Part shown: positions 1 to 64,000 of the stretch, one piece after another | Numbering within the stretch: position 1 is the first letter of the stretch | How the letters are laid out: every line of letters starts with the position of its first letter | Assembly: GCA_018896215.1 (NCBI GenBank) | Contig: JAHINB010000013.1 | Location: 17,946 to 81,945 of the forward strand | DNA length: 64,000 bases | Reading direction: 5' to 3' | Source: Patescibacteria group bacterium | Lineage (GTDB): Bacteria > Patescibacteriota > WWE3 > 0-14-0-20-40-13 | Notes under the pieces: generated by a model | What the model was told of the DNA's origin: nothing | Databases searched by the model: none | The model's input: the letters and a program-made list of their open reading frames with translations, nothing else | Position numbers and translations under genes: made by a program

Positions 1-1000
1 ATGCCCTGGTATGCCAAAAAAACGCTGGTACCACGCTCTGTTTTCTCCAAATTCTTGAGTCACAATGACATCTTCAATTGGCCAATCTAACTCATCTCCA
101 AGGTAGTTTCGCGGATTAACGGCAACGCCATTTTTGTAGACCCCAAAATGCAGATGGGGACCGGTGGAACACCCCGAGTTGCCTTCATAAGCGATAATAT
201 CTCCTTTTTTAACCTGCTTTCCTTCCTTGCCTACAATGTTGGCAAAGGCGGAACTTATAGAATCTAACTCCGATCTAATTTGCACCAGCAACCCTTGATA
301 TTTTTGCTCGTCGTTTTGGGTTTCTTCCAAAACCCATTGTTTAGTCTGTTTTTGATCTTCTAAGGTAGCTTTATACGAAGTTACCGCCTGTCTTTGCTTC
401 TCGATTTCAATTTTTAATAATTCAATTTTGTCCTTCTTATTAGTCAGCAAGTTTTTTTGCCCCTCAAAGCTACTCTTGGTCAAATTCATTTGAGACAAAA
501 TTATCTTATCCTGTTCTTCGATAGAGCGCAGATATTTAAGTTTTAAAACCATGTCGTTAAAATTGGTAGTCTCCAAAAGCGAGATTAAGGGAGATGTCTG
601 GTATCCAACTTCGCTTTTATATTTTTGCCTTAAATGCGCTTTAAGAACTTTTTCCTGATCACCAATTGCCCCCACAAGTTTTTCTAAGCGGTCGGATAGG
701 TTTGTTATATCATCCTCTAAAGAAGCTATTTCTTGAACCTTGACAGAAATTTGGGCGTTAGCTTGATCTATTTTTAACTGGGTATAATACACTTGGGTGC
801 TAATATATTCAATTTCGTTTTTAAGAGTTTTTTCGGAGTTTTGGAGGGAGGTGATTTTAGCTTCTAATTCTTTTATTTGATCTTGCAGATCGTTAACTCT
901 ATCCGTTGTATCGGAAGGGCTTTGAGAAAAGGCGAAATTATTGGCTACAACTAAACCAAACGAAAGGATAAAAATAAAAATAGGTGTCTTAAATAAGCGC
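1..1000 (-). CDS. coiled-coil M23 (LytM) peptidase, EnvC/NlpD-like; its C-terminal end lies beyond the window start
   Basis: Minus-strand ATG at 998-1000 opens an uninterrupted frame to position 1. The N-terminus is hydrophobic, followed by a long heptad-like K/E/Q-rich region. Then comes [31 protein letters not shown] (the M23 HxH motif), then [28 protein letters not shown]. It sits immediately downstream of ftsEX, the same synteny as FtsEX-EnvC. Confidence 0.6.
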
Positions 1001-1016
1001 ATTGCATCATTTAAAT

Positions 1017-1892
1017 CTAAATCTTCAGATATCTCTTAACCGCAAACATACTTCCTACAAATCCTAAAAGAGCGCCAAAAAGAAGCTGCGTCCCAAAAAC
1101 AATTAAGAGATAAACAAAGTTTAAGTTAACAACTGGAATACCTTTAAAAAGTAGAGCAATGTCTCCCCCTAACACACTTACAATAATCGTAAAAACTATC
1201 TGTGAGATAAAAGCTGCTACTACCCCATATATTAGACCTTGAATGATAAAAGGGCCTCTAATAAACCAGCTCGAACCACCAACCAGCCTCATGACCGCAA
1301 TCTCATCATTTCTAATATAAATTGACGAGCCGATGGTCAAAAGTACCGTAATAATTGAGGTTAAAAGTAAGAGCGTTACCATGGCAATTCCCCCGTATTT
1401 AATAATATCGCTAAATTTTTTAAAGGTGGTTATGGCATCTTTGTAATACACTACCTCCTCAACATTGGTGTTACCCTCAAACTTTCTAACAACTTCTGGC
1501 AAATATTTAATATCCCGCGCTCTAATATCTAAACTGGCAGGAAAGATGTCACGGGTTAAGGACTCCAAAAGCAACGGGTCGTTCTGATGTTCTCCAATGT
1601 AAGAATCTAGAGCTTCCTGCTTTGAGGTGTAGCCAACGCTTTGGATATCGGAATCTAGCTCCAGATCTGATTTAATCTTTAAAATATCATCTTCTAAAAA
1701 TGAGTCTTTAAAAAACACTGTAATTTGGGCTTGTGTTTCTAGATACTTTAAGACATCGCGAGAAATTACCCCCACAGAAATAAACGAACTTAGCATAAAG
1801 AAAGTAAAGGTCATGACCAAAACAGAGGCAACAGTAAACCACCTGCTCTTGACGATATTAGATATGGCAAACTTAAAAACTCTTTTATTCAT
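1017..1892 (-). CDS. ftsX: cell-division ABC transporter permease FtsX
   Basis: 291 aa with an N-terminal TM helix, a large extracytoplasmic loop and three C-terminal TM helices. It lies directly downstream of ftsE. Confidence 0.8.
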
Positions 1893-1898
1893 GCTTTA

Positions 1899-2582
1899 TC
1901 ACTCCTTTGAATAACTACCCTTACTTTGATCACGAACAATGCGACCTTGATCCAATTCTACCACTCTTTTTTTAAGCAAATTTACAATATTAAAATCGTG
2001 AGTTGCCATAATAACAGTTGTTCCCCAAGAATTTACTTTTTCTAACAATTTTACTATTTCCCAAGTGCTAGAGGGATCAACCATACCCGTTGGCTCATCT
2101 GCCAGAATTATTTTTGGCTCATGAACTAAGGCGCGAGCAATTGCCAACCTTTGTTTTTCGCCACCGCTTAACTGATAAGGAAAATTTTGCATTTTGGATG
2201 ATAACCCCACCAATTCAAGATATTTTGGCACAATTGTGGCAATTTCCTCATCAGTTTTTCCAACCACCTCAAGCGACAAAGAAACATTTTGGAACACTGT
2301 TCTGCTGTATAAAAGACGATAGTCCTGAAAGATATAGCCAATTTTTCGGCGAAGAGGCGGGATATCGCTGTTTTTTAAGGAGGCTAAATCCTGTCCATCA
2401 ACCATAATTTTGCCACTAGTGGGCAATTCTTCTTTGACAATGAGTCTTAGCATTGTAGTTTTTCCCGCTCCCGATGTACCAACCAAAAACACAAACTCTT
2501 TGGGGGCAACGGACAAACTTATATCGTCAAGCGCTAATGTTCCATCTTTATATTTTTTTGTTACATCCTCAAATATAATCAT
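1899..2582 (-). CDS. ftsE: cell-division ABC transporter ATPase FtsE
   Basis: Walker A GTSGAGKTT, ABC signature LSGGEKQRLAIARAL and Walker B ILADEPTG; 227 aa. Confidence 0.85.
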   Translation of the reverse strand: MIIFEDVTKKYKDGTLALDDISLSVAPKEFVFLVGTSGAGKTTMLRLIVKEELPTSGKIMVDGQDLASLKNSDIPPLRRKIGYIFQDYRLLYSRTVFQNVSLSLEVVGKTDEEIATIVPKYLELVGLSSKMQNFPYQLSGGEKQRLAIARALVHEPKIILADEPTGMVDPSSTWEIVKLLEKVNSWGTTVIMATHDFNIVNLLKKRVVELDQGRIVRDQSKGSYSKE

Positions 2583-2591
2583 ACTCGCCCG

Positions 2592-2987
2592 TCACTTGAA
2601 ACTTACCGCTTCTACATAAACTAACTGCACACCATCTGCATTTTTCCCTCGCGTTGTTCCAGTAATTGTAACAATTCCCTGACCCGAAGCAAAACTTAAT
2701 AACTCCCCCCTTGTCTCCATAAAAGCCAAAATCTCGTTTGATTCCGACATTAATTTATACTGATAAGTTTGATTTTCACCGTCATTTTTAGCAATCCTTC
2801 CCCGCAGTTCAATTGTTCCACCAACAAGTTTGGAAGGATCCATAAAGGCATCTCCTACGGTATTTTTCAGCTCGGCATCAGTTATAGGCGTCAGTTTTGA
2901 GGTAGCGAACAACTTTGTACCAACCAAAAAGATAATACCTAATACTACAAGAAATATTAACAACATAATCAATCTTTTTTTGATCAT
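2592..2987 (-). CDS. hypothetical membrane-anchored protein
   Basis: 131-aa ORF with one N-terminal TM helix (LIMLLIFLVVLGIIFLVG) and a soluble beta-rich domain. No recognisable motif. Confidence 0.4.
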   Translation of the reverse strand: MIKKRLIMLLIFLVVLGIIFLVGTKLFATSKLTPITDAELKNTVGDAFMDPSKLVGGTIELRGRIAKNDGENQTYQYKLMSESNEILAFMETRGELLSFASGQGIVTITGTTRGKNADGVQLVYVEAVSFK

Positions 2988-2999
2988 AGTTCCATGATA

Positions 3000-4004
3000 C
3001 TACAAATAAAGTTCCTTCTCTATGAATCCCCCCAACTCTCCATCCAACACTGCATCTGGATTAAAGCACTCCACCCCTGTTCGCAAATCTTTGACCAATT
3101 TATAAGGATGCAAAATATAATTACGGATTTGATTGCCCCATGAAGCCGTTTTAAAAACCCCCTTTATTTTATTTACTTCATTTACCTTTTCTTTTTCCAT
3201 GGCATCCAGCAATTTTGCTTTAAGCATATTTAAAGCAATTTCGCGATTTTTAAGCTGGAATCTTTCGGTTTGGCAGGAAACAACAATACCGGTAGGTTTG
3301 TGCTTGATACGAACCGCGGTTGAAACCTTGTTAACATTTTGACCTCCGTGCCCGCTGGCTCTAAAAAAATCTGTATCCAAGTCACTTTCTGCTATTTCTA
3401 AATCGGAACCCTTTTGCACTTGAGGTAAAACCTCGACTAAAGCAAAAGATGTCTGGCGAAGATTATCGGCATTAAAAGGGGACTGACGAACCAATCTGTG
3501 AGTCCCCGCCTCGCGTTTGAGCATGCCATAGGCAAAAGAACCATCTACTTGGTAGGTCACCGACTTTATTCCAGCTACATCCCCCACCGTTTCATCAACT
3601 TTAAAAAAACTCCATTTCTTGCGGTCAAAGTATCTCTCGTACATTCGAGCCAACATTCCCGCCCAATCCATGGCCTCGGTTCCACCTTGCCCCGCATGAA
3701 TTGCCAAATAGGCGCCTCCCGAATCAAATTTACCAGATAAAACCGCAAAGATTTCGGCTTCTTTAAGTTTTTGATTAAGCTCTTTCTCTTCGCCCATTTC
3801 GGCTAATAATTCCAGTTCTTCTACTTTCACCACAATTGATTTTAGATCCGAGAGTTCTTTGGCGCGTTTTGACGCCATATCGGGATTACTCCAAAAATTG
3901 GGGTTCTCCATTTCTTTTTCAATTGACGCAAGCTCCTGCTTTTTCTCGTCGTATTTAAGACTGCTTTTGATACTGGAGATTTTACTTAGAGTTGAGTCAT
4001 CCAT
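3000..4004 (-). CDS. prfB: peptide chain release factor 2
   Basis: GGQ motif ([11 protein letters not shown]) and the RF2-specific SPF motif (RQSPFNADN). A single 334-aa frame with no internal in-frame stop, so no programmed +1 frameshift site. Confidence 0.85.
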
Positions 4005-4006
4005 GA

Positions 4007-5077
4007 CTACTTTTGCAACGCCTCCATGACATAATAGGGATCAGACTCCACAACGCTTTGAGCATAAAGCTCCATCGAACCAATATCCGCGGTGCGGTTT
4101 GACAGGTTACCACGATCAACAATTCTTACAATGTACGGCATATGCGACCAGTTTTCTTGGGTTTTAACTAATGGTGGCATATAAATAACTAAATTAAAGC
4201 TTGCTACACCAAGTTCATTTTTAAAGGCGCTTAAAACTTTGTTAATTGATTTTGCAAGCTCCCAACCATAATCTCTCCCAACAATCATAACTTCATTATT
4301 TTTAATCGGGGTTAGCTTTGCCATAATTTTGGTTTTTCCATACTCCACACCAAGTCCCAACGCCTTATGAACACTAAAGACATCATCAAAATAGTTGGCA
4401 AGATAGTTATTTTCGTATTCCAAAACCTGTTTTCTTAGATCATCAACCCTAGCAAAAGAGACCCCTTCAGTTAAAACAACTTGAGCATGACCGTGTATAA
4501 CCGAAGCGCCTGCTTTCCACAAACAGTTCCATGAAAATAAAGGGTAAATGGCATCAGGGTTAACATTATTGGCTTTTTTAAAATATTGGCGAGCTACTTC
4601 TAGATAATCTGCTATTTTTTCTTCGTTAAAATTAAGAGGGTTATGCTCATTAAAAATGATCAGCCCATGAAAACCATCATATTTGGCGATGTTTGACGCG
4701 GTAATACAATATTTTCCTTTAATTCTTCCAAAAACATCTTCGGGAGTAGCGGTTAGTGGAGTACTAAAATGATCGCCTTGACATTGTTCTATTTCTTCTT
4801 TGTATCCTCCATAAGTTTCGTCTTTAATAACTGGTCGCTTGGTGCGCAATTCGTTAAATATTGCTCCTTCTCCAGTAACCCTATTGATAATTTTGACAAA
4901 AGTTTGTGTTTCCAGATCCTTTATTTCACCAAAAGTTTTTGTCGCCCATTCTTCCATTTCCGTTGGAATTAAAAGTTTACCAGTAGAAATAGTTATTTTA
5001 TAAATACGAGTAAATTTTTCGCGAGTTGCGGTATCGAGTTTTTCAATTTTTGACAACAATTGATCCTTAAATCCCAT
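4007..5077 (-). CDS. HIT-superfamily (GalT / Ap4A-phosphorylase-like) nucleotidyltransferase, putative
   Basis: 356 aa with an HxHxQ-type motif (VIHGHAQVV) near the middle. No stronger family signature seen by eye. Confidence 0.35.
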
Positions 5078-5129
5078 AATCTAATCATAAAGGTTTAAGA
5101 GAAAAGTTTAAAGGGGAAATAAAAAATCT

Positions 5130-5855
5130 CTAGAAGAAGTCTTCGGAAAGAATATTTTTTTTGGGTACGCCAGCTTGTAAAAATAGGGTGGTTGCGTCTT
5201 TCATCATCTCGGGATGACCACACAAAAATACAAAATTGGGCTTTTCTTTTTTTAACAATTCTTGAGCAATTTCCGTAACATAACCTTTATGCCAATACTC
5301 TCCCCATTCGGGTTTAAATCCAACTGTTGTTTGTGATAGAGCAACATAGTAATAAAAATGCTTTAATGTTTTTGCCAGGTTTTCGAAATTCTTTAAAAAA
5401 ACTATGTCCTCCTTAACTCTTGTTCCATATATCAACCTAATCTTCCCAATTCCACCTATCTCCCTTATTCTCTCTATCTGTGCTTTAAGCGGCGCGACTC
5501 CGCAACCCGTACCCAAAAACCAGACATTTCCATAAATCCCCTCGGGTACCACAAACTTTCCATACGATCCCCAAAACTCAACTGTTTCCCCAACCTTTAA
5601 GCTTTCCACAAATTTAGAGCCAATCCCCTGCGCTTTTGTGTCAATCAAAAGTTCTAACACATTGTTCTTGTCATCCCACCTGCATATAGAATAAGCTCTC
5701 CTAACATTAGGAGCAACCACAAGCGAAATGTACTGCCCCGCCGAATACGAGAAGTCTTGAGATTTTTGCAAAATCAAATGGACAAAGTGTGAGCTTAAAT
5801 TGTTTTTACGAGTTACTTTTGATGTGTATTTTTTAGGTAGATTGAGTAGAGTCAT
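5130..5855 (-). CDS. ferredoxin-NADP+ reductase-like FAD/NAD(P)-binding oxidoreductase
   Basis: RxYS FAD-binding motif (RRAYSIC), NAD(P)-binding GTGCGVAPL and a C-terminal CGHPEMM. Its start overlaps the ferredoxin stop (TAATG). Confidence 0.55.
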   Translation of the reverse strand: MTLLNLPKKYTSKVTRKNNLSSHFVHLILQKSQDFSYSAGQYISLVVAPNVRRAYSICRWDDKNNVLELLIDTKAQGIGSKFVESLKVGETVEFWGSYGKFVVPEGIYGNVWFLGTGCGVAPLKAQIERIREIGGIGKIRLIYGTRVKEDIVFLKNFENLAKTLKHFYYYVALSQTTVGFKPEWGEYWHKGYVTEIAQELLKKEKPNFVFLCGHPEMMKDATTLFLQAGVPKKNILSEDFF

Positions 5856-6073
5856 TACGGATAAAGCTGTTTTCCAGCTTCATCAAACAAATGAATAGCT
5901 AAAACCGGACAACTTTGAGATGCCTGCAAAATAACCTCATCTGTGTCGCCTGCCGGCTTTGCAATGGTTGATTTACCCTCCGAGTTTAGGGAAAATGTCT
6001 TACTGGCAATTACTCCGCAAGTTCCGCACCCAATACAATCCTGATTAATTTCTATTTTTGTTATCTTGGACAT
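5855..6073 (-). CDS. 4Fe-4S ferredoxin
   Basis: CIGCGTCGV...SCPV cluster-binding cysteines. Start taken at the internal ATG (MSKITKIEI), which avoids the 52-nt overlap with sufU that the longest ORF would create. Confidence 0.6.
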   Translation of the reverse strand: MSKITKIEINQDCIGCGTCGVIASKTFSLNSEGKSTIAKPAGDTDEVILQASQSCPVLAIHLFDEAGKQLYP

Positions 6074-6423
6074 AGTGCTTTTTTTAAAACTCCTAAACTT
6101 AAGATGGCACACTTTTTACGAGATGTTGTTAGATCCATTTCTAGTAATTGTAACATCTGCTCTTCGGACATGTCTTTGATTTCTCGTAGCGTTTTTCCCT
6201 TGACAAAATCCGCCAACATGTCGGCCGAAACTGTAGAAATTAAGCAACCGATACCATTAAATTTAATGTCAGTGATAACACCCTTTGAGGTTTTGAAAGA
6301 AACGGAGAGCGCGTCCCCGCACAAAGGGTTTTTTAATGATGCCTTATTTGTGGCATCAACAATCTCACCCATATTTTGCGGGTTTTTATAGCGATCTAAT
6401 AATTCTTCCCGATAAATATTCAT
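6061..6423 (-). CDS. sufU: Fe-S cluster scaffold SufU/IscU-like (NifU N-terminal domain)
   Basis: The three conserved Cys in the NPLCGD, GIGCLIS and KKALCP contexts; 120 aa. Confidence 0.7.
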   Translation of the reverse strand: MNIYREELLDRYKNPQNMGEIVDATNKASLKNPLCGDALSVSFKTSKGVITDIKFNGIGCLISTVSADMLADFVKGKTLREIKDMSEEQMLQLLEMDLTTSRKKCAILSLGVLKKALCPR

Positions 6424-6425
6424 AT

Positions 6426-7697
6426 CTAACTGTTTTTACGGGTGACACCCCTAAAGTGGTGTTTTGGGGTGTCACCCGAAAATCCAAATATCTTCTTTGC
6501 TTTATTAATCCCACTTATTAGTGCATCTATATCCTCTTTTGTATTATAGATATACAAACTTACCCTAACTGAACTTGGTATATCCAACGCCGTGTGTAGT
6601 GGCATAGCGCAGTGGTGACCCGACCTAACCGCAACCCCAACCGAGTCTAAAACACTGGCTAAATCATGGGAGTGCACCCCTGGCAGGTTAAACGCCACAA
6701 TTCCAACCCCGTTTTCTGCTTTTTGGTTCCCGTATAGTAATAGCCCTAATCGCCCTAACATTTCTAATAAGTATTCTGTATTCCCCCCCACCTTCCCCCT
6801 CAACTTCTCCAACCCATAGGAGTTTAGGTAATCCACTGCCACCCCAAGCCCAATCACTCCCGCGATATTTGGCGTTCCGGCTTCAAATTTATTGGGAACA
6901 ATATCCCAAACAGCGTGATCTTGATAAACTTCAGTAATCATACCCCCGCCAAATTTAACAGGCTCAAGTGTTTTTAGTAATTCTCGTTTTCCCCAAAGCA
7001 CTCCAACTCCAGTTGGCCCTAGCATTTTATGCGCCGAAAAAGCATAAAAGTCGCATCCTAAAGATTGCACATTAACTGGCAGGTGCCCCACCGCCTGCGC
7101 CCCATCGACTACTACTAAACAATTGGGATTTGTCGTTTTGACAAGTTTGACTAAATCTTTAATCTTAATAATTTCTCCAGTGACATTGGAAGCGTGGGTA
7201 ATTGCTAAAGCATCCACTTTTTGAGAGAGTATTTTTTTAGCTTCAGAATAATCTAGTAAACCGCCTTTAGTAACCGGAATATAGATCAGCTGACAATTTT
7301 TTTGTGTTGCCAACTGTTGCCAAGGTACAAGGTTGGAGTGATGTTCTAGTTCCGATAAAACAATTGTTGATTCTTCTTTTAATATTTGACCAACTAATTG
7401 AGAAGCCGTATTTAATGATTCTGTTGCTCCACTGGTAAAGATCACTTCTTCGGGAACAACTGCTCCAATTAAACCTGCAACCTTTTTTCTAGCTTCTTCA
7501 AACAATAAAGTTGATTCCTCGCTTAATGTATGAATTCCTCGATGGATATTGGAATTATGTTTTTGATAATAGTTAACAACGGCATCAATAACTTGCTGTG
7601 GCTTTTGCGTTGTAGCAGCATTGTCCAAATAAGCAAGTTTGTGACCGTTGATTTTGCGATTTAAAATTCTGAAATCCTTTTTGGTATTAATTAACAT
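6426..7697 (-). CDS. sufS: cysteine desulfurase SufS (class V aminotransferase)
   Basis: PLP-lysine SAHK motif and the group-II active-site loop RSGHHCA. The last ~17 codons (FSGDTPKHHFRGVTRKNS) and the stop codon are supplied by a palindromic repeat element (see repeats). Confidence 0.85.
   Translation of the reverse strand: MLINTKKDFRILNRKINGHKLAYLDNAATTQKPQQVIDAVVNYYQKHNSNIHRGIHTLSEESTLLFEEARKKVAGLIGAVVPEEVIFTSGATESLNTASQLVGQILKEESTIVLSELEHHSNLVPWQQLATQKNCQLIYIPVTKGGLLDYSEAKKILSQKVDALAITHASNVTGEIIKIKDLVKLVKTTNPNCLVVVDGAQAVGHLPVNVQSLGCDFYAFSAHKMLGPTGVGVLWGKRELLKTLEPVKFGGGMITEVYQDHAVWDIVPNKFEAGTPNIAGVIGLGVAVDYLNSYGLEKLRGKVGGNTEYLLEMLGRLGLLLYGNQKAENGVGIVAFNLPGVHSHDLASVLDSVGVAVRSGHHCAMPLHTALDIPSSVRVSLYIYNTKEDIDALISGINKAKKIFGFSGDTPKHHFRGVTRKNS
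6439..6478. repeat. IR-A palindromic element copy 1 (CGGGTGACACCCC ... GGGGTGTCACCCG)
   Basis: 13-nt inverted arms separated by 14 nt, at the sufS 3' end / sufU 5' junction. It translates to ..SGDTP..GVTRK.. Confidence 0.65.
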
Positions 7698-8191
7698 CAG
7701 TTTTCTAAAAACCCAGAGGTGATTAATTGTTCGGCGTCTATGTGAGATAAACCGCGAGATTCCATGTAGTAGATTTCGTCTTCGCTTACTTTTCCAATTG
7801 TAACCCCATGACTGGCTTTAACTTTAGCATTTTTAATTTCCAGCGATGGTATAGATTTAACAAACACTTCCTCTCCTACTAAAAGATTCTTTTGAGAAAG
7901 ATGGGTGTCGGTTCCAATTGCATTTGTGTTGACAATAAGACACCCATTAAAGTACAGCTTTGCCTTATCATGCAATACAACCTTGATATCAACTCGACCT
8001 TTGGTATTAATCCCTATGTGATTTAACACGATATTGATATTCCTTTCGGTATTTCCCGTTAAGAGAAATCTACCGGTGACACTGATCTCGGATTGATCTC
8101 CAATTAAATTTACCAACATGGAGGTATCCTCATTTTTTAGGACGAGTTCTTTACTCTCACTCATATTTAATTTTATTGTTTTTGTCTTCAT
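7697..8191 (-). CDS. sufD: SufD/SufB-like Fe-S assembly protein, short form
   Basis: 164 aa covering only the C-terminal beta-helix region, with the typical tail YYMESRGLS..AEQLITSGFL. Confidence 0.55.
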   Translation of the reverse strand: MKTKTIKLNMSESKELVLKNEDTSMLVNLIGDQSEISVTGRFLLTGNTERNINIVLNHIGINTKGRVDIKVVLHDKAKLYFNGCLIVNTNAIGTDTHLSQKNLLVGEEVFVKSIPSLEIKNAKVKASHGVTIGKVSEDEIYYMESRGLSHIDAEQLITSGFLEN

Positions 8192-8202
8192 TTTCGTCTT
8201 TT

Positions 8203-8252
8203 CGGGAGACTCCCCAAAAACAGTTTCTAATGCCTTTAAGGGGAGTCTCCCG
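8203..8252. repeat. IR-B palindromic element (CGGGAGACTCCCC ... GGGGAGTCTCCCG)
   Basis: 13-nt inverted arms separated by 24 nt, in the divergent sufD-ybaK intergenic region. The arm differs from IR-A at 2 positions. Confidence 0.6.
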
Positions 8253-8337
8253 GAAAAATTCTAAGATTTTGTTCCCCTTTTATCATAGATAACCGTCTAT
8301 ATATTAACATGAATTTTTACTATGGTAAACTTACACA

Positions 8338-8805
8338 ATGACACAAACACTTTTAGATAAAATTGTAAACTTTCTTGACCACGAGAAAATAAATTACCAA
8401 TTGACAATTCACGAACCGGTCAGAACTAGCGAAGAAGCAGCCAAGTTGCGGGGAGTTCCCCTATCATCTGGAGCCAAAGCCATGGTAGCCAAATGCAAAA
8501 GCAAATACTACCTTTTTGTTCTCCGCGCCAACACCAAGTTGGACTGGAAAAAAGTCAAGGTTATTCTTAACAATAGCGATGCCCATTTGGCACCGATTGA
8601 GGAAGCAGAAAAAATAACCGGAGTCCAAATTGGAGCAGTCGCTCCCTTTGGCAATCTGATGGGTTTACCAACTTACTTTGACAAAAAATTACTACAAAAT
8701 ATTGATGTTAATTTTAATGCCGGACTCCGAACTCACTCTATCAACATGAAAACCGTAGATCTCGTAACTCTCGTCAAACCAATCGTGGAAGATTTCTCCG
8801 GATGA
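8338..8805 (+). CDS. ybaK: YbaK/ProX-family aminoacyl-tRNA deacylase (Cys-tRNA(Pro) editing)
   Basis: 155 aa with a YbaK-like core (GAKAMVAKCKSKYYLFVLRANTKLDWKK...GAVAPFG). It is divergent from the suf genes around it. Confidence 0.65.
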   Translation: MTQTLLDKIVNFLDHEKINYQLTIHEPVRTSEEAAKLRGVPLSSGAKAMVAKCKSKYYLFVLRANTKLDWKKVKVILNNSDAHLAPIEEAEKITGVQIGAVAPFGNLMGLPTYFDKKLLQNIDVNFNAGLRTHSINMKTVDLVTLVKPIVEDFSG

Positions 8806-8810
8806 AATAT

Positions 8811-10178
8811 CTATCCGATACTCCCCCCCATTTCTAACTCCACTAATCTATTTAATTCCACCGCATATTCCATAGGAAGTTCTTTAGCTATAGGCTCAAT
8901 AAACCCCGATGCCACAAGGCTTTTGGCTTGTTCCTTGGATAAACCCCGTGACATTAAATAATAAAGTTTACTATCATCTATATTACTGACTGACGCTTCA
9001 TGTCCAATTTCTACATTTTTGCTTTCTATCTGCATTGTGGGATAGGTGTTGGTTTGCGAATTGGGCGAAAGCAGCAGGGCATCGCAAACTACATTTACTT
9101 TGGCATTTTTGATATGGGGAGGAACCTTTACCATTCCTCTATAAGTTGCAATTCCAGTTTCTTTTGAGATTGATTTTGAGATTATATTTGAGGAGGTATT
9201 ATTTGCTAGGTGATACACTTTACCCCCCGCATCTTGTGTTTGCCCTGCTTTCGCGTAGGCAAGCGAGAGTATTTCTCCTTTTGCCCCATCCCCTTTTAAG
9301 TAGATCGAGGGGTACTTCATAGTAACCTTTGATCCCAAATTGCAATCCACCCATTCCATTACACCGCCTTTCTCCACAAACGCTCTTTTAGTCACTAAAT
9401 TATAAACATCATTACTCCAATTTTGAATTGTGGTATAGCGAACCCTTGCGCCCTCCATAACAAATATCTCCACAACAGCAGCATGCAAAGAAGCCGAAGC
9501 ATAAACTGGAGCAGTACAACCTTCCACATAGCTTACAAAGGAATTTTTGTCCGCGATGATGAGAGTTCTCTCAAACTGCCCCATGTTGCGCTCGTTAATT
9601 CTAAAGTAAGTCTGAAGTGGAAGTTTCACTTTGACATTTGGCGGAATATAAATAAAAGAACCTCCGCTCCAAACAGCACTATTTAACGACGCGAATTTAT
9701 TATCGGCTGGGGGAACCGCTTTACCAAAATACTTCTTAAAAATCTCTGGGTGCTTTTGTAAAGCCGAGTCAGTGTCCAAAAAAATCACACCCTTTTGTTC
9801 TAGTTCTTTTTTAAGTGAGCCGTAAACTACCTCAGATTCAAATTGCGCTTTGACTCCCGAAAGATATTCTCTTTCGGCTTGGGGAATCCCCAACCGTTCA
9901 AAAGTATTTTTTATTTGTTCGGGGACTTCTTGCCAGGAGTGTTTTTGACTATCCTGCGGTTTAACATAATAGTAAAGTTCCTTAAAATTTATCGCCGATA
10001 AGTCCGGACCCCAAGCGGGCATTTTCTTTTGACAAAATAATTCGTATGCTCTAATCCTAAAGTCAAACATCCATTGAGGTTCTTTTTTTGTGGTTGAGAT
10101 ATAGCTAACAATCTCTCGTGACAATCCCCGTGGTGATTTGTAAATTGGAGTGGTTTTTGTCCTAAATGTGGTATCCAT
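8811..10178 (-). CDS. sufB: Fe-S cluster assembly protein SufB
   Basis: 455 aa with the conserved C-terminus [24 protein letters not shown]. Confidence 0.85.
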
Positions 10179-10899
10179 TGTTTTCTATCTCTTCTGCTAA
10201 CTTACTATTTCCACTTTGGACAATTGTTCCGTTTATCATTACATGGACAAAATCAGGTTTTAAAATTTTTAAGATTCGTGGGTAATGGGTAATTATAACA
10301 ACTCCAGTGTTCTTAAATGTTTTGATTTTCTCAAATATTGTTTTTTGTGCGCCAATATCTAAACCGCTGTCAATCTCATCCAAAATTGCATATTTAGGGT
10401 TCAAAACTGCCATTTGCAAAATTTCGCCTTTCTTTTTTTCGCCTCCGCTTGCACCCTCGTTTAAATTTCTTTCGGTAAATTCCTTTGCCATTCCCAACCT
10501 TTCCAGGTGACTCATTAATAATGTTCTAAATTTAATTGGGGGCAAATTGATACCAGCGATACTACCGTATGAGAGACGCAAAAATGATTCTAAGGAAACT
10601 CCGGGAACCTCGACTGGGTATTGAAAGGCTAAAAACAAGCCTAGCCTTGCTCGCGCGGTTGCATCAAGATTTAATAAACAAGTTTGTTTCTGACGAAATA
10701 GATCTTTCCCGTCAAGAGAAACTGATCCCTTTGTAACTGTAATTAGGGGATTACCAATAAGCGTTGTTGCCAAGGTGCTTTTTCCTGAACCATTTGGTCC
10801 CATAAGAGCATGAATTTCCCCACGGTTGATGTTGAGACTCACCCCTTTAAGGATTTCTTTTTCTCCAATTTTAGCGTACAGATTATTTATCTTTAGCAT
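10162..10899 (-). CDS. sufC: Fe-S cluster assembly ATPase SufC
   Basis: Walker [11 protein letters not shown], signature SGGEKK and Walker [11 protein letters not shown]. Confidence 0.85.
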
Positions 10900-10911
10900 A
10901 ATTCTTAATCT

Positions 10912-11175
10912 CTAATCAGCCACGGGACATTTGCACTCACCACAACCACAAGTACATTGAGCATCGTAATAGACTTCCCTTCCTTTTTTAATTCTTTTAA
11001 GTAAACCCGTTTTTGCAAGTTCCATTAAATGGTACGAAACCGTAGGTTGTGTCAATTTAAAATGGGACACAACCTCGGATACTGTTTTAGATTTTCCGCT
11101 TTGCACAAATTCGTAGATTTTAGATCTTGAATTATCCGAAATAGCTTTAAAGCAAGCCAAGCATTTTTTATTCAT
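10912..11175 (-). CDS. ArsR/SmtB-family winged-helix regulator with C-terminal Cys cluster (SufR-like)
   Basis: HTH SEVVSHFKLTQPTVSYHLMELAKTGLL plus a C-terminal CTCGCGECKC. It is the first gene of the suf cluster. Confidence 0.55.
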   Translation of the reverse strand: MNKKCLACFKAISDNSRSKIYEFVQSGKSKTVSEVVSHFKLTQPTVSYHLMELAKTGLLKRIKKGREVYYDAQCTCGCGECKCPVAD

Positions 11176-11270
11176 AACAAGATTAAAGAAAAATATTTCT
11201 ATTAATTTCCCCGACTAATGTCGGGGGCGTTACATATTTCCGAGCGCGGAAATCTATATTTTTTAAATAG
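11173..11270. repeat. copy of the dispersed structured leader repeat ('E-family')
   Basis: CATAACAAGATTAAAGAA.. then hairpin CCCCGAC-taat-GTCGGGG, then GCGTTACATA, then hairpin TTTCC-gagcgc-GGAAA, then TCTAT. It abuts the start codon of the ArsR-like gene and is near-identical in architecture to the copies inside the ribosomal operon. Confidence 0.6.
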
Positions 11271-11337
11271 AAACCCATCTATATATTAATCTGTTTGGAT
11301 AAAATAGTCAACAAGTGAGCGCTGTTGCAAATCTTCT

Positions 11338-11808
11338 TTACCTTTTGTTTTTGATGCCTTCAATCCGCCTAAAGATTTGCTGATCGGGATATTTTCCTAC
11401 AAGCATTCGGGAAAGCTGATTGTAGCTAGTAATGTCGTTATTCTTTTTAGCAAAGACCGTTCCGGCGTTTTTAATTTGCTCAATAGTCGAACGGTACGAG
11501 CTTTCGCTAAAAGAAAAAATTGGCAAAGGCAAATAGCTTATTCCCTGCCCTAGACATGCCTGCCTCTTTAAGGAATCTGCCCTAAGCTGATTTTGGAATT
11601 TTTCGGGAGTTTGCATTGCTTCTATCTGCTTGTAATGCTGCGGACCCTGAAATTCTATGGCAACTCCCAGTTGTGGGTAGTACCTGTCAATCTCAAGACC
11701 ATTAGTCCACAAGGGACGGGTATTATCTAGAGTCTTAAACCCTTTAAGGTAGTAGTCCAAAATTGTCTTGGCTAATTGTTCGAACAAGGAAACCGTAGTT
11801 ATTTGCAT
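11338..11808 (-). CDS. hypothetical protein, possible PD-(D/E)xK / DUF559-like nuclease fold
   Basis: 156 aa. LEIDRYYPQLGVAIEFQGPQHY resembles the D...(E/Q)xDG..H core of Vsr/DUF559-like endonucleases. Weak. Confidence 0.3.
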   Translation of the reverse strand: MQITTVSLFEQLAKTILDYYLKGFKTLDNTRPLWTNGLEIDRYYPQLGVAIEFQGPQHYKQIEAMQTPEKFQNQLRADSLKRQACLGQGISYLPLPIFSFSESSYRSTIEQIKNAGTVFAKKNNDITSYNQLSRMLVGKYPDQQIFRRIEGIKNKR

Positions 11809-11832
11809 AGTATTAATGGCTGTGCCACGTTT

Positions 11833-11943
11833 ATCTTAGCGATTTAGAATTGGTATCGTGTTCGCGTGATGCTCCGCCTTCGGCGGATCAAACGCGACCA
11901 TCGTAATCTCTAAGCTTCCCGATTAAATCGGGATCGCTAAGAT
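11833..11943 (-). ncRNA. candidate structured RNA element 3' of tRNA-Pro (function unknown)
   Basis: An 11-bp long-range stem (ATCTTAGCGAT at 11833-11843 pairs with ATCGCTAAGAT at 11933-11943). It encloses the hairpins CCGCC-UUCG-GGCGG and CCCGATT-AA-ATCGGG and a CGCGT...ACGCG stem. No ORF. Confidence 0.3.
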
Positions 11944-11949
11944 ATTACG

Positions 11950-12025
11950 TGGTCGGGGATGCCGGGCTCGAACCGGCGACCTCACGCACCCCATGCGTGC
12001 GCGCTACCAACTGCGCCAATCCCCG
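11950..12025 (-). tRNA. tRNA-Pro (anticodon GGG)
   Basis: Cloverleaf read by hand: acceptor CGGGGAT/ATCCCCG, U8, D-arm GCGC-AGTTGGTA-GCGC, anticodon stem CACGC/GCGTG with loop ATGGGGT, T-arm GCCGG-TTCGAGC-CCGGC, then A-CCA encoded. Confidence 0.75.
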
Positions 12026-12262
12026 CTACACTCTATCCTTTAAAAACCGTCTACCAAAACCAGTCTTAAAATACTGCTCTCTTTTTAAAGCCTTATACTT
12101 ATCTAAACAAGCCTCATAATATACTAGCGTTAAAGGTGCCCGAGACTTAGTCGCCTCAACCAAACCTTTGTTATGCATTTCTACTCTATTTTGCAAATCC
12201 TCTGTATATCCAACATAGTATTTCTCATCAATCTTGCTTTTTAAAACATAGGTGTAATGCAT
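12026..12262 (-). CDS. GIY-YIG nuclease-domain protein
   Basis: 78 aa with YTYVL...YYVGYTEDLQNRVEMHN (GIY-YIG core). Its stop codon abuts the tRNA-Pro 5' end. Confidence 0.65.
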   Translation of the reverse strand: MHYTYVLKSKIDEKYYVGYTEDLQNRVEMHNKGLVEATKSRAPLTLVYYEACLDKYKALKREQYFKTGFGRRFLKDRV

Positions 12263-12336
12263 ATGCTACCAACTGCCCTGCCCGCAACGCCTTCGCAAGC
12301 TTGGCTTGCGTGGCGGGCGTGGCGCCAATCCCCGCT
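12262..12336. repeat. partial direct duplication of the tRNA-Pro 5' half
   Basis: GCTACCAACTGC (12264-12275) and GCGCCAATCCCCGCTA (12321-12336) repeat tRNA segments 12003-12014 and 12013-12028. Together they bracket the GIY-YIG ORF. Confidence 0.7.
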
Positions 12337-12426
12337 AGAAAATGTTTCCTTGCGTCCTGAGCCTGTCGAAGGACAATTCCTATTCTATCCTTTTGCCTCC
12401 ACATTTTCCAGACCCGCTTTTCTTGT

Positions 12427-12450
12427 CATAGGGTCTGACCCTTAAACAAA
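12427..12450. repeat. GGGTC-N-GACCC boundary palindrome, inverted-orientation copy
   Basis: TTTGTTTAAGGGTCAGACCCTATG on the minus strand matches TTTGTCTAAGGGTCAGACCCTAAAACA at 15.86 and 18.76 kb. Confidence 0.55.
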
Positions 12451-12495
12451 ATATTCCTCATTTTAAAAAAGTCCTTCTGTTGTTATACTAAAAGT

Positions 12496-13002
12496 ATGTT
12501 AACAAACCAAATGCATCCCGATCAAAAAGTTGGAGTTTTTGTGGATGTCTCCAACATGTACTACAGCGCCAAAAATCTTCACAATTCAAAGGTAGACTTT
12601 GGGCAGGTTTTACAAATGGTACTGGGCAAGCGCAAACTCATCCGCGCCTTTGCCTATGTTATAAGAGCCAACATTGAACAGGAAAAGACTTTTTTTGAAG
12701 CGCTAGAAAAACGCGGCTTCGAAGTTCGTATTAAAGACTTGCAAGTTTTTTTGGGTGGCGAAAAAAAAGGTGATTGGGATGTAGGGCTTTGCATGGATGC
12801 TGTAAGACTCATCCCCAAAATAGACGCTCTAGTTTTAATTTCGGGAGATGGGGATTATACCGATTTGTTGGATTATGCCCGTTCGCAAGGAGTAAGGTGC
12901 GAAGTGGCTTCGTTTGGACGCAACACCTCTGGAAAATTAATCGAGCGCGCCGACAGTTTTTTTGATTTAGACTACTTTGCCAAAAATATCCTTTTAGCCT
13001 AG
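12496..13002 (+). CDS. NYN-domain (LabA-like, PIN-like) protein
   Basis: VGVFVDVSNMYYS...GDWDVGLCMDA...LISGDGDYTDL are the acidic-residue signature of NYN/DUF88. Confidence 0.65.
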   Translation: MLTNQMHPDQKVGVFVDVSNMYYSAKNLHNSKVDFGQVLQMVLGKRKLIRAFAYVIRANIEQEKTFFEALEKRGFEVRIKDLQVFLGGEKKGDWDVGLCMDAVRLIPKIDALVLISGDGDYTDLLDYARSQGVRCEVASFGRNTSGKLIERADSFFDLDYFAKNILLA

Positions 13003-13023
13003 AGTATTTTTTAAATAGCTAAG

Positions 13024-14778
13024 ATGAGAAGCTTTTACTTCCCAAAACAACTTATCATTCGGGCAGGGATTTTAGCTTTTGCCTTTACGGCAATTTCGTT
13101 TTTTGCTTACCACCTTTCGTTTTTAAACAGAGTAATTCCCAATGTTTACTTGGACGGTAAACGCATCAGCGGGATATCAATTGTTAAATTGCAACAAGAT
13201 CTTGGGTATCTTGATACTTATGATCCCGTAATTTCTTTTAGGGACGAGCCCTCAAAACAAGATTTTGTCGTTAAGGCATCGGATATTGGACTTTATTATA
13301 ATTCTCAAGAAACTATTAAAAAAGCGTTTTTACTTGGCAGAACCAGCAATTTTATTCAAGATAACTTAACAAAGTTTAACCTACTATTTAAGGGATATAA
13401 CCTGACCCCAGAGTATCTTGTAAATCAAGATCTTTTGGATTTAAAAATAAGCCAAATCCAAACTAAAGTAGAATCCCCTTTTTACAACGCTTACTTCTAC
13501 ATCTCTAATAACAAGCTCGAGATAGAGAAAGAAGTTTCGGGATTACGGCTTAACAAAAACAAATTAAAAGCTAGGATTTTAGAAAAATATTTAAGTTTTA
13601 ATTTTGTAAACGAGCCTCTTCCTATGGAACAATTTACTCCGGAGGTAACAACAGAAAACTTAACCCCTGTGAAAGAATTCGTCCAAAATATAGTTTTTAA
13701 TCCACCAGCGCTATTTTTTGAGAAAAAAGTTTATAAATTAACTCCCGAAAACATTTTAAAATCTGTTTTTCTAAAAATGGAATCGGGGGCAAACAAAGCC
13801 ACCGTTACCGTAAACACCGAAACGCTCTCCCCCATAATTGCAACAATTGCCGAAGAAATAAACACCCCACCTAAAGGAGAGATATTTTTAATGGAAAACG
13901 GCAAGGTAAGTAGCTTTAGACCAGCATCCAATGGCGTCGTAATTGATGAAGAAAAACTTTATAAAGATTTGGCAAGCGCGATTTTAGTAGATGACCCCAA
14001 GGCTAAAACTGTTACCATTCCGGTTCGCGAAACCAAAGTTTTAGCTAATAATGAATACGGTATAAAAGAATTGCTGGGAGAAGGCATATCTAAATTCGAA
14101 GGGTCTATAAGTGGCAGGGTTTTTAATATTGCTCTTGCTTCATCCAACCTCAACGGAACCTTAATTCCCCCTGGAGAGACATTCTCTTTTAATAAATCGG
14201 TAGGCGAAATTGATGCTACCCACGGGTTTACTTCTGCCTACATTATTTCCAAAGGGAGAACAGTACTGGGAGAAGGTGGCGGGGTTTGTCAAGTTTCTAC
14301 CACGCTTTTTCGCGCTGTCTTAAATTCGGGACTTCCAGTAGTTACTCGAGCCGCTCACGCCTATAGAGTTTCATATTACGAACAGGACGCTCCGGTAGGT
14401 CTTGATGCCACAATTTATCAGCCCACAGTGGATTTTAAATTTAAGAATGACACCGCAGGCTATATTTTGTTAACTGCTTCCGTTGACCAGAAAAACCTGA
14501 CTATGAATTTTAAGATTTATGGAACAAGTGATGGGAGAACCATAGAAATTACTAAGCCGATTATTACTTCCCAAACTCCGCCACCGCCAGCAGTTTATGA
14601 GGAAACTGATACATTACTTGTGGGACAAACTAAGCAGGTGGATTGGTCGGCTTGGGGAGCAAGTGTCAAATTTAGTCGTAAAGTGGTAAAAAATGAAAAA
14701 ATAATAATTGACGAAGAGTATATTAGCAATTATAGACCTTGGCGAGCTGTGTACTTGGTTGGTACCAAAGAACCTTAA
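13024..14778 (+). CDS. VanW-family protein (N-terminal TM anchor)
   Basis: 584 aa. C-terminal VanW core GFTSAYIISKGRTVLGEGGGVCQVSTTLFRAV...YYEQDAPVGLDATIY. Confidence 0.7.
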   Translation: MRSFYFPKQLIIRAGILAFAFTAISFFAYHLSFLNRVIPNVYLDGKRISGISIVKLQQDLGYLDTYDPVISFRDEPSKQDFVVKASDIGLYYNSQETIKKAFLLGRTSNFIQDNLTKFNLLFKGYNLTPEYLVNQDLLDLKISQIQTKVESPFYNAYFYISNNKLEIEKEVSGLRLNKNKLKARILEKYLSFNFVNEPLPMEQFTPEVTTENLTPVKEFVQNIVFNPPALFFEKKVYKLTPENILKSVFLKMESGANKATVTVNTETLSPIIATIAEEINTPPKGEIFLMENGKVSSFRPASNGVVIDEEKLYKDLASAILVDDPKAKTVTIPVRETKVLANNEYGIKELLGEGISKFEGSISGRVFNIALASSNLNGTLIPPGETFSFNKSVGEIDATHGFTSAYIISKGRTVLGEGGGVCQVSTTLFRAVLNSGLPVVTRAAHAYRVSYYEQDAPVGLDATIYQPTVDFKFKNDTAGYILLTASVDQKNLTMNFKIYGTSDGRTIEITKPIITSQTPPPPAVYEETDTLLVGQTKQVDWSAWGASVKFSRKVVKNEKIIIDEEYISNYRPWRAVYLVGTKEP

Positions 14779-14782
14779 TCCC

Positions 14783-15196
14783 TTATCTTTCTTCGTAAAT
14801 TACCTCAATAACTACAGATAACTCCCCTCCCCCACTAGTTAAAATAATCGACAAGGTTTTATTGTCTTTTTTGTATACAAGAGGTTTTTCTATTGTGTAT
14901 CCCAAATTTCTCGCCTGCGAAATATAATAATTGGCAATTTTGGATAAAGGATCGTAAGACTCAAACAAAAGATCGTAGCCTTGGAGTGTTTTGTTTTGGC
15001 TGATAAATAAGGCTCCGGGATAAACAATGAAATCTTTAGGCAATGAGCTTAAAAACCCAGTTGAAACCCCGGCAACTTTGCTGGTTCCCGGTGTAATAAC
15101 AGTTTCGATGTTGGTAAATTTTTGGTAAAGGATAAAAGAAAAAACAAAGACGATAAATCCTGCAATTAACTTTTTAAATGCTACTTTCATTGCCAC
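14783..15196 (-). CDS. hypothetical membrane-anchored protein
   Basis: 137 aa with one N-terminal TM helix (LIAGFIVFVFSFILY). Confidence 0.35.
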   Translation of the reverse strand: MAMKVAFKKLIAGFIVFVFSFILYQKFTNIETVITPGTSKVAGVSTGFLSSLPKDFIVYPGALFISQNKTLQGYDLLFESYDPLSKIANYYISQARNLGYTIEKPLVYKKDNKTLSIILTSGGGELSVVIEVIYEER

Positions 15197-15217
15197 TAGT
15201 ATATCACTTTTGCCTTT

Positions 15218-15240
15218 TTAGGATCCGACCCTAAAACAGG
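15218..15240. repeat. variant boundary palindrome TTAGGATCCGACCCTAAAACAGG
   Basis: Same TAAAACA tail and GACCC half-site as the GGGTCAGACCC copies. It supplies the stop codon (TTA on minus) of the 15218 gene. Confidence 0.45.
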
Positions 15241-15523
15241 AGTACAAATCTAGCAAATACTCTGCAATAACTTTGTCTTCGAATTTGCTATTGATGATTT
15301 CCCACGCTTTTTCATACAATTCCGGTGACACTGTTTTTACTTTCTCCACAAGAGAAGTTGCCAATCCCCTTTCGCCTTTCGCCATGTAATAGGCGCTACG
15401 ATAAATATTCCCCAACGCATCTGCTTGTAGATTTTTCTCACGGGAGACTCCTTTCTCACGGGTGACACCCCATAAAGCGTTTGTATTTTGTACCGGGGTG
15501 TCACCCGAATAGATTTCTTTCAT
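15218..15523 (-). CDS. hypothetical protein whose 5' coding region is built from palindromic repeat elements
   Basis: Start taken at the ATG that forms an ATGA overlap with the upstream gene stop (MKEIYSGDTP...). Codons 5-25 are encoded by the IR-A and IR-B repeats. Confidence 0.3.
   Translation of the reverse strand: MKEIYSGDTPVQNTNALWGVTREKGVSREKNLQADALGNIYRSAYYMAKGERGLATSLVEKVKTVSPELYEKAWEIINSKFEDKVIAEYLLDLYSCFRVGS
15441..15510. repeat. IR-A palindromic element copy 2, with adjacent partial IR-B arm
   Basis: CGGGAGACTCC (15441-15451) followed by CGGGTGACACCCC (15459-15471), a 23-nt spacer, then GGGGTGTCACCCG (15495-15507). Copy 1 is at 6439-6478. Confidence 0.65.
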
Positions 15524-15855
15524 TTTTGATTCCAAATGACTTCTTTGACAACTTTGATTAATTTCTCTCTTATCACTGGATCCAAAATATCCATTGAAGC
15601 GTTTCCTTGACTTGCACGCAGATTTAAAACAGCTAAAGTTTCTACAGATTTTACTTTGAGGTCAACCGCTCCACCCCAAATATCTCTGGGATGAGATCCT
15701 TCCCCCACCAAAATATCCTCCCCATCACTATGGAGTTCGCAACCTGCAACAAGCCATTTATTTTCTATATCAACAGTAACTTTAAAATAACTCCCAAACT
15801 CTTTCTCTAGCTCCAAAAGATCTTTGTTTGTAATTTTTTCTTTAAATAATTTCAT
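15520..15855 (-). CDS. hypothetical protein
   Basis: 111-aa ORF with no recognisable motif. Confidence 0.35.
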   Translation of the reverse strand: MKLFKEKITNKDLLELEKEFGSYFKVTVDIENKWLVAGCELHSDGEDILVGEGSHPRDIWGGAVDLKVKSVETLAVLNLRASQGNASMDILDPVIREKLIKVVKEVIWNQK

Positions 15856-15861
15856 TTTGTC

Positions 15862-15882
15862 TAAGGGTCAGACCCTAAAACA
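15862..15882. repeat. boundary palindrome TAAGGGTCAGACCCTAAAACA
   Basis: Identical 21-mer at 18764-18784. A 5-1-5 inverted repeat GGGTC-A-GACCC. Confidence 0.65.
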
Positions 15883-15888
15883 GATCGA

Positions 15889-15924
15889 AAAGTATCTGGC
15901 AATATCTGGCAACATCAGGCAATG
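15889..15924. repeat. phased 10-bp direct repeats (GTATCTGGCA / ATATCTGGCA / ACATCAGGCA) ending in ATG
   Basis: Three 10-nt units in register. A near-identical array at 17741-17785 ends in the Fic start codon. Confidence 0.6.
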
Positions 15925-15927
15925 TTG

Positions 15928-16347
15928 CTAAAACTCCAAAACTTCCGGTGGATTTGTGGCGTGATTGCTATACTTTGTCCAACTAGGAACGAACCTGAGA
16001 ATAGTTCCATCTGCAACATAATCTTTCCACTCGGGATGAACTTGCAACATATAATCTCTTTCTTTGGCGGCTCCTGAATCATCTACTACTTGTGTGATAT
16101 CCCCATCAATTTGTACCGTCGGATTGTCGTTTTCGCAGCCTACGACAACAGAAGCTTTTGAATTAACTTTTATATTAGCCATTTTTCTTGTTGTAGCATC
16201 GGTAGAAAACAAAAGAGAAAAGTCGTCTTTAGCAACATAAGCCATAGTTGCAGCCTGTGTCTTTCCGGACGCATCGGCGGTAGCTAAAACACACAACTCT
16301 CTGCTTTTTAAAAAAGCCAAAACTCCTTCTTTATCCATACTTCTCAC
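15928..16347 (-). CDS. pyridoxamine 5'-phosphate oxidase-like FMN-binding protein
   Basis: 139 aa, split-barrel PNPOx-like (LCVLATADASGKTQAATMAYV....VVVGCENDNPTVQIDGDI). Confidence 0.55.
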   Translation of the reverse strand: MRSMDKEGVLAFLKSRELCVLATADASGKTQAATMAYVAKDDFSLLFSTDATTRKMANIKVNSKASVVVGCENDNPTVQIDGDITQVVDDSGAAKERDYMLQVHPEWKDYVADGTILRFVPSWTKYSNHATNPPEVLEF

Positions 16348-16359
16348 CCCCTTAAATAG

Positions 16360-16410
16360 GTTCCCACGCGCAAGCGCGCGGTACTATATTCGTTACAAAA
16401 GTATCCGCAT
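16360..16410. repeat. partial E-family-like element (hairpin + GTTACAAAAG)
   Basis: CACGCGCAAGCGCGCGG hairpin followed by CGTTACAAAAG, the same grammar as TTTCGCGAAGCGAAAGCGTTACAAG in the ribosomal-operon spacers. Followed by two GC hairpins at 16429-16497. Confidence 0.3.
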
Positions 16411-16532
16411 TTGCTGGAGCAAATTAACGCCCCGCCGCAGGCGGGGAATTTATCGGAAGATTCATCCCCGCCCAGAACTGCGTAGCTGTTGGCGGGGTCT
16501 TCTCTAAATCTTGTTATAAAAAATATCTGTCC

Positions 16533-17510
16533 CTAAATCCTAATAAGCTTTTCTAACCAAGGAATGTGTTCGTTTTTCCTTTTCCACCAAAGATCTTCCC
16601 AAATATAATGTACCGCGAGCTGTTTATATTTTCCATACCTCTCAAAGTATTTGAGAAGTTTTTCTACAGGAACGGGATTTTCGGGATCTTTATTAAAAAA
16701 TAATTTGGAATAAATTTTTTGCTCCCAAGGTGATATATGGTTAAAAAAATCCCAACGATGAAAAACATCAAACAAAAGATACCAAACTGTAGCTGGTCCG
16801 ACTCCGTAAAGTCTCAACAACTCCTTCATTTGTGTATCTCGATCTTTTTTACGCAACTCCATTTCATCAATTTCATCAATGAGACCTTGGAAAAAGCAAT
16901 CATCTGTTCTTTTTATTGACTTAGCACGATAACCCACTTTTAAAGCTCGCAACTCATCTTCGGTGACATCCTTCAAATCCCCCGGCTCCCAAAAACACCA
17001 GAGTTTCTTGCCAGCGAATTCGAGGGATGTTCCGTATTTTTCAAATAAAACCTGCATCATTTGGATTGAACGACGGACGGTGCAATTTTGTAAAACAATG
17101 CTGATGATTAAGTATTCGTAAAGGGAATCTTGATGACCAGGGCGCATACCGTAAAGCCGCTTGATAACTGGTCCCACAAACCTGTCCTTTGAGAGGTGTT
17201 TATAAAAGTCAGTGAGGTTCAGATTTAGATTATACCTATATTTGACTTCATCGATAAATTGTTCAACAAATTCTCCAGACAGTCTTTCGGTGGAATAGAT
17301 CTCTACTTTTATTTTTGGTTTATCAATAGAACTAACACCTTTGAATACCACTCCTAAATTTTTTCCAAGATAACGAAAGGTTTGCCATCTAACATCAGGC
17401 TCCCAGTAATTATCACCTGATGAGAAATGGGCCGGCTTATGAAAAGTGGCATCAAAATTAAATGGGGCTGTCGGATCTATCTCAATTGTATATTTTTTGT
17501 CTAATATCAT
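16533..17510 (-). CDS. HhH-GPD superfamily DNA glycosylase (AlkA/Ogg-like)
   Basis: Helix-hairpin-helix LRLYGVGPATVWYLLF followed by a conserved Asp region. 325 aa. Confidence 0.55.
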   Translation of the reverse strand: MILDKKYTIEIDPTAPFNFDATFHKPAHFSSGDNYWEPDVRWQTFRYLGKNLGVVFKGVSSIDKPKIKVEIYSTERLSGEFVEQFIDEVKYRYNLNLNLTDFYKHLSKDRFVGPVIKRLYGMRPGHQDSLYEYLIISIVLQNCTVRRSIQMMQVLFEKYGTSLEFAGKKLWCFWEPGDLKDVTEDELRALKVGYRAKSIKRTDDCFFQGLIDEIDEMELRKKDRDTQMKELLRLYGVGPATVWYLLFDVFHRWDFFNHISPWEQKIYSKLFFNKDPENPVPVEKLLKYFERYGKYKQLAVHYIWEDLWWKRKNEHIPWLEKLIRI

Positions 17511-17740
17511 AATTGCTTGGGGTGTCCGAGGATCTGAATCCCTTTAAAATCCTTTAGTGTGATTATATACTATCCCATGGAACATATTGCAATAATGAAA
17601 AAACAATGGGGGCTAATACCAAAAATCTTATCTGGAGAAAAAACTGGGTACGGTGTGCAGTGCGCTTGGATAACAACAGAAAACACCTCGCGCCTTAGGA
17701 TCATTTAGAATTTAGATATTAGGATTTAGAATTTCTTCTA

Positions 17741-17785
17741 AAGTATCTGGCAATATCTGGCAACATCTGGTAACATTAGGCAATG
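17741..17785. repeat. phased 10-bp direct repeats (x4) ending in the Fic ATG
   Basis: GTATCTGGCA-ATATCTGGCA-ACATCTGGTA-ACATTAGGCA-ATG, 10-nt periodicity. Confidence 0.6.
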
Positions 17786-18766
17786 GAAATTCCTCCAAAA
17801 TTCGCGATTAATTCCAAAGTAGCTGACCTAATAGCGTTAATTGACTCCAACCGCCTCTTTATTAATTCCAAAAACATTCCCCCAATCGTACAACAGAATA
17901 TCGACCGCGTTAGTCTTTTAAAAAGTGCTTTATATTCCGCAAAAATTGAGGGCAACGAACTCCAAGAACACAACTTTAATTTTTATCCCAAAGATCAAAA
18001 GAAACTAGAAGTTTTAAACATCCAAAAAGCCATAAATTACATCAATAGCGAGATTACAGGTACAAAACCAGTGATTTTAGAAACTATTCTTACACTGCAA
18101 AAGATATCTATGGAAAACATAGTTCCAAATGCAGGAAAAATTAGAAGCGACAATTTGGCTATTTTTAATTCCGCTGGAGTTGCAGTTTATTTTGCCCCTC
18201 CCCCATCGGAACTTTCTATTTTTTTAGAGAAATTGATAAACTATATAAACTCATCAAGTGCAGAATCACCAATTATTGTTGCCTTAATAGCTCATCTAAT
18301 TCTAGAAAAAATCCACCCCTTTCAAGACGGCAATGGTAGGGTTGGAAGACTCTTAATTTATGCGGTTCTAAAAGCCAAAAGCTACAATTTTGGAGTCCCT
18401 GTTGTGTTAGAAGAAGAAATAAACAAAAGACGAGACGAATATTACTATCACCTAGACCAAGGATACAAAAATGTAGAGGACTATTTGTTTTTTATGCTCG
18501 AAATCTTTTATAACCAAACAGAAACTGTTAAAACCCAGCTAACTTATATTCCACAAGAAAACGATGTGGTTTTGTCTTTGGCGCCAAGGCAAGGAGAAAT
18601 TTACAACATTATTAAAGACCATCAACTGGTATCTCTTGATTTTATTCATAGGAGATTCGTAACAGTTCCAGCAAGAACCCTTCGTTACGATCTAAAGAAA
18701 TTACAAGAAAAGGGTTTGATCAACAAAACATCTTCCACTCGAGGAGCTTTCTACAGAGTTGTCTAA
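17783..18766 (+). CDS. Fic/Doc-family protein (Fido, adenylyltransferase-like)
   Basis: Canonical Fic motif HPFQDGNGRVGRLL. The C-terminus is winged-helix-like. Its stop TAA is the first 3 nt of the boundary palindrome. Confidence 0.8.
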   Translation: MEIPPKFAINSKVADLIALIDSNRLFINSKNIPPIVQQNIDRVSLLKSALYSAKIEGNELQEHNFNFYPKDQKKLEVLNIQKAINYINSEITGTKPVILETILTLQKISMENIVPNAGKIRSDNLAIFNSAGVAVYFAPPPSELSIFLEKLINYINSSSAESPIIVALIAHLILEKIHPFQDGNGRVGRLLIYAVLKAKSYNFGVPVVLEEEINKRRDEYYYHLDQGYKNVEDYLFFMLEIFYNQTETVKTQLTYIPQENDVVLSLAPRQGEIYNIIKDHQLVSLDFIHRRFVTVPARTLRYDLKKLQEKGLINKTSSTRGAFYRVV

Positions 18767-18784
18767 GGGTCAGACCCTAAAACA
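18764..18784. repeat. boundary palindrome TAAGGGTCAGACCCTAAAACA
   Basis: Exact copy of 15862-15882. Confidence 0.65.
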
Positions 18785-18858
18785 ACTACAACAAGATTCA
18801 TGAAATTCCCATCCAAAATTTTTTGCCAAAGGCAAAAGCGTTGCAAGAACTTTAGTTC

Positions 18859-19563
18859 TTATTTTCTCCCAGTTTTAAGTTTTCTTTCGGTTTCGCGGAT
18901 AGCGATTTTGGGCAATACTTCTCGATTTGTATTTATATATTCCACAACCTTTTCCCAATGATGCTTGATAAGACTTCTTAAAATCCACGAAACTGCCTTA
19001 GTAATTAAAATGTCTTTTTCCGATTTTAACTTTTCCAAATTCTCAAAAGCTAGTTTTGCCAGTCGTTCATCATTGCTTTCTCTAACTGACCTAGTAAGCA
19101 ACACCAAACTTGCTCTTCTTCTAGAAATATTTTTATCCCTCGCCATCTTTGTAATTGTCTTTTCCCAAACTGACCAGTCACCCAAAATATCCTCTGCTCC
19201 AAAAGTGCTTTGACACAAACTGTCCACCTCACACCATCCGCTAAGATTTGCAAGCCACTCAAAAACCCTTTTTGGAGTAAAGAGATCTTTAAATTCTTTT
19301 TTTCTGGAAATTAAAGTTGTACCAAATCTCCGTTCGTTGGAGGATTCCCCAACATTAAGAGCGTTCAATAACTCCAAAAATTCTTCTTTCGTGATGTTGG
19401 GATGCTTTTTTACAAATTCTTTAGCAATTTGCTTTTGAACCGCTGTTTTTAGGTGATAAAACTTATTATCGGTTCCGAGATACTTTGGCAAATCAAACTT
19501 TGACGACCCCCTATCCAACCTTTTAAATTCCTCGATGATTTCTTTTTGCAATTTGTTAATCAT
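18859..19563 (-). CDS. DNA alkylation repair protein (AlkD/AlkC-like HEAT-repeat)
   Basis: 234 aa with WCEVDSL, ISRRRASLVLL and KAVSWILRSL, as in the DNA_alkylation family. Confidence 0.5.
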   Translation of the reverse strand: MINKLQKEIIEEFKRLDRGSSKFDLPKYLGTDNKFYHLKTAVQKQIAKEFVKKHPNITKEEFLELLNALNVGESSNERRFGTTLISRKKEFKDLFTPKRVFEWLANLSGWCEVDSLCQSTFGAEDILGDWSVWEKTITKMARDKNISRRRASLVLLTRSVRESNDERLAKLAFENLEKLKSEKDILITKAVSWILRSLIKHHWEKVVEYINTNREVLPKIAIRETERKLKTGRK

Positions 19564-19652
19564 AATCTGTTAGTTTATGGGATTCTCTCCCCCACTTCAA
19601 ACTAACGAGGTAGGAGATAATAGAGTTACAAGGTTTTGGGAGATAGCAAATC

Positions 19653-20855
19653 CTATTTGATTAAACCACCCCAAAGATATTCTGTAAATCTCACTGACTT
19701 TTCCTTACCAATAATTCTACTTTTAGAAATCTCTAGGTTTCGAACTCTCCGCTTGAGAGTTTCGTTGTCTGCTTCGGTTGGTGTTTCTTTAACTTCAAAA
19801 GCTAAAGGTTTGTCTTTAAAGTCTAATATAAAATCCACCTCACCATCGCGATTGGAAAAGTAAGATAAATTTCCATAAAAAGATAATTGATGACATACGG
19901 TGTTTTCAAACTTACTTCCACTAGACAGATCCGCGTTTACATTAGCTATTCCCGTATCGACAAAATATGATTTCTGTAATAGTCTATTTTGTATGTCTGG
20001 GGAACGAGAGAAAGCAGAAACTGTGCGTATTAGATAGGTTTGCTTTAAAAATTCAATGTAATTATCGACGGTAATTCTACTTAAACCGGTAATGTTCGCT
20101 AGTTCACTCACATTTAATCTACTTCCAATTCGTGATGCCAATAATTTGATTACTTTTCTTAAATCATTAGTCGATTTAAAGTCAGATAAAGACTGCACAT
20201 CGAGATTAATATACGAGCTAAAAATTTCTTCCAGTAATTGTTTTTTTCGTTCTACATCTGCTGTTAAAACCACTTTTGGCAAACCTCCGTATTCAATATA
20301 CTGTTCGTAGTAATTTTGAAGCATTTTAAAAGTATCAGTTGGAAAATCCACATCAATTGAAAGTTTTTCGGGAAGTAGATATTCTACTCCCTGAAAATCC
20401 AGAAATTCCTGAAAACTTAAAGGAAACATTTCGTATATTATTTTTCGACCAGCCATAGATTCAGAGAACCTGTTTTTGATATAGAATGAGCTAGATCCTG
20501 TAAGAAAAAATTTAATTTGGTAATGATCATACAAATACTTAACTACACTGGGAAGATTTGGTAACAATTGAATTTCATCTAAAGCAATGTAAAGTTGCTC
20601 TTTGGTGGATAGTCCTCTAGTTTGAAACTCGTGGATCAAAGAATCATAGTTTGTCGCCTCGAATAATTCCCGATCAACAAGGTTTTCCAAATCAAAATAA
20701 TGTTTGTTTTTAGATGGAATATTGTCAAGTAGCCAATGGAGAGTTGTAGTTTTTCCTACCTGACGAGGACCTGTAATAACTACAATCTCTTGGGTAGCTA
20801 TCTCGGGCAACAATTTCTTCCAAATCTGTCTATTTTGCATACTATTACTATACAA
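19653..20855 (-). CDS. AAA+ ATPase (AAA_14 + DUF4143 architecture)
   Basis: Walker A ITGPRQVGKTT and Walker B-like LDEIQ. The C-terminal region matches the DUF4143-type layout. Confidence 0.6.
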   Translation of the reverse strand: MYSNSMQNRQIWKKLLPEIATQEIVVITGPRQVGKTTTLHWLLDNIPSKNKHYFDLENLVDRELFEATNYDSLIHEFQTRGLSTKEQLYIALDEIQLLPNLPSVVKYLYDHYQIKFFLTGSSSFYIKNRFSESMAGRKIIYEMFPLSFQEFLDFQGVEYLLPEKLSIDVDFPTDTFKMLQNYYEQYIEYGGLPKVVLTADVERKKQLLEEIFSSYINLDVQSLSDFKSTNDLRKVIKLLASRIGSRLNVSELANITGLSRITVDNYIEFLKQTYLIRTVSAFSRSPDIQNRLLQKSYFVDTGIANVNADLSSGSKFENTVCHQLSFYGNLSYFSNRDGEVDFILDFKDKPLAFEVKETPTEADNETLKRRVRNLEISKSRIIGKEKSVRFTEYLWGGLIK

Positions 20856-20998
20856 TAACCGCCTTTAATTGTAAAGTGGTTAGTCAAATTCGTAGAATAA
20901 GCCTGGGGCATAAAGTTTTGGAAAACATTAGACTCTCTTAGATAAGTAGCTAAGTCTCAGTGGTTCTCTAAAACTACACTCTCTCAATAAAAAATTAT

Positions 20999-21199
20999 CT
21001 AAGATTTAGAAGAATAGGCTAACATCAATACCCCATAGACAAAACAAATAGATCCAACGAAATAAAACATAGATTCTTTGCTTAAATAGCCAACCAGCAA
21101 AGAAATCACACCAAGACTAGCTATAAAATATGCGATTAATTTATAATTTCTTTTCATTAATATTTTTTGTTTTGGCGTAAGACCTTTTTGATCCTTCAT
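20999..21199 (-). CDS. small two-TM membrane protein, hypothetical
   Basis: 66 aa with two hydrophobic helices. Confidence 0.3.
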   Translation of the reverse strand: MKDQKGLTPKQKILMKRNYKLIAYFIASLGVISLLVGYLSKESMFYFVGSICFVYGVLMLAYSSKS

Positions 21200-21240
21200 A
21201 TCTTTTATACTAGCATATACAAATTACACGCACAATAACA

Positions 21241-21315
21241 TGGTGACCTCACGGGGGATCGAACCCCGATTGACGACTTGAGAAGCCGCCGTCCTAACCA
21301 TTAGACGATGAGGCC
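21241..21315 (-). tRNA. tRNA-Glu (anticodon CTC)
   Basis: Acceptor GGCCTCA/TGAGGTC (one G-U pair), D-arm GTCT-AATGGTTA-GGAC, anticodon stem GCGGC/GTCGT with loop TTCTCAA, T-arm CGGGG-TTCGATC-CCCCG, then A-CCA encoded. Confidence 0.65.
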
Positions 21316-21644
21316 ATAATTAAATTTCTAATTTCTAATTTCTAATTTATCTCGCTTCGCGAGACATACTTCGCATGTTAAACAAGCACCAAGTATCAAT
21401 TCCCAATTTGGTTCGCCGATTGGCGAATTGGTTATTGGGATTTATCTAGGTTAATTAGATAATTAGATCAATTAGAAATTCCAATCTTTGCCCATTCTAC
21501 AACATATTAAACAACTTGACGAGGGGGTTAGGGTATGCTAAATTAATTGAGCATTTTCATTGCATTATTGGTTATCCCAGATTCTATTTAAACACTGTGT
21601 ATCATCCAAAAACTGATGGTTGTGGTGTTTGTAGTAGTTACAAC

Positions 21645-22103
21645 ATGGACAAGGTTATCTTAACCCAAGAAGGGTTGGAAAGGCTTAAAAAAGAATACGA
21701 AGGCTTGGTAAATACAAAGCGTCAAGAAATTGTAGATCGCATTGCTAAAGCCCGCGCTGAAGGAGATCTCTCCGAAAACGGCGCCTATCATGCCGCCAAG
21801 GAAGAGCAGGCTTTTATCGAGGGAAGAATTGAGGAATTAGACGAAATCTTAAAAAATGCTCTAGTTGAGGTATCTTCTAAAAACGACGGGTTAATTCGTG
21901 TTGGGTGCTTAGTAAAAGTTAAAATAGAAGGTTCCGAGGAAGAATTTAACATTGTAGGAGCTCCCGAAGCCAATCCTTCGGAACGCAAAATTTCTCACGA
22001 ATCGCCTTTGGGAAGCGCCTTAATAGGAAAAAAGGTTGGGGATGTCGTAGAAGTAGAGGCGCCGGTGGGCAAAATAACCTACGAGATTCTCTCGGTAAGC
22101 TAA
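21645..22103 (+). CDS. greA: transcription elongation factor GreA
   Basis: ILTQEGLERLKKEYEGL...AKARAEGDLSENGAYHAAKEEQAFIEGRIEEL is the GreA coiled-coil with the acidic tip, followed by an FKBP-like C-terminal domain. Start placed at the internal ATG (MDKVIL). Confidence 0.8.
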   Translation: MDKVILTQEGLERLKKEYEGLVNTKRQEIVDRIAKARAEGDLSENGAYHAAKEEQAFIEGRIEELDEILKNALVEVSSKNDGLIRVGCLVKVKIEGSEEEFNIVGAPEANPSERKISHESPLGSALIGKKVGDVVEVEAPVGKITYEILSVS

Positions 22104-22121
22104 CTGTGCTATTATTCCATC

Positions 22122-23576
22122 ATGGAAGAATCTCTTAAAAGCATAAAAGCGAGCAGAGTAGAAAGACTTAATCAGCTCATAAAAATTGGTATTAACCCAT
22201 ATCCTTCAAAACTCGAATTTAAAAGAATCCCTATAGTAGAGGCTAGAGATAAAGGCGAAAATTCCACTGTTTCCGTTGCTGGAAGAATTACTTCACAAAG
22301 AAATTTTGGGGCGCTGGCGTTCTTTGATGTTACTGACGCTACAGGAAAAATCCAAATTATCCTTAAAAAAGACACTCTTGACACCAAAAAACTCCCTCTT
22401 TTGGAGCTTTTAGATACTGGGGATTTTATAGAATGTACTGGCTCTATTTTTACCACCAAATCTGGGGAGTTGACCATCCAGGTTAGCAACTTAAACCTGC
22501 TTTCTAAAGCTCTAAGACCACTGCCTTCTGCTCATTTTGGGCTGAAAGACGAAGAAGAAAGATACCGCCAAAGGTATGTGGATTTTGCGATAAATCCAGA
22601 ACTTAAAGAGCTGTTTGTTAAAAAAAGTATCTTTTGGAACACAATGAGAGCGTTCTTGTCTTCTCGTGGATTTTTAGAGGTTGAAACTCCAGTTTTGGAA
22701 AACACCGCTGGGGGCGCCGATGCCGAACCTTTTGTGACTCACCATAATGCCTTGGATGTGGACTTATATTTACGAATCTCTATGGGAGAACTTTGGCAAA
22801 AACGGCTTATGGTAGGTGGTTTTGAGAAAACCTTTGAAATCGGAAGACAATTTAGAAACGAAGGCATCAGCCGAGAACACCTGCAAGACTACACCCAAAT
22901 GGAGTTTTACTGGGCGTACGCCAACTACAAAGATGGCATGAAATTGGTCGAAGAGATGTACAAGGAGGTAGCAAAAAAAACCTTTGGGACGCTTAAATTT
23001 AAAATTAATGAGATGGAGATAGATTTGGAAAAACCGTGGAAAGAGATTAACTACACTACAATTATCCAAGAAAAATTTGGAGTTAACGCCCAAACTGCCA
23101 GTCGCGAAGATGTTCTTGCTAAGGTCAATTCCCTCAAACTCCTCAATCTCCCCAAGGCTCGTCTTTTGGACTTACTCTGGAAACAGGCCCGCAAAGAAAT
23201 TGTCGGTCCTGCTTTTTTAGTCGGACATCCGGTGGAGGTTTCTCCTTTAGCTAAACGCGATGATGCAAACCCAAAAACAGTTGAAAGATATCAAGTAATC
23301 ATCGCAGGAAGCGAAATGGGTAACGGCTACAGCGAGCTTAACGATCCGCAAGATCAAGAACAACGGTTTAAAGAGCAACAAAAAGCCCGCGATGCCGGAG
23401 ATGCCGAAGCCCAAATGTACGATGGCGACTTTGTCAGGGCGCTGGAGTATGGCATGCCACCCGTAACAGGTCTTGGAGTTTCGGAAAGGCTGTTTGCCTT
23501 TTTAGCCAACAAAACCGTAAGAGAGTGCGTTATGTTCCCTCTCCAAAGACCGGAGAAAGGTCTAAAGGAAAGTTAA
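22122..23576 (+). CDS. lysS: lysyl-tRNA synthetase (class II)
   Basis: N-terminal OB fold, then class-II motifs FLEVETPVL, FEIGRQFRNEG, GGADAEPF and the C-terminal GLGVSERL. Confidence 0.9.
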   Translation: MEESLKSIKASRVERLNQLIKIGINPYPSKLEFKRIPIVEARDKGENSTVSVAGRITSQRNFGALAFFDVTDATGKIQIILKKDTLDTKKLPLLELLDTGDFIECTGSIFTTKSGELTIQVSNLNLLSKALRPLPSAHFGLKDEEERYRQRYVDFAINPELKELFVKKSIFWNTMRAFLSSRGFLEVETPVLENTAGGADAEPFVTHHNALDVDLYLRISMGELWQKRLMVGGFEKTFEIGRQFRNEGISREHLQDYTQMEFYWAYANYKDGMKLVEEMYKEVAKKTFGTLKFKINEMEIDLEKPWKEINYTTIIQEKFGVNAQTASREDVLAKVNSLKLLNLPKARLLDLLWKQARKEIVGPAFLVGHPVEVSPLAKRDDANPKTVERYQVIIAGSEMGNGYSELNDPQDQEQRFKEQQKARDAGDAEAQMYDGDFVRALEYGMPPVTGLGVSERLFAFLANKTVRECVMFPLQRPEKGLKES

Positions 23577-23592
23577 AGTTAGATCTAAATCT

Positions 23593-24837
23593 ATGCTAGA
23601 CATAAATTTTATTAAACAAAATAAAGAGGCTGTTACCAAAAACTGCTTGAGGCGTGGATCTAAAGTTGATATTGACAAAATTTTAGAGCTCTCTAATGCC
23701 AAAAACACAAAGATAACTCAAAACGAAGCTCTAAAACACCAAATAAACTCTCTTTCCAAATCCAAACCAGAACCAAAGCAAATGGTTAAATTAAAGGAGT
23801 TAAAAGAACAAACAAAGACACTCCAAGAAGAAATAAACAAACTTGAGAAGGAACTTTTCTCTCTTTTAAGCTGGGTTCCCAATATGCTTTCCCCCGATGT
23901 TCCCGACGGCCAAAGTGATGCGGATAATGTAGAAATAAAAAAGTGGGGCGAGATTAAGGAATTCAATTTTACGCCCAAAGGTCACCAAGAATTGGGAGAA
24001 AATTTGGACATTTTAGACAAAGAAAGAGGCGCCAAGGTTGTCGAGTCAAAATATTACTTTTGGAAAGGTGACGGAGCACGGCTTGTTTGGGCGCTTTTTA
24101 GCTGGGCACAAAATTTTTTGCAGGAGAGGGGTTTTACTTTCTTTTTAACCCCAGATTTAGCGCAAGAAAAAACCCTTTTTGGAACTGGGTACTTGCCTTT
24201 TTTCTCGGAGGATATATACAAAATCGAGAGGTCCAACCTTTCTCTAATAGGAACCTCGGAACAAGTTTTAGTCGCCTATCACGCTGATGAGATATTAGAA
24301 GAAAAAAATCTTCCTCTTTTGTATTCTGGTTTCTCACCTTGTTTTAGAACCGAAGCCGGAAGCTACGGCAAAGATACCAAAGGGGTTTTTCGCGTTCATC
24401 AGTTTAACAAATTAGAGCAAATTGTTTTTTGCCAGCCTGAAGAATCGCAAAAAATGCACGAATTATGCCAAAAAAACGAAGAGGACATGGCAGAGGCTCT
24501 TAGAATTCCCCATCACAGAGTACTGGTTTGTGTTGGAGACTGCGGAGCTCCGGGATATAAAAAATACGACTTGGAGGCTTGGTTTCCCAGCCAAAACAAA
24601 TACAAAGAAATCACCTCCAACACCAATTTGACTGATTTTCAAACCCGAAGACTTGGAATTAGATACAAAACCAAAGACGGCAATAAAGTATTTCCTCACA
24701 CCATCTCCGCGACAGCAGTCACCGATCGCTGGGTTTTGACGATTTTGGAAAATTACCAACAAGCGGATGGGTCAGTTGTTGTACCAGAAGTATTAAGACC
24801 CTACATGGGCGGGTTGGAAATAATTAAAAAGAGATAA
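23593..24837 (+). CDS. serS: seryl-tRNA synthetase
   Basis: N-terminal coiled coil, then the class-II core (FRTEAGSYGKDTKGVFRVHQFNKLEQ). Confidence 0.9.
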   Translation: MLDINFIKQNKEAVTKNCLRRGSKVDIDKILELSNAKNTKITQNEALKHQINSLSKSKPEPKQMVKLKELKEQTKTLQEEINKLEKELFSLLSWVPNMLSPDVPDGQSDADNVEIKKWGEIKEFNFTPKGHQELGENLDILDKERGAKVVESKYYFWKGDGARLVWALFSWAQNFLQERGFTFFLTPDLAQEKTLFGTGYLPFFSEDIYKIERSNLSLIGTSEQVLVAYHADEILEEKNLPLLYSGFSPCFRTEAGSYGKDTKGVFRVHQFNKLEQIVFCQPEESQKMHELCQKNEEDMAEALRIPHHRVLVCVGDCGAPGYKKYDLEAWFPSQNKYKEITSNTNLTDFQTRRLGIRYKTKDGNKVFPHTISATAVTDRWVLTILENYQQADGSVVVPEVLRPYMGGLEIIKKR

Positions 24838-25523
24838 TGGCTATTTTTTCCCCATGGAAAACAATTTATACCACTGTTTCCCCTGTTTCTGGAGACATTA
24901 GAGTTGAGCAAAAAGACAATTACACCAGACTTGTTGTGACAGGCTATGTTCAATCCGTAAGCCTAAACTACCCTAATATCGAAAGCACTGTCTGGGGGAA
25001 TATTGTAACTTGTGCCAGAACAATTGTACCCAACGCCAAAACAGCTTTGATCTTGGGTATTGCCGGTGGCACAGTTCCTGCTTTACTTAAGCAAACCAAC
25101 CCCGCTCTTGAGATTACCGGTGTTGATTACGACGAGATTGTTACTAGCACCGGTTCCAAGTTCCTGCATTTTCCTAATCCCTCTCATCCCCCTAATTCCC
25201 CTTATCCCCCAAAGGTAGTGGTTATGGACGCCTACGAGTTTGTGCTTAAAACAACCAACTCGTACGATTTAGTGGTAGTGGATTTATACACTGGTGGTTC
25301 TTACGACCTCCGCTTTGCCAGTGACCAATTTTTAGGAGCGCTACCAAAACTTGTAGAGCTAAATGGTGCTGTTATAATAAACAGAATCTTTACAGGAAAC
25401 ATTGCTAACCAAACCAGCGAATTTTCTAACAACCTTAAAAAGTATTTTAAACAAGTTACCTGCAAAAGAGTCCGGACTAAATTTTACGAGACTAGTTTCA
25501 ATTTTCTCTTTATATGTCAATAG
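24837..25523 (+). CDS. class-I SAM-dependent methyltransferase / spermidine-synthase-like protein
   Basis: Gly-rich ILGIAGGTV and acidic VVVDLY motifs. Carries a Pro-rich insertion PNPSHPPNSPYPP. Confidence 0.4.
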   Translation: MAIFSPWKTIYTTVSPVSGDIRVEQKDNYTRLVVTGYVQSVSLNYPNIESTVWGNIVTCARTIVPNAKTALILGIAGGTVPALLKQTNPALEITGVDYDEIVTSTGSKFLHFPNPSHPPNSPYPPKVVVMDAYEFVLKTTNSYDLVVVDLYTGGSYDLRFASDQFLGALPKLVELNGAVIINRIFTGNIANQTSEFSNNLKKYFKQVTCKRVRTKFYETSFNFLFICQ

Positions 25524-26299
25524 TAACAGCCATTATACTTGGGATAATTCAAGGAACAACCGAATTTTTACCGGTTTCTTCCTCGGGTCATTTAATCGTT
25601 ATCCCAAAACTCTTAAATATAGATTCTGGAGGATTTTCTTTTGATGCTTTTTTACATTTGGCAACTGGGTTAGCTATAGTTAGCTATTTTTTTCCCGACT
25701 ACAAAAAACTCTTGACAAAAGCATTAGCAAAAGACAAATCAGCGCAAAAACAAGTAACCTATCTGATTATTGGATGTATTCCTGCTGGAATTATTGGGCT
25801 TATTTTTGGAGATTTCATAGAAAACAAAATGCGCGGAGAATTTGTAGTCGCTGGAGCGTTATTTATTGTGGCTCTTGCAATTATTCTAGTCGAAAAATAT
25901 CTAAAAAATCAAAAACGAGAGGTGGTAACAAAAAAGGATGGGGTAATTGTTGGACTATCTCAAGTATTAGCACTTATTCCAGGAGTTTCCCGATCGGGAA
26001 TTACCATAATTTCTGGCATGGCGGGTGGATTAACGCGCGAAGCATCCGCTAAATTTTCTTTTATGCTGGCAACACCAATAGTTCTACTGGTCGGAGCATA
26101 CTCTTTTTATCAAGCGCTACCTTACCTTGATTACAATCAATTATTAAGTTACGCCGTCGGATTTATCACTGCATTTTTTGCCGGAATTTTTTCGATTGAA
26201 TTTTTGCTTTCTTATGTAAAAACCAAGTCTCTGATGCCATTTGCTATTTATAGAATTGCTCTAGCCTCTATAGTAATTGTTACAGCAATATTTTTATGA
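25514..26299 (+). CDS. uppP: undecaprenyl-diphosphatase
   Basis: BacA/UppP signature GIIQGTTEFLPVSSSGHL, followed by multiple TM helices. Confidence 0.85.
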   Translation: MSIVTAIILGIIQGTTEFLPVSSSGHLIVIPKLLNIDSGGFSFDAFLHLATGLAIVSYFFPDYKKLLTKALAKDKSAQKQVTYLIIGCIPAGIIGLIFGDFIENKMRGEFVVAGALFIVALAIILVEKYLKNQKREVVTKKDGVIVGLSQVLALIPGVSRSGITIISGMAGGLTREASAKFSFMLATPIVLLVGAYSFYQALPYLDYNQLLSYAVGFITAFFAGIFSIEFLLSYVKTKSLMPFAIYRIALASIVIVTAIFL

Positions 26300-28860
26300 G
26301 CATCTTAAAATCGCTTTTTGATCTAAACAAAAAGAAAATTCAAAAACTTTACCCTTTGGTTCGTGAAATAAACCAGCAATGGGAAAATGTTAAAGATTGG
26401 AAAAATGAAGATTTTGCAAACCAGACAAGCAAGTTCCAAGACGACTTATTCAAGATTAAGGATTTAGCCCAAAAAGAAAAGTATCTCGAAAGCATTCTGC
26501 CTTTAGCTTTTGCTATGGTCAAGGAAGCAACTAAAAGAACCCAGGATAAAATTTTGCATGACGAGCAGTTGCTGGCGGGAATTGTCTTAAATAGCAAAGC
26601 TATAGCCGAACAAAAAACTGGTGAGGGAAAAACCAACACAGCAGTTCTAGCTTTGTATTTAAACTCACTTACAAAATTAGGCTGTCATTTGGTTACCCCA
26701 AACGACTATCTTTCCCGTCACGGCGCCGGATGGATGGGACCAATTTACAACCTGCTGGGCGTTTCGGTTTCGGTAATTATTCACGAAGCGTCTTATATCT
26801 ATGACCCAAGCTTTGAGAACGAAAAATTCTTAGACGAATACGCCAAAAACTTAAAACCTGTATCGCGAAAAGAGGCCTACGCCTGCAACATAACTTATGG
26901 AACCAACAACGAATTTGGTTTTGACTATTTGCGGGACAATATGGCAAATACATTATTAGGAATTGTACAAACTAATCCCCAAGGTGACGAAGGGTACCAC
27001 AATTTTGCCGTGGTGGATGAGGTTGACTCTTTGTTGATTGATGAAGCCAGAACTCCTCTTATTATCTCCGCCCCCGCCGAGGATTTAGCCTCCCGTTATA
27101 AGGAATTCTCTCAAATTGCCAACAAACTTGTCATTAAAACCGACTGCGAAATAGATGAAAAATTTAAAACTGCCACGCTTACCGATCTGGGAATTAGAAA
27201 AGTAGAAAGGTTTTTGGGTGTAGATAACTTGTACGAAAAGGATTTTGAAAGTATCCATCTAATCGAAAACGCCATTAGAGCAAACCATCTATATTTAAAA
27301 GACCGGGATTATGTAGTTCGCGAAGGCGAAATAATCATTGTAGATGAATTTACAGGAAGACTTATGCCGGGACGCCGATGGAGCGAGGGCTTGCACCAAG
27401 CAATTGAGGCAAAAGAAAGCGTTTCAATTCAAAAGGAGTCTAGAACGCTAGCTACTATTTCGTTTCAAAACTATTTTAGAATGTACCACAAGTTGGCTGG
27501 AATGACAGGAACCGCCGAAACCGAAGCCGAGGAATTTTACAAAATTTACGGGTTGGATGTTGTTGTTGTCCCCACTAATCTCCCAATTAAACGAGAGGAT
27601 TATCCCGACTTTGTTTATAAAACTAAAACCGCCAAATACCACGCTGTGGTGGCAGAAATTGAGGAGGCGACAAACCGTGGCCAACCAGTTTTGGTAGGTA
27701 CCACTTCCATCGAAAATAACGAGCTTTTATCTCGTTTGCTTTCTCATAAAGGGATAAAACACGAGGTGTTAAATGCCAAACAACACGAAAAAGAGGCCCA
27801 GATTATCTCTCAGGCGGGAAGAATTGGGGCGGTAACTCTTGCCACCAACATGGCAGGTCGTGGGGTGGACATTAAGCTTGGCGGAGATCCAACAACGACA
27901 GAGGAAAAACAGCAAGTCGAGACTCTTGGTGGACTCTTTGTAATTGGAACCGAACGACATGAAGCAAGACGGATTGACAACCAGCTCCGTGGGCGGGCGG
28001 GCAGGCAAGGAGAGTCGGGAGCTTCGCGATTTTTTGTTTCCTTGCAGGATGATTTAATGAGAATTTTTGGCGGGGCGCAAATTGAAGGTCTGATGACCCG
28101 TTTTAAAATGGACGAAAACACTCCGCTGGAATCGGGGATTGTTTCCAAAGCCATCGAAAACTCACAAAAAAAGGTCGAGGGTTTTAATTTTGACGCCCGA
28201 AAACGAGTTGTAGAATACGATGATGTGATGAATGTGCAAAGGAGTGCCATATACAAAATTCGCAAAAAGGTTCTCCTCCTAGAAAAATCCCTAACATCTC
28301 CAACAACCACTCTAGAGGAATTTGCTAACTGGTACACCAATAAAATTACCCCTTACTATGCAGAATTTACAACCATTTGGAGTAAGTACCAAAAACAATT
28401 CGGTCCGATGTGGCTAGAGGTGGTAAAACAAGAAACCTTGCGGGTAATTGATTTTTTGTGGATGGAACACTTGGATGGCATGGATGACCTGCGAGAAGGA
28501 ATTGGACTGCGCGGTTATGCTCAAATTGACCCTATTGTGGCATACAAAAAAGAGGGTCGGGAGATGTTCGAAAAGCTTTTGGCTAATATTTGGGGTACCC
28601 TGGGCGAGCGCTTTTCCAAAATTAATATCACATCAGAAGTCTCCCCCTCACCACAATCTACCCAATCCCCCCTATCTTCTCAAAGTTTAGTTTATCAACA
28701 CGCCTCTCCAGAACTCGGCGTTGCCGACGAAGCGCGCGAAATAGCCCAAGCTCAATCCCAAAAACCCAAAGACGAGGAAGGTCAAAAAATTGGGCGCAAT
28801 GACTTATGCCCCTGTGGAAGTGGCAAAAAATACAAACGCTGTCACGGCAAGCAGAAATAG
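26296..28860 (+). CDS. secA: preprotein translocase ATPase SecA
   Basis: 854 aa with DEAD-like motor motifs and the C-terminal zinc finger CPCGSGKKYKRCHG. Confidence 0.95.
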   Translation: MSILKSLFDLNKKKIQKLYPLVREINQQWENVKDWKNEDFANQTSKFQDDLFKIKDLAQKEKYLESILPLAFAMVKEATKRTQDKILHDEQLLAGIVLNSKAIAEQKTGEGKTNTAVLALYLNSLTKLGCHLVTPNDYLSRHGAGWMGPIYNLLGVSVSVIIHEASYIYDPSFENEKFLDEYAKNLKPVSRKEAYACNITYGTNNEFGFDYLRDNMANTLLGIVQTNPQGDEGYHNFAVVDEVDSLLIDEARTPLIISAPAEDLASRYKEFSQIANKLVIKTDCEIDEKFKTATLTDLGIRKVERFLGVDNLYEKDFESIHLIENAIRANHLYLKDRDYVVREGEIIIVDEFTGRLMPGRRWSEGLHQAIEAKESVSIQKESRTLATISFQNYFRMYHKLAGMTGTAETEAEEFYKIYGLDVVVVPTNLPIKREDYPDFVYKTKTAKYHAVVAEIEEATNRGQPVLVGTTSIENNELLSRLLSHKGIKHEVLNAKQHEKEAQIISQAGRIGAVTLATNMAGRGVDIKLGGDPTTTEEKQQVETLGGLFVIGTERHEARRIDNQLRGRAGRQGESGASRFFVSLQDDLMRIFGGAQIEGLMTRFKMDENTPLESGIVSKAIENSQKKVEGFNFDARKRVVEYDDVMNVQRSAIYKIRKKVLLLEKSLTSPTTTLEEFANWYTNKITPYYAEFTTIWSKYQKQFGPMWLEVVKQETLRVIDFLWMEHLDGMDDLREGIGLRGYAQIDPIVAYKKEGREMFEKLLANIWGTLGERFSKINITSEVSPSPQSTQSPLSSQSLVYQHASPELGVADEAREIAQAQSQKPKDEEGQKIGRNDLCPCGSGKKYKRCHGKQK

Positions 28861-28887
28861 GGATTATCCCAAATTTGGGATAATCCC
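28860..28887. terminator. perfect 28-nt palindrome between convergent secA and L,D-transpeptidase genes (bidirectional terminator candidate)
   Basis: GGGATTATCCCAAA|TTTGGGATAATCCC. Confidence 0.45.
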
Positions 28888-28898
28888 TAATCTTGTCT

Positions 28899-29567
28899 CT
28901 ATTCCGCAGGTGCCTCGCCGTAAATGATTACTTTTGTCCCAGGGTTTTCTGGGGTTGCTCTTGTTCCCCATTCTCCTTCTTTTAGTTCTGGGTTTGCCCA
29001 ATAAAACAATTGCTCTACTTCTTCTGTCTTCATATTAATACACCCATGACTCATAGGATGACCAAAGTTGCTATGCCAATAGGTTCCGTGAATTCCGTAT
29101 CCTCTCTCTTTTGGCACCTCATTATTGTAAAAATACATCGTGTAGGGAACATTCGGTAGATAGTAATAGGTATGCAAGGCCTTGGAGCCACCTGCCATAA
29201 GAGTATATCTAAGCTTAATCCAAATAGTAAATTCCCCAGTTGGGGTCCTTCCCCACTTTCCTGACGAAATTAAAAAATCGTAAACCTTCTCTTCTCCTTC
29301 GTAGGCATAAATCCTTTGATTCGTAAGATCTATTTCTAGTCTTTTATCGGAACTTGTCGCGCCAAGTACAGTTGTGGTGGGTTGGGATGTTGCTAGACGA
29401 GGCGTTGAGACTTTAACCCCATGAAAAACCCCCATTATTTGAGAGGTATCGTACATCCCAGTTAATTTTGTCAAGGAAAGAGGATTTTGCAAGTTTCTAG
29501 TAAGTTTAAAAAACGCCAAGAGGAGAGTAGCAACAATTAATAGAGAAAGTAAAAGTTTAAACCGCAT
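28899..29567 (-). CDS. L,D-transpeptidase (YkuD domain), N-terminal TM anchor
   Basis: Catalytic HGTYWHSNFGHPMSHGCINM (His and SHGC). Confidence 0.7.
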   Translation of the reverse strand: MRFKLLLSLLIVATLLLAFFKLTRNLQNPLSLTKLTGMYDTSQIMGVFHGVKVSTPRLATSQPTTTVLGATSSDKRLEIDLTNQRIYAYEGEEKVYDFLISSGKWGRTPTGEFTIWIKLRYTLMAGGSKALHTYYYLPNVPYTMYFYNNEVPKERGYGIHGTYWHSNFGHPMSHGCINMKTEEVEQLFYWANPELKEGEWGTRATPENPGTKVIIYGEAPAE

Positions 29568-29623
29568 AATGTTTCTATCATGGGTTAAACGAGCAATAAT
29601 TTCAAGAGCTTTTTTGGGGCTTG

Positions 29624-30187
29624 TTATCTCTTGGAGTATTGCGGAGCCTTTCGAGCCTTGCGTAAAAAAACCTTTTTGCTTTCGACTTCTCTGGAATCTC
29701 GGGTTAGTAAACCTGCAACTCGCAATTTTGCCCTAAATTCTTCGTTGTAGACCAGTAATGCCCGAGAAATTCCCAATACTACAGCGTCAATAAATCCAGT
29801 TTTTCCGCCACCTCTAACCTTTATTGACCCCGAAAATTTGGCTGCGGGGTGAGAAACTCCCACAATATGAAAAGGTTTTTGCCACAACAGCTTGTCGGCG
29901 TCTTTAGTAAAAAAATCGCCAATAGGTTTGTCATTAACCGTAATATCGCCTTTTTCATCATACAACCAAACCCTAGCAACGGATCTTTTTCTGCGACCCA
30001 ACCCCATAAATATTTTAGTTTTGCTTTTAGGTTGTTTTACTTCTTCTGTTTTTACAATATCTACCTTATCTACCTTATCGGATTTTGAAGATTTTAGAGG
30101 TTTTTTTGTTTTTTCCACAATCCCTTTATTTACCTTACTGATCTTCTTTTTCTTATTTATCTTATTTACCTTATTTGTTTTTTCCAT
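29624..30187 (-). CDS. rpsI: 30S ribosomal protein S9 with Lys-rich N-terminal extension
   Basis: The C-terminal ~125 aa are S9 (GGGKTGFIDAV...KKVFLRKARKAPQYSKR). The N-terminal ~60 aa are a K/V/N low-complexity region. Confidence 0.85.
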   Translation of the reverse strand: MEKTNKVNKINKKKKISKVNKGIVEKTKKPLKSSKSDKVDKVDIVKTEEVKQPKSKTKIFMGLGRRKRSVARVWLYDEKGDITVNDKPIGDFFTKDADKLLWQKPFHIVGVSHPAAKFSGSIKVRGGGKTGFIDAVVLGISRALLVYNEEFRAKLRVAGLLTRDSREVESKKVFLRKARKAPQYSKR

Positions 30188-30190
30188 AGA

Positions 30191-30625
30191 TTACTGTTTA
30201 ACTATTGCTTTTACCTGCCCTTCGTGCGGGTGCTTATCCCCAGCATAAATATATAAATTAGCCAACCACACTTTTCGCAGATTATTCCGCGGAAGCATTC
30301 CCGCCACCGCCCTTCTTAAAACCTCTCCGGGTCGGCGCTTTTGTAAATTTTTGTAAGTCTCCTCTTTTAGACCACCCATATAACCACTATGCCTAACATA
30401 GATTTTATCCTCTTCTTTGTTCCCGGTTACTTTTATTTTTAAAGCATTAACAACTACAATCTTGTCTCCCACAACCATATTTTTTACAAAATACGCCTTA
30501 TCCTTTCCCATAAGTATTTCTGCAATTTCGCAGGCTAATCTGCCCATAACCTTGTCTTTGGCATCTATTATCTGCCAATTGGTTTTTATGTCCGCTTTTT
30601 TTGTGGCGTAAGTCTTTTTGTTCAT
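30191..30625 (-). CDS. rplM: 50S ribosomal protein L13
   Basis: Full-length match to the L13 pattern (WQIIDAKDKVMGRLA...). Confidence 0.85.
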   Translation of the reverse strand: MNKKTYATKKADIKTNWQIIDAKDKVMGRLACEIAEILMGKDKAYFVKNMVVGDKIVVVNALKIKVTGNKEEDKIYVRHSGYMGGLKEETYKNLQKRRPGEVLRRAVAGMLPRNNLRKVWLANLYIYAGDKHPHEGQVKAIVKQ

Positions 30626-31074
30626 TTGGCTTTGGTTTTAACTTTCTTGGATTTTGTACTTGTCTTTTTTGCCTCTATATCTCCCTTATTCTCCACCGGT
30701 TTTACTTTAGGCAACTGTATAGTAAAACTAATTTTTGCCAGCTCTGCGGCATCTCCCGCTCTTATTCTGGTTCTTTTTATGCTTAAAAAACCGCTTGTTT
30801 TATCTTTAAACAACGGAGTAATTTCGTTAAAGAGCTTTTTTGCCGCCTTGGTATTATTCCCCAGTTTTGCAATTATATATCTGTAAGAGGCAAGGTTGTT
30901 TTTCTTTGCCATTGACACTAGTCTTTCGAGCAATGGTCGCACGCTCTTAGCCTTGGCAACGGTAGTTTCTATGCTACCTTTGTCAATTAGACTTATCATT
31001 AAGTCGCGGTGCAAAGCCTTTCTTGCCCCACCCGACCTTCCTAGTTTTTTAACCTTTTTAACTTGGTGCTTCAT
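30622..31074 (-). CDS. rplQ: 50S ribosomal protein L17 (Lys-rich C-terminal tail)
   Basis: LGRSGGARKALHRDLMISL..., the L17 core. Confidence 0.8.
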   Translation of the reverse strand: MKHQVKKVKKLGRSGGARKALHRDLMISLIDKGSIETTVAKAKSVRPLLERLVSMAKKNNLASYRYIIAKLGNNTKAAKKLFNEITPLFKDKTSGFLSIKRTRIRAGDAAELAKISFTIQLPKVKPVENKGDIEAKKTSTKSKKVKTKAK

Positions 31075-31083
31075 GGTACTTAC

Positions 31084-32013
31084 TTAGTCCTTTAACCCTT
31101 CCTTTTTAAGAAGTTTGGCTATTTCCTTAATGGATTTTTCTCCCAAATTTCTCACCTTTAGCAAATCTTCGTCGGTTAGTTTTCCTAAATCTTCCAAGGT
31201 CTTTACCTTTGCTTTCTTTAACGCGTTTATAGTGCGAGTTGGAAGCCTTAGCTCATCAACCAAAACATCACTCGGCTTGTATGATGGCGTAATTGTCTTA
31301 CCAGCATCCACAATAACTTCGTCTTTAAGAGACTGTTCTCCAGTTGCAACCCGCATAAAGAATTTTTGTAAAATGTCAGAAGCTTGCATTAAAGCCGTTT
31401 TTGGAGAAATTGTGCGATCTGTTTTTATGTCAATGGTTAGTCTATCTAATCCTGTTTTTTGCCCCATACGAGTTGGGGAAACAGAAAAGGCCACATTGGT
31501 AATAGGAGAAAAGATCGCGTCTAAAAGAATCACCCCAACCCGATTAGTCTTTTGCTCTTCCGACGGCACATAACCAAAACCCGACTCCACCAAAAGAGAC
31601 GCTTTAAACTTGGCATTTTTATCCGCAAGTGTTGCAATAACCAAATCGGGATTTGCTATAACAACTCCAGCGGGTAGCTTAATATCCGAAACTTTAACAA
31701 CCTTTGGTCCCGTCTCGTCTATTTCACAAACCGCAGATTCTTTGCCCGAAACTGCAATTTCTATCTTTTTAAAGTTAAGAGTAAGCTCGATTAAATCTTC
31801 TTTTACACCCTTTAGGTAGGAGAATTGATGAGACGCGCCGACAATTTCCGCTTGGGTAACCGCCCATCCTGGAAGAGAAGAGAGTAGCACCCTTCTTAAG
31901 GCATTTCCTAAAGTGTGACCGTACCCACTAGGCAAGGGCTCTATAGCGTAACTTCCCTTGTATTCGTTTTCTTGCAGGGTAATAATTTTTACATCTTCGG
32001 GTTCAAGTCTCAT
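31084..32013 (-). CDS. rpoA: DNA-directed RNA polymerase subunit alpha
   Basis: 309 aa with NTD dimerisation motifs and a CTD HhH (RTINALKKAKVKTLEDL). Confidence 0.9.
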   Translation of the reverse strand: MRLEPEDVKIITLQENEYKGSYAIEPLPSGYGHTLGNALRRVLLSSLPGWAVTQAEIVGASHQFSYLKGVKEDLIELTLNFKKIEIAVSGKESAVCEIDETGPKVVKVSDIKLPAGVVIANPDLVIATLADKNAKFKASLLVESGFGYVPSEEQKTNRVGVILLDAIFSPITNVAFSVSPTRMGQKTGLDRLTIDIKTDRTISPKTALMQASDILQKFFMRVATGEQSLKDEVIVDAGKTITPSYKPSDVLVDELRLPTRTINALKKAKVKTLEDLGKLTDEDLLKVRNLGEKSIKEIAKLLKKEGLKD

Positions 32014-32069
32014 AATAAAAGCTATAAAGCTAAGGGTTGGGGATATTAAAAAATATCAACCCCTTAGAT

Positions 32070-32666
32070 TTACCTGCTATAAAACTCCACAATTAATTGT
32101 TCATTAATATCTTCTTTAATATCTTCTCTTTTGGGAACACCCAAGACCGTTATTTTGTTGGCAGATACTTTAACCCAAACCGCAGGTTCCTTATCGGAGT
32201 TTAAATTAAATTTCCAACCAGAGGGCGTTATCACATCTTTAGCGCAAACAGCAATTGACGGAATATTGACCTTTTTTCCATTAAGCAAAAAACGGCCTTC
32301 GGTAATTAGTTTTCTGGCTTGCGCTCGCGAGACAGCAACTCCAGAACGATAGATTGCATTATCCAATCGCCGTTCCAGTGTTTCTAAAAGATATTCTCCC
32401 GTAACCCCAACCTTTTTAGAAGCTGCTGTGTAATATCTTCTAAATTGGCGTTCTAAAATTCCATAGATCCTTTTTGTTTTTTGCTTTTCTCTAAGCTGGA
32501 TACCATATTCACTGGGCTTTCGCCTATATGCCATTCCATGAACCCCTGGAGCGCTAACCCTGCGGGTTAAGCCGCACTTTTCGGATTCACAACGGACACC
32601 TTTTAAAAAAAGTTTGCTTCCTTCTCTTCTACACAATCTGCATTTGGGACCGGTATATCTTGCCAT
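32070..32666 (-). CDS. rpsD: 30S ribosomal protein S4
   Basis: MARYTGPKCRLCRREG zinc-ribbon-like N-terminus followed by an S4 domain. Confidence 0.9.
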   Translation of the reverse strand: MARYTGPKCRLCRREGSKLFLKGVRCESEKCGLTRRVSAPGVHGMAYRRKPSEYGIQLREKQKTKRIYGILERQFRRYYTAASKKVGVTGEYLLETLERRLDNAIYRSGVAVSRAQARKLITEGRFLLNGKKVNIPSIAVCAKDVITPSGWKFNLNSDKEPAVWVKVSANKITVLGVPKREDIKEDINEQLIVEFYSR

Positions 32667-32678
32667 AAATTTATCTAG

Positions 32679-33047
32679 TTAAACTCTTCGGCGCTTTCTA
32701 GGTCTGCATCCATTATGAGGAATGGGAGTCATATCAGAAATTGAACTTACATTAATACCTGCGCTTCTAATAGATTTTATAGCGGAAATTCTACCCATTC
32801 CGGGACCTTTTACGGTTATAGCAACGCTTCTAACCCCCATATCGTAAGCCTTTTTACCTATATCAAAACCAACAACACCCGCTGCGTAGGGTGTGGATTT
32901 TCGAGCCCCTTTAAATTTGGATGTGCCGCCGGATCCCCAACAAATAACATTACCTTCGAGGCTAGAAACGGTAATTATGACATTATTGAATCCCGCAAAA
33001 ATACTAACCCGAGCTTTTTCCGAAATTACTTTTTTTGATTCTGCCAT
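32679..33047 (-). CDS. rpsK: 30S ribosomal protein S11
   Basis: S11 core (GSGGTSKFKGARKSTPYAAG). Confidence 0.9.
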   Translation of the reverse strand: MAESKKVISEKARVSIFAGFNNVIITVSSLEGNVICWGSGGTSKFKGARKSTPYAAGVVGFDIGKKAYDMGVRSVAITVKGPGMGRISAIKSIRSAGINVSSISDMTPIPHNGCRPRKRRRV

Positions 33048-33433
33048 TATGTTTTGGTGAGAACTTTTTTCATGCCTCCAATAGTCTGCCTTTTTCCTCG
33101 TTTAGTTCTGGCGTTGGTTTTTGTACGCTGACCTCGCGCTGGGAGCTTTTTAAAATGCCTAATTCCTCTGTAACACTTAATGTCTGTTAATCTTTTTATA
33201 TTAGAGTAGACCACTCTCTTAAGCTCCCCTTCGAGCATAATCTTCATTCTTTCTATAGTGTCCCTAAGTCGCACAGTCTCATCTTCGGTTAAAGCGCTGA
33301 CCCGAGTATCGGGATTAATCTTTGCCATTTCGAGAATTTTTTTAGCTCGGGAGGCTCCCACACCATAAATATACGGCAACGCCGCTTCGATTCTTTTTTT
33401 ATTTGGAAGTTCTATTCCTACAATTCTCGCCAT
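33047..33433 (-). CDS. rpsM: 30S ribosomal protein S13
   Basis: MARIVGIELPNKKRIEAALPYIYGVG. Confidence 0.9.
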   Translation of the reverse strand: MARIVGIELPNKKRIEAALPYIYGVGASRAKKILEMAKINPDTRVSALTEDETVRLRDTIERMKIMLEGELKRVVYSNIKRLTDIKCYRGIRHFKKLPARGQRTKTNARTKRGKRQTIGGMKKVLTKT

Positions 33434-33435
33434 AA

Positions 33436-33552
33436 TTATCCCTGCCTTTGCTTATGCTTGGGATTTGCCTTGCAAATAACCCGCAAAACATTCTCCCTTT
33501 TAATAATTTTGCACTTATTGCAAATTTTTTTGATTGATGATCTAACTTTCAT
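33436..33552 (-). CDS. rpmJ: 50S ribosomal protein L36
   Basis: 38-aa ORF below the ORF-track threshold: [38 protein letters not shown] (C..C..C..H zinc ribbon), in the expected infA-rpmJ-rpsM position. Confidence 0.75.
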
Positions 33553-33617
33553 AACAAGATTCAAGAAAAAATACTAAAATATTTCGCGAAGCGAAAGCGT
33601 TACAAGCTTCGCTTATA
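33553..33617. repeat. E-family structured intercistronic repeat (infA-rpmJ spacer)
   Basis: AACAAGATTCAAGAAAAAATACTAAAATATTTCGCG-AAGCGAAA-GCGTTACAAGCTTCGCTTATATC. Near-identical to the rplF-rplR spacer copy. Confidence 0.65.
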
Positions 33618-33839
33618 TCATTTGATCCTAAAGACTATCCTCCCCTTGGTAGTATCGTATTTAGTCATTTCTACCCTAACCGTATCACCAGGTAAAATCC
33701 TAATATGATGCAGTCGCATCTTTCCCGAGACATGCGCCAAAATTGGCAACTCGTCCGTTTCAAATTTTACCTTAAACATGGTATTAGGTAGGGATTCCAA
33801 AACCACGCCTTCTCGAACTTCTATATCCTCTTTTTGCAT
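33618..33839 (-). CDS. infA: translation initiation factor IF-1
   Basis: S1-like OB fold ([28 protein letters not shown]). Start at the internal Met (MQKEDIEV). Confidence 0.85.
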
Positions 33840-33888
33840 AAATAAATACAACCCCATAAAGGGCTCTGGGTATTAAAACAAAAAAAAC

Positions 33889-34668
33889 CTATCTAGTCAA
33901 TATCCTATAACCGTTCTCCGTTACTGCAACCATATCCTCTAACATTGCTGACAACTTACCGTCCTTTGTTTTAACTGTCCAGCCGTCACGAGAAACGGCA
34001 AGCTCTGGAGAGCCTGCTACATACATTACTTCTACACACAAAACCATTCCGCAAACAAGCGATACTCCAGAACTACATCTGCCAAAGCAAGGAATTTGTG
34101 GGTCTTCATGAAGCTCTTTTCCAATAGCGTGACCAGTAAGATCGCGAATAACATTATAGCCTGCTCTTTCGATAGTATTTTGGATTGTACAAGAAATATC
34201 TCCTACAAAATTTCCGGGTACAATAGCATTTATTGCTCTATCTAAAGCCAGCTGACCTATCTGCAAAAACTTTTTAGTTGCGGGATTTGGTTCCTGCCCT
34301 ACTACAATAGTCCGACACATGTCCGATTTCCAACCGCCAAATAAGGCGCCCATATCTAAAGATAATAGATCGCCTTTTTTAACCTTTCTTCCGCCCGGCA
34401 TTCCATGAACAACTTCATCGTTGATGCTAATGCAGGTAGAAAACTTGTAACCACCTTCACCAAGGAACGATGATTTGGCATGAAGCGATTTAAGTTGCGA
34501 AGAAACAAACTTGTCAATATTGGCTGTTTTAAGACCAGGGTGAATCCAACCTAAGGTTCTTTCCATCACCTTCTTGGCAATTTGGGCAGTAAGATAGATT
34601 TCTTCGATTTCTTGAGGGGTTTTAATGATTACCATAAGATTTAATTTTGTCGGATATTTGACGGGCAA
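33889..34668 (-). CDS. map: methionine aminopeptidase type I
   Basis: Metal-binding D/H/E pattern of pita-bread fold (HGMPG, DMGALFGGWKSDMCRT, HEDP). Confidence 0.85.
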   Translation of the reverse strand: MPVKYPTKLNLMVIIKTPQEIEEIYLTAQIAKKVMERTLGWIHPGLKTANIDKFVSSQLKSLHAKSSFLGEGGYKFSTCISINDEVVHGMPGGRKVKKGDLLSLDMGALFGGWKSDMCRTIVVGQEPNPATKKFLQIGQLALDRAINAIVPGNFVGDISCTIQNTIERAGYNVIRDLTGHAIGKELHEDPQIPCFGRCSSGVSLVCGMVLCVEVMYVAGSPELAVSRDGWTVKTKDGKLSAMLEDMVAVTENGYRILTR

Positions 34669-35161
34669 TTTCTTCTACGCTGGGACTTCCATCAACCTCA
34701 AGTAATTTGTTTTGCTTTCTAAAAAAATCCAACACTGGTTCGGTTAGTTGGTGATAAACCAAAAGCCGTTCTTTGATGATCTCCGGCGTGTCGTCACCTC
34801 GTCCCCGTTCGTTTAACCTTTTGATGCATTCTTCGTCGGTTAATTTGATATAAATAGCAAGATCAATGGGAGTTGAGGAATGTTCGGCTTGATACAAATC
34901 TCTTGGGGCGCCGTCCAAGGCAAAACCTTTGTCTTTTAGCTTAGAAAGATGTAAATCTATAATCTCAACCGCATCTTGATTATTTACTAAATGACCCCGA
35001 TCCATGGCGGTTTCGACTCGCGCACCAAGCGGGGTGTTATCTTGCTTTAGTTTTCTAAAAATATCACCAGTAGAAAGGTGCAAAACTCCAAGACTTTTGG
35101 CTAAAATCTCGGCTTGAGTAGACTTACCACTCCCCGGCATTCCCATAATAACTATATTCAT
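34622..35161 (-). CDS. adk: adenylate kinase (short form)
   Basis: P-loop GMPGSGKSTQAE and an NMP-binding region. 179 aa. Confidence 0.8.
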   Translation of the reverse strand: MNIVIMGMPGSGKSTQAEILAKSLGVLHLSTGDIFRKLKQDNTPLGARVETAMDRGHLVNNQDAVEIIDLHLSKLKDKGFALDGAPRDLYQAEHSSTPIDLAIYIKLTDEECIKRLNERGRGDDTPEIIKERLLVYHQLTEPVLDFFRKQNKLLEVDGSPSVEEIARQISDKIKSYGNH

Positions 35162-35220
35162 GAGTTGATTTTACCTCACAAACCGCTATTTACGAAACGG
35201 TATTTGCGCACCTATCAATT

Positions 35221-35249
35221 CGGGTACTACCCGAATCGGGTAGTACCCG
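35221..35249. repeat. perfect 29-nt palindrome
   Basis: CGGGTACTACCCGA-A-TCGGGTAGTACCCG, within the GC-rich insert between adk and the ybaB-like gene. Confidence 0.6.
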
Positions 35250-35454
35250 ATAATATCTTGCCACTAAAGGGTTCTTTTGAATACAGTGTTTCGTGTTGTT
35301 ATAGCAAGGAAAATTTACTATCAATTGCAACTGGATGCAGATGGAGTGGGGCACCTCTTAAACAACAAAAAGAAAAAGAAAAGGCGCTGGAGTCTCTCAT
35401 GATACATCAAGAGAAAATACCCCCAGCACCTTCCGCAACTTCCCCCCCACCGCA

Positions 35455-35818
35455 TCACTTGTTGGCATCGATACAATCGGAGAGGCTCTGCAAGAATGCC
35501 TTGGCGGATACATCGCCATATGGAAAACCCACGACATCGTATACGATGCGATGCCCCCCCCCCGATTTCAGCACGAAACACGGTACGCCACTCGTTAAGA
35601 CTCCCCATTCCTACCCGCAGAAAGATCACTCTGCGCCGTTTATCTTGTACAGCATGAGAGTAAGCTTCCACAGCCAAATGCAAGTGTCTGGGGTACAACA
35701 TAACGAGAACGATGTCGGCAGGTTCACCAATCTCATAATCATGAGCAAGGAGCAATTGCTCAATGATCCTGCGACCCTCGGGAACAAAGTCCTCGAACAG
35801 AAACAGTTTCTGCTTCAT
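35455..35818 (-). pseudogene. small GC-rich gene with strong Shine-Dalgarno, interrupted at a C10/G10 homopolymer (frameshift or phase-variable tract)
   Basis: AAAGGAGGAATCC then ATG at 35816-35818 (minus) opens a clean 85-codon frame (MKQKLFLFEDFVPEGRRIIEQLLLAHDYEIGEPADIVLVMLYPRHLHLAVEAY...RAEIGGG). It reaches ten consecutive C (35554-35563). The actual frame continues as R/C-rich low-plausibility sequence, whereas the -1 frame reads HRIVYDVVGFPYGDVSAKAFLQSLSDCIDANK then a stop. Confidence 0.4.
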
Positions 35819-35899
35819 GGATTCCTCCTTTGTGAGATTCCTCACTGATTTGTAGAGATTCGAGGGGGTAAGTGAGGTTATTATAACACAAAAAGCGAT

Positions 35900-36166
35900 T
35901 TAAAACCCAAAATCTCCCATTTGACCTTGCATTTTGTGGGCGACCTTTTTTTGGGCTTCTTTAACCGCTTTATTAAAAGCCTCCTTGAGACGCACATCCA
36001 ACTCGCCATCTACCCAAACCTCTTGCACATGATTATCTCCCTGCATCACGACTTTGATTCCTTTCTCCTCCACCTCAACAACAATCGCTTCCATTTGCTT
36101 CTTCATCTCATCAGCCTTCTTTTTCATCTCATAAAGTTTTTTTACATTGCCAAATGGTAGTGCCAT
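35900..36166 (-). CDS. YbaB/EbfC-family nucleoid-associated protein
   Basis: 88 aa, KE-rich helical protein with a C-terminal MQGQMGDFGF tail. Confidence 0.6.
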   Translation of the reverse strand: MALPFGNVKKLYEMKKKADEMKKQMEAIVVEVEEKGIKVVMQGDNHVQEVWVDGELDVRLKEAFNKAVKEAQKKVAHKMQGQMGDFGF

Positions 36167-36187
36167 GTTTTAATAATTAAAAACTCA

Positions 36188-37474
36188 CTAAATAATCTTA
36201 GCATCGTAATCGCGCATGATAAGTTGCGATTGGAGTGATTTTACCGTTTCTAATACCACAGATACAACAATTAAAATTCCTGCCCCCCCAACGGTAAGAG
36301 TGGCAATACCCGTGATGCTTTGAGCTACATTCGGCAGTACCGCAACTAACCCTAAAAACAATGCCCCAACCAAAGTGATTCTGGTTACCACCCGATTTAG
36401 ATAATCGGATGTTGGCTTTCCGGGCCTAATTCCTGGGATAAACCCACCCTGTTTTTTTAAGTTGTCTGCCACATCTTCGGGGTTAAAAGCTACCGCAGTG
36501 TAAAAATAGGTAAACGCAAAAACCAAAATAAAATAAAAAGCATTATATATCCAGCCCCCCATTTTAAAATAAACCGTAAGCACTCTGCCGATTTCCGCCA
36601 ATTGCGGACTCTTTGCCGAAACGAGAACATTGCCAAGAAAAGAAGGCAGTAACACTAAAGAGACCGCAAAGATGATGGGAATCATTCCCGCCATATTAAC
36701 TCGCAAAGGCAAAAAATTACTCCCCCCGCCATAAATTCGTCCCCCGCGCAACCTTTTGGCATATTGAACTTGAACATTTCGCGTCGCCTCATTGACAAAA
36801 ACCACGGCAGCAACAACGCCGATTGCCAAAGTAAAAATAATCGCAATATTTGTTATACCTTGTGAGCTTACTGTGGCAAGAGTTTGCCCAAAGGATCGCG
36901 GAAGCTTGGCCACAATTCCCGAGAAAATTATGATCGAAATGCCATTGCCAATCCCATATTCCGAAATTAATTCTCCCAACCACATTAAAAGGACACTCCC
37001 CCCTGTCATGGCAACAACCAAACGCAAAACATCGGCAGGTGACAAATTTCCAATAATCCCCTGTTTAGAAAGCAAAATAAACATTCCGTAAGATTGCATA
37101 GCGCACATGGGAATAGCAATAATTCTGGTGTACTGATTTATTTTTATTCTGCCAAATTCGCCCTCTTTGCTCATTTCTTCCAATTTTGGAAAAACCTTAG
37201 TAAAAAGTTGCATAATAATAGAGGCGTTAATATAGGGACCAAGACCTAAAGTAACCAACGAAAAGTTTTCCATACCACCACCAGTAAAGACATTTAAAAA
37301 GCCTAAAATTTGGCTAGAATTAAATAAATTTTGCAAGGCGGTAATATTTGCCCCCGGAATTGGAATATGAGCTAAAAAACGAAATACAAAAAGAATTCCA
37401 AAAGTAAAAAGGATTTTTCTTTTAAGATCTTTTTCACTAAATAAATCGCTAAATATCTTTAAGACCGAATTCAT
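36188..37474 (-). CDS. secY: preprotein translocase subunit SecY
   Basis: 428 aa with 10 TM helices and conserved SecY plug/hinge motifs. Confidence 0.95.
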   Translation of the reverse strand: MNSVLKIFSDLFSEKDLKRKILFTFGILFVFRFLAHIPIPGANITALQNLFNSSQILGFLNVFTGGGMENFSLVTLGLGPYINASIIMQLFTKVFPKLEEMSKEGEFGRIKINQYTRIIAIPMCAMQSYGMFILLSKQGIIGNLSPADVLRLVVAMTGGSVLLMWLGELISEYGIGNGISIIIFSGIVAKLPRSFGQTLATVSSQGITNIAIIFTLAIGVVAAVVFVNEATRNVQVQYAKRLRGGRIYGGGSNFLPLRVNMAGMIPIIFAVSLVLLPSFLGNVLVSAKSPQLAEIGRVLTVYFKMGGWIYNAFYFILVFAFTYFYTAVAFNPEDVADNLKKQGGFIPGIRPGKPTSDYLNRVVTRITLVGALFLGLVAVLPNVAQSITGIATLTVGGAGILIVVSVVLETVKSLQSQLIMRDYDAKII

Positions 37475-37917
37475 GTGGCAGTTCCTCCAGCTTTAGTAAT
37501 TTTAGCAAGTGCCGATTTAGAATACAAAAACCCCCTAAAGTTAAGCTTTTCGGAAAATTCCCCATCTCCTAAAATCTTGGGCTTAAAGTATTTATTAGCC
37601 CGAATAACACTTTTTTTTACCAGCGTACTGGGAGTTATGGTTTCTCCCGCCTTAAAGCCTTTTAAACTTTTGAGATTTATTGTGGTAACTTTTTTAGATA
37701 CCGGAGAGTTGCCTTTTCCTCTTTTTTGGGGCATGCGCTTAATAATTGCTATTTGCCCACCTTCGAAAAAAGACGGGATATTATGCCCCGATCTTGCCTT
37801 TTGTCCTTTGTTTCCCCGTCCCGATGTATGTCCCCCCTTTCCTGAACCAATTCCCCTCCCCACCCTTTTAGCACTTCTCCTGCTACCTTTTAATTTTGGT
37901 AAGTTGCTTAAATTCAT
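37471..37917 (-). CDS. rplO: 50S ribosomal protein L15
   Basis: Gly/Arg-rich N-terminus RGIGSGKGGHTSGRGNKGQKARSG. Directly follows rpsE with no rpmD (L30) gene between them. Confidence 0.85.
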   Translation of the reverse strand: MNLSNLPKLKGSRRSAKRVGRGIGSGKGGHTSGRGNKGQKARSGHNIPSFFEGGQIAIIKRMPQKRGKGNSPVSKKVTTINLKSLKGFKAGETITPSTLVKKSVIRANKYFKPKILGDGEFSEKLNFRGFLYSKSALAKITKAGGTAT

Positions 37918-38405
37918 ACTCTTTGTGATTTAAGGCTTTTTAAAGCCTTAATAACGGCATAAACATTGTTTAACTTGTTGTTTGAGCCAAGCATTTTTGA
38001 CGAAACATTTTTAATACCCGCAACCTCCAACACTTTGCGTACAGCTCCCCCAGCAATAATTCCCGCGCCGTCTGGAGCCGGCTTAATAAATACCTGACAG
38101 GCGCTGTATTTTGCCCAAACTTCATGAGGAATTGTTCCTTGACGAACCGGCACTGTAAACATTTTTCTTCTAGCACCACTGGTAGCTTTGGCAATAGCAG
38201 ACGCGGTATCACCCGCTTTTCCCAAAGAAATCCCAATTGATCCTTCTTTGTTCCCTACAACTGCTAAAACCGAAAAGGCAATTTTATTACCACCCTTGGT
38301 TTTTTTAGCTACCCTTTTTATTTCGATAATTTTTTCTTCAAAACTGTCCTTTGGGGTTCTTGCGCCATAAGCGTTTTTTCTTGTTCTTTCGTTTTGTTTT
38401 TGCAT
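37914..38405 (-). CDS. rpsE: 30S ribosomal protein S5
   Basis: S5 dsRBD-like core. Confidence 0.9.
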   Translation of the reverse strand: MQKQNERTRKNAYGARTPKDSFEEKIIEIKRVAKKTKGGNKIAFSVLAVVGNKEGSIGISLGKAGDTASAIAKATSGARRKMFTVPVRQGTIPHEVWAKYSACQVFIKPAPDGAGIIAGGAVRKVLEVAGIKNVSSKMLGSNNKLNNVYAVIKALKSLKSQRV

Positions 38406-38409
38406 AATA

Positions 38410-38757
38410 CTAGAAAACTAATTTATTTTCCCTCGCCCCTTCGGCAACCGCTTTTACTCTACCATGATACTTATAACCCGAACGATCAAAAACCACTTTC
38501 TTAATCTTGGCATCAAGCGCTTTTTTTGCTACAGCTTTACCTACTTCGTAAGCCCTTTTGGTCTTTTTAGTTTTTGCATCCATCTTTAGATCGGAGCTTG
38601 CAACCAAAGTTACACCTTTTTCATCGTTTACTATTTGAGCATAAATATGCTTATGGGACCTAAAAACGCTTAGTCTAGGTCGTTCTTTGGTTCCTACTAC
38701 TTTTGCTCTAATTTTAGCTTTTATCCTCTCGCGAGGGCTTTTGTGTGTCACTTTCAT
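38410..38757 (-). CDS. rplR: 50S ribosomal protein L18
   Basis: [21 protein letters not shown]. Confidence 0.85.
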
Positions 38758-38909
38758 ATATTTATATACAAGCTTCGCTTATAACAAGATTTAAGAACAA
38801 ATACTAAAATGTTTCGCGTCAGCGAAAGCGTTACAAGCTCTGCTTATAGCGAAAGCGTTACAAGCTCTGCTTATAGCGAAAGCGTTACAAGCTCTGCTTA
38901 TAATGATCT
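38758..38909. repeat. E-family intercistronic repeat region (rplF-rplR spacer) including the tandem array
   Basis: CAAGCTTCGCTTATAACAAGATTTAAGAACAAATACTAAAATGTTTCGCGTC, then 3x27-bp units, then AATGATCTC. Confidence 0.7.
38821..38901. repeat. perfect tandem repeat, 3 x 27 bp (AGCGAAAGCGTTACAAGCTCTGCTTAT)
   Basis: Three identical contiguous units read directly from the sequence. Non-coding, between rplF stop and rplR start. Confidence 0.9.
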
Positions 38910-39464
38910 CTAAGTTTTACCGGACGCCCCGGCTTTTCCGGCTTTACCAGCTTTTCTTCTGATAATTTCTCCTTGGTACTTAATTCCTTTGCCTTTGTAA
39001 GGCTCTGGCTTTCTAACTTTTCTAATTAACGCGCTAAACTGCCCTACTTGTTGCTTATCACAACCGCTAACTTTAATCTTAACATCGTCAGAAACTTCTA
39101 CCTTTAACCCTTGGGGAATTTCCATTTTTACCGGATGAGAATACCCAACTGTTAAAACAAGTGTGTTGCCTTCTATTTTTGACCTAAAGCCAACTCCCGA
39201 GAGCTCTAACTTACGAAAAAACCCGTTAGAGACCCCCGTAACCATATTGGCAATTAATGCCCGCTCCAACCCCCAGTAGGCATTTTCCGTTTCTCCATCC
39301 TTTAGATAAACCTCAATTTCATTTTTATTGATCTTTAAACCCACCTCGGGTCGAACAACCCTTGTTAGGGTACCACTAGATCCCACAACTGTCACTAAAT
39401 CGCCAACGCAGGTTACTGTTACCCCCGCAGGAATATCAATTGGCATTTTGCCTATTTTACTCAT
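38910..39464 (-). CDS. rplF: 50S ribosomal protein L6
   Basis: Two-domain L6 (SKIGKMPIDIPAGVTV...). Confidence 0.9.
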   Translation of the reverse strand: MSKIGKMPIDIPAGVTVTCVGDLVTVVGSSGTLTRVVRPEVGLKINKNEIEVYLKDGETENAYWGLERALIANMVTGVSNGFFRKLELSGVGFRSKIEGNTLVLTVGYSHPVKMEIPQGLKVEVSDDVKIKVSGCDKQQVGQFSALIRKVRKPEPYKGKGIKYQGEIIRRKAGKAGKAGASGKT

Positions 39465-39469
39465 AGTAA

Positions 39470-39877
39470 TTAGTAAACCTCACAAATAACTTCTCCACCC
39501 AAAGCCTTTTTTCGAGATTCCTGACCTGTTAATACTCCTCTAGGTGTTGATATAATTTGAACACCCATACCATTTCTAATCTTTTTAATATCCTTAGATT
39601 TAATATATTTCCTTAAGCTAGGCTTAGAAATAATTTTTAAATGCGACATAATTGGCTCTCCACTCTCCCCAAACGCCACTTCTATATGCAACCTTTTAAA
39701 AGATTCTCCAGAATTCTTAAATGACTTAACAGAAGCTACAAAACCACAAGTTTTTAAGGCCTGCGCTACCGACTCCGCTAACTTTGAATAGGGAGCCTCA
39801 AAAGACTCGTTTTTTGCCATAACAGTGTTTTTAAGTTGGGACAAAAAATCTACAATCATATTAGTTTCGTTTAGCAA
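39470..39877 (-). CDS. rpsH: 30S ribosomal protein S8
   Basis: S8 pattern with C-terminal GGEVICEVY. Confidence 0.85.
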
Positions 39878-40043
39878 CTCCTGGTAATTCTCCTGCCATT
39901 GCCATTTCTCTAAAACAAATTCGGCAAATTCCGTATTTTCTAATAAACCCGTTCACTCTGCCACAAAACTGACATCTATTGTAAGCTCTTACGGCAAATT
40001 TAGGTGTTTTTTTGTGTTTTAAAATTAGCGCTTTTTTAGGCAT
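39861..40043 (-). CDS. rpsZ: 30S ribosomal protein S14 type Z (zinc-binding)
   Basis: 60 aa, [10 protein letters not shown]...CRICFRE Cys4. Confidence 0.85.
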
Positions 40044-40620
40044 TTTTTATGGGTTTTAACTCTTTTTTAAACGGCATACCCAAAGCCTTAAGCAATAAGT
40101 AACCGTCGGAATCGTTAGAAGCCGTTGTTGTTATAACAACCTGAAGGCTTTTTATCTTTTCGATTTTATTAGAGTCTATAGTTGGAAAAACCAAATGCTC
40201 TCTAAAACCTATAGAACAATTTCCGTGACCATCAAAAGACTTTTTAGAAATTCCTCTAAAATCGCGAACCCGTGGCAACACTACACAGACTAAATTCTGG
40301 AAAAAATCCCACATTTTGACTCCTCGTAGTGTAACACATACCCCAACATCCTCCCCCTTCCTCAATTTAAAACTGGCAATAGACTTTTTGCTTTTTGTAA
40401 CTTGCGGTTTTTGCCCTGTTATCTGCTCCAAATCACGAATGCAAGACTCTTTATATTGTTTATCGTCCTTAAACCTTCCAATTCCCATATTTACAGTGAT
40501 CTTTCCCAAAGTTGGAACAGCGTGAACATTACCTTTTTCAAGCTTTTTAAGTAAATCTTTTTTTATTTCTTTTTCAAATTTTTCTTGTAATGTATTCATG
40601 GCATTATAACTTCCTTGCAT
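40036..40620 (-). CDS. rplE: 50S ribosomal protein L5
   Basis: L5 core. Confidence 0.9.
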
Positions 40621-40907
40621 TTACCACACTTGCGGTATTTTTTTCCCGCCACAATCGAAAATCCAACTCGCGTGGGCTTTTTACATTTGGGACAAACTAA
40701 CATAACTTTAGACACTGCTATAGGCATTTCTTTGGAAATGATCCCTCCTTTAACATTTCTCCCCGAACTTTTTGTATGTCTCTTTACCACATGAACTCCT
40801 TTGACTACAATTTTAGAACTTGCCGTAATCACTCTTTCGACAACAGATTCCTTGCCTTTTTCTTTTCCTGATAAAATTTTAACCGTATCTCCTTTTCGTA
40901 TTTTCAT
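40596..40907 (-). CDS. rplX: 50S ribosomal protein L24 (KOW) with C-terminal CxxC...CxxC
   Basis: N-terminal KOW (KIRKGDTVKILSGKEKGK) and a C-terminal CPKCKKPTRV...CGKCKEV. Confidence 0.85.
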   Translation of the reverse strand: MKIRKGDTVKILSGKEKGKESVVERVITASSKIVVKGVHVVKRHTKSSGRNVKGGIISKEMPIAVSKVMLVCPKCKKPTRVGFSIVAGKKYRKCGKCKEVIMP

Positions 40908-40917
40908 GCTATGTTAA

Positions 40918-41286
40918 CTACCAAACTTCTGTTGCTAATGACACGATTTTGGAAAATCCGGCATCTCTTAATTCTCTTGCTACAGGACCAAAAACTCTTG
41001 TACCCAACGGCAGTTTGTCCGCGCCAACAACACAAGCCGCGTTATCATCAAATCTAATATGTGACCCATCTTTACGTCGCTGTTCCTTTCTACACCTCAC
41101 GACTACAGCCTTTACAACCGAGTGGTCCTTTACAATACCTGTTGACGAAGCCCCCTTTACAACACAGGTTACAATGTTTCCCAATAGAGCAAACCTTCTT
41201 CTGGAATTCCCAGGAATACCAATAATAAGCAACCCCTGTGCCCCACTGTTATCCGCAAGTTTTAGTCTTGATCCAACTTGAACCAT
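40918..41286 (-). CDS. rplN: 50S ribosomal protein L14
   Basis: [17 protein letters not shown]. Confidence 0.9.
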
Positions 41287-41290
41287 AGAA

Positions 41291-41521
41291 TTAATTTATC
41301 TTAGTAACTACCCAATTCTTAAAGCAACTTAGCGGTCTTGATTCTTCTATAGTCACAAAATCTCCTAACTTGGCGCCAACTTCGTTATGCGCTTTAAACC
41401 TTCGGGTATTGCGGATCTCTTTGCCATACATGGGATCTTTTCTTGGCATCTCTACAGCTACAATTGCAGTTTTCTGCATCTTGTCCGAAACTATTTTTCC
41501 TACAAATGTCTTTTTAGGCAT
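41291..41521 (-). CDS. rpsQ: 30S ribosomal protein S17
   Basis: OB fold ([19 protein letters not shown]). Confidence 0.85.
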
Positions 41522-41532
41522 AATGACAAATC

Positions 41533-41733
41533 CTAACTTTGAATAATCTCTTTTTCTCTTAAAATTGTCTTAATTCGCGCTATTTGCTTTCTAATTTTGG
41601 CAATTTTTGCGACCTCTTTAAGCTTTCCCAAAGAGTGGCTCAATTTAGCATCTATTATTTCTTTCTGCAACAACTTAAAGTCTGCGAGCAACAATTCTTT
41701 GGTTTTATCACGAAGCTTTGATATTGATTCCAT
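41533..41733 (-). CDS. rpmC: 50S ribosomal protein L29
   Basis: 66-aa helical hairpin in the expected rplP-rpmC-rpsQ order. Confidence 0.8.
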   Translation of the reverse strand: MESISKLRDKTKELLLADFKLLQKEIIDAKLSHSLGKLKEVAKIAKIRKQIARIKTILREKEIIQS

Positions 41734-41738
41734 GGTAT

Positions 41739-42146
41739 TTAATCTGCTTGAACAAACCCTGTTTTAATCGGTAATTTATGCGAGGCGCGATCAAACGCTT
41801 CTCGAGCTACTGCCTCGGTAACACCAGACAGCTCAAACATTATTTTTCCCGGTCGAGTTCTGCAGGAAAAATGGTCTGCCAAGCCTTTCCCGCCACCCAT
41901 TCTTGTTTCGGCAGGCTTTTTTGTTACAGGATTATCGGGAAATACTCTAATCCAAAGCTTTCCGCTTCTTTTAGTAAAATGCGTAATGGCTTTTCTGGCA
42001 GCCTCTATTTGCCGCGATGTAATATAGCCACGATCCATGGCTTTAAGACCAAACTCTCCAAAATCAACATTAGAACCGCGATTACTCAATCCCGCGATTG
42101 TGCCTCTTTGGGTCCTTCTAAATTTCATTCTCTTTGGCATTAACAT
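41739..42146 (-). CDS. rplP: 50S ribosomal protein L16
   Basis: [15 protein letters not shown]. Confidence 0.9.
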
Positions 42147-42153
42147 AAAAAAA

Positions 42154-42795
42154 TTACTTGATGTTTTCGTACTCGCCTCGATAAATCCAAACTTTTATTC
42201 CAATGCTTCCATATGCTGGCATTGCTTCTACCCGGGCAAAATCTATATCAGCTCGCAAGGTTTGGGTGGGAACTGTTCCACGAGAAAATTTCTCGTTGCG
42301 TCCAATACTGGAAGCGCCACTTAAAAGACCCGAGACTTCTATTTTAATACCCAAAACCCTTGCCTCCTGCGCTTTTTGCAAAGCCGAGTTTACCGCTCTT
42401 TTATAAGGAATTCGTTTTTCTATTTGATCCGCAATAGCTCGGGCTGTAAGATAAGCGGATTTTTCGATCTCTTTAATTTCCTCAACCACCAAATCTACTT
42501 TTTCCGGCGTTAATTTTTTTAACTCCTCTCGTAAAAGCGCGATTCCCGCCCCACCTTTTCCAATAACTACCCCAGGACGAGAAATAGCCACAACTATTTT
42601 AATGTTTCCAAAGGAGCGCTCAATGACAACTTGAGAAATTCCTGCCCCAGAAAGCCTTTTCATTAAAAACCTTCTAATTTTTTGATCTTCTAAAACATAC
42701 GCAGGCAACACTTTTTTGTCTTGAGTAAACCAAATAGATTGCCAATTTTTGTAGACCCCGTAACGGAAACCGTTAGGATTTGTTTTTTGTCCCAT
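42154..42795 (-). CDS. rpsC: 30S ribosomal protein S3
   Basis: [16 protein letters not shown] domain. Confidence 0.9.
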
Positions 42796-43141
42796 TTTCG
42801 TCAGAAACTGAAAGAGATAATTTAATATTTGTGGTTCTTTTTAAAATTGGGCGGGCGGTTCCCTTGGAACCAGCTCTAATTCTTTTAAGCGTTGTCCCTT
42901 TTCCCACCATAATTTCGGATAAAAACATCTCATCGCTTTCAAGACCTCTGCTCTTTGCTGACGCTACTGCCGATTTGATTAGATTAGCAACCGGTCTGGC
43001 TGATCTTTTGACCGTAAAAGCAAGCCGTCTTCGCGCCTCCATGACTGTGCACCCCCTCACAAGATCGCAAACCAAAGCGACTTTTCTTGGCGTTATTCTT
43101 AAATTATTTAATTTTGCAACAACCTGTTGTTTTTTTTCCAT
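42773..43141 (-). CDS. rplV: 50S ribosomal protein L22
   Basis: L22 core. Confidence 0.85.
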   Translation of the reverse strand: MEKKQQVVAKLNNLRITPRKVALVCDLVRGCTVMEARRRLAFTVKRSARPVANLIKSAVASAKSRGLESDEMFLSEIMVGKGTTLKRIRAGSKGTARPILKRTTNIKLSLSVSDENGTKNKS

Positions 43142-43167
43142 AATCCTTAGACGCTTTCTATAGCTAT

Positions 43168-43515
43168 CTATTTTGCTCCCGCTTTAGGTGACGGCTTTGG
43201 CGCAGTTGGAGAAATACCCTCCGGTGCTCTCTTGGCAGAACTTTCTTTTTTAAGACCTTTTCTGCTGTGAGTTCTAAAGGTCCTGGTTAAAGAAAACTCC
43301 CCTAACTTGTGCCCAACCATAGACTCGGTGACAAACACCCCAATAAAGGTTTTTCCGTTATGTACTTCGAAATTTAACCCCACCATCTCGGGACTTATGG
43401 TAGATCTTCTACTCCATGTTTTTATAGCCCCACGATTTAATGTAGCTTTCGCTTTTTTTACTTTTTCTTGCAATTTTGGGTCAATGTAGGGACCCTTTTT
43501 TTGTGATCTGCTCAT
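43168..43515 (-). CDS. rpsS: 30S ribosomal protein S19
   Basis: Start taken at the ATG ([15 protein letters not shown], cf. the canonical S19 N-terminus). The longer TTG-initiated ORF runs into the upstream repeat element. Confidence 0.85.
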
Positions 43516-43604
43516 ATCTATAACAAGATTCAAGAAAACTTCCTATTAATATCCCCGATGGATATCGGGGGCGTTACATATTTCCACGCTTCCCGCGTGG
43601 AAAT
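43516..43604. repeat. E-family structured intercistronic repeat (rplB-rpsS spacer)
   Basis: ATCTATAACAAGATTCAAGAAAACTTCCTATTAATA, then hairpin CCCCGAT-gga-TATCGGGG, then GCGTTACATA, then hairpin TTTCCACGC-ttcc-GCGTGGAAA, then TCTATTTCC. Confidence 0.7.
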
Positions 43605-44426
43605 CTATTTCCTTTCAACAATAAATTTATCGGTATGAGTTCTTTTTCTAGTTTTAAACCCTTTAGCAGGTTGTCCCCAAGGACTTACCGGAGACGCTCT
43701 TCCAACCCCCGATGTTTTGTAACTGCCCCCATGTGGATGAGATCTAGGACTACCATAGGCTACACCTCTTACCTTAGAGCGCCGTCCCAAGTATTTCTTT
43801 ATTCCCGCTTTACCTAGGCTAATATTTTTAACATCTTCGTTGTCCAAAACACCAAAAGATCCGCTACAGTTTCCAAAAATCTTTTTTACCTCACCACTCG
43901 GAAGCTTGATATTAACATATTTCCCCTCTTTTGCGGTAATGGTTGCAAAATTCCCTGCTCCTCTAGCCATTTCTCCACCTTTTCCAACATGTAGCTCTAC
44001 GCAATTAATATACGATCCAACCGGCATTAAATTTAAGGGGCAGGAATTTCCAGGGTTTTGATCAACAGCCTGCTTCGACGAAACAACGGTATCCCCAACT
44101 TTAAGTTCTTTGGGTCTTAAAATATAGCGCCGTTCACCATCAGCATATAAAATTAAAGCTATAGAACTGCCTCTATTGGGATCGTACTCTATTTGCTCAA
44201 CTTTAGCCAAAATGTCGTATTTATCCCTTTTAAAATCTATCTTGCGATAGGCCTTTTTAGCACCCGCAGATCTGTGGCGCATTGAAACCCTACCACGAGA
44301 TCTAGCAGTAGATCCACGACTGCCAACAACCAAAGACTTTACTCTTGCAAGCTTTTGGTTTTTTCGCCTTAAACTAATTTTTCCCCTTTGACCTGGGGTT
44401 GTGGGTTTGTATCTTTTTAATGCCAT
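43605..44426 (-). CDS. rplB: 50S ribosomal protein L2
   Basis: 273-aa L2 (GRNNRGRITVRHRGGGHKR-like motifs). Confidence 0.95.
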   Translation of the reverse strand: MALKRYKPTTPGQRGKISLRRKNQKLARVKSLVVGSRGSTARSRGRVSMRHRSAGAKKAYRKIDFKRDKYDILAKVEQIEYDPNRGSSIALILYADGERRYILRPKELKVGDTVVSSKQAVDQNPGNSCPLNLMPVGSYINCVELHVGKGGEMARGAGNFATITAKEGKYVNIKLPSGEVKKIFGNCSGSFGVLDNEDVKNISLGKAGIKKYLGRRSKVRGVAYGSPRSHPHGGSYKTSGVGRASPVSPWGQPAKGFKTRKRTHTDKFIVERK

Positions 44427-44428
44427 AG

Positions 44429-44758
44429 TTAACTTGTCTTCTTAACCTTCTTAGCCTTTCCTAATTTCTTCTCCACAACTTCAAATAAATCGATTTTCTG
44501 ACCCGTTGCTAATTTAGCGAAGGCTTTTTTATACTCTTTGGTTTTATAAGACATTCTAGCCTTTGTTAAACTTCTTTTTGTTTTGCTCTTTGTTTTTAAA
44601 GTATTCAACCTCGTAACCTTAACCTTAAAGTGCTGCTCTATTTGATCAATAATCGCCCCTTTTGACGCCTCTTTAACAACTGCAAAGGAATAAATGCCTT
44701 TTTTTACCAAGTGGGTAGTTTTTTCTGTGATTATAGGTCTAATTATTATTTGTTGCAT
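44429..44758 (-). CDS. rplW: 50S ribosomal protein L23
   Basis: L23 core, position between rplD and rplB. Confidence 0.8.
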   Translation of the reverse strand: MQQIIIRPIITEKTTHLVKKGIYSFAVVKEASKGAIIDQIEQHFKVKVTRLNTLKTKSKTKRSLTKARMSYKTKEYKKAFAKLATGQKIDLFEVVEKKLGKAKKVKKTS

Positions 44759-45381
44759 AGTTCTGAAATAACCTCTTTTTCTAAAACAGTCAGCGCCACG
44801 GAAGATAACTCAAAAGCGTTAATTGCTCTGGAGTCGCAAACACTAACCTGCGAAAGATTTCTAAACGATCTTAAAACTTTAAATCTTTCGGCAACTTCCT
44901 TTTTGGCAGAAATTACTAAAAGAGCTTTTTTATCTATTTTTAAATTGTTTAAAATACCTATGGCATCTTTTGTTTTTAGCTTGTCCATATCTAATCTATC
45001 CAAAACTAAAATACTTTTAGTCTGCAAGGCGCAAGAAAGGGCTGATACAAGCGCTCCCCTCTTTTGAGCTTTATTTAAAGAGAGTCTTTTTGTGTAAGGA
45101 ACAGGTCCGTGAGATATTCCACCGCCTACCCAAACTGGAGACCTAGATGACCCAGCCCGCGCCCTACCCGTATGTTTTTGGTTCCAAGGCTTTTTTCCGC
45201 CACCAGAGACTTGAGACCTTGTTTTGGTCTTGTGTGTTCCTTGGCTTTGATTAGCTTGATACATTCTAATGTACTGCGCTATTAGATCCAGATTTGGAGT
45301 AACACCAAAAACCTCTTTGGGAAGAGTTATTTTTTCAACTTCTTGGCCTTCTTTATTTAAGACGCTTACCTTTAAACTCAT
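44746..45381 (-). CDS. rplD: 50S ribosomal protein L4
   Basis: L4 core. Confidence 0.85.
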   Translation of the reverse strand: MSLKVSVLNKEGQEVEKITLPKEVFGVTPNLDLIAQYIRMYQANQSQGTHKTKTRSQVSGGGKKPWNQKHTGRARAGSSRSPVWVGGGISHGPVPYTKRLSLNKAQKRGALVSALSCALQTKSILVLDRLDMDKLKTKDAIGILNNLKIDKKALLVISAKKEVAERFKVLRSFRNLSQVSVCDSRAINAFELSSVALTVLEKEVISELCNK

Positions 45382-45809
45382 GTTAGTATTTCAACTTGCA
45401 CCTTTGACCGCCTTGCTCCTGGCACCCCACCTAAAACTTTGATTTCGAGTTTTTCTTTTTCTAGACCAACAATCTTGGATCCCGGTACTGTAATGCTAGC
45501 ATTTCCAAAGTGCCCCGGCATTTTGAGACCTTTAAAAACTCTTCCAGGGGTGGAAGGACCAGTAGAACCAATTGCCCTTTGCCTGTCCGACTGACCATGG
45601 GTAGCAGGACCTCCCTTATGCCCCCACCTCTTCATCACACCAGAAAAACCACGCCCTTTTGAAACTCCTTTTAGCTTTATTTTTTGACCAATGGCAAGCT
45701 CTTTTTCCGGCCAGACAGAAAGTACCACTGTTGTAAAAGGAACGACATCTCCATTTTCTAAATATAATAAACCCATGTCTTTTTTTGTTCCTAAAAGTTT
45801 TGTTTCCAT
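45378..45809 (-). CDS. rplC: 50S ribosomal protein L3 (short form, ~143 aa)
   Basis: The N-terminus aligns with canonical L3 (METKLLGTKKDMGLLY vs MIGLVGKKVGMTRIF). The C-terminal half GFSGVMKRWGHKGGPATHGQS...GGVPGARRSKVQVE is present, but ~60 residues of the canonical internal region are missing. Confidence 0.8.
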   Translation of the reverse strand: METKLLGTKKDMGLLYLENGDVVPFTTVVLSVWPEKELAIGQKIKLKGVSKGRGFSGVMKRWGHKGGPATHGQSDRQRAIGSTGPSTPGRVFKGLKMPGHFGNASITVPGSKIVGLEKEKLEIKVLGGVPGARRSKVQVEILT

Positions 45810-45905
45810 ATCTTATAACAAGATTCAAGAATAATTCCTATTAATTTCCTCGCCCACGGCGAGGGCGTTACATAGTTGCACGAGCTTGCTCGTGGAAATC
45901 TATGT
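45810..45905. repeat. E-family structured intercistronic repeat (rpsJ-rplC spacer)
   Basis: ATCTTATAACAAGATTCAAGAATAATTCCTATTAATTTCC, then hairpin CTCGCC-cacg-GGCGAGG, then GCGTTACATAG, then hairpin CACGAGC-tt-GCTCGTG, then GAAATCTATG. Confidence 0.7.
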
Positions 45906-45924
45906 TTGGTGCAGGGTGGGATAG

Positions 45925-46233
45925 TTAGGCCTTTATTTCTATTCCTACTCCCGAGGGCAAATTTAAATGTGACAACTGATCCATGGTACTTGGAGTTGGA
46001 TTGTCAATATCAATAATTCTTACATGCGTTCTGACTTCAAAGTGCTCGCGAGATCTAGAATCAATATGCGGACCGCGCAGAACCGTAATGACTTCTTTTT
46101 TGCAAGGAAGCGGAACGGGACCCGAGACTCTAGCGCCAGTCCTTATGGCGCAATCTACAATTTTTGCAGCGCTTTGATCAACCACTCTGCTATCATATGA
46201 CTTTAATTTTACCCTAATCCTTCCTTTAGACAT
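45925..46233 (-). CDS. rpsJ: 30S ribosomal protein S10
   Basis: [14 protein letters not shown]. Confidence 0.9.
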
Positions 46234-46328
46234 ACGACATCACAACAAGATTTAAGAAAACATCCAAATAATTTCCCCCGACGAATGTCGGGGGCGTTGC
46301 AAGCTTTTTCGCGTAATCGCGAAAAGGG
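46234..46328. repeat. E-family structured intercistronic repeat (tuf-rpsJ spacer)
   Basis: ACGACATCACAACAAGATTTAAGAAAACATCCAAATAATTTCC, then hairpin CCCGAC-gaat-GTCGGGG, then GCGTTGCAAG, then hairpin TTTTTCGCG-taat-CGCGAAAAG. Confidence 0.7.
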
Positions 46329-47522
46329 TTATTTAATTACCTTCGAGACAACTCCTGCTCCAACCGTTTGACCACCTTCGCGAATAGCAAATCGCATTCC
46401 CTCTTCCATAGCAACTGGAGTAATCAGCTTAATGCTTAATTTTACATCATCACCTGGCATTGCCATCTCTGTCCCTGCGGGCAAATCGGCTTCTCCAGTA
46501 ACATCTGTGGTTCTAATATAGAATTGTGGCTTGTATCCGCTAAAAAACGGGGTGTGTCTGCCACCCTCTTCTTTAGAAAGAACATAGACGCTGGCCTCAA
46601 ACTCGGTGTGAGGGGTAATTGATCCTGGCTTTGCCAAGACCTGACCTCTTTCTACTCCATCTCGCTCAATTCCTCTTAAAAGGATCCCTACATTATCCCC
46701 GGCCTGCCCCTCGGGAAGAGATTTCTTAAACATCTCAATTCCAGTAACAACCGTCTTGGAGGTTGGTTTAATTCCAATTATTTCTACTTCCTCGTTAATT
46801 TTAACAACACCCCTGTCGATTTTTCCTGTAACCACTGTTCCACGACCCTTGATGCTAAACACATCCTCTATCGGCATTAAAAAGGGCTTGTCCAAATCTC
46901 TCTTTGGAGTTGGAATAAACTCATCAACCGCTTTCATTAAGTCTTCGATAGCTTTAATGGACGCGGGATCGCCTTCCAACGCTTTTAGAGCGGAACCTCT
47001 GATAATTGGAGTAGTGTCCCCCGGATACTCAAACTTTTTGAGCATATCTCTAAGCTCCATTTCGACTAAATCGCACATTTCATTCTTTTCGGCGTCGGTT
47101 CCAGGCAGAGCGTCGACTTTATTTAAAAATACGACCAGGGATGGAACATTAACTTGACGCGCTAAAAGAACATGTTCTCTTGTTTGAGGCATAGCTCCAT
47201 CGGTTGCCGCAACAACAAGAATAGCGCCGTCCATTTGGGCAGCTCCGGTAATCATGTTTTTAATGTAATCTCGATGCCCCGGAGCATCTATGTGGGCATA
47301 GTGACGAGCTTCGGTTTCGTACTCAACATGAGTAATGTTGATTGTAATACCACGAGCCTTCTCTTCTGGGGCTTTGTCAATTTGATCGTAAGCATAAAAT
47401 TGAGACAAACCCTTAGAAGCGAGTACCTTAGTAATTGCCGCAGTAAGTGTGGTTTTACCATGGTCTACATGACCTATGGTTCCAATATTTACATGAGGCT
47501 TAGTTCTGATGAATTCTGCCAT
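46329..47522 (-). CDS. tuf: elongation factor Tu
   Basis: [19 protein letters not shown] motifs. 397 aa. Confidence 0.95.
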
Positions 47523-47617
47523 AGAAAAAATCTAAATTTAAAAACTAGTGTGTACGCGCGTCTTGCGAACACTAACCTTTAAATGCTAGATATAAAAACA
47601 AGTAAACTTTTAAAGAA

Positions 47618-49726
47618 TTATACTTTTCTTCCTTCGGCAATTTTTGTTGCCACCGATGCCGGAACCTCCTGATAATGACTGGGCTCAATATTAAAACTTC
47701 CTCTTCCTTGAGTAATGCTTCGCAGGGTTGTGGAATAACCAAACAACTCGGCAAGCGGAACCAACGTTTTTATAATCGCCAAGTTTCCTTTGCTTTCGGT
47801 ACCCTCTATTCTACCACGCTTTGAGCTAATGTCACCTATGACATCTCCCATGAAGTTTTCGGGTACCGAAACCTCTACCTTCATGATAGGCTCTAAAAGT
47901 GCTGGGCTGGCTTTTCTCGCGGCATCTTTAAATGCCTCTATGGCTGCTATTTTAAACGCAATTTCCGAAGAGTCAACCTCGTGAAAAGATCCGTCATATA
48001 ACGCCACCAACACATCAACTACCGGATACCCGGCAACAACGCCACTTTCTAAAGCTTCTTTGACTCCTTTTTCCACCGCTGGAATATACTCTTTGGGAAT
48101 TGAGCCACCTACAATCTCGTTCACAAATTTAAAACCTTCTCCAGCTTCTCGCGGTTCCAAACGCAACCAAACATGACCATATTGACCCCGCCCACCTGAC
48201 TGCCTAATATACTTACCTTCTTGCTCCACAATTTTTTTGATGGTCTCTTTAAAGGCAACTTGCGGAGCACCCGTTTCTGCCCCCACCTTAAATTCTCGCT
48301 TCATCCGATCAACAAGAATTTCCAAATGCAATTCGCCCATTCCAGCAATTAAAGTTTGTCCGGTTTCGGGGTTGGATTTTATTTTAAAAGTTGGATCCTC
48401 TTCGGAGAGTTTTTTTAGAGCCATTCCCATTTTTTCTTGGTCTTGCTTTGTTTTTGGCTCGATAGACATAGAAATAACCGGTTCGGGAAAACTAATTGCC
48501 TCAAGTAAAATTGGATTTTCCTCTGAACACAGCGAATCTCCCGTAAAAGTGTTTTTAAGTCCCACAACCGCGGCAATTTCACCAGCTTTGACCTCTTTGA
48601 CATCTTCACGATCGTTGGCATGCATTAAGACAATTCTACTAAATCGTTCTTTTTCGCCACGGGTGGCGTTTAAAACATACGACCCAGCTGTAAGTTTTCC
48701 CGAGTAAGCTCTAAAATAGGTCAGTCTTCCAACATAAGGGTCGGTTTGAACTTTAAAAGCCAATCCCGAAAAATGCTCCGTAATATCAGGTCTTCTTTCT
48801 TCTTCGGCTCCTGTTTTAGGATTCTTGCCTTTAACGGGAGGAAGTTCTAATGGAGATGGGAGAAGATTAATTACCTGATCTAACAAGCTTTTTACAATTA
48901 CGCCTCGTCCATCTCCTCCAAAAACCGGAAAAACCTCGCCACTTAGAGTAGCTTTTCTAACCGCTCGCATAAGCTCGCTTTCTGATATCTCTTTACCGTT
49001 GAGATACTTATCCATAACTTCGTCATCAAAGTCAGCAACTCTTTCCAACATTTCTCCTCTCCATTTTTTTGCTTCTTCGATTAAATTTGCGGGAATTTCT
49101 TCTTCCACTAAATCTTCTTGCAAATAGTCAGTATAGGTATAAGTCTTCATCCGAATTAAATCGATAACACCATGGAGGTCTTTTTCAAATCCCAGGGGCA
49201 AAACAATAGGAAACGCTTTAGAGCTTAGCCTTTCCCTAATTGATTCCAAACTCCTGTAAAAATCTCCGCCAATTTGGTTAATTTTATTAATAAAACAGAT
49301 TCGGGGAACATGGTATTTGCTGGCTTGTCGCCAAACAGTTTCCGATTGTGGCTCCACTCCCATCTTTCCGTCAAAAACAACTATTGCTCCATCAAGAACC
49401 CTTAGAGAGCGTTCCACCTCGGCGGTAAAATCCACATGCCCTGGAGTATCAATAATGTTGATTCGGTAAACAGCACTTTTTTCTCCAAAATACCTGCGCC
49501 AAAAACAGGTAGTAGCGGCAGAGGTGATAGTGATTCCCCTTTCTCGTTCTTGTTCCATCCAATCCATTTGGGTGTCACCTAAATCGATCTTGCCAATTTT
49601 GTGAGTTTTTCCGGTATGAAACAAAACCGCCTCGGTAGTGGTTGTTTTGCCCGCGTCAATGTGGGCAATTATTCCAATATTTCTAATTCTATCTAGGGGT
49701 ATTTCCCCAAATTCTTTGTCTTGCAT
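47618..49726 (-). CDS. fusA: elongation factor G
   Basis: [21 protein letters not shown] and the EF-G domains IV/V. Start at the ATG for [19 protein letters not shown] (the longer ORF prefix looks non-coding). Confidence 0.95.
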
Positions 49727-50055
49727 GATCTTACAACAAAAAACTCCTATACGGAGTTTCCTCTTTTTAGCAAATTTTGCAACTAATAGCAACGGGTAAT
49801 CACAATCGGTTTGACACCGCACAATTTCCCCTTGACAAGAGTCGTATCTTATAGTAAAAACTGCTCACCTGTCAACTACTTGGAGAGAGCCTGTAAAAAG
49901 GGCTTCCCCTGCGCCTTTTGCGTCTTATCCCTGTCATAAAAATCAGTAAACGAAAAATGAATCGTGTTTCCCTCACTCTGTGGGGGAGATTCAGGCACCT
50001 TAAAAACTGAATAGCGAATTTCATCTTTTATCAAAGAAAGGAAAGGAGGTGTCCC

Positions 50056-50700
50056 TTGTTTGATTTAATAAAGGGAGCACTATGGGCGATGGCAGGAGCT
50101 TTCGGGGACATCTTCCTGCTGGTATTCAATGTCTTGTCCCCATTGTTATTTGACCCGCTAAAAGCGGGAGCGCTGGAGCTCCGTGGCAATGAGTCTGAAA
50201 AAGAGGCTCTAGAAAAGATTGCCACGGCGTTCAAGAGGAACAGGCGCCTTCGCTGGAAAGCTCTGGATCCCGAAAGGGATCCTGCTATGGTTGGTCTGTA
50301 TGTACTGACCAACAATCTCCGTTTCCTCTTTGAGCTCCTAGCAACACAGGTCTTGCTAGAGAGCTCCGCAGGAGGAGAAAGTATAACGCTGATCAAGCAT
50401 GTACGGTTCGGCTGGCTCCTGCGCCTTTTTAGTTTTGAAGGCTACGCGGAGCCAACCCCACTGACTGACATCACTCCCGCGAGAGGTGGCGATGTCACTT
50501 ATCTGCCGTGGAAGATCATCCATGGATCCTCCGGAGAGGTTGTGGAGACCGGTCTTCTCGTAAGGCTGGTCAATTTCCTGACCCAAAAGAGGGTAGTTCA
50601 ATTCTTGACCGCGTCGGGGGAAGCCGACATGTGGCAATTCCCAAACGCGGAGAGATCATGGCGCAAGCTGATGTGGTTGGTCGAAGTCACTACTCAATAA
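50056..50700 (+). CDS. island gene 1: hypothetical protein with N-terminal hydrophobic segment
   Basis: TTG start 6 nt after AAGGAGG. 214 aa. G+C-rich codons. No recognisable motif. Confidence 0.45.
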   Translation: MFDLIKGALWAMAGAFGDIFLLVFNVLSPLLFDPLKAGALELRGNESEKEALEKIATAFKRNRRLRWKALDPERDPAMVGLYVLTNNLRFLFELLATQVLLESSAGGESITLIKHVRFGWLLRLFSFEGYAEPTPLTDITPARGGDVTYLPWKIIHGSSGEVVETGLLVRLVNFLTQKRVVQFLTASGEADMWQFPNAERSWRKLMWLVEVTTQ

Positions 50701-50717
50701 AGGAAAGGAGAAATATC

Positions 50718-50993
50718 GTGTTTAGCAACAGTGTTCTTGCGGTTGCTGGGGTCGGCGCTGTGGCTTTGGCCGTCGCTGCGATCATCATCCTCTGGTCCTC
50801 GAAAGGCGAGGGGATCGGAGGGGTCGCGGGGGCGGTGGTGGCTGCTATGGCGCTGTTGTTGGGGCTTGGGGTTGTGGCGGCGACTGCCTTCGGCATTGCC
50901 TCCCATTCCTCAAGCTATTTCAGTATGTTTGATGGACTGGCGCAGTCATTCGGCCAGTTCGTCAGTAGAGTTGTCCAAATCTTCACCCCCTAA
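50718..50993 (+). CDS. island gene 2: 91-aa Gly/Ala-rich two-TM-helix protein (pilin/VirB2-TrbC-like or holin-like)
   Basis: GTG start 8 nt after AGGAG. Two hydrophobic helices (LAVAGVGAVALAVAAIIIL and VAAMALLLGLGVVAATAFGIA) separated by SSKGEGIGG. Confidence 0.45.
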   Translation: MFSNSVLAVAGVGAVALAVAAIIILWSSKGEGIGGVAGAVVAAMALLLGLGVVAATAFGIASHSSSYFSMFDGLAQSFGQFVSRVVQIFTP

Positions 50994-51003
50994 CGGGGCA
51001 GGA

Positions 51004-52044
51004 GGGAACGAGATGAAAATGAAACGGTTTCTGAAAACCGTCGCTCCCCTCGCTTCCCTCCTGCTTCTGGCGGGATGTACAGGAGGTGAGGGGGACGGTG
51101 TAGGAAAGATGGTCGCAGGAGTGATAGGGGAGCTTAAGGGGATCAGTGATCTGATTAAGTTCGGGATCATCGGTCCTCGAGTTGAGTTACCCCTTTCAGT
51201 TTGGGCAGGGATTGGCGGTCTCGCCTCCCTACTCATCTTAATCGGTTTCATTTTCACCGCGTGGATGTCCGCAAGGGCCTACGCGCGGCGCCAGCCTGTA
51301 GAGGACTGGGGAATCGGTTGGTTTCTGCTTCTGATGATGACCGGAATCTGGATTTTCTTATCCGGTTATCTGTTATCGGGGGCGTACCTAGAGTTCCCTG
51401 ATCTTGGGTTGGCGGATTTCGTTGTGAGGGGGATGGGGCTGATGGATCTTGCCGGGGGAGTATTGCTTCTCATGGCGGGTTTGGTCCTATTTTCCCTACG
51501 GATGATCATGTGGTCAATGTTGCTCGTGGCCGCCCTGTTTGTTCCAATCATTGCGGTAATCGCGCAATGGACAAACAGGCGTGGATTGATTGCGTACGCT
51601 TCAGTGCTGTTTTCTTACATCGTGTACGCGATGTACCCGTTCATCCTGGCGTTCGTCCTCAACACAGATCTTGGTCTACCCACCATTCCCCTGTTGGGAG
51701 GAGGCGGACTGATAAAAGCGGCAGTTCTAGTAATTACTGCCGGAGCGCTTCTCTTCTTCTTCCTGTTTGGTCCTTTGCTTCTGCGAAAAGTGTTCACGGC
51801 GATCGCGCCGAAAGAAACCGTTCTGCAAAGGGAGCCAAACAGGCTAGAGCCGGAGGAGATCGTTGCTTTGGTAATGTCCGCCCTTGCCCTCTTAACCGGG
51901 GGCGGACTGGAAGCGGCTCTAGCGCACATCTTCGGGCCTCTCTCCAAGAGGCTTGGAGTTGATGTTGGTGGAGTTGTCGATGGAGTGAAAAACGCCACCC
52001 GCAGTGGCAACACCGCAGCGGCAAATCCAGAACCCCCGGCGTAG
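51004..52044 (+). CDS. island gene 3: polytopic membrane lipoprotein (VirB6/TrbL-like topology)
   Basis: GGAGG RBS. Signal peptide with lipobox LLLAGC. About seven further hydrophobic helices and a hydrophilic C-terminal tail. Confidence 0.5.
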   Translation, partial: GNEMKMKRFLKTVAPLASLLLLAGCTGGEGDGVGKMVAGVIGELKGISDLIKFGIIGPRVELPLSVWAGIGGLASLLILIGFIFTAWMSARAYARRQPVEDWGIGWFLLLMMTGIWIFLSGYLLSGAYLEFPDLGLADFVVRGMGLMDLAGGVLLLMAGLVLFSLRMIMWSMLLVAALFVPIIAVIAQWTNRRGLIAYASVLFSYIVYAMYPFILAFVLNTDLGLPTIPLLGGGGLIKAAVLVITAGALLFFFLFGPLLLRKVFTAIAPKETVLQREPNRLEPEEIVALVMSALALLTGGGLEAALAHIFGPLSKRLGVDVGGVVDGVKNATRSGNTAAANPEPPA

Positions 52045-52063
52045 CGCGGGGAGGGAGGAAACC

Positions 52064-54010
52064 ATGTTGAGTATTTTGGCTCGAGTAGGAGAGCCCTTAG
52101 GGGATCTGATGTATACAATCCTCCTGTGGGCTTTGGATACGCGGTGGAGCCGCAAGCTCCGCCCGTATCTGCTGGTCTTTCTCTTCCTCCCCGCGTCTCT
52201 TTTTCTCTCTCAACTGCTTCACCCAGCGGGACCCGTCGTGGTTCTGGGCGGTTTGGGAGCGATTTTCGCGATTGGTATCGCCTACAAGTCTTGGGCGATG
52301 CTTCCGCGGAGATTTGGGAGAGAAAAGAGAAAGAGGGGTTGGATTGAGGAAGTCGTTGGAGAGGCAATGAGACTCTTGGGATTTGCCTCTCCGTTGGAAT
52401 CGCTGTTTTCGGTCAACGGATATCCAGTGTGGGAGATTACCTATCCGCCCGAGCAACCGGGGGAAACAATCCTCGGAAACTCCGGTAGAGTCCGGTTGAT
52501 TTCCACACCTGTAGGGTTGGAAGTTCCGGGGTTCCTCGCGGCAACGCGGGCGGACTCGAAAGATCCACCATTCGTGGCGGAAGCTCTAAAGAGTATCGGA
52601 GATTTCGCCCTTCCTGGGAGTGGATCCCTATGGCCTCGTCGGCTAGTCCGCCAAATCTTGCTCACGGCAGATATGCCATCAGAGCAAGCGCCGGATGTGC
52701 CTCTTGGTAGATTGCTGGAGCCGAGGGCTGTTCGTCTTAAGACGGAAGCGCTTTTAGCAAGTTCCGGAGCGACCGAAAGTACCCCAAGGGTTGAGGAGGT
52801 TTTGACCTACGGGGGAACCGCGGTTGCTAAGTTTGGCAAAGCGGGAACGCGGAAGTGCGCTTTCGTGGAGCTTAGACCTCGCTGTTTGGGTTTCGGCAAG
52901 AACCTTCCGCTTTCGGAGGCGCTAAATCGGCTTCTGTCTAAAGGCTATCCTATTTCCTTTGAAGCCGAAAGGATCGCCTCCGGCACCGTCTTTGGACGGC
53001 TGACGGCAATGGTTCTTCTCAAGAACGGCCGAGGGTCGTTGAAGCGGGCGTTGGGCGAGTTCCGCTCTGCAGGATTCGAAATCCCGTTGCTGGGGAGCTC
53101 CAAGACTGGAGCGTCCGGACTCTTCCGTCGCTTCCTTCCGGAAACGGAAATTGAAGCTAGCGGAGGATTCTCTTTGACGGCAGAAGAGTTTTGCCTAGTC
53201 TCCGATGCCCTTTGTTCTAGTGTCGGTTCGGCATCACGCGATCCCGACGAGGCACTGTTCGTCGGGTTGCGGGGCAGAACCCCGTGTTTTCTCGAACCCC
53301 GACCCCACGAACTCCGCACCGGGGTCCAGGGATCGGGCAAGACCACTGGCGTGAACTCGAGTCTCCTCCAAAGAACTGGTGGGAGATTTGTGGGAATCAT
53401 CAGTGGCACTGATCCCAAGGCAAGCACTCTGGCAATGGTGTGTGATGCGGGGGGTAAGGTTGTTGATGTTTGTGGAAACGACAGTGAAAAAACTGGACGG
53501 GCATGTGTGGCGGAAGCAATCGGGTTCCTTCAACAGGGAAAACCGTTCACCATCCGCCCTATCGGTGTGGAGTTCACACCACAACTCGTCCAGTTCGCAA
53601 TCGGCTTCGTTGACGAGTTCACCAAGGAGGTTCCCAAGGCCGACTGGTCCGCGGTTCTTCCTGCAGGTCGGCATCTGGGACTTTTGGTGGATGACCTCTT
53701 CCGTCTCCTCGCCGCTAGGGCAACCTATAGCATGGAGGCAGAGGTTGACAGACTTCTCGCTATCTTAGAAACAGCAATGTCGGAGCTGTGGAAGCCAATT
53801 CCCGGTGGGTACCCAGGATGCATTGTCGCAGTGACGACACAGGCTCCAGGAGATCCACCTCAAACGATGTATGACAAGTTTGGTATCGTTATACATCATC
53901 AAGGTCCGAAATCCGCCGTGATTTCTAGGTATTTGGATTGGGAACCAACATCAATCAACACCTGGATCTCCAACAAGGATCTGCACAACCTCGTTTCGGC
54001 TCGGCGGTAA
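52064..54010 (+). CDS. island gene 4: membrane-anchored ASCE P-loop ATPase (FtsK/TraB/VirD4/VirB4-like)
   Basis: GGAGGGAGG RBS. Two or three N-terminal TM helices. Walker A GVQGSGKTTGV (aa ~419-429) and Walker B AIGFVDEF (~aa 512-519) about 95 aa apart. About 130 aa follow the Walker B. Confidence 0.55.
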   Translation: MLSILARVGEPLGDLMYTILLWALDTRWSRKLRPYLLVFLFLPASLFLSQLLHPAGPVVVLGGLGAIFAIGIAYKSWAMLPRRFGREKRKRGWIEEVVGEAMRLLGFASPLESLFSVNGYPVWEITYPPEQPGETILGNSGRVRLISTPVGLEVPGFLAATRADSKDPPFVAEALKSIGDFALPGSGSLWPRRLVRQILLTADMPSEQAPDVPLGRLLEPRAVRLKTEALLASSGATESTPRVEEVLTYGGTAVAKFGKAGTRKCAFVELRPRCLGFGKNLPLSEALNRLLSKGYPISFEAERIASGTVFGRLTAMVLLKNGRGSLKRALGEFRSAGFEIPLLGSSKTGASGLFRRFLPETEIEASGGFSLTAEEFCLVSDALCSSVGSASRDPDEALFVGLRGRTPCFLEPRPHELRTGVQGSGKTTGVNSSLLQRTGGRFVGIISGTDPKASTLAMVCDAGGKVVDVCGNDSEKTGRACVAEAIGFLQQGKPFTIRPIGVEFTPQLVQFAIGFVDEFTKEVPKADWSAVLPAGRHLGLLVDDLFRLLAARATYSMEAEVDRLLAILETAMSELWKPIPGGYPGCIVAVTTQAPGDPPQTMYDKFGIVIHHQGPKSAVISRYLDWEPTSINTWISNKDLHNLVSARR

Positions 54011-54045
54011 TCGGTCCATCAAGCAAACCCCCAAAGGAGGGCGGA

Positions 54046-55395
54046 ATGGACGACTGGGAAGAGATCTTAAGCCTTAAGTGGCTCCTGTCCACCGCCCTCC
54101 AATCATTTGCTATCGTTGCGACAGTTTGCGCGATGGCATTGGTTGCGGGGGCGGTTTTAGTTTTCGCCTTCCTATTTGACAAAACTGGGGGGGCGATTTG
54201 GGATGTACTGCTAAAGGAAGCGGGAATTTTTGTCCCGCGTGTTGTCTGCACGGAAGTAGAAACGCTGACGGCAGTGGGAGAATCCTCATATGAATTTCAA
54301 CAGAACTACGATGGTGGTAGTGAGGATAGCGCATGGGCGCTTCTTCCCGCTGGAGTTCAACGCTGGCGCGGTCTTCTGGAAGAAACGGCTCTGCGCCACG
54401 GCTTTGACCCTCTGATGTTCGGGGTCATTGCCACAATTGAGAATCCTGCCGGTAACCCCACCGCGGGATCCTGGGCGGGCGCCCAAGGGTTGGTTCAAGT
54501 GATGCCGTTCAACTTTACGGCTAACGAAACCGACCACTTTGATCCCGCGACAAATCTGGAGGCGGGAGCGAGAGTCTTTGCTTCCTGTCTCCGTCTGGCG
54601 GGGGGAGATTTCCGCTTGGCGGGCGCCTGTTACAATGCAGGACCCCGCATCCTGCGGATGAACCTTGCCAACTGGTTTGCCGAAACTCTGTTATATTATC
54701 GCCGCTCGGCGATATATGACGAGATTCGGCAAGGTAGGACTAACACGCTAGATTCATGGCTGGGAGGTCATGGGGGCGCTGTCATGGCGTCAGGAGCGGA
54801 AGCTCCGAGCGCGACAGGCGCTACTACCCAAACCTCCCAAGTATGCAAAATTTGTCTTGTTCCCAACCCCAATGACGGACTGCTGGGGTTTTTGGGAACA
54901 GCGTTGGAGCTTCTGGGGTTGGGACCTTCCAGTCCCTGCTCCGAAGTCTCGGCTTCAACATATCAATCCTCTGCCACAGTGGTGGCGGGGGGGAATGGCA
55001 GTTGGCGCTATCCGGTGGAGGGCGCCACGGTATCGGACGGTCCGTGGCACAAAATCCCAGCGCTGGATTTTATGGTCTCGCTGGGAACACCGGTGGTGAG
55101 CGCCCACACGGTTCCAGCAACCGTGGAATACTCTGGATGCAACAATGCCGGAGGATACGGATGCTGGGTTCTGCTGATGCACGACGACGGTAAGTCAACC
55201 GTCTATGTGCATTTGGACGAGAGTCTTCCTGTCAAGACCGGCGATCGGGTGGATGCGTCCACTTTGCTTGGCCGGGTCGGTTTGACGGGAAAAACCTCTG
55301 GACCCCACCTGCACTTCGAGGTGCGGGAAGGGTTGTATAACCATATAGATCCCGCAGAAGTGTTCGGGGAGATTGGAAAAGGAGGTCTAAAATGA
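54046..55395 (+). CDS. island gene 5: membrane-anchored bifunctional peptidoglycan hydrolase, SLT lytic transglycosylase + M23 peptidase
   Basis: AAAGGAGG RBS. N-terminal TM helix. SLT motifs ATIENPAGN, GAQGLVQVMP, ACYNAGP. M23 motifs H..D (HKIPALD) and TGKTSGPHLHFEVREG. Confidence 0.65.
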   Translation: MDDWEEILSLKWLLSTALQSFAIVATVCAMALVAGAVLVFAFLFDKTGGAIWDVLLKEAGIFVPRVVCTEVETLTAVGESSYEFQQNYDGGSEDSAWALLPAGVQRWRGLLEETALRHGFDPLMFGVIATIENPAGNPTAGSWAGAQGLVQVMPFNFTANETDHFDPATNLEAGARVFASCLRLAGGDFRLAGACYNAGPRILRMNLANWFAETLLYYRRSAIYDEIRQGRTNTLDSWLGGHGGAVMASGAEAPSATGATTQTSQVCKICLVPNPNDGLLGFLGTALELLGLGPSSPCSEVSASTYQSSATVVAGGNGSWRYPVEGATVSDGPWHKIPALDFMVSLGTPVVSAHTVPATVEYSGCNNAGGYGCWVLLMHDDGKSTVYVHLDESLPVKTGDRVDASTLLGRVGLTGKTSGPHLHFEVREGLYNHIDPAEVFGEIGKGGLK

Positions 55396-56609
55396 TGGTA
55401 GAGAAAGGTCAAAATCCTCCTCTTGAAGAGGATGAGAAGGAGGAGCAGACTGGGTCGCGCAAGCGAGGGATTATTGGGTGTCTTGTTGCTCTAGGCATCC
55501 TTATCCTACTCTTCGCCTGCGTAGCGGGGGTGATCGTTGCCGTGGGGAGGCGAGCTGTGGATGAGATAAAGCCTCAACCCACACCCGCACCTACCCCTCA
55601 ACCCCTCCTTGTCTTTGGGCAATGCGAGGGGAACAGCCCCCGATGCGCCCAAGGCGGAAGCGGGGTATTCTTCCCGGGAAACCCCAAAAGGGTCAACTCC
55701 TGGGACGCGCCCCTCCAGTTCTGGGCCGAAACATCGGCTCCAAACGGCGGGACACAACAACGTCCAGTGGGAAAGCTTGTCAAAAATACGGAAGTATATG
55801 AGACAGGGGATCCTGTGAACGGGATGCAACCGGTTGAATGGGTAGTCAAGATTCCCGAGGGGCTGATGGCAAAGCCCCAAAGAGATTGGGAAGTCCGCTA
55901 TGAGGAAGTGGCAGATTTTCCCACAGAGGATCAGCTCGACGAGGTTAGGGATTGGTTGCTTGAGGGAATCAGTTCCTACGAAGTTTTGGACAAATCCCTG
56001 ATCGACCCACCCTACAAGTACGGTTCAGAGGGAGATGTGATGGCGGTTGGAAGTTGGAAGTCCAGCCGAAATTGGTGGCTCGTCTCCTTCCGGGGCTGGG
56101 TGGCGGTTGGTTTGGGAGCAGTGATCGTACCAACCCCCGAACCTACCCCAACGACAGTCCCGGTTCCAACGGAATTGACTCCGGCACCTACTCAAGCCCC
56201 TGACTGCCCGGTCTGTACTGGAGGAGCGCGAAGGGATCCGACAAATCCTTGCGGGCAGGTGTGTGACAACACCTACTACCCACCCGCCCCAGCGCCAACG
56301 ACAAGTGTCTGCACCCCGGGACACTTGGAGTGGATCAAGAGCCTTGACGAGGTCTGGATTTATGAGACCTCAACGGGGCAAAAACTTTGGAGTTTGTCGG
56401 AGTTTCGGATTCAGATGTTCAGCGTCGGTCTCATCTCGGAGGATGAGACCCTTACCCCCGTCCCCACAGGCTCGAAAGAGGCTCTGCGGATAGACAAGGG
56501 TGGATTGCCCGTGGACAGGACGAACGGATATATCGAAATATCCGGATCGGTTCTATCACGGAGAACGAATGAAAGACGAACCTGGTGCCATGAGGGATAC
56601 TGGAAGTGA
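55392..56609 (+). CDS. island gene 6: membrane-anchored Pro/Thr-linker, Cys-rich surface protein
   Basis: ATGA overlap with gene 5. TM helix at aa ~25-50. Linkers PQPTPAPTPQP and PTPEPTPTTVPVPTELTPAPTQAP. Cys cluster CPVCTGG...CGQVCDN...CTPGH. Confidence 0.5.
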   Translation: MMVEKGQNPPLEEDEKEEQTGSRKRGIIGCLVALGILILLFACVAGVIVAVGRRAVDEIKPQPTPAPTPQPLLVFGQCEGNSPRCAQGGSGVFFPGNPKRVNSWDAPLQFWAETSAPNGGTQQRPVGKLVKNTEVYETGDPVNGMQPVEWVVKIPEGLMAKPQRDWEVRYEEVADFPTEDQLDEVRDWLLEGISSYEVLDKSLIDPPYKYGSEGDVMAVGSWKSSRNWWLVSFRGWVAVGLGAVIVPTPEPTPTTVPVPTELTPAPTQAPDCPVCTGGARRDPTNPCGQVCDNTYYPPAPAPTTSVCTPGHLEWIKSLDEVWIYETSTGQKLWSLSEFRIQMFSVGLISEDETLTPVPTGSKEALRIDKGGLPVDRTNGYIEISGSVLSRRTNERRTWCHEGYWK

Positions 56610-56636
56610 CCTTCCAACTTCCCATGGCGCCACTGG

Positions 56637-56688
56637 AAGCGGAGGAAATCTTGGGCTAGCACAGCCAAGGTCTTCTCCGCTTTTTTTA
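56637..56688 (+). terminator. intrinsic terminator candidate at the island 3' end
   Basis: AAGCGGAG ... CTCCGCTT stem enclosing an internal hairpin, followed by TTTTTTT. Confidence 0.45.
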
Positions 56689-56697
56689 TAACAAAAT

Positions 56698-57540
56698 TTA
56701 ATAAATCCCAAGTTCTATTGCAGTTTTAATTTGGGGAATGTCGGTGGGGATTTTAATGTGAGAAAGACTATTACCTTTAAAGCTTTGGATAATTTTTACC
56801 CCGGCGCAATCAATTGCCACCCTTCCAGTTGATGCCAAAAGCAAATTTGGTTCCCTTATTTCCCCCTCTGTAGGTCCTCGGGTGATAAAACATTTTCGAG
56901 CGTCCATAATTACCAAGTCTGGCTTGATAACAGTATTGATTAAAGCGACTTTTTCTTGCAAGTTTTTAAGATGCATTCTAATGCGCTCTATTGGTTTAAC
57001 AAAACCAACTGTTAGCTTTAACGCCCCAGTGTACTGCGCCTGTTTGTGAGTTTTTAAACAGGGAACATAAATTATCTTATCGGCTTTAGTTACAATTTCT
57101 GGAATAGAAACGCTTTTTAGAATTGGGGAGGAGATTGCGGATTTAACCCATCTCCCTTCCTCAAAAACATACATTCTTGGAGGAGTATCCGAATTTAATA
57201 ACTCGAATACCCCCTTCTTTTCCATAATCTTTCGCGTGTTTAAAGTAACTGTAGAGGAATCGCCAATGGCAACAAGTTTTGCCCCATGCTGATACAATAG
57301 TTCGGTAAGACATTTTAAAAATTCCACATCGGAGGAGGCGGGAAAGGGGTCAGCGGTATTAAAATTGGGTTTAACAAAGACTACATCTCCTGTGCTGATA
57401 AATCTCTTAAACCCACCAAGCTCTTCAACCAAGTTGTGGATGGATTCTTTTAAATTAGCTTTGGGAGTGATTTTTACAACTTTTATCAACAGACAATCAA
57501 TGAATCGGTCTAACCTGCATGACACTCGCGGAAACAGCAT
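56698..57540 (-). CDS. DUF362-family protein
   Basis: DVVFVKPNFNTADPFP ... TVGFVKP pattern of DUF362. Low-GC host-like composition. The exact start is uncertain (non-ATG start in the ORF track). Confidence 0.45.
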   Translation of the reverse strand: MLFPRVSCRLDRFIDCLLIKVVKITPKANLKESIHNLVEELGGFKRFISTGDVVFVKPNFNTADPFPASSDVEFLKCLTELLYQHGAKLVAIGDSSTVTLNTRKIMEKKGVFELLNSDTPPRMYVFEEGRWVKSAISSPILKSVSIPEIVTKADKIIYVPCLKTHKQAQYTGALKLTVGFVKPIERIRMHLKNLQEKVALINTVIKPDLVIMDARKCFITRGPTEGEIREPNLLLASTGRVAIDCAGVKIIQSFKGNSLSHIKIPTDIPQIKTAIELGIY

Positions 57541-57745
57541 CCTGCGTACTTAACCATTGGGATTTAATACCAACTACCCAAGCTAAAAGGGCAAAAAACA
57601 AAAAAAGCAAGCTTGTGACCAGAATTAATGGCACTAACTTACGACTGTTAAACGGCACCATACTTTTAGCCTCGCGACTTGCAACAGCACGCCTTTTTAC
57701 CGTTGCCCGTTTGGTTTTTTTAGTTTTCATATATTTTGGGGGCAA
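57497..57745 (-). CDS. hypothetical small basic membrane protein
   Basis: 82 aa with a K/R-rich N-terminus then one TM helix. It overlaps the DUF362 ORF 5' end, so one of the two starts is likely shorter. Confidence 0.25.
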   Translation of the reverse strand: MPPKYMKTKKTKRATVKRRAVASREAKSMVPFNSRKLVPLILVTSLLFLFFALLAWVVGIKSQWLSTQDAVSASVMQVRPIH

Positions 57746-57953
57746 AAATACTGATAATTACTAATGGGTAGATATTCCCACTGGAGTATTTATGCTGTCA
57801 AGCACTTCTTTTTTAGTTGGTAAATTTATCCTCCGTCGCCTACGGCTATAGTTGTTGATTACTAACATTATTCTAATTCCCTTTGAAGTCAACGGCAAAT
57901 TCAGAAATTAATCGCATTCTTGGGTAAATATATAAATAATGGGAGTTGTGTCA

Positions 57954-58421
57954 TTACCATTTAAAATGTGCAAAGGCTTTGTTGGCTTCTGCCATTCTGA
58001 TAGTATCTTCTTTCTTTTTAAAGGCGGCGCCTTCTTTTTTAAAAGCCAACTGAATTTCATCGAGCAATCTTTGAGCCATAGGCTTGCCTTTTTTATTACG
58101 AGAAATCTCCACCAACCATCTAATTGCCAACGCCTCGGATCTGTCGTGGCGCAAAGGAGCTGGAACCTGATAAGTTGCTCCTCCAACCCTACGACTTCTG
58201 ACTTCTTGAGCAGGCATTAAATTTTTGATCGCCTCTTCAAATTTTGCCAGCGCCTCCTTTTTGTCTTCAGACAAGCCTGCGATTGCGATGTAAGCAATTT
58301 CTTGGGCAAGGCTTTTTTTACCCCCTAACATCATCCGAGTGATAAGTCTTGTGACTACCTTGGATTTATAAACGGTGTCTGTTTCTAAAATCTTTTTTAT
58401 TGGTTTAGACGATCTTGACAT
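57954..58421 (-). CDS. rpsG: 30S ribosomal protein S7
   Basis: MSRSSKPIKKILETDTVYKSKVVTRLI. Confidence 0.9.
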   Translation of the reverse strand: MSRSSKPIKKILETDTVYKSKVVTRLITRMMLGGKKSLAQEIAYIAIAGLSEDKKEALAKFEEAIKNLMPAQEVRSRRVGGATYQVPAPLRHDRSEALAIRWLVEISRNKKGKPMAQRLLDEIQLAFKKEGAAFKKKEDTIRMAEANKAFAHFKW

Positions 58422-58423
58422 GA

Positions 58424-58849
58424 TTAAACTTTCTTAACTCCCGCATCTTTTTTGGTTCCGTAATGACTTCGAGAAGTCTTGCGACCAGAAACTCCTGCTA
58501 AATCAAATTTGCCTCTAACAATTGTGTACTTTACACCCGGCAAATCCTTAACCCTACCACCACGAACCAATACTACGGAATGTTCTTGAAGCGCGTGACC
58601 TTCCCCCGGAATGTAGGCAGTTACCTCCTCACCATTAGATAAACGCACTCTGGCAACTTTGCGCAGTGCCGAGTTCGGTTTTTTAGGAGTCATTGTCTTA
58701 ACAATAAGACATACCCCTCGTTTAAAGGGACTGGCTATTTTTTTCTTTTTGCGATGCAAAGATGAATAAATAACCTTCAACGCTGGTGTTGCCTTTCGAA
58801 CCTTAATGTTTTTTCTTCTTTTTTTGACTAACTGGTTTATTGTCGGCAT
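58424..58849 (-). CDS. rpsL: 30S ribosomal protein S12
   Basis: [13 protein letters not shown] ... [28 protein letters not shown]. Confidence 0.9.
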
Positions 58850-58868
58850 AATCGTATATTATAACTCA

Positions 58869-61800
58869 TTATTCCAGTCGTGCACGCTCTCCCACTGGAA
58901 TTAATCTACCGATTATTACATTTTCTTTGAGACCGAGCAACTTATCAACCGCGCCAACCGAAGCGGCATCGGTTAGTACTCTACTAGTGTTCATAAAGCT
59001 CGCAGCCGCCAAAAAGCTATCGGTCTCCAGTGACGATCTTGTAATACCAAGCAATATTAAATGCCCCTCTGCCATTTCCCCACCCTCTGCTGCAACTTTA
59101 GAATTTTCTTCTTCAAACCTATCTTTGGTAATAACTTCACCCTGCAAAAAAATTGTGTCGCCAACTTTATCCACCTCTACCTTATTAAACATCTGCCTTA
59201 CAATTACCTCTAAATGCTTATCGTTTAGCTTAACACCTTGCGATGTATAAACTTTTTGCAAGTCTTTTACAATATAATTTTGCGTTTGCATTACCCCAAC
59301 AGCGTTTAGAAGCTCCCCCAAATCTAAACTCCCTAGTGTTAAGGGCTGTCCTGCCGTGACTAAATCGCCTTTTGCCACAATAATTTCCGAAACGGGATCT
59401 ACATTGTAGCAAACTTCGGAAATATCAACATTCTTTGTCGTCACCTTTACTGTAAGAGTCCTTTTTCCATTCTTATCCTCCTCTAGCGATACCCGACCAG
59501 AAATTTCGCTCATGATAGAAAGTGATTTGGGCAAACGAGCCTCTAAAATTTCTTCTACTCGGGGAAGCCCTTGTGTAATATCCTTTCCTGCAACACCACC
59601 TGTATGGAATGTTCTCATAGTAAGCTGGGTTCCCGGCTCGCCAATAGACTGCGCCGCCAAAATTCCAACAGGAACGCCTATCTTTACCACCGCCAAATTA
59701 GTTAAATCCTCTCCATAGCACTTTTGACAAATCCCATGACTGTACTCACAAGTTAAGGGAGAGTAAATTCTAATGTTGTCAATCTCCAGCAAATCTATTT
59801 GCTTGGCGATACTTGCCGTTATAAGCTCTCCTTTTTTAATGAGCGTTTTTCCTTTATGCTTAACAGTCTTGGCAACAAACCGACCCTTTAATTTATCTGC
59901 CATGGAGGCGAGTGGCACGCAATCGGCTCGCGAAATTTCTCTGTACTTTTCGGTTCCGCAAAATTCGGTTCTTATAATTACATCTTGCGCCACATCGACA
60001 AGTCGGCGAGTAAGATACCCCGCATCGGCGGTCCTTAATGATTTATCGGTAATTCCCTTGCGAGAACCTCGGGATCCCGCAAAATATTCAAACCCCGAAA
60101 GACCTTCTTTGTAATTTCCTTTAATTGGCATTTCAATAATTCGTCCCGTAGGATCAGCGATAAGCCCTCTCATTCCAGCAATCTGTCTAATTTGCACTCG
60201 TGAGGCTTTTCCAGCACCGCCCGATTTAAGCATATATTTAACCACATTCTTATCGTCCAACATTTTCCAGGTAGCATCGTCAATTTTTTCGGTAGTCTCT
60301 TGCCAAAGAGCTTGTAGCAAACTCTTTTGTTCTTGTCTTGTAATAAGACCTCTTTTGTAGTTCAAGTCAATTTCCTCCGCTTTCTTATTAGCAACATTAA
60401 GCATTAAATCCTTATCTGGAGAGGCTTTAAAATCAAACAGCGAAACTGACAAACCCGACTTTGTAGCGTATTCGTATCCTAAATTCTTGACCGCATCAAT
60501 AAATTCCACAGTAATCCTAGAATCTTCAGATTTTAATACTTTATCAAATAAGTCGCTTAGCGAAAGCGTGTCTTCCGAGGCGCTTTTTCCAACGCTACTA
60601 TTAATATATCCCAAAGATTGAGGAATCTGCTCGTTAAAAATTACCCTTCCCGCAGTGGTTTCTAGAGTCTTCCCATTTATGTAAACATTTATGAGTTGTT
60701 TAAGAGTTATTTTTTTATTATCCAAAGCCAGCAACACCTCATCTACACTCCCGAATGTTCCAGAGTGTTTTTTAGCCTCGGTATCTATTGTTGTTAGGTA
60801 ATAGACACCTAAAATCATATCTTTTGCTGGCATGGCAATAAATTGACCATTAGAAGGTTTGAGCAAGTTTTTATCTGCCAACATTAAATCTTTTGCCTCA
60901 TCAATAGCTTCTTTAGATAACGGCAAATGCACAGCCATCTGATCCCCGTCAAAATCGGCATTGTAACCATCACAAACGCAAGGGTGAATTTGAATCGCGT
61001 TGCCATCAATTAGCTTGGGATAAAAGGCTTGAATTCCCAATCGATGCAGTGTTGGAGCGCGATTTAAAAGTACGGGTCTTGTTTTGGCAAGGGACTCTAC
61101 AATATCCCAAACCTCGCCACCTCTTTCTTCTAAAATATATTTGGCGCTCTTTACATTGGGAGCAAGCCCGCGAAGCAAAATTTCGCGAAGAACTAAAGGC
61201 TTTAAAAGCTCAATTGCCATTTCTCTTGGAATACCGCATTCGGTTAGGGCAAGTTCGGGACCCACAACTATAACCGATCTTCCCGAATAATCTACCCTCT
61301 TTCCCAGTAAATTCTGCCTAAATCTTCCCTGCTTTCCCTTTAACATATCAGAGATTGAACGCAAGGGTTTTCGGGTAGTCCTTAGAACCCTAGATGTGGA
61401 TCTTTGCTTGGAAGAATCAATCAAAGCGTCCACCGCCTCTTGCAACATTCTTTTCTCGTTGCGGACTATAATTTCTGGCGCCCCCAAATTTAGTAACCTT
61501 TTCAGTCTACTATTACGGTTGATAATTCTTCGATAAAGATCATTGAGATCGCTTGTGGCGAACCTACCACCCTCCAGCTGAACCATAGGACGCAAATCTG
61601 GGGGGATAACAGGTAAATGTTGTAACACAACCCAAGTTGGGCTAATACCAGCGTGTCTAAAACCCTCCAACACCTTTAATCTTTTGGTGAGTTTAAGTTG
61701 CGCTTGACCCTTTGTCCGTGTAATTTTGGCTTTAAGCTTTTTAATATCCTCCACCAAATCTATTGCATCCAAAATATTTTTTATTGCTTCGGCCCCAATT

Positions 61801-62579
61801 TCTACAGTACAAAACTGATCCATGTAGTATGCCATATCTAAATATTCCATGTCGGTTAATACCGTAAATCGCTTGATGGAGGAGAGTTTTTTATCTAAAA
61901 TCGAAAACTTATCTTTTACTTCGTCTTGACGAGCAACAACTTTCTCGCGAATTTGGGCTACCTTTTGATTAGCTTTTAAGGTAATCGCCTCAATTAAAAG
62001 CGCTTTTTTCTGTTTATCTTTCTCTTTAACTTCTTTTGCCACCTCTGCTTTAAGCAATGCAATTTGGGCCTCGGAATCTTCTAAAACCTTGCTCTTTTCT
62101 AGCTCTAAATCTTTGCTAAGAGTAGAAATTATGGACATCTTTTTATCGCTGTCTAATGAAATTACAATGTATGACGAAAAGTAAATTACCGCTTCTAAAC
62201 TTCTAGGCGAAATATCTAAAAGCAATGCCAGTTTTGAAGGTATCCCTTTAAAAAACCAAACGTGGGCAACGGGAGAGGCAAGGGTTATATGCCCCATCCG
62301 TTCTCTTCTAACTCGGGAATGAGTTACCTCCACGCCACATTTGTCGCAAATTACCCCCTTGTAGCGAATTCTTTTATATTTTCCGCAATAGCATTCATAA
62401 TCTTTTGTCGGTCCAAATATTTTCTCGTCAAAAAGACCGCCCTTTTCGGCTTTAAAAGTTCGGTAATTTATTGTTTCAGGCTTTGTAATCTCACCAAAAG
62501 ACCAGTTCTGAATATCATCGGGCGAAGCAACCGATATTTTTAGGGAATGAAAATCTTTTAGTCTAGATAATTTATTCAT
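58869..62579 (-). CDS. rpoC: DNA-directed RNA polymerase subunit beta'
   Basis: 1236 aa with zinc-binding CxxC motifs, NADFDGD catalytic loop, bridge helix and trigger loop. Confidence 0.95.
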
Positions 62580-64000
62580 GAGATTTGTCTTCTAAAACTA
62601 CTTCTAATTCCACAACTTTTGGTTTTTTGCCGCTTTTTTCGGATTCTACAACAGCCTCTCCCGGAACAATGCCCGCAAGTTCTACTTCTTCTACTTCCTC
62701 TTGGCTTTCTCCAACTGTTTCAATATTTAGACATAACCCATTAAGCTCACGAACTAAAAGTTTAAACGATTCGGGAATTGCCGCTGGTGGGATTTTTTCT
62801 CCTTGTAACATCGCCCTATAAGCAAGTGTTCTTCCTAACATATCGTCCGATTTGATGGTGAGCATTTCCTGAAGAACATGCGCTGCGCTGTAGGCTTCGA
62901 GAGCCCAAACTTCCATTTCTCCGAACCTTTGACCTCCAAATTGAGCCTTTCCACCCAATGGTTGCTGGGTAATTAAAGAATAAGGACCTGTGCTCCTGGC
63001 ATGCATTTTGTCTTCCGCAAGGTGATGAAGTTTTAGAACATATAAACTACCAACTACAATACGAGTGTCAAAAGGCTCGCCTGTGCGACCGTCGTAGAGT
63101 ACAGTTTTTCCATCGGTGGGAAGATTGGCATCTTTTAAAGCTTTAATTAGATAACTTTCGTTAAATTTACTAAACACGGGAACTTTATAGTAATTACCAG
63201 TCTTTTGAGAAACCCACCCCAAATGGGTCTCTGGAAGCTGGCCAATATTCATTCTTCCAAGAAGAGATGCTGGGTGTAAAATGATGTCTGCAGCAACCCC
63301 TTCTTGAGTAAAAGGCATATCTTCTTCTCGGGCGATTAGAGCAATAACCCCTTTTTGACCCTGCCTTCCAGTAAGTTTATCCCCCACCACAATTTTTCTT
63401 CTTTGGGCAACAAAAACCCTAATCTCGCGAACAACTCCAGTGGGCAACTCGTCGCCTCTTTCTTTGCTTAACTCGGTTACACTAATGACTGTTCCGTATT
63501 CGCCGTGAGGCAAAACCAAGGAATTATCTTTAACATCGCGAGATTTTTCTCCAAAAATCGCCCGCAATAGCCTTTCTTCGGCAGAAAGTTCGGTCTCCCC
63601 TTTGGGAGCAATTTTTCCAACTAAAATATCGCCCGACTTAACCTCGGAACCAACCGCAACAATACCATTTTCATCCAAATTCCTAAGCGCCTCCTCCGAA
63701 ACATTGGGAATATCGCGGGTAATTTCTTCGGGACCAAGTTTAGTTTCCAAAACTTGCACCGAGTGATCTTTAATGTGAATAGAGGTTAAAATGTCATCTT
63801 TTACCAAACGATCCGAAATAATTATGGCGTCCTCGTAGTTGTACCCATGCCAAATCATAAAAGCAACTGTAAGATTTGCCCCAATTGCCATTTCTCCATT
63901 ACTAACCGCTGGACCCTCGGCAAGAATAGCACCTTGTTTAACTTTTTGACCTGTAACTACATTAACCTTTTGGTTGTAGCAGGTATCCATATTAGATTGC
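62572..64000 (-). CDS. rpoB: DNA-directed RNA polymerase subunit beta, C-terminal part (5' end beyond window)
   Basis: Conserved beta C-terminal blocks ([27 protein letters not shown]-like). The frame is open to the window edge. 8-nt overlap with rpoC. Confidence 0.9.

Follow-up and report, generated by a model that had tools for sequence, protein, structure and literature searches.

A structured, non-coding repeat that probably inserts at cistron junctions of a WWE3-related Patescibacteria bacterium

Genes of ribosomal protein operons are normally separated by a few nucleotides. In the window (i.e. the whole stretch of 64,000 nt that was analysed), five spacers of this operon are instead occupied by a structured module, raising the question of whether such modules serve the operon or only travel within it. 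The first-pass annotation had described a family of structured repeats in ribosomal protein spacers and the suf leader, and had offered as possible roles a selfish MITE-like repeat or a shared translation-initiation or RNA-processing module compensating for absent SDs. The existence of the family was confirmed by box counts, a covariance model and folds. The modules are interpreted, with a probability of about 0.6, as a mobile element that is non-coding, non-autonomous and restricted to one lineage, in a WWE3-related Patescibacteria bacterium from groundwater with a tiny genome; insertion is possibly guide-directed, and copies would be carried passively in operon mRNA. Rather than a translation signal, the element appears to be a harmless parasite of the genome that inserts by an unusual rule.

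The module is real and measures 64–121 nt, occurring at the five named spacers (infA-rpmJ, rplF-rplR, rplB-rpsS, rpsJ-rplC and tuf-rpsJ) and 5' of an ArsR-like gene. Its order on the gene strand is ATAR, hairpin 2, TGTAACGC, hairpin 1, an A/U-rich stretch and TTCTTNAATCTTGTT, the linker between hairpin 2 and hairpin 1 reading TRTAACGC on the gene-sense strand. Exact matches to the box AACAAGATTNAAGAA (+ strand) were found at 11176, 33553, 38783, 43522, 45817 and 46244, with a one-mismatch match at 18790. When ≤2 mismatches were allowed, 12 matches were obtained as compared to 1.6 expected, a number reached in 0/100 shuffles. Each box is followed after 29–36 nt by GCGTTRCA, and two hairpins flank the box. 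A covariance model built from 'TTTCGC'-type copies alone recovered all held-out 'CCCCGA'-type copies at E≤4e-8, indicating that the covariance-model search suggested by the first-pass annotation had identified one family and not A/T bias. Pairing in hairpin 1 and in the linker/junction helix was present in 100% of cells, with compensatory changes, and GC-stem copies exhibited fold z values of -3.4 to -4.8. Box and linker were near-invariant and the hairpin stems varied with compensation. The left unit (i.e. ATAR, hairpin 2 and linker) can be repeated in tandem, and left and right units were shuffled among copies, as in L020a, L020b and L020c, which carry differing combinations of hairpin types.

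The copies in the window are listed in Table 1. A 'degenerate copy' had been placed at ~16360-16410; a copy is present there, but it is a full one, interrupted and in the opposite orientation. In this copy, c16k, ATAG and hairpin 2 are separated by a ~45-nt insertion from TAACGC and hairpin 1 (CCCGCC/GGCGGG), and an additional hairpin of 35 nt precedes the box CTTCTCTAAATCTTGTT. Both genes that border c16k are on the minus strand, so that the copy is antisense to them; the covariance model missed it because of its insertions. Missing from the first reading was the complete copy c18k, located between the convergent 3' ends of a DNA-alkylation-repair gene (18859..19563, -) and a Fic gene (17783..18766, +); its A-TAA is the stop codon of the upstream gene and no start codon follows. 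The element fills the whole spacer: on the left it overlaps the tuf and rplB stop codons, and on the right it abuts the start codon (ATG) of rpmJ and that of the ArsR-like gene. Copy c33k extends from 1 nt past the infA TGA up to the rpmJ ATG, the A-TAA of c46k is the tuf stop codon, and the ATAG of c43k includes the rplB stop codon (43607-43605), with the rpsS ATG (43515-43513) 6 nt past its CTTGTT. The right end CTTGTT of c11k directly adjoins the ATG (11175-11173) of an 87-aa ArsR-family gene (Pfam HTH_5) upstream of sufC/sufB. The sub-units of c38k start at 38821, 38848 and 38875 (unit AGCGAAAGCGTTACAAGCTCTGCTTAT on the + strand). Between the c38k box and the rplR ATG lies the 25-nt fragment. 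Two strains, L010 and L015, do not have it, and their box adjoins the rplR ATG directly.

Table 1. Copies of the element in the window, with one fragment
Feature	Position	Strand	Length	Location and features	Detection
c11k	11176..11257	-	82 nt		covariance model, E=2.9e-9
c16k	16356..16515	+		opposite orientation to the other seven copies	partial nhmmer matches
c18k	18790..18862	-	73 nt	linker TGCAAC	covariance model, E=4e-14
c33k	33553..33616	-	64 nt	infA-rpmJ spacer	covariance model, E=5e-19
Fragment of a second copy	38758..38782	-	25 nt	sense ATAAGCGAAGCTTGTATATAAATAT; resembles element left end	
c38k	38783..38901	-		rplF-rplR spacer; three tandem 27-nt left sub-units	covariance model
c43k	43522..43608	-	87 nt	fills rplB-rpsS spacer	covariance model, E=4e-8
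c45k	45817..45903	-	87 nt	rpsJ-rplC spacer	covariance model, E=1e-11
c46k	46244..46332	-	89 nt	tuf-rpsJ spacer; linker TGCAAC	covariance model, E=6e-9

Sister genomes were examined for empty spacers, as had been proposed, and short, element-free spacers were observed at the window sites examined, bearing out the claim that such spacers are normally a few nucleotides long. The orthologous spacers of a WWE3 genome measured 51, 20, 6, 11 and 8 nt (infA-rpmJ 8 nt and rplB-rpsS 6 nt in the WWE3 relative), and the rplF-rplR spacer, the sole window site examined in a sister species, was 10 nt long without an element. An orthologous copy shared by this species and either of the relatives examined (L026/L027, L028) was found at no locus; WWE3 CG08 had a copy of its own at rplN-rplX, in which the left unit (45 nt) is duplicated. 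The 15-nt box was strongly conserved across this deep split (L6 protein 62% identical), which could reflect cellular function too. Differences were also observed among strains. Copy c45k was present in the window, L001 and L008 and absent from L002-L007, L009 and L010 (i.e. 3 contigs with and 8 without the copy, overlaps with the window being >99% identical). At tuf-rpsJ, L004, L007, L009 and L017 had, instead of c46k, a 63-nt spacer in which a hairpin resembling an intrinsic terminator, a run of T6 and a GGAGG SD were present. It is homologous to its counterpart in the WWE3 relative, and c46k replaced this ancestral spacer with its terminator and SD. The rplF-rplR spacer contained 1, 2 or 3 tandem 27-nt sub-units depending on the strain (73–152 nt), c43k was identical in 12 strain contigs and c11k was present in 4/4 strains examined. 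Short contigs and assemblies break inside element copies. Strain polymorphism, variable sub-unit number, empty sister spacers, occurrence in both orientations and away from gene starts, overlap with a gene 3' end and assembly breaks within copies support in substance the selfish part of the earlier 'MITE-like' proposal. The element falls outside the strict definition of a MITE, since terminal inverted repeats beyond chance were absent from the 12 copies tested and no target-site duplication was clearly demonstrable at element copies.

The junctions followed a simple rule. The right flank was RTR at 14/14 sites, often ATG itself, and is host sequence because it includes the conserved ATG of rpmJ, rplR, rplX and the ArsR gene. 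On the left, the first bases of the element (A-TAA/TAG) stand in for the upstream stop codon; joining the flanks of c46k, c43k and c18k restored an in-frame stop at the same position and, for c46k, also ATTAAGTGA of the element-free allele. The right junction is spanned by pairing with an internal 6-nt linker, whose sequence covaries with that of the adjoining base, +1 being A in 12/12 copies with linker TGT and G in 2/2 with TGC (Fisher 1/91 = 0.011; both TGC copies are from one subfamily). The sole observed empty site (rpsJ-rplC) was 2 nt off the predicted pre-insertion sequence, which weakens the case for 'no duplication, no loss'. Placement was also biased. Seven of the eight window copies were on one strand, the GC skew of the window being monotonic, and 12/14 copies were sense to local transcription (P = 0.013), c16k and L025 being antisense. 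All six operon copies (five here, one in the WWE3 relative) were sense-oriented, and 5/8 copies lay in the ribosomal protein operon, which holds ~15% of native intergenic DNA (P = 0.003). Copy L020a overlaps a gene 3' end: the final 11 codons of a CofE-like protein, with its stop, come from the element. The distinct sites found numbered only about 14, which is low for a successful selfish repeat and counts against the selfish reading.

The mover is possibly a single-strand, guide-directed (IS200/IS605-like) mechanism. Integration would be simple and strand-specific and would duplicate nothing; the target would be chosen by pairing of the linker TGTAAC, just 5' of the hairpin 1 foot, with the junction GTT|RTR. 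HUH/Y1 transposition of single-stranded DNA (IS200/IS605, REP/RAYT) follows this logic, and the enzyme would act in trans. In ~95 kb of lineage sequence read, no HUH/Y1-type transposase or RAYT was seen, a difference from those systems. An RTR target would cover ATG and GTG but also the last codon base plus TA/TG of a stop codon, and the element starts with A-TAA or A-TAG, so insertion at a cistron junction should spare both neighbouring frames. In an operon with 0–10-nt spacers, junctions would be almost the only tolerated sites, which may explain why copies fill spacers and abut start codons; strong operon transcription may add to the enrichment. Copies would then ride passively in the polycistronic mRNA, and downstream genes would start, as most others in this operon do, in A/U-rich sequence that lacks an SD.

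Retention for a function would be the main rival to passive carriage. The modules would then be selected cis-acting RNA elements of polycistronic mRNAs, spread by mobility and kept at ribosomal protein cistron junctions as an SD-independent start region, a start-codon-masking helix (linker + GUU-AUG), an RNase processing or stabilising site, or an attenuator. This is unlikely. The near-unchanged box and linker beside compensated stems would fit such a role, but an orthologous-site copy was found in neither relative examined (L026/L027, L028), and presence at rpsJ-rplC and tuf-rpsJ is polymorphic within one species, indicating that neither state is essential. The strong operon enrichment and 6/6 sense orientation also agree with function, although some copies elsewhere are antisense or lack a downstream start. 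The linker helix takes in the AUG of rpmJ, the ArsR gene, rplR (L010) and rplX and requires G.U pairs, possible on the sense strand only; fold stability nevertheless showed no net strand difference (7/13, P = 0.74), and Rfam contained no family match to the element even at E≤10. The 3' part of the element is A/U-rich and unstructured, as at other SD-less operon starts, but element-free genes are equally SD-poor: most operon genes lack an SD with or without an element, here and in the WWE3 relative. Together with the replaced GGAGG SD spacer and the absence of orthologous copies, this leaves a translation-initiation or processing module compensating for absent SDs without support. Proximity of the box to start codons is explained by insertion immediately 5' of RTR (including ATG and GTG) where native spacers are very short. 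These findings are compatible with a secondary effect of the element on the mRNA, and co-transcribed BIME, ERIC, Correia and BOX repeats are known to alter expression (PMC3049150).

Two further readings are less likely still. In one, the element is a classical MITE, of cut-and-paste or copy-paste type, or else a cassette for site-specific recombination; a DDE transposase or recombinase would read its ends (ATAR ... CTTGTTAT) and move it, with a 2–3-bp duplication (AT, TA or ATR). This is improbable. In being small, AT-rich and strongly base-paired, the element matches the MITE definition (PMC3049150), and left ATA with right TAT forms a 3-bp inverted repeat, but the repeat never exceeds 3 nt. 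Most copies have AT/ATR on both sides; the left trinucleotide is, however, always ATA and the right is ATG, GTG or GTA at 6/14 sites, indicating that these are not duplicates. Filled and empty rpsJ-rplC lengths fit a TA duplication plus one SNP, but under the TA model rplB would have had no stop codon until c43k inserted. The sole transposase met, a nearby IS of the IS256/Mutator type in L020, has inverted repeats unrelated to the element. Very improbable is that each copy is a tiny + strand gene whose promoter-like ATAACA-N18-TAWWAT would drive a ~55-nt RNA, antisense to operon junctions, in which hairpin 1 and the conserved GCGUUACA are followed by hairpin 2 as terminator. On the + strand, a scan flagged ATAACA and TAAAAT 18 nt apart at 33551 and 38781, but such matches occur at chance level (35 found versus 39 expected), and the -10-like hexamer and spacing are unconserved (18–20 nt; poor in c46k and L023). 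The scan also marked two + strand positions, 43580 and 46304, where hairpin 2 with a T-rich tail resembles a terminator, and hairpin 2 of c46k and L020a has G.U pairs on the + strand only; the tail, however, depends on the flank, and the 15-nt box, the most conserved part of the element, would fall outside the RNA.

Among known repeats, Correia (Neisseria), ERIC and RUP are, like the element, small, structured, strain-polymorphic and found within operons, where they have documented effects on mRNA processing and expression (PMC3049150, PMC2649163). They have long terminal inverted repeats or long palindromes, whereas the element fails the inverted-repeat test; Correia and RUP duplicate TA, a model contradicted for the element at rplB-rpsS. 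BOX of Streptococcus pneumoniae (boxA-boxB(n)-boxC) shares a modular structure with an internal tandem unit of strain-variable number, and is likewise intergenic, co-transcribed, folded into stem-loops and able to change gene ends (PMC3049150). BOX is from a different phylum and the likeness noted here is one of architecture; its repeated unit is the central module and not the left end, and the element looks much lower in copy number and is placed strictly 5' of RTR at cistron junctions. As compared to IS200/IS605, the element has hairpin stems that differ strongly among copies. IS200/IS605 ends within one genome normally have common hairpin features. Relative to IS608, the paired site lies 30–37 nt 3' of the hairpin and not 10 or 19, the 6-bp helix spans element end and flank (i.e. 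the junction), and the specified flank is 3' on the G-rich strand, the opposite polarity. In IS608, guides 5' of the hairpin feet read cleavage and target sites, with no terminal inverted repeats or target-site duplication (PMC3201880), and highly transcribed rrn loci and one replication strand are favoured (PMC5027513). The ends and non-autonomous derivatives of IS200/IS605 and the REP/BIME-RAYT system resemble the element in lacking terminal inverted repeats and evident target duplication, in asymmetric ends with hairpins near both, in a short specified sequence on one flank and a hairpin-foot sequence able to pair with the junction, and in strand bias and a preference for highly transcribed DNA (PMC3201880, PMC5027513).

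A family of dispersed, non-coding repeats of 64–121 nt, with two hairpins and 57–77% A+T, was found in eight copies in the window and at a minimum of six sites elsewhere. The conserved 15-nt box at the right end (i.e. AACAAGATTNAAGAA) has six exact occurrences on the + strand of the window and one more with a single mismatch; at up to two mismatches, 12 matches were obtained against 1.6 expected by chance. GCGTTRCA lies 29–36 nt after every box, with one hairpin on each side. Read on the gene-sense (minus) strand, a copy runs from ATAR through hairpin 2, the linker TRTAACGC, hairpin 1 and an A/U-rich stretch to TTCTTNAATCTTGTT, hairpin 2 beginning 0–5 nt from the left end and hairpin 1 finishing 30–37 nt from the right end. 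Two sequence types were distinguished, one with a CCCCGAY-like hairpin 1 followed by AAUUAAUAGGA and the other with a UUUCGC-like hairpin 1 followed by AUUUUAGUAU. Stems of hairpin 1 were CCCCGAC, CCCCGAT, CCTCGCC, CCCCGCC, TTTCGC, TTTCGCC or TTTTGCC, and those of hairpin 2 were unrelated from copy to copy. A covariance model trained on the UUUCGC-like copies alone recovered all CCCCGAY-like copies at E<=4e-8, indicating that base composition, including the low-complexity A/T bias considered in the first-pass annotation, is not the source of the similarity. Together with the box counts, this model bears out and extends the earlier observation of a related module in the infA-rpmJ, rplF-rplR, rplB-rpsS, rpsJ-rplC and tuf-rpsJ spacers and in the suf leader before the ArsR gene. 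To these six window copies were added one new copy (c18k) and one in opposite orientation (c16k). The latter had been described as a degenerate copy at ~16360-16410; a copy is indeed present, but it is a full one with two internal insertions. No additional copies were detected in the 10 kb past the left end of the window. In most copies the sense-strand linker contains UAUGUAACGC, in which AUG is directly followed by UAA to give a minimal start-stop ORF; UAG replaces UAA in L020b, a copy on a metagenome contig, and UUG-UAA is present in other copies.

Coordinates and listed features (window positions unless a contig is named; a slash marks the junction of flanks joined across an element)
Feature	Position	Description
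Copy c18k, new	18790-18862	joined flanks AGA AA/G TAG
Copy c16k, opposite orientation	16356-16515	
Copy c43k (rplB-rpsS)		joined flanks AGG AA/A TAG
Copy c46k (tuf-rpsJ)		joined flanks ATT AA/G TGA, identical to element-free allele
Start-stop linkers (examples)	43571-43580, 11227-11236	UAUGUAACGC
Element-free tuf-rpsJ allele	L009 2601-2664	allele of window 46234-46328; terminator CTGGGGTGC-TATA-GGCACCCCAG + T6, GGAGG SD
Copies on contig L020		two complete and one truncated (L020a, L020b, L020c)
Copies on contigs L021, L023		one apiece
Copy on contig L025		one, second metagenome
GC-richer stretch beside L020a	L020 4500-4780	within 4500-5940
IS256/Mutator-type transposase gene	L020 4787..5761, minus	IS inverted repeats GCTCGAGGGTAGCGTTCA / TGAACGCTACCGGGCTCGAGC
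TTGTCTAAGGGTCAGACCCTAAAACA repeats	12423-12448, 15213-15238, 15857-15882, 18759-18784	
10-nt tandem arrays (ATCTGGCAAT/ACATCTGGCAA)	15879-15922, 17730-17783	1.8 kb apart, intergenic
Three small genes around tRNA-Pro	12026-12262, 12496-13002, 11338-11808	just upstream of c11k, the copy before the ArsR gene
Variable insert, ybaB to adk	35100-36190	~740 nt
G+C-rich island	50000-56650	four + strand ORFs
fusA	47618-49822, minus	island lies upstream of it

The gene order of the region is tuf, S10, spc, alpha, and no L30 gene is present between S5 and L15. Many MAG and metagenome contigs were 99-100% identical to the window across most of the overlap, indicating that they represent strains of one species. 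In NCBI, the identical L6 protein is listed under 'Candidatus Parcubacteria bacterium' / Patescibacteria; the closest named relative was a WWE3 bacterium with an L6 protein 62% identical. Presence of the element differed between these strains. At rpsJ-rplC it was found in the window and in two further contigs (L001 and L008), and a 30-nt spacer without the element was found in eight other strain contigs, the flanks being otherwise near-identical between filled and empty contigs. At tuf-rpsJ, the spacer of four strain contigs measured 63 nt; it comprised a GC-rich hairpin of 9 bp, a T6 run and, 6 nt ahead of the ATG, GGAGG. Homology between this element-free spacer and its counterpart in the WWE3 relative marks the element-bearing allele as derived; in the window strain, which has lost the canonical intrinsic terminator and the Shine-Dalgarno (SD) alike, transcription presumably continues from tuf into the S10 operon. 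At rplF-rplR, a 27-nt left sub-unit was present once, twice or three times depending on strain, and a 25-nt piece of a second copy in some strains only. Relatives had short spacers: rplF-rplR measured 10 nt in a sister species (L6 75% identical), and the five sites of the WWE3 genome measured 51, 20, 6, 11 and 8 nt. The WWE3 genome carried its own copy at rplN-rplX, in which the 45-nt left unit is duplicated and the box runs directly up to the rplX ATG, and a third CPR relative (57% identical) had no copies. Small contigs began or terminated within copies, as expected of repeats.

Other variable or unusual segments were observed in the window. The insert within the spc/alpha region of the superoperon had no Pfam match and its gene calls varied by strain, some having 188 aa on one strand, others 174 aa or 120 aa on the opposite strand and others no call at all. 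An island upstream of fusA with a G+C of 0.53-0.56, as compared to about 0.40 elsewhere, contained contiguous ORFs of 437, 668, 485 and 405 aa, of which one had SLT transglycosylase and M23 peptidase domains and three had no Pfam match; this island was probably acquired horizontally. A second repeat family, with a 13-nt palindrome (AGGGTCAGACCCT) and conserved flanks, had four intergenic or gene-end copies, one lying 5 nt from the right end of c18k and one directly before a 10-nt tandem array. The two such arrays adjoin a PNPOx-like gene and a Fic gene and look like operators or iterons. The genes around tRNA-Pro encode a stand-alone 78-aa GIY-YIG nuclease-domain protein, an NYN-domain protein and an unannotated 156-aa protein; no link between this cluster and the two-hairpin repeat was found.

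The ends of the element were examined in relation to their flanks. When the first 25 nt were locally aligned with the reverse-complemented last 25 nt, scores were 4-6 and fell inside the shuffled range, and no terminal inverted repeat beyond ATA/TAT was present in 12 copies. The triplet after CTTGTT was RTR at 14/14 sites (ATA 8, ATG 4, GTG 1, GTA 1), and the left flank had no sequence pattern. In four cases (rpmJ, rplR in L010/L015, rplX in the WWE3 genome and the ArsR gene) this triplet is a conserved start codon at which orthologues begin identically, indicating that RTR is host DNA. Joining the flanks across c46k, c43k and c18k produced an in-frame stop at the same place; after insertion, the stop codon at gene ends is the element's own A-TAA or A-TAG. 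These three junctions and that of rplR fit simple insertion, but the sole observed empty site (i.e. rpsJ-rplC) is 2 nt off the prediction of every simple model and exact insertion is therefore not proven. Duplication of TA, as for IS630 or Correia elements, would give the right length at rpsJ-rplC but would leave rplB without a stop codon at c43k, and was therefore rejected. Duplication of AT or ATR is at odds with a left end that is always ATA and a right flank that varies between ATA, ATG, GTG and GTA, and was discarded as a genuine duplication.

Copies outside the operon were obtained from contigs L020, L021 and L023 of one metagenome that also holds the species, and from a second metagenome. 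Their contexts comprised a position 45 nt upstream of a CofE-like gene, the 3' end of that gene, a divergent intergenic region, a position 120 nt upstream of a NUDIX gene and an antisense position upstream of rpmE. The copy over the CofE-like 3' end supplies the last 11 residues and the stop, the protein ending in ...MRGIDSHLVLLGENM as compared to ...MRGII in a 90% identical homologue (protein ends compared only). In L020a, the linker UAA serves as the stop of the CofE-like gene. Copies L020b and L020c share hairpin 2 and a rare linker (TGTAGCGC) and differ in hairpin 1, and L020a and L020b share hairpin 1 and differ in hairpin 2, indicating that modules recombine. The stretch beside L020a is possibly structured. 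An adjacent IS was considered as an autonomous partner, but it is of IS256/Mutator type with ends unrelated to the repeat. No full-length IS with the ends of the repeat was present in about 95 kb of the lineage, and no Y1 transposase (TnpA)/RAYT domain was listed in the gene table of any locus fetched. Of the eight window copies, seven were on one strand, and GC skew was monotonic throughout the window. Orientation was sense to local transcription for 12/14 copies (P = 0.013, post hoc), and the operon held 5/8 copies as compared to about 15% of native intergenic DNA (P = 0.003, annotated 39 kb, post hoc).

Base pairing was assessed on a model-based alignment. Hairpin 1 (five pairs counted) and a second helix were paired in 100% of cells, with a covariation score above all 500 shuffles and all slid controls, although relatedness among the copies, and the inclusion of two weak matches that are probably false, make these numbers overstate independence. 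In the second helix, the linker (U)GUAAC pairs with GUU and the next three bases; the telling changes were U-A to C-G (c46k and c18k), G.U to A-U (the WWE3 copy) and A-U to G.U (L020b). Fold energy indicated no overall strand preference (7/13), and the linker helix depends on G.U (G.T) pairs that are present on the sense strand only. In silico, the linker TGTAAC, located 2 nt 5' of hairpin 1, pairs with GTT/RTR across the right junction in all copies. Flank base +1 was A in 12/12 copies with linker TGT and G in 2/2 with TGC (Fisher 1/91 = 0.011), both TGC copies belonging to one subfamily that also has TTGGATG in common.

Functional explanations were weighed against these data. The first-pass annotation had proposed either a selfish MITE-like repeat or a translation or processing module offsetting absent SDs. 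A near-start SD is indeed missing from most operon genes, but equally so with or without the element and likewise in the WWE3 relative, and the tuf-rpsJ spacer replaced by the element did carry one; the element is thus not compensating for a special lack of SDs, and the module proposal is not supported. Insertion pushes cistrons from 0-10 nt apart to 64-152 nt of structured RNA, after which the downstream genes must initiate independently from the A/U-rich box. Matches to a sense or antisense promoter within the element were no better than chance. An integron attC site (R''/R' = TGTAAC/GTTATR) was considered and rejected: a single long imperfect hairpin is absent, GTTAT misfits GTTRRRY and r-protein genes are not cassettes. 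The selfish part of the MITE proposal is favoured by the strain polymorphism and by the empty spacers of relatives; the classical MITE part fails for want of terminal inverted repeats.

Searches for known relatives of the family were also performed. Rfam 15, including r-protein leaders, returned nothing at gathering score and permissive searches nothing relevant, the sole match under a copy at E<=10 being nse_sRNA (24.9 bits as compared to a 75-bit cut-off). An exact-pattern scan of 185,579 species genomes, evidently without the MAGs of this species, gave one chance match in a Bacteroidetes coding region (L016); the metagenome scan gave nine loci, with L019 and L024 as further chance matches to make three. 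All 13 matches in a viral contig scan were chance matches with hairpins missing, providing no phage link, and nothing on CPR repeats of this kind was found in the literature. The family would be a small interspersed bacterial repeat with no counterpart in Rfam or the literature searched.

The data are most simply explained by a family of selfish, non-autonomous elements, long established in the WWE3 lineage and with turnover continuing. A more specific and tentative reading, to which we give roughly three chances in ten, is that of a new guide-directed single-strand mobile element with a 6-nt TGTAAC guide by the hairpin foot, a programmable target and junction-adapted termini. The guide would pair simultaneously with GTT at the 3' end of the element and with RTR, the three target bases that follow, and, as one guide pairs both, target choice would be programmable (TGT to ATR, TGC to GTR). 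The termini (A-TAA/TAG ... ^ATG) would have evolved to suit stop/start junctions in a minimal genome's most highly expressed operon, with neither gene broken. Patescibacteria genomes are streamlined at about 1 Mb, and few bacterial gene arrays are as constrained as the S10-spc-alpha superoperon. With five copies of a polymorphic repeat placed exactly at its cistron junctions, mobile DNA can evidently colonise even such a locus when the ends mimic stop and start contexts. The rpsJ-rplC and tuf-rpsJ alleles with and without the element provide natural material for testing translation of SD-less, uncoupled r-protein cistrons. If the linker-junction guide is real, base-pair-directed targeting as in IS200/IS605 would extend to a new small element in a new phylum. 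The repeats also break metagenome assemblies within a marker-gene operon used for CPR phylogeny and binning.

Among known systems, the repeat resembles HUH/Y1 elements such as IS608 in that its ends are asymmetric, with a hairpin close to each, and in that it lacks inverted repeats and any evident duplication. It would further resemble them in its apparent single specified flank and in a hairpin-foot sequence predicted to pair across the junction, which covaries with the flank base. For IS608, the cleavage and target sites are read by guides situated 5' of the hairpin feet; no DNA is gained or lost on insertion, the element prefers the lagging-strand template and rrn operons serve as hot spots (PMC3201880, PMC5027513). 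The repeat likewise shows strand bias and enrichment in highly transcribed DNA. The geometry, distances and polarity of its putative guide differ from those of IS608, and its hairpin stems vary, unlike the IS200/IS605 or REP type, leaving no common sequence for one transposase. By analogy, the repeat may work like a single-strand HUH/Y1 element, and membership is not claimed. It departs from a strict MITE in having no terminal inverted repeats but is MITE-like in being small, non-coding, AT-rich, highly base-paired and dispersed in several copies. A likeness to BOX elements is suggested by the modular build and variable number of tandem units (i.e. 27-nt x1-3 at rplF-rplR; 45-nt x2 in the WWE3 relative), although the host phylum differs and the likeness is one of build. 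The repeat is presumably co-transcribed inside operons, as ERIC, BIME and Correia elements are; since these have documented effects on mRNA (PMC3049150), a secondary regulatory effect of the repeat is possible by analogy.

What the first reader, a model, noticed from the sequence alone, without database searches (positions are those of the whole stretch)
35165..35880. Second GC-rich insertion, between adk and a ybaB-like gene, carrying an SD-equipped small gene broken at a C10 homopolymer plus a perfect 29-nt palindrome
The ~0.7-kb spacer is visibly richer in G+C than its neighbours. On the minus strand AAAGGAGGAATCC-ATG opens a clean 85-codon frame that hits ten consecutive C (35554-35563). 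The actual frame continues as implausible R/C-rich sequence to 35321. The -1 frame (as if 9 C) gives a sensible 32-residue C-terminus and a stop at 35455-35457. So this is either a homopolymer sequencing error or a slippage-prone contingency tract. A perfect palindrome CGGGTACTACCCGA-A-TCGGGTAGTACCCG lies at 35221-35249. Like the large island, this is foreign-looking DNA lodged inside the ribosomal gene cluster.
Basis: seen in the sequence. Interest (0 to 1): 0.6.

Follow-up and report, generated by a model that had tools for sequence, protein, structure and literature searches.

The report
Orphan small gene with unstable G-run
A 0.7-kb G+C-rich stretch inside the ribosomal gene cluster of an uncultured Patescibacteria bacterium holds a small gene with no relatives outside this species; a run of 9 or 10 G leaves it intact in four public assemblies and broken in four, this window among the broken ones.

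Summary
C10 at 35554-35563 is the longest homopolymer in the window. The 35320-35830 core has 0.49-0.53 G+C against a 0.40 background. The palindrome is real and is 31 nt long (35220-35250).

On the minus strand there is a compact unit: a TGTTATAAT -10-like box, a strong Shine-Dalgarno (SD) site, an ORF and a strong hairpin-plus-U terminator. With G9 the ORF gives a 120-aa protein; with G10 it gives a 165-aa product with a junk tail.

Eight independent assemblies of this one species (99.4-99.9% identical) split 4:4 between G9 and G10. The ORF has no other difference among them. The tract is the only single-base homopolymer indel in about 20 kb compared.

The protein is an orphan. Pfam, NCBIfam, PADLOC, PHROGs and PDB give nothing, and two searches of billions of proteins find only itself. 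A low-confidence model looks like a CheY-type receiver.

In about 70 of 80 relatives secY abuts adk, so the gene is lineage-specific.

Best reading: an accessory gene cassette with a slippage-prone poly-G tract and real on/off alleles. Without reads, an assembly artefact cannot be excluded, nor can simple decay of the gene. Interest is modest.

The parts
35900..36166 (-). ybaB/ebfC-like gene (88 aa), the upstream neighbour. It is also absent from the secY-adk junction in most relatives.
   Evidence: Pfam YbaB_DNA_bd, E 4.3e-9. Among the 80 relatives, a ybaB-like gene at this junction was seen only in L062 (tblastn) and L039 (gap ORF).
35880..35888 (-). Extended -10-like box TGTTATAAT, 12 nt after the ybaB stop codon. 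Inferred promoter of the small gene.
   Evidence: Read from the sequence. TGTTATAAK occurs 6 times in the window against 1.5 expected; three of the six lie in intergenic spacers of the ribosomal cluster on the coding strand. Function is inferred, not shown.
35824..35831 (-). Shine-Dalgarno sequence AAAGGAGG, 5 nt upstream of the ATG at 35818.
   Evidence: Read from the sequence. Identical in all 8 assemblies.
35564..35818 (-). Codons 1-85 of the orphan ORF (MKQKLFLFEDF...FRAEI).
   Evidence: G+C by codon position over the G9-corrected ORF is 0.61/0.34/0.55. No substitutions among 8 assemblies.
35554..35563 (-). Poly-G tract (C10 on the + strand), encoding Gly86-88. G10 here is out of frame; G9 in four other assemblies is in frame.
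   Evidence: Longest homopolymer in the window. Host Gly-Gly-Gly runs never use GGGGGGGGG.
35455..35553 (-). The last 32 codons plus the TGA stop of the ORF, in the G9 frame (HRIVYDVVGFPYGDVSAKAFLQSLSDCIDANK*).
   Evidence: The model predicts a C-terminal helix at residues 105-118; residues 87-105 are below pLDDT 50.
35321..35553 (-). The tail actually read in this window's G10 allele: 77 codons rich in R, C and W, running through the terminator to a stop at 35321-35323.
35442..35448 (-). A second G run (G7), starting 6 nt after the G9-frame stop codon. Its length is the same wherever it is fully covered.
   Evidence: The Logan contig L003 ends inside it.
35360..35433 (-). Intrinsic-terminator-like element: a compound hairpin (35433-35380) followed by a U-rich run (UUUUCUUUUUCUUUUUGUUGUUU).
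   Evidence: Hairpin -30.1 kcal/mol, z -4.7. A second allele in L118 differs at about 10 positions, yet it keeps the same fold and energy (-36.6 against -35.8 kcal/mol), and its stem substitutions turn G-U pairs into Watson-Crick pairs.
35298..35306 (-). TGCTATAAC, a second extended -10-like box. Inferred restart promoter for adk and the genes downstream of it.
   Evidence: Read from the sequence only. The consensus scan did not flag it. Inferred.
35220..35250 (.). Perfect 31-nt palindrome, also readable as two 15-nt palindromes (TCGGGTA-C/G-TACCCGA) 16 bp apart. It lies in the presumed adk leader or operator region.
   Evidence: As RNA it forms a 14-bp hairpin of -26.6 kcal/mol, z -6.8. It is unique in the window and absent from the loci of the 80 relatives. 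Identical in every assembly that covers it.
34622..35161 (-). adk, the downstream neighbour.
   Evidence: PF00406 on the identical gene product in L001 and L002; ORF list.

Best explanation
The spacer is a lineage-specific accessory gene cassette lodged between ybaB and adk in the spc ribosomal cluster of one Patescibacteria (Microgenomates-like) species.

It is built as a transcription unit of its own: a -10-like box (TGTTATAAT), a strong SD site, a 120-codon ORF and, 21 nt after the stop codon, a strong intrinsic terminator. Downstream lie a second -10-like box and the 31-nt palindrome, which most likely restart transcription of adk-map-infA and regulate or structure its leader.

The ORF encodes a small cytoplasmic alpha/beta protein, possibly with a CheY-like fold but lacking the phospho-acceptor aspartate. 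It has no detectable relatives.

Codons 86-88 are a G9 run. Slipped-strand mispairing changes its length, so natural populations carry an in-frame allele (G9, gene ON) and an out-of-frame allele (G10, gene OFF, as in this window).

Shown: the anatomy, the orphan status, the absence from relatives, and both alleles in independent assemblies. Inferred: promoter use, terminator function, real rather than artefactual length variation, reversibility of the switch, and the protein's fold and role.
For: - Alleles: G9 in L001, L002, L003 and L118; G10 in the window, L004, L005 and L087. These are eight separate assemblies, 99.4-99.9% identical to one another.
- The tract is the only single-base homopolymer indel among these assemblies over about 20 kb.
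- The tract state and the SNP at 37735 occur in all four combinations, so the allele is not tied to one haplotype.
- Three GGG codons in a row are not expected from host usage: GGG makes up 21% of Gly codons, and no host Gly-Gly-Gly run is a homopolymer.
- Coding signs: the SD site, the ATG, a codon-position G+C of 0.61/0.34/0.55, and a regular beta-alpha pattern in the model.
- The stop codon is followed by a canonical terminator. A divergent allele (L118) keeps its fold through pair-preserving changes.
- The + strand ORF changes frame between strains, so the coding strand is the minus strand.
- In about 70 of 80 relatives secY abuts adk.
- Orphan status.
Against: - No reads were available, so length heterogeneity within a sample is untested. 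Homopolymers of 9-10 bases are where Illumina reads and assemblers are least reliable (my own knowledge).
- The tract lies at 71% of the ORF, not near the 5' end where classic contingency tracts sit.
- No other tract of 8 or more G/C exists in the window, so there is no sign of a genome-wide phase-variation repertoire.
- With no substitutions in the ORF among the 8 assemblies, there is no evidence of purifying selection and no comparative proof that it is translated.
- An open frame of at least 120 codons arises in 14% of Markov shuffles of the spacer.
- The promoters are consensus reads only.
- The structural model has a pLDDT of 56.
Confidence: 0.5

Rival explanations
1. Sequencing or assembly artefact. 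The organism has a single tract length (probably G9, with the gene intact everywhere), and G10 in the window, L004, L005 and L087 is a homopolymer miscall.
For: The only difference within the ORF is one base in a 9-10-nt homopolymer. All the data are short-read metagenome assemblies (record names). Two Logan contigs break close by, one at the G7 run and one at the palindrome centre, which shows the region is hard to assemble.
Against: The split is 4:4 across eight datasets with different record sources (ENA, NCBI, JGI, Logan). An occasional consensus error would not be expected in half of them. No other homopolymer (A8, T8, C7) differs anywhere in about 20 kb. Consensus calling normally recovers the majority length at 9-10 bases (my own knowledge).
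Confidence: 0.2
2. One-way decay. The cassette is a dispensable, recently acquired gene, and G10 is an ordinary inactivating mutation at a mutational hot spot that is spreading or drifting. It is not a reversible switch kept by selection.
For: The gene is an orphan of foreign composition, with no relatives outside this species and no known role. Half of the assemblies carry the broken form. The tract lies late in the ORF. It is the only long G/C tract in 64 kb.
Against: No second disabling mutation is seen in any G10 allele. The tract state is not congruent with flanking SNPs, since all four combinations occur; this points to repeated change or recombination rather than one clonal loss. The promoter-like box, SD site and terminator are all intact in G10 genomes.
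Confidence: 0.2
3. Not a protein gene. The G+C-rich stretch is non-coding, for example a structured RNA or a scrap of foreign DNA, and the 120-codon frame is accidental.
For: There are no homologues and no substitutions with which to test selection. Open frames of at least 120 codons occur in 14% of shuffles. The 296 nt downstream of the stop fold unusually well (z -5.0).
Against: A perfect SD site at the right spacing before an ATG, a coding-like G+C periodicity, an alternating beta-alpha pattern, and a stop codon followed by a terminator. Rfam gives nothing near its thresholds. Gene callers in four pipelines called this ORF.
Confidence: 0.05
4. Remnant of a small mobile element, such as an IS200/IS605-type element. 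Those are about 0.7 kb, carry one small ORF and have subterminal hairpins.
For: The size is about 0.7 kb, with a single small ORF. The ORF contains an H-L-H motif (PRHLHLAV) that resembles the HUH motif. There is a strong hairpin near one end.
Against: Pfam Y1_Tnp gives no hit even at E up to 10. hhalign against four solved TnpA sequences gives a probability of 1% over 18 residues. The two ends carry no similar hairpins, and the 12-nt inverted match at the ends is at chance level. There is no second copy in the window and none in the viral or metagenome collections.
Confidence: 0.04

Closest known systems
Homopolymeric-tract (poly-G/C) contingency loci of Campylobacter, Neisseria and Haemophilus. 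Reviewed for Campylobacter in PMC8355987; general survey of coding homopolymeric tracts in PMC2831843.
   Same: A run of 9-10 G inside an ORF whose length sets the reading frame, with in-frame and out-of-frame alleles among near-identical genomes.
   Different: Switching within a population and reversibility are untested. The tract sits at 71% of the ORF rather than near the start. The gene is a cytoplasmic orphan, not a surface or modification gene. There is no repertoire of such tracts in the 64 kb. The host is a Patescibacteria bacterium; in the held library the only paper holding both 'Patescibacteria' and 'phase variation' concerns archaeal DNA methylation.
'Moron'-type accessory cassettes: a single extra gene with its own promoter and terminator and a deviant G+C content, inserted between two genes (concept from lambdoid phage genomics; my own knowledge).
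   Same: The layout of -10 box, SD site, one ORF and an intrinsic terminator; a G+C and GC3 well above the host's; inserted between genes that are adjacent in relatives.
   Different: It is not in a prophage. It lies in the ribosomal spc cluster of a chromosome. No phage, plasmid or viral-contig match was found.
Single-domain CheY-like receiver (REC) proteins
IS200/IS605 insertion sequences
   Same: A 0.7-kb unit with one small ORF and strong hairpins.
   Different: There is no TnpA homology, no matching end hairpins and only a single copy.

Membership tests
Simple-sequence-repeat contingency (phase-variable) locus | A long homopolymer within the ORF or promoter | tested here: met
   G10 at 35554-35563, inside codons 86-88. 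It is the longest run in 64 kb.
Simple-sequence-repeat contingency (phase-variable) locus | Tract length differs among closely related genomes and toggles the reading frame | tested here: met
   G9 in four and G10 in four of eight assemblies that are 99.4-99.9% identical; the products are 120 aa and 165 aa. This holds at the level of assemblies only.
Simple-sequence-repeat contingency (phase-variable) locus | High-frequency, reversible length change within one population | not testable with these tools
   This needs raw reads or cultures. The only indirect hint is that all four combinations of tract state and SNP 37735 occur.
Simple-sequence-repeat contingency (phase-variable) locus | The tract is not explained by codon usage or composition | tested here: met
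   GGG makes up 21% of host Gly codons. The four host Gly-Gly-Gly runs use mixed codons. No other G/C run exceeds 7.
Rho-independent (intrinsic) terminator | A G+C-rich hairpin followed directly by a U run, downstream of a stop codon | tested here: met
   Hairpin at 35433-35380, -30.1 kcal/mol, z -4.7, followed by a U-rich run of 23 nt. It starts 21 nt after the TGA stop. The simple scan missed it because of that scan's loop and stem limits.
Rho-independent (intrinsic) terminator | The structure is kept when the sequence changes | tested here: met
   The L118 allele has about 10 changed positions. Three stem substitutions turn G-U pairs into Watson-Crick pairs, and the architecture and energy are the same. 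This rests on only two alleles.
IS200/IS605 element | Encodes a Y1 HUH transposase (TnpA) | tested here: not met
   No Pfam hit at E up to 10. hhalign against four solved TnpA sequences gives a probability of 1%. No TnpA sequence appears among the hits.
IS200/IS605 element | Similar subterminal hairpins at both ends, and multiple copies | tested here: not met
   The ends carry unrelated structures. No second copy is in the window.
Response-regulator receiver (REC) domain | Matches the family profile, with the acidic pocket and the phospho-acceptor Asp | tested here: not met
   No Pfam hit. hhalign gives a probability of 1.5%, over the N-terminal 35 residues only. Only a low-confidence fold resemblance remains.
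TIR domain | Matches the family profile, with the catalytic Glu | tested here: not met
YbaB/EbfC family (the upstream neighbour) | Match to Pfam PF02575 above its gathering score | tested here: met
   36.8 bits against a cut-off of 25.5.

The most novel reading that the evidence does not exclude
The tract may do more than switch the orphan gene. In the G9 allele ribosomes stop 21 nt before the terminator hairpin, so the terminator can form. In the G10 allele the open frame carries ribosomes across the hairpin and the U run, to 35321. That could suppress termination and let transcription from upstream run on into adk-map-infA-rpmJ-rpsM and the genes beyond. On this reading, poly-G length is a heritable, stochastic switch on read-through within the ribosomal gene cluster of a Patescibacteria bacterium. 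It would also be the first contingency locus described in that group. The unusually long open frame of the G10 allele (192 codons stop to stop; at least 174 codons arise in 0.65% of shuffles) is compatible with this reading but does not show it.
Probability: 0.06. Interest if true: 0.7.

Novelty: new member of a known kind. Interest (0 to 1): 0.3.

Why it matters
If the length variation is real, this is a natural on/off polymorphism of a species-specific gene in an uncultured, small-genome bacterium. Homopolymer-driven switching has not been described for that group in the library searched. The site is also notable, because the ribosomal gene cluster is usually among the most conserved gene orders known.

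There is a practical point too. Homopolymer frameshifts in metagenome-assembled genomes are routinely written off as errors. Here eight assemblies split evenly, so the site is a good test case for read-level checks.

If it is an artefact, the finding reduces to one more orphan hypothetical gene.

Tried and rejected
- Family searches with the 120-aa protein gave no hit at E up to 10: Pfam, NCBIfam, PADLOC and PHROGs.
- PDB sequence search gave only two marginal, unrelated hits.
- The word-indexed search of 5.8 billion proteins and an exhaustive phmmer of 1.84 billion representatives found only the protein itself and its frameshifted form. Two further hits are repeat-protein noise: P0003 and P0004 are low-complexity repeats.
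- Viral contigs hold no relative of the protein. blastn of the spacer against phage and plasmid records found nothing. The metagenome scan returned only the JGI contig already held.
- Rfam gave only sub-threshold noise.
- IS200 TnpA idea, prompted by the PRHLHLAV motif and the 0.7-kb size: hhalign probability 1%. Rejected.
- TIR and REC membership by profile comparison: probabilities 0.1% and 1.5%. Rejected as family claims.
- The + strand ORF of 227-244 codons: no Pfam hit. Its one database relative, P0006, is the same locus in L118, read through different frames. It is therefore not a conserved gene.
- Flanking direct or inverted repeats that might mark element ends: only chance-level matches.
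- The palindrome half-site elsewhere: absent from the loci of the 80 relatives. The 30 single hits in viral contigs are about what I estimate chance would give for a 15-mer.
- No sequence is shared with the large G+C-rich island at 49.9-56.7 kb.
- The afdb50 fold library was unavailable.

Full report
**What is there.** The window is a stretch of about 40% G+C that carries the S10-spc-alpha ribosomal cluster on the minus strand. Between the ybaB-like gene (35900-36166; Pfam YbaB_DNA_bd, E 4e-9) and adk (34622-35161) lie 738 bp. Ten C at 35554-35563 form the longest homopolymer of any base in the 64 kb. G+C is 0.49-0.52 in 300-nt windows over 35300-35800. The 360-nt maximum of 0.528 is 3.6 SD above the background of 0.396 +/- 0.036, and no window outside the large island reaches it. 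The palindrome is in fact 31 nt long, with 15-nt arms around one base at 35220-35250, and each arm is itself a 7-1-7 palindrome.

**Anatomy on the minus strand.** Reading 5' to 3', the elements are as follows.
- TGTTATAAT (35888-35880) lies 12 nt after the ybaB stop codon. This 9-mer class occurs 6 times against 1.5 expected, and three of the six are in intergenic spacers of the cluster.
- AAAGGAGG (35831-35824) is followed by 5 nt and then ATG at 35818.
- 85 codons follow, then the G run.
- With G9 there are 32 more codons and a TGA stop at 35455-35457.
- A G7 run starts 6 nt after the stop (35448-35442).
- A compound hairpin spans 35433-35380 (-30.1 kcal/mol, z -4.7), followed by UUUUCUUUUUCUUUUUGUUGUUU, which is a textbook intrinsic terminator.
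- TGCTATAAC lies at 35306-35298.
- The palindrome folds as a 14-bp hairpin of -26.6 kcal/mol, z -6.8.
- The SD site and ATG of adk come last.

In this window's G10 allele the frame instead runs through the terminator to 35321, adding 77 residues rich in R, C and W.

**Related sequences.** The corrected 120-aa protein exists verbatim in public data as P0001, NCBI MFH1388561.1, a 'hypothetical protein' of a Patescibacteria MAG. The frameshifted forms exist too, as P0002 and P0005. Fetching their contigs, plus one found through the + strand ORF, gave seven further assemblies of the same species, 99.4-99.9% identical to the window.

| Tract | Assemblies |
|---|---|
| G9 | L001 (GCA_043812435.1), L002 (ENA ERZ928008), L003 (Logan SRR27458548), L118 (GCA_043827225.1) |
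| G10 | window, L004 (JGI 3300014656), L005 (Logan SRR6514274), L087 (ENA ERZ27247128) |

Three further points follow.
- Across the ORF there is no other difference among the eight.
- Across about 20 kb the tract is the only single-base homopolymer indel. The other indels are a 9-bp one, a 25-27-bp one and a compensating pair.
- Tract state and the SNP at 37735 occur in all four combinations. The allele is therefore not a marker of one clone. The cause is recurrent change, recombination or error.

**Is the ORF a gene, and on which strand?**
- In favour: a perfect SD site at the right spacing; G+C by codon position of 0.61/0.34/0.55, with GC3 far above the host's value of about 0.35; a regular beta-alpha pattern in the AlphaFold model; and a stop codon followed by a terminator.
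- The terminator gains support from L118. That allele differs at about 10 positions within 50 nt (35391-35440) and nowhere else in the spacer apart from the tract and one SNP. Its three stem substitutions convert G-U pairs to Watson-Crick pairs, and the fold and energy are unchanged (-36.6 against -35.8 kcal/mol).
- The + strand has a strikingly long open frame in the C10 allele: 227 codons, which none of 2000 Markov shuffles reached (maximum 213). PGAP even called a + strand ORF in L118 (P0006). However, that ORF is stitched from different frames than the window's, because of the 3-nt and 1-nt indels and the C9 tract. The + strand is therefore not under coding constraint.
- Caveat: with no substitutions in the ORF, selection cannot be measured. 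A frame of 120 codons alone is not rare (14% of shuffles).

**What the protein is.** By sequence it is unclassifiable.
- There is no hit in Pfam, NCBIfam, PADLOC or PHROGs at E up to 10, and nothing meaningful among PDB sequences.
- The search of 5.8 billion proteins and an exhaustive phmmer of 1.84 billion representatives find only itself.
- The single-sequence model is weak (pLDDT 56, pTM 0.43) but shows an alternating strand-helix order.
- Profile tests for REC, TIR and IS200 TnpA all fail, with probabilities of 1.5%, 0.1% and 1%.

I therefore describe it only as a small cytoplasmic alpha/beta protein, possibly receiver-like but without the phospho-acceptor residues. This is an inference of low confidence.

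**Is it an insertion?** Among the 80 closest species representatives (SecY 41-58% identical; Gottesmanbacteria, Daviesbacteria and other Microgenomates-type MAGs), about 70 have adk within roughly 100 bp of secY. None has the orphan. A ybaB-like gene at this junction appears only in L062 and L039, both WWE3. A few relatives carry other inserts at the same junction: a GIY-YIG-motif ORF with a second small ORF, a large purD-like ORF, a guanylate-kinase-like ORF and an L33-like ORF (named by eye from the translations). The junction therefore tolerates insertions, and this one is lineage-specific. No donor was found in phage, plasmid, viral or metagenome collections. Nothing is shared with the large 55% G+C island at 49.9-56.7 kb.

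**Mechanism.** I commit to this reading: an accessory one-gene cassette with its own promoter, SD site and terminator, whose ORF contains a slippage-prone poly-G run. G9 gives the full protein. G10, as in this window, truncates the native sequence after residue 88. The alleles coexist in nature. A second promoter-like box then restarts adk, and the double palindrome acts as an operator or leader hairpin.
- Shown: the anatomy, both alleles, the orphan status and the lineage specificity.
- Inferred: promoter and terminator use, real as opposed to artefactual variation, reversibility, and the protein's fold and function.

My estimates are 0.5 for this reading, 0.2 for a pure assembly artefact, 0.2 for non-adaptive decay, and about 0.05 each for non-coding DNA and for a mobile-element remnant.

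**Comparison and novelty.** The closest known kind is the poly-G/C contingency locus of Campylobacter, Neisseria and Haemophilus (PMC8355987; PMC2831843 for coding homopolymeric tracts in general). Two defining features are met at the level of assemblies. The decisive one, switching within a population, cannot be tested here. The cassette layout resembles phage 'morons', but nothing links it to a phage. The only paper in the held library that holds both 'Patescibacteria' and 'phase variation' concerns archaeal DNA methylation. I file the finding as a new member of a known kind, of modest interest (0.3). The most novel reading left open is that the G10 frame drives ribosomes through the terminator and so couples tract length to read-through into the downstream ribosomal-cluster genes (probability about 0.06).

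Noticed in passing
window 49900-56700: A large island of 0.53-0.56 G+C on the opposite strand, between fusA and a DUF362 gene followed by rpsG. Its ORFs are 437, 668, 485 and 405 aa. Only the 485-aa ORF has Pfam domains (SLT transglycosylase plus Peptidase_M23), a pairing seen in conjugation and phage lysis modules (my own knowledge). It shares no sequence with the small insertion.
   Followed up: partly
window 45815-45900: An 86-bp segment between rpsJ and rplC that is present in the window but replaced by a single base in L001, L002, L087 and L118. It contains two short G+C hairpins (CACGAGC-AA-GCTCGTG and CCTCGCC-GTG-GGCGAGG) and is followed a few bases later by CTTGTTATAAG, the same -10-like motif as upstream of the orphan gene.
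   Followed up: partly
window 38756-38905: A 27-bp unit (TATAAGCAGAGCTTGTAACGCTTTCGC) is repeated three times in tandem between rplF and rplR. The alignment overlaps suggest its copy number differs among assemblies. L002 also lacks 25 bp at 38756-38780.
   Followed up: no
window 28400-30800: A block of dense differences, about 50 SNPs plus a 9-bp in-frame indel, between the window and L001, L002, L087 and L118. It covers the 3' end of secA, ykuD, rpsI and rplM. The flanking regions differ by about 1 per kb or less. It looks like a recombination import.
   Followed up: no
L118 positions matching window 35391-35440: All differences specific to L118 in the spacer cluster in the terminator hairpin and the few bases before it. 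The stem changes make the inverted repeat more perfect (G-T becomes G-C or A-T). This is the signature expected of template-switch 'correction' of quasi-palindromes (my own knowledge). Logan contig L003 ends just where the two alleles diverge, which suggests both alleles occur in that sample.
   Followed up: partly
window 35282-35298 and 35569-35585: A 17-nt inverted repeat matching at 15 of 17 positions. It links the ORF sequence just upstream of the G tract with the start of the presumed adk leader. My estimate of the number of such matches expected by chance is about 0.03. Its meaning is unknown.
   Followed up: no
window 35165-35848, + strand: In the C10 allele the + strand is open for 227 codons, which none of 2000 Markov shuffles reached. 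NCBI's pipeline annotated a + strand ORF here in GCA_043827225.1 (P0006). The frames differ between strains, so it is most likely a by-product of the antisense strand of a G+C-rich gene.
   Followed up: yes
L022, L029, L042, L028, L040, L039, L062 (secY-adk junction): Several relatives carry different small inserts at the same junction: an ORF with a GIY-YIG-like motif plus a second small ORF, a large purD-like ORF, a guanylate-kinase-like ORF, an L33-like ORF and ybaB-like ORFs. The names are by eye from the translations; no family search was run on them. The junction appears to be a recurrent insertion point in Patescibacteria.
   Followed up: partly
L005 end (window 35234) and L003 end (window 35444): Two Logan contigs stop at the centre of the 31-nt palindrome and inside the G7 run respectively. 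These are probably assembly-graph breaks caused by the palindrome and by allelic divergence.
   Followed up: no

Follow-up and report, generated by a model that had tools for sequence, protein, structure and literature searches.

Interspersed and tandem repeats between bacterial genes

Several kinds of short repeated elements are found between bacterial genes. Miniature inverted-repeat elements (MITEs), such as the Correia elements of Neisseria, are short non-autonomous insertions that show presence/absence polymorphism, are co-transcribed, and can alter expression. The REP/BIME sequences and the IS200/IS605-derived PATEs are extragenic hairpins, often located within operons and co-transcribed, that have neither terminal inverted repeats nor clear target duplications; their hairpins are conserved in sequence, as the Y1 transposase recognises them. 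The pneumococcal BOX elements are small modular intergenic repeats for which stem-loops are predicted when they are co-transcribed with neighbouring genes (PMC3049150). A BOX element has the form boxA-boxB(n)-boxC, and the tandem number of boxB varies between strains, a variation ascribed to slippage or unequal crossover (PMC3049150).

The locus described here is a perfect tandem array of 27-nt units, which forms part of a larger hairpin-rich module within a ribosomal-protein operon of a Patescibacteria lineage. Candidate Phyla Radiation genomes are streamlined; in their ribosomal-protein operons, genes are normally separated by only a few bases. To our knowledge, almost nothing has been described of promoters, leaders or mobile DNA in this phylum. 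The pneumococcal BOX would be the closest functional analogue of the module, in that both are composite elements in which one part varies in tandem number (here the 5' part, present one to three times, and twice in a WWE3 relative). This relation rests on described behaviour, homology being unlikely given the distance between the phyla, and we make no claim of membership. The two also differ: the internal boxB is the variable part in BOX, whereas the 5' portion is duplicated here; BOX has IS-like terminal inverted repeats, whereas none were seen here; and the module carries only one to three units and lies at start and stop codons in Patescibacteria ribosomal-protein operons. Considered by itself, the array resembles the bacterial intergenic VNTRs on which MLVA typing relies, which likewise have a perfect head-to-tail unit of at least 10 nt, conserved flanks and copy-number differences between strains. 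There is no difference in kind from such VNTRs; the location, in the spc operon of a streamlined genome, is unusual.

A tandem array in the rplF-rplR spacer

The window, by which we mean the whole 64-kb stretch of DNA that was analysed, contains an S10-spc-alpha cluster of the usual kind, which extends from rpsJ (45925-46233) to rpoA and rplQ, with no L30 gene found between rpsE and rplO. The closest relatives by L6 sequence are one lineage at 75% identity and the WWE3 genome CG08_land_8_20_14_0_20_40_13 at 62%. The spacer between rplF and rplR is 152 nt long in the window. Read on the sense strand, it consists of the rplF stop codon TAG, AGATCATT, three copies of ATAAGCAGAGCTTGTAACGCTTTCGCT, then GACGCGAAA CATTTTAGTATTTG TTCTTAAATCTTGTT, then ATAAGCGAAGCTTGTATATAAATAT, and finally the rplR ATG. 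Its features, in the order of transcription, are:

38910-39464, minus strand: rplF (L6), upstream of the module (TIGR03654, E 1.6e-66)
38821-38901, minus strand: tandem array, 3 x 27 nt, with the sense unit ATAAGCAGAGCTTGTAACGCTTTCGCT at 38901-38875, 38874-38848 and 38847-38821 (sequence, repeat finder, alleles of 1, 2 and 3 units elsewhere)
38887-38901, minus strand: hairpin 1 (AUAAGC-AGA-GCUUGU) of unit 1, again at 38860-38874 and 38833-38847 (sequence and folds)
38828-38835, minus strand: UGUAACGC box in the last unit, repeated at 38855-38862 and 38882-38889 (sequence)
38812-38827, minus strand: hairpin 2 (UUUCGC-UGAC-GCGAAA; sequence and fold, -5.8 kcal/mol)
38798-38811, minus strand: A/U-rich linker CAUUUUAGUAUUUG (sequence)
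38783-38797, minus strand: conserved 15-mer TTCTTAAATCTTGTT, the 3' end of the module (7 minus-strand copies at <=1 mismatch in the window, none on the plus strand)
38758-38782, minus strand: 25-nt polymorphic insertion ATAAGCGAAGCTTGTATATAAATAT, from the module end to the rplR ATG (present or absent among assemblies)
38410-38757, minus strand: rplR (L18), downstream of the module (TIGR00060, E 8e-35)

Between 38821 and 38901, three copies of AGCGAAAGCGTTACAAGCTCTGCTTAT follow one another head to tail with no mismatch (units 38821-38847, 38848-38874 and 38875-38901). Tandem Repeats Finder reports the interval 38821-38902 with a period of 27, 3.0 copies, 100% matches and a score of 164, which is the highest in the 64-kb window (the runner-up scores 67); the T at 38902 extends the period by 1 nt and brings the array to 82 nt. 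A search of the window for AGCGAAAGCGTTACAAGCTCTGCTTAT with up to 3 mismatches returned the three exact copies and a single 2-mismatch copy at 33590-33616, where the expectation by chance is 0 (100 dinucleotide-preserving shuffles). The sequence, the repeat finder and the flanking L6 and L18 ORFs thus confirm the perfect 3 x 27-bp repeat that an earlier note on this DNA had placed in the rplF-rplR spacer.

Each 27-nt unit consists of hairpin 1, the UGUAACGC box and UUUCGC(U). Hairpin 1 includes a U.G wobble and therefore pairs only in RNA of the sense strand. Hairpin 2 takes its 5' arm, UUUCGC, from within the last unit and its 3' arm, GCGAAA, from the single copy that follows, leaving units 1 and 2 with orphan 5' arms. 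The 3' arm for UUUCGC occurs only once, so the 27-nt unit represents the 5' portion of a larger module. The earlier note had called the unit the 3' half of a module, which is right for the plus strand; on the minus strand, which is the transcribed sense, it is the 5' portion. The proposal of the note that the module is expanding by tandem duplication inside an essential operon is borne out, the duplicated portion lying within the spc ribosomal-protein operon. The sequence TGTAACGC has 7 exact sites in the window against 0.9 expected, every one of them within a module, and the 15-mer family is also present in the WWE3 relative. The 25-nt segment ATAAGCGAAGCTTGTATATAAATAT next to rplR holds a fourth copy of hairpin 1, identical to hairpin 1 of the module upstream of rpmJ (see below).

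Unit number varies among near-identical strains

Sixteen contigs in public assemblies encode an identical L18, and the comparison drew on 10 of these 16. The compared contigs are 98.8-99.9% identical in DNA to the window and so belong to the same species. Three of them (L007, L008 and L009) stop in or beside the array and were left out of the unit counts; the break points of L007 and L008, both Logan contigs, allowed no confident reading. Across seven independent assemblies, the rplF-rplR spacer carries 1, 2 or 3 units. Two units are present in GCA_043827225.1, GCA_043825695.1, ERZ27247128 (contig name k141) and ERZ928008 (contig name k127), and one unit in GCA_043812435.1 and in the Logan contig of SRR13007705. 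Three units, seen in the window's MAG only, are also the largest number that k = 55 resolves unambiguously (n <= 1 + (k-1)/27, by our own calculation), so that 3 could be a lower bound. The copy-number polymorphism that had been predicted from the perfect identity of the units was therefore found, and the comparison among strains that had been proposed along with it yielded discrete alleles of 1, 2 and 3 units in near-identical flanks. Conserved flanks with differing copy number are what is expected of a VNTR.

The 25-nt segment ATAAGCGAAGCTTGTATATAAATAT varies as well. ERZ928008 and SRR13007705 lack it and have the canonical junction CTTGTTATG; the other assemblies contain it. All four combinations of unit number (1 or 2) with presence or absence of the 25-nt segment were seen, and the flanking SNPs are mosaic; the pattern indicates recurrent change, recombination, or both.

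A family of modules in the window

In the transcribed sense, the module to which the 27-nt unit belongs measures 64-87 nt. It starts with hairpin 1, followed by a UGYAACGC box and hairpin 2; after an A/U-rich linker comes a near-invariant TTCTTGAATCTTGTT that runs up to the start codon. A repeat finder, pattern searches and an nhmmer profile together recovered seven copies in the window, all on the minus (gene) strand and five of them within the ribosomal-protein cluster. A further 10 kb of the source contig held no additional module, which leaves seven in 74 kb. Besides the rplF-rplR copy, these are:

11174-11255, minus strand: module in the arsR-sufCB 5' leader (profile and pattern; sigma-70-like promoter upstream at 11283-11311)
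18788-18859, minus strand: degenerate module that directly follows the stop codon of a DNA-alkylation-repair gene, in the gap between convergent genes (it stands upstream of no gene)
33551-33614, minus strand: module between infA and rpmJ, a single unit of the same sub-type (E-type) as the rplR copy, abutting the rpmJ ATG at 33552 (invariant in 7 other contigs)
43520-43606, minus strand: rplB-rpsS module, the first bases of which complete the rplB stop codon TAG (invariant in 3 contigs)
45815-45901, minus strand: module in the rpsJ-rplC spacer, polymorphic for presence within the species (filled and empty spacers)
46242-46325, minus strand: module between tuf and rpsJ, with a module-free allele in L101 (profile and pattern, other contig)

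The copies have a common build, in which hairpin 1 is followed by (U/A)UGYAACGC, hairpin 2, a linker of 13-20 A/U-rich nucleotides, TTC(T/A)T(G/T/A)AATCTTGTT, and then (A/G)T. Six of the seven in the window, and a WWE3 copy upstream of rplX, end 0-10 nt before a start codon. The arsR module lies downstream of a canonical promoter, which places that copy in a 5' UTR.

Among eight copies (the seven in the window and the one from WWE3), the stems of both hairpins vary in sequence and yet stay complementary. The hairpin 2 stems, for example, include CCCCGAC/GTCGGGG, CCTCGCC/GGCGAGG, TTTTGCC/GGCAAAA and TTTCGC/GCGAAA, with folding energies of -4.7 to -14.1 kcal/mol. A candidate long-range helix, UGYAAC:GUURUR, is paired in 48 of 48 cells and includes one double change from U-A to C-G: the two copies with UGCAAC end in GUUGU, and the remaining copies in GUUAU. 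Such pairing is reached by 16 of 500 shuffles, which speaks modestly for a helix that would take in the AUG wherever a module abuts a start codon. A simple scan for intrinsic terminators picks out hairpin 2 at rplR, rpmJ and rpsJ, with weak stems of 6-8 bp, and AAAUUAAUAG follows hairpin 2 in the other copies. Rfam 15 gave no match at the gathering score in the window, and nothing relevant up to E = 5 in the interval 33300-47700.

The modules are not equally variable. Those at rpmJ, rpsS and arsR showed no variation among the contigs compared. The rpsJ-rplC spacer, on the other hand, exists within the species in a filled form of 115 nt and an empty form of 30 nt, the empty site corresponding to a clean excision plus one extra base. 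In the L101 lineage, a classical terminator followed by GGGGGAGGATAT ATG replaces the rpsJ module.

The module as a derived insertion

Comparison with related species reveals further empty sites. The rplF-rplR spacer is only 10-11 nt long in the relative with 75% identity and in WWE3, and in WWE3 the S10-L3 spacer is 20 nt, the L2-S19 spacer 6 nt and the IF1-L36 spacer 8 nt. The leader of the arsR-suf operon is short and module-free in a sister species (SufB 89% identical) and in WWE3 (74%), both of which retain the TTGACT-17-TAAYAT promoter. These module-free leaders join as ...TTCTAT|GAATAAAAAA, and the module in the window sits exactly between the TAT and the G. The L14-L24 (rplN-rplX) spacer shows the opposite situation, with a module in WWE3 and an empty spacer of 10 nt in the window. 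At four sites (rplF-rplR, rpsJ-rplC, the arsR leader and rplN-rplX), then, sequence comparison shows the inserted state to be the derived one. The empty orthologous sites, together with presence and absence within the species, argue that the module is derived and lineage-restricted, turning over on the time-scale of species, and is not an ancestral signal of these operons. From the contrast of filled and empty sites we infer that the module may be mobile.

The junctions follow a simple rule. The left flanks at all eight junctions end in AT (...AT|R), and the elements begin with AG or AA (the left boundary of the rpsJ copy being less certain) and end with GTT(A/G)T. Insertion regenerates the ATG at arsR, rpmJ, rplR and WWE3 rplX, and a TAG or TAA stop codon at rplB and the alkylation-repair gene. 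All seven window copies lie on one strand, although orientation is confounded with gene direction.

No gene that might account for mobility was found in the 74 kb examined. Pfam scans of about 45 of the window's ORFs detected no transposase or integrase, and the 74 kb showed no IS element and no gene for RAYT or TnpA. The module ends have no terminal inverted repeats of at least 8 nt; a reading of the ends as terminal inverted repeats was rejected, since they have at most about 6 nt in common (AGATTT / AAATCT, by eye). There is no clear target-site duplication either, the junctions having only 2-3 nt of AT/TAT in common. By these features, the module lacks at least one defining property of each of the MITE, REP/RAYT and IS200/IS605-derived classes. 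It resembles the REP/PATE elements in being extragenic and hairpin-based and in having neither terminal inverted repeats nor a clear target duplication, may also share with them a short insertion motif (here ...AT|R) and a one-strand orientation bias, and differs from them in that the stems vary between copies while the single-stranded boxes are conserved, and in that no RAYT or TnpA gene was seen in the 74 kb. With MITEs it has in common the existence of filled and empty sites, both within the species (rpsJ-rplC) and between species (arsR, rplF-rplR and rplN-rplX). Here the differences are the missing inverted repeats of 8 nt or longer, the short AT/TAT junctions and the single orientation.

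Searches for the module farther afield were carried out in three ways. In genome contigs, the pattern AACAAGATTHAWGAAN{26,40}GCGTTRCA gave one match, in Bacteroidetes and at chance level, and missed the genome of the species itself; the pattern is too strict (the WWE3 copy reads TATAACGC) and says little about distribution. The nhmmer profile found no module at 80 metagenome L18 loci among the matches listed, which are distant (48-68% identity). Viral contigs gave 17 matches, all within coding sequence and without a hairpin, ten of them from one phage gene family, and these were rejected as chance.

The WWE3 module provides a second case of tandem duplication. It contains a perfect 2 x 45-nt repeat (100% identity; contig L095, 8397-8489, score 186), which is present in both the NCBI and the JGI assemblies. 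The duplicated segment takes in hairpin 1 and an AUAACGC box and extends just into the 5' arm of hairpin 2, stopping within its first bases. At the boundary of the duplication, microhomology amounts to 3 nt in WWE3 and 1 nt in the window. Since the same segment of the element has been duplicated twice independently, duplication appears to be a property of the element rather than a chance event; most simply, that property would be polymerase stalling and template switching at the hairpins.

Alternative explanations

A selected role for the module as a cis-regulatory RNA deserves the most serious consideration. In this explanation, the module would act in translation initiation, processing or partial termination, in a setting of weak Shine-Dalgarno use, and the number of units would tune expression of rplR and the genes downstream. 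The placement of the copies fits: all are in the sense orientation, nearly all lie just upstream of a start codon, and most belong to the ribosomal-protein cluster. The 15-mer stays almost unchanged between species with an L6 identity of only 62%, compensatory changes keep the hairpins, and the candidate UGYAAC:GUURUG helix would sequester the AUG. Hairpin 2 with its U-rich tail scores as terminator-like in the E-type (rplR, rpmJ) and rpsJ copies, and the tuf-rpsJ module is allelic to a terminator plus a GGAGG Shine-Dalgarno sequence in L101, which suggests functional equivalence. Against this, the positions vary between species, and the orthologous sites of relatives are module-free; the copy at 18788-18859 stands upstream of no gene, the rpsJ-rplC copy is dispensable within the species, and no Rfam family corresponds to the module. 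On balance we regard a selected regulatory RNA as possible but unlikely. A more specific proposal, that the 15-mer is a BoxA-type site for NusB/NusE (S10) following a BoxB-like hairpin, with a role in antitermination or in feedback on ribosomal-protein operons, starts from the arrangement of a hairpin and then a U-rich, CUUUAA-like box near start codons, including that of rpsJ, which resembles Nus BoxA/BoxB. The gamma-proteobacterial BoxA consensus is GYTCTTTAANA, a C4T/T6C double mutation abolishes its function, and putative boxA sites lie upstream of rpsJ in several genera (PMC5725501). The modules read TTTCTTTAATC, GTTCTTAAATC or TTTCTTGAATC, which match 8-9 of the 11 positions of this consensus (itself perhaps not the host's) and keep C4 and T6; the motif lies less than 50 nt from start codons, and one copy precedes rpsJ, the gene for NusE. 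However, no copy matches the consensus exactly (9/11 at best), a partial match is cheap in such A/T-rich surroundings, neither the window nor the other loci compared have an rRNA operon, and the lineage's own BoxA may differ. The module sites are moreover recent insertions, not conserved sites, and a BoxA function seems quite improbable.

The remaining explanations concern the array itself. An origin of the array by nested insertion was rejected, as the 15-mer is not duplicated. That the unit number, or even the repeat, is an assembly artefact might be suspected because three units occur in one MAG only, at what is also the resolution limit for k = 55, and because three of the ten contigs end in or beside the array, as repeats often cause. 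The discrete 1- and 2-unit alleles, however, come from independent samples and assemblers, and the MEGAHIT k141 and k127 contigs span 54 nt easily. Three MAGs with JBDR... accessions, probably from one study, differ in unit number, the flanks are otherwise near-identical, and the independent WWE3 duplication of the same kind is present in both the NCBI and JGI assemblies; an artefact is thus very unlikely. The TTGTAA boxes could also be viewed as repeated -35 hexamers of an internal rplR promoter, given that TTGTAA and TTGCAA resemble TTGACA, that TAGTAT or TAATAG lies downstream, and that sigma-70 promoters of canonical form do occur in the organism (TTGACA-16-TATAAG upstream of fusA, TTGACT-17-TAATAT upstream of arsR). 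The distance from TTGTAA to a -10-like hexamer is nevertheless 23-25 nt, or 9 nt within the array, a consensus scan at 16-18 nt spacing found no minus-strand match in the spacer, and the true arsR promoter lies upstream of its module. The sigma-70 reading of the array was rejected on the spacing and the scan result, and we give it hardly any credence. Least credible of all is a small antisense repeat protein, encoded by the plus-strand ORF at 38809-38913 as MFRV(SESVTSSAY)x3NDL. This ORF begins with ATG, has 34 codons for amino acids, spans the array, and profits from a 27-nt unit that is a multiple of three; but it runs opposite an essential operon with no ribosome-binding site or credible promoter, shrinks to 16 amino acids in the 1-unit alleles, and has no counterpart in the sister module at rpmJ.

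A model for the origin and expansion of the array

The array is probably a genuine and recent copy-number-variable VNTR, formed from the duplicated 5' segment of a co-transcribed interspersed element. The tandem repeat alone is best read as an ordinary product of slippage, and its host element as an undescribed, dynamic and hairpin-rich one. The favoured view of the module is that of a co-transcribed REP/BOX-like interspersed repeat that would be tolerated because it provides a workable leader.

The following sequence of events is proposed. A non-coding element would land at ...AT|R in gene gaps of a few bases; a start codon would be rebuilt by the 3' end of the element (...GTTAT) plus the flanking G, and a stop codon by a flanking T plus the first bases of the element, AG or AA. 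At rplR, the insertion would have occurred at ...CATTAT|G of the start. Next, slippage or template switching would have duplicated the 5' segment, which is made up of hairpin 1, the UGUAACGC box and the first arm of hairpin 2. With a pair of identical 27-nt units in place, slipped-strand mispairing or unequal recombination could readily shift their number. Slippage or template switching at the hairpins, or unequal recombination, would explain both the identity of the units and the range of one to three in near-identical strains. The 25-nt insertion may be a partial copy of an rpmJ-type hairpin 1 that entered at the same TAT|G site with TAT microhomology.

Every allele keeps one complete box, hairpin 2, linker and 15-mer beside rplR, which would explain why the expansion is tolerated. 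In predicted folds, the extra units add copies of hairpin 1 and orphan UUUCGC arms that would be able to compete for GCGAAA. Expansion is therefore likely to be neutral, or to modulate mildly the expression of rplR and the genes after it.

A bolder reading, which we put forward tentatively and consider unlikely, is that the module is an undescribed WWE3-like insertion element that targets AT|G and T|AR and carries its own leader for Shine-Dalgarno-independent initiation, consisting of two protective hairpins and the conserved U-rich 15-mer, which may also bind NusB/S10.

Implications

Structured insertions of 64-150 nt within the S10, spc and alpha operons and the suf leader, varying among near-identical strains and in one case expanding as a VNTR, stand out in this lineage. 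The array could be used as a strain-typing marker in an uncultivated, groundwater-type lineage. The alleles, with 0, 1, 2 or 3 units and the 25-nt leader either present or absent, also form a natural series with which to probe how intercistronic structure relates to ribosomal-protein stoichiometry. The module itself is a candidate for a new family of interspersed elements or regulatory RNAs. If the leader-carrying insertion element proves to be real, the spacers of 1-10 nt in essential, tightly packed operons would have been colonised without killing the host, with expression rewired in the process, and the 27-nt VNTR would be a fast-evolving tuning knob on the synthesis of L18 and the proteins encoded downstream.

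Module occupancy among strains and duplication in WWE3

The rpsJ-rplC spacer exists in two states among strains. When contigs L098, L099 and L101 were set against L097 and L100, the spacer measured 115 nt where filled by the module (window 45815-45901) and 30 nt where empty, with flanks that are 98.8-100% identical. The empty site reads AAACATA-C-AAGATATGG, unlike the footprint of a clean excision. An alternative version of the tuf-rpsJ spacer, lacking the module, was found within the same species complex at L101 176-237 (JGI Ga0180007_10018621). There, a strong Shine-Dalgarno sequence (GGGGGAGGATAT ATG) comes after a classical terminator, CTGGGGTGC-TATA-GGCACCCCAG-TTTTTT. That the end of tuf in this contig is just 95% identical suggests that a segment was imported.

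The strains also differ in the rplF-rplR spacer, where a 25-nt indel, ATAAGCGAAGCTTGTATATAAATAT, falls exactly at the rplR start codon (window 38758-38782, minus strand). These 25 nt are carried by most strains and are missing from two same-species contigs (L005, from ERZ928008, and L010, from SRR13007705). Their effect is to replace an rplR AUG that abuts the module with one preceded by a 25-nt leader that has a copy of hairpin 1, of the rpmJ type, at its start. The triplicated array in this spacer is spanned by an antisense 34-aa open reading frame, MFRV(SESVTSSAY)x3NDL (window 38809-38913, plus strand), which is probably spurious.

The 5' part of a member of the module family also occurs as a perfect 2 x 45-nt tandem duplication in the WWE3 assembly GCA_002774285.1 (L095 8397-8489), and likewise in a second assembly (L096). 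This duplication lies in the spacer between L14 and L24 in what is a distant relative, and is independent of the array in the window.

Variation within the ribosomal-protein cluster and the split str operon

Ten linked SNPs are clustered at columns 1289-1322 of the alignment of the same-species contigs L001-L010, in the rplX/rplE region (window about 40.4-40.5 kb). L002, L003 and L010 have these linked differences in common and are set apart by them from the other strains, a pattern indicative of a recombination tract in the species' ribosomal-protein operon. The interval between secY and adk appears to be a variable slot within the cluster, holding ybaB and a 174-aa open reading frame without a Pfam match in the window (35321-36166), and ybaB with a nucleotidyltransferase/HepT toxin-antitoxin pair in WWE3 (L095 13098-14658). 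The L3 protein is short in the window (143 aa; 45378-45809), matching the bacterial L3 model at positions 99-201 only; because the WWE3 protein (L095 3571-4002) is short in the same way, again matching only positions 99-201, this is a lineage feature rather than a truncation by the adjacent module.

The str operon is split by a block of 55% G+C (window about 50000-56600), compared to about 40% for the genome, which lies between rpsL-rpsG (57954-58849) and fusA (47618-49822). Its open reading frames are on the plus strand, in the opposite orientation, and mostly lack a Pfam match; one encodes an SLT transglycosylase with an M23 peptidase. The block looks to have been horizontally acquired.

Other intergenic repeats and promoters

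A 10-nt repeat, (A/T)ATCTGGCAA(C/T), forms two arrays of 3-5 copies each, separated by 1.8 kb (window 15879-15923 and 17730-17783). The intergenic DNA that contains them adjoins a gene of PNPOx-like type and a Fic/DOC gene, and the arrays may represent sites of an operator or iteron-like kind. TTGTCTAAGGGTCAGACCCTAAAACA defines a second family of interspersed hairpins, which is placed at gene ends and looks like a set of bidirectional terminators:

12423-12448, TTGTCTAAGGGTCAGACCCTAAAACA hairpin
15213-15238, TTGTCTAAGGGTCAGACCCTAAAACA hairpin
15857-15882, TTGTCTAAGGGTCAGACCCTAAAACA hairpin
18759-18784, TTGTCTAAGGGTCAGACCCTAAAACA hairpin

Two of these copies are identical, and one comes directly after the degenerate module at 18788-18859.

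Two canonical promoters were found:

49848-49875, minus strand, sigma-70-type promoter before fusA, TTGACA-16-TATAAG
11283-11311, minus strand, sigma-70-type promoter before arsR, TTGACT-17-TAATAT

Both the sister species and WWE3 conserve the arsR promoter, and therefore the lineage uses standard -35/-10 promoters.
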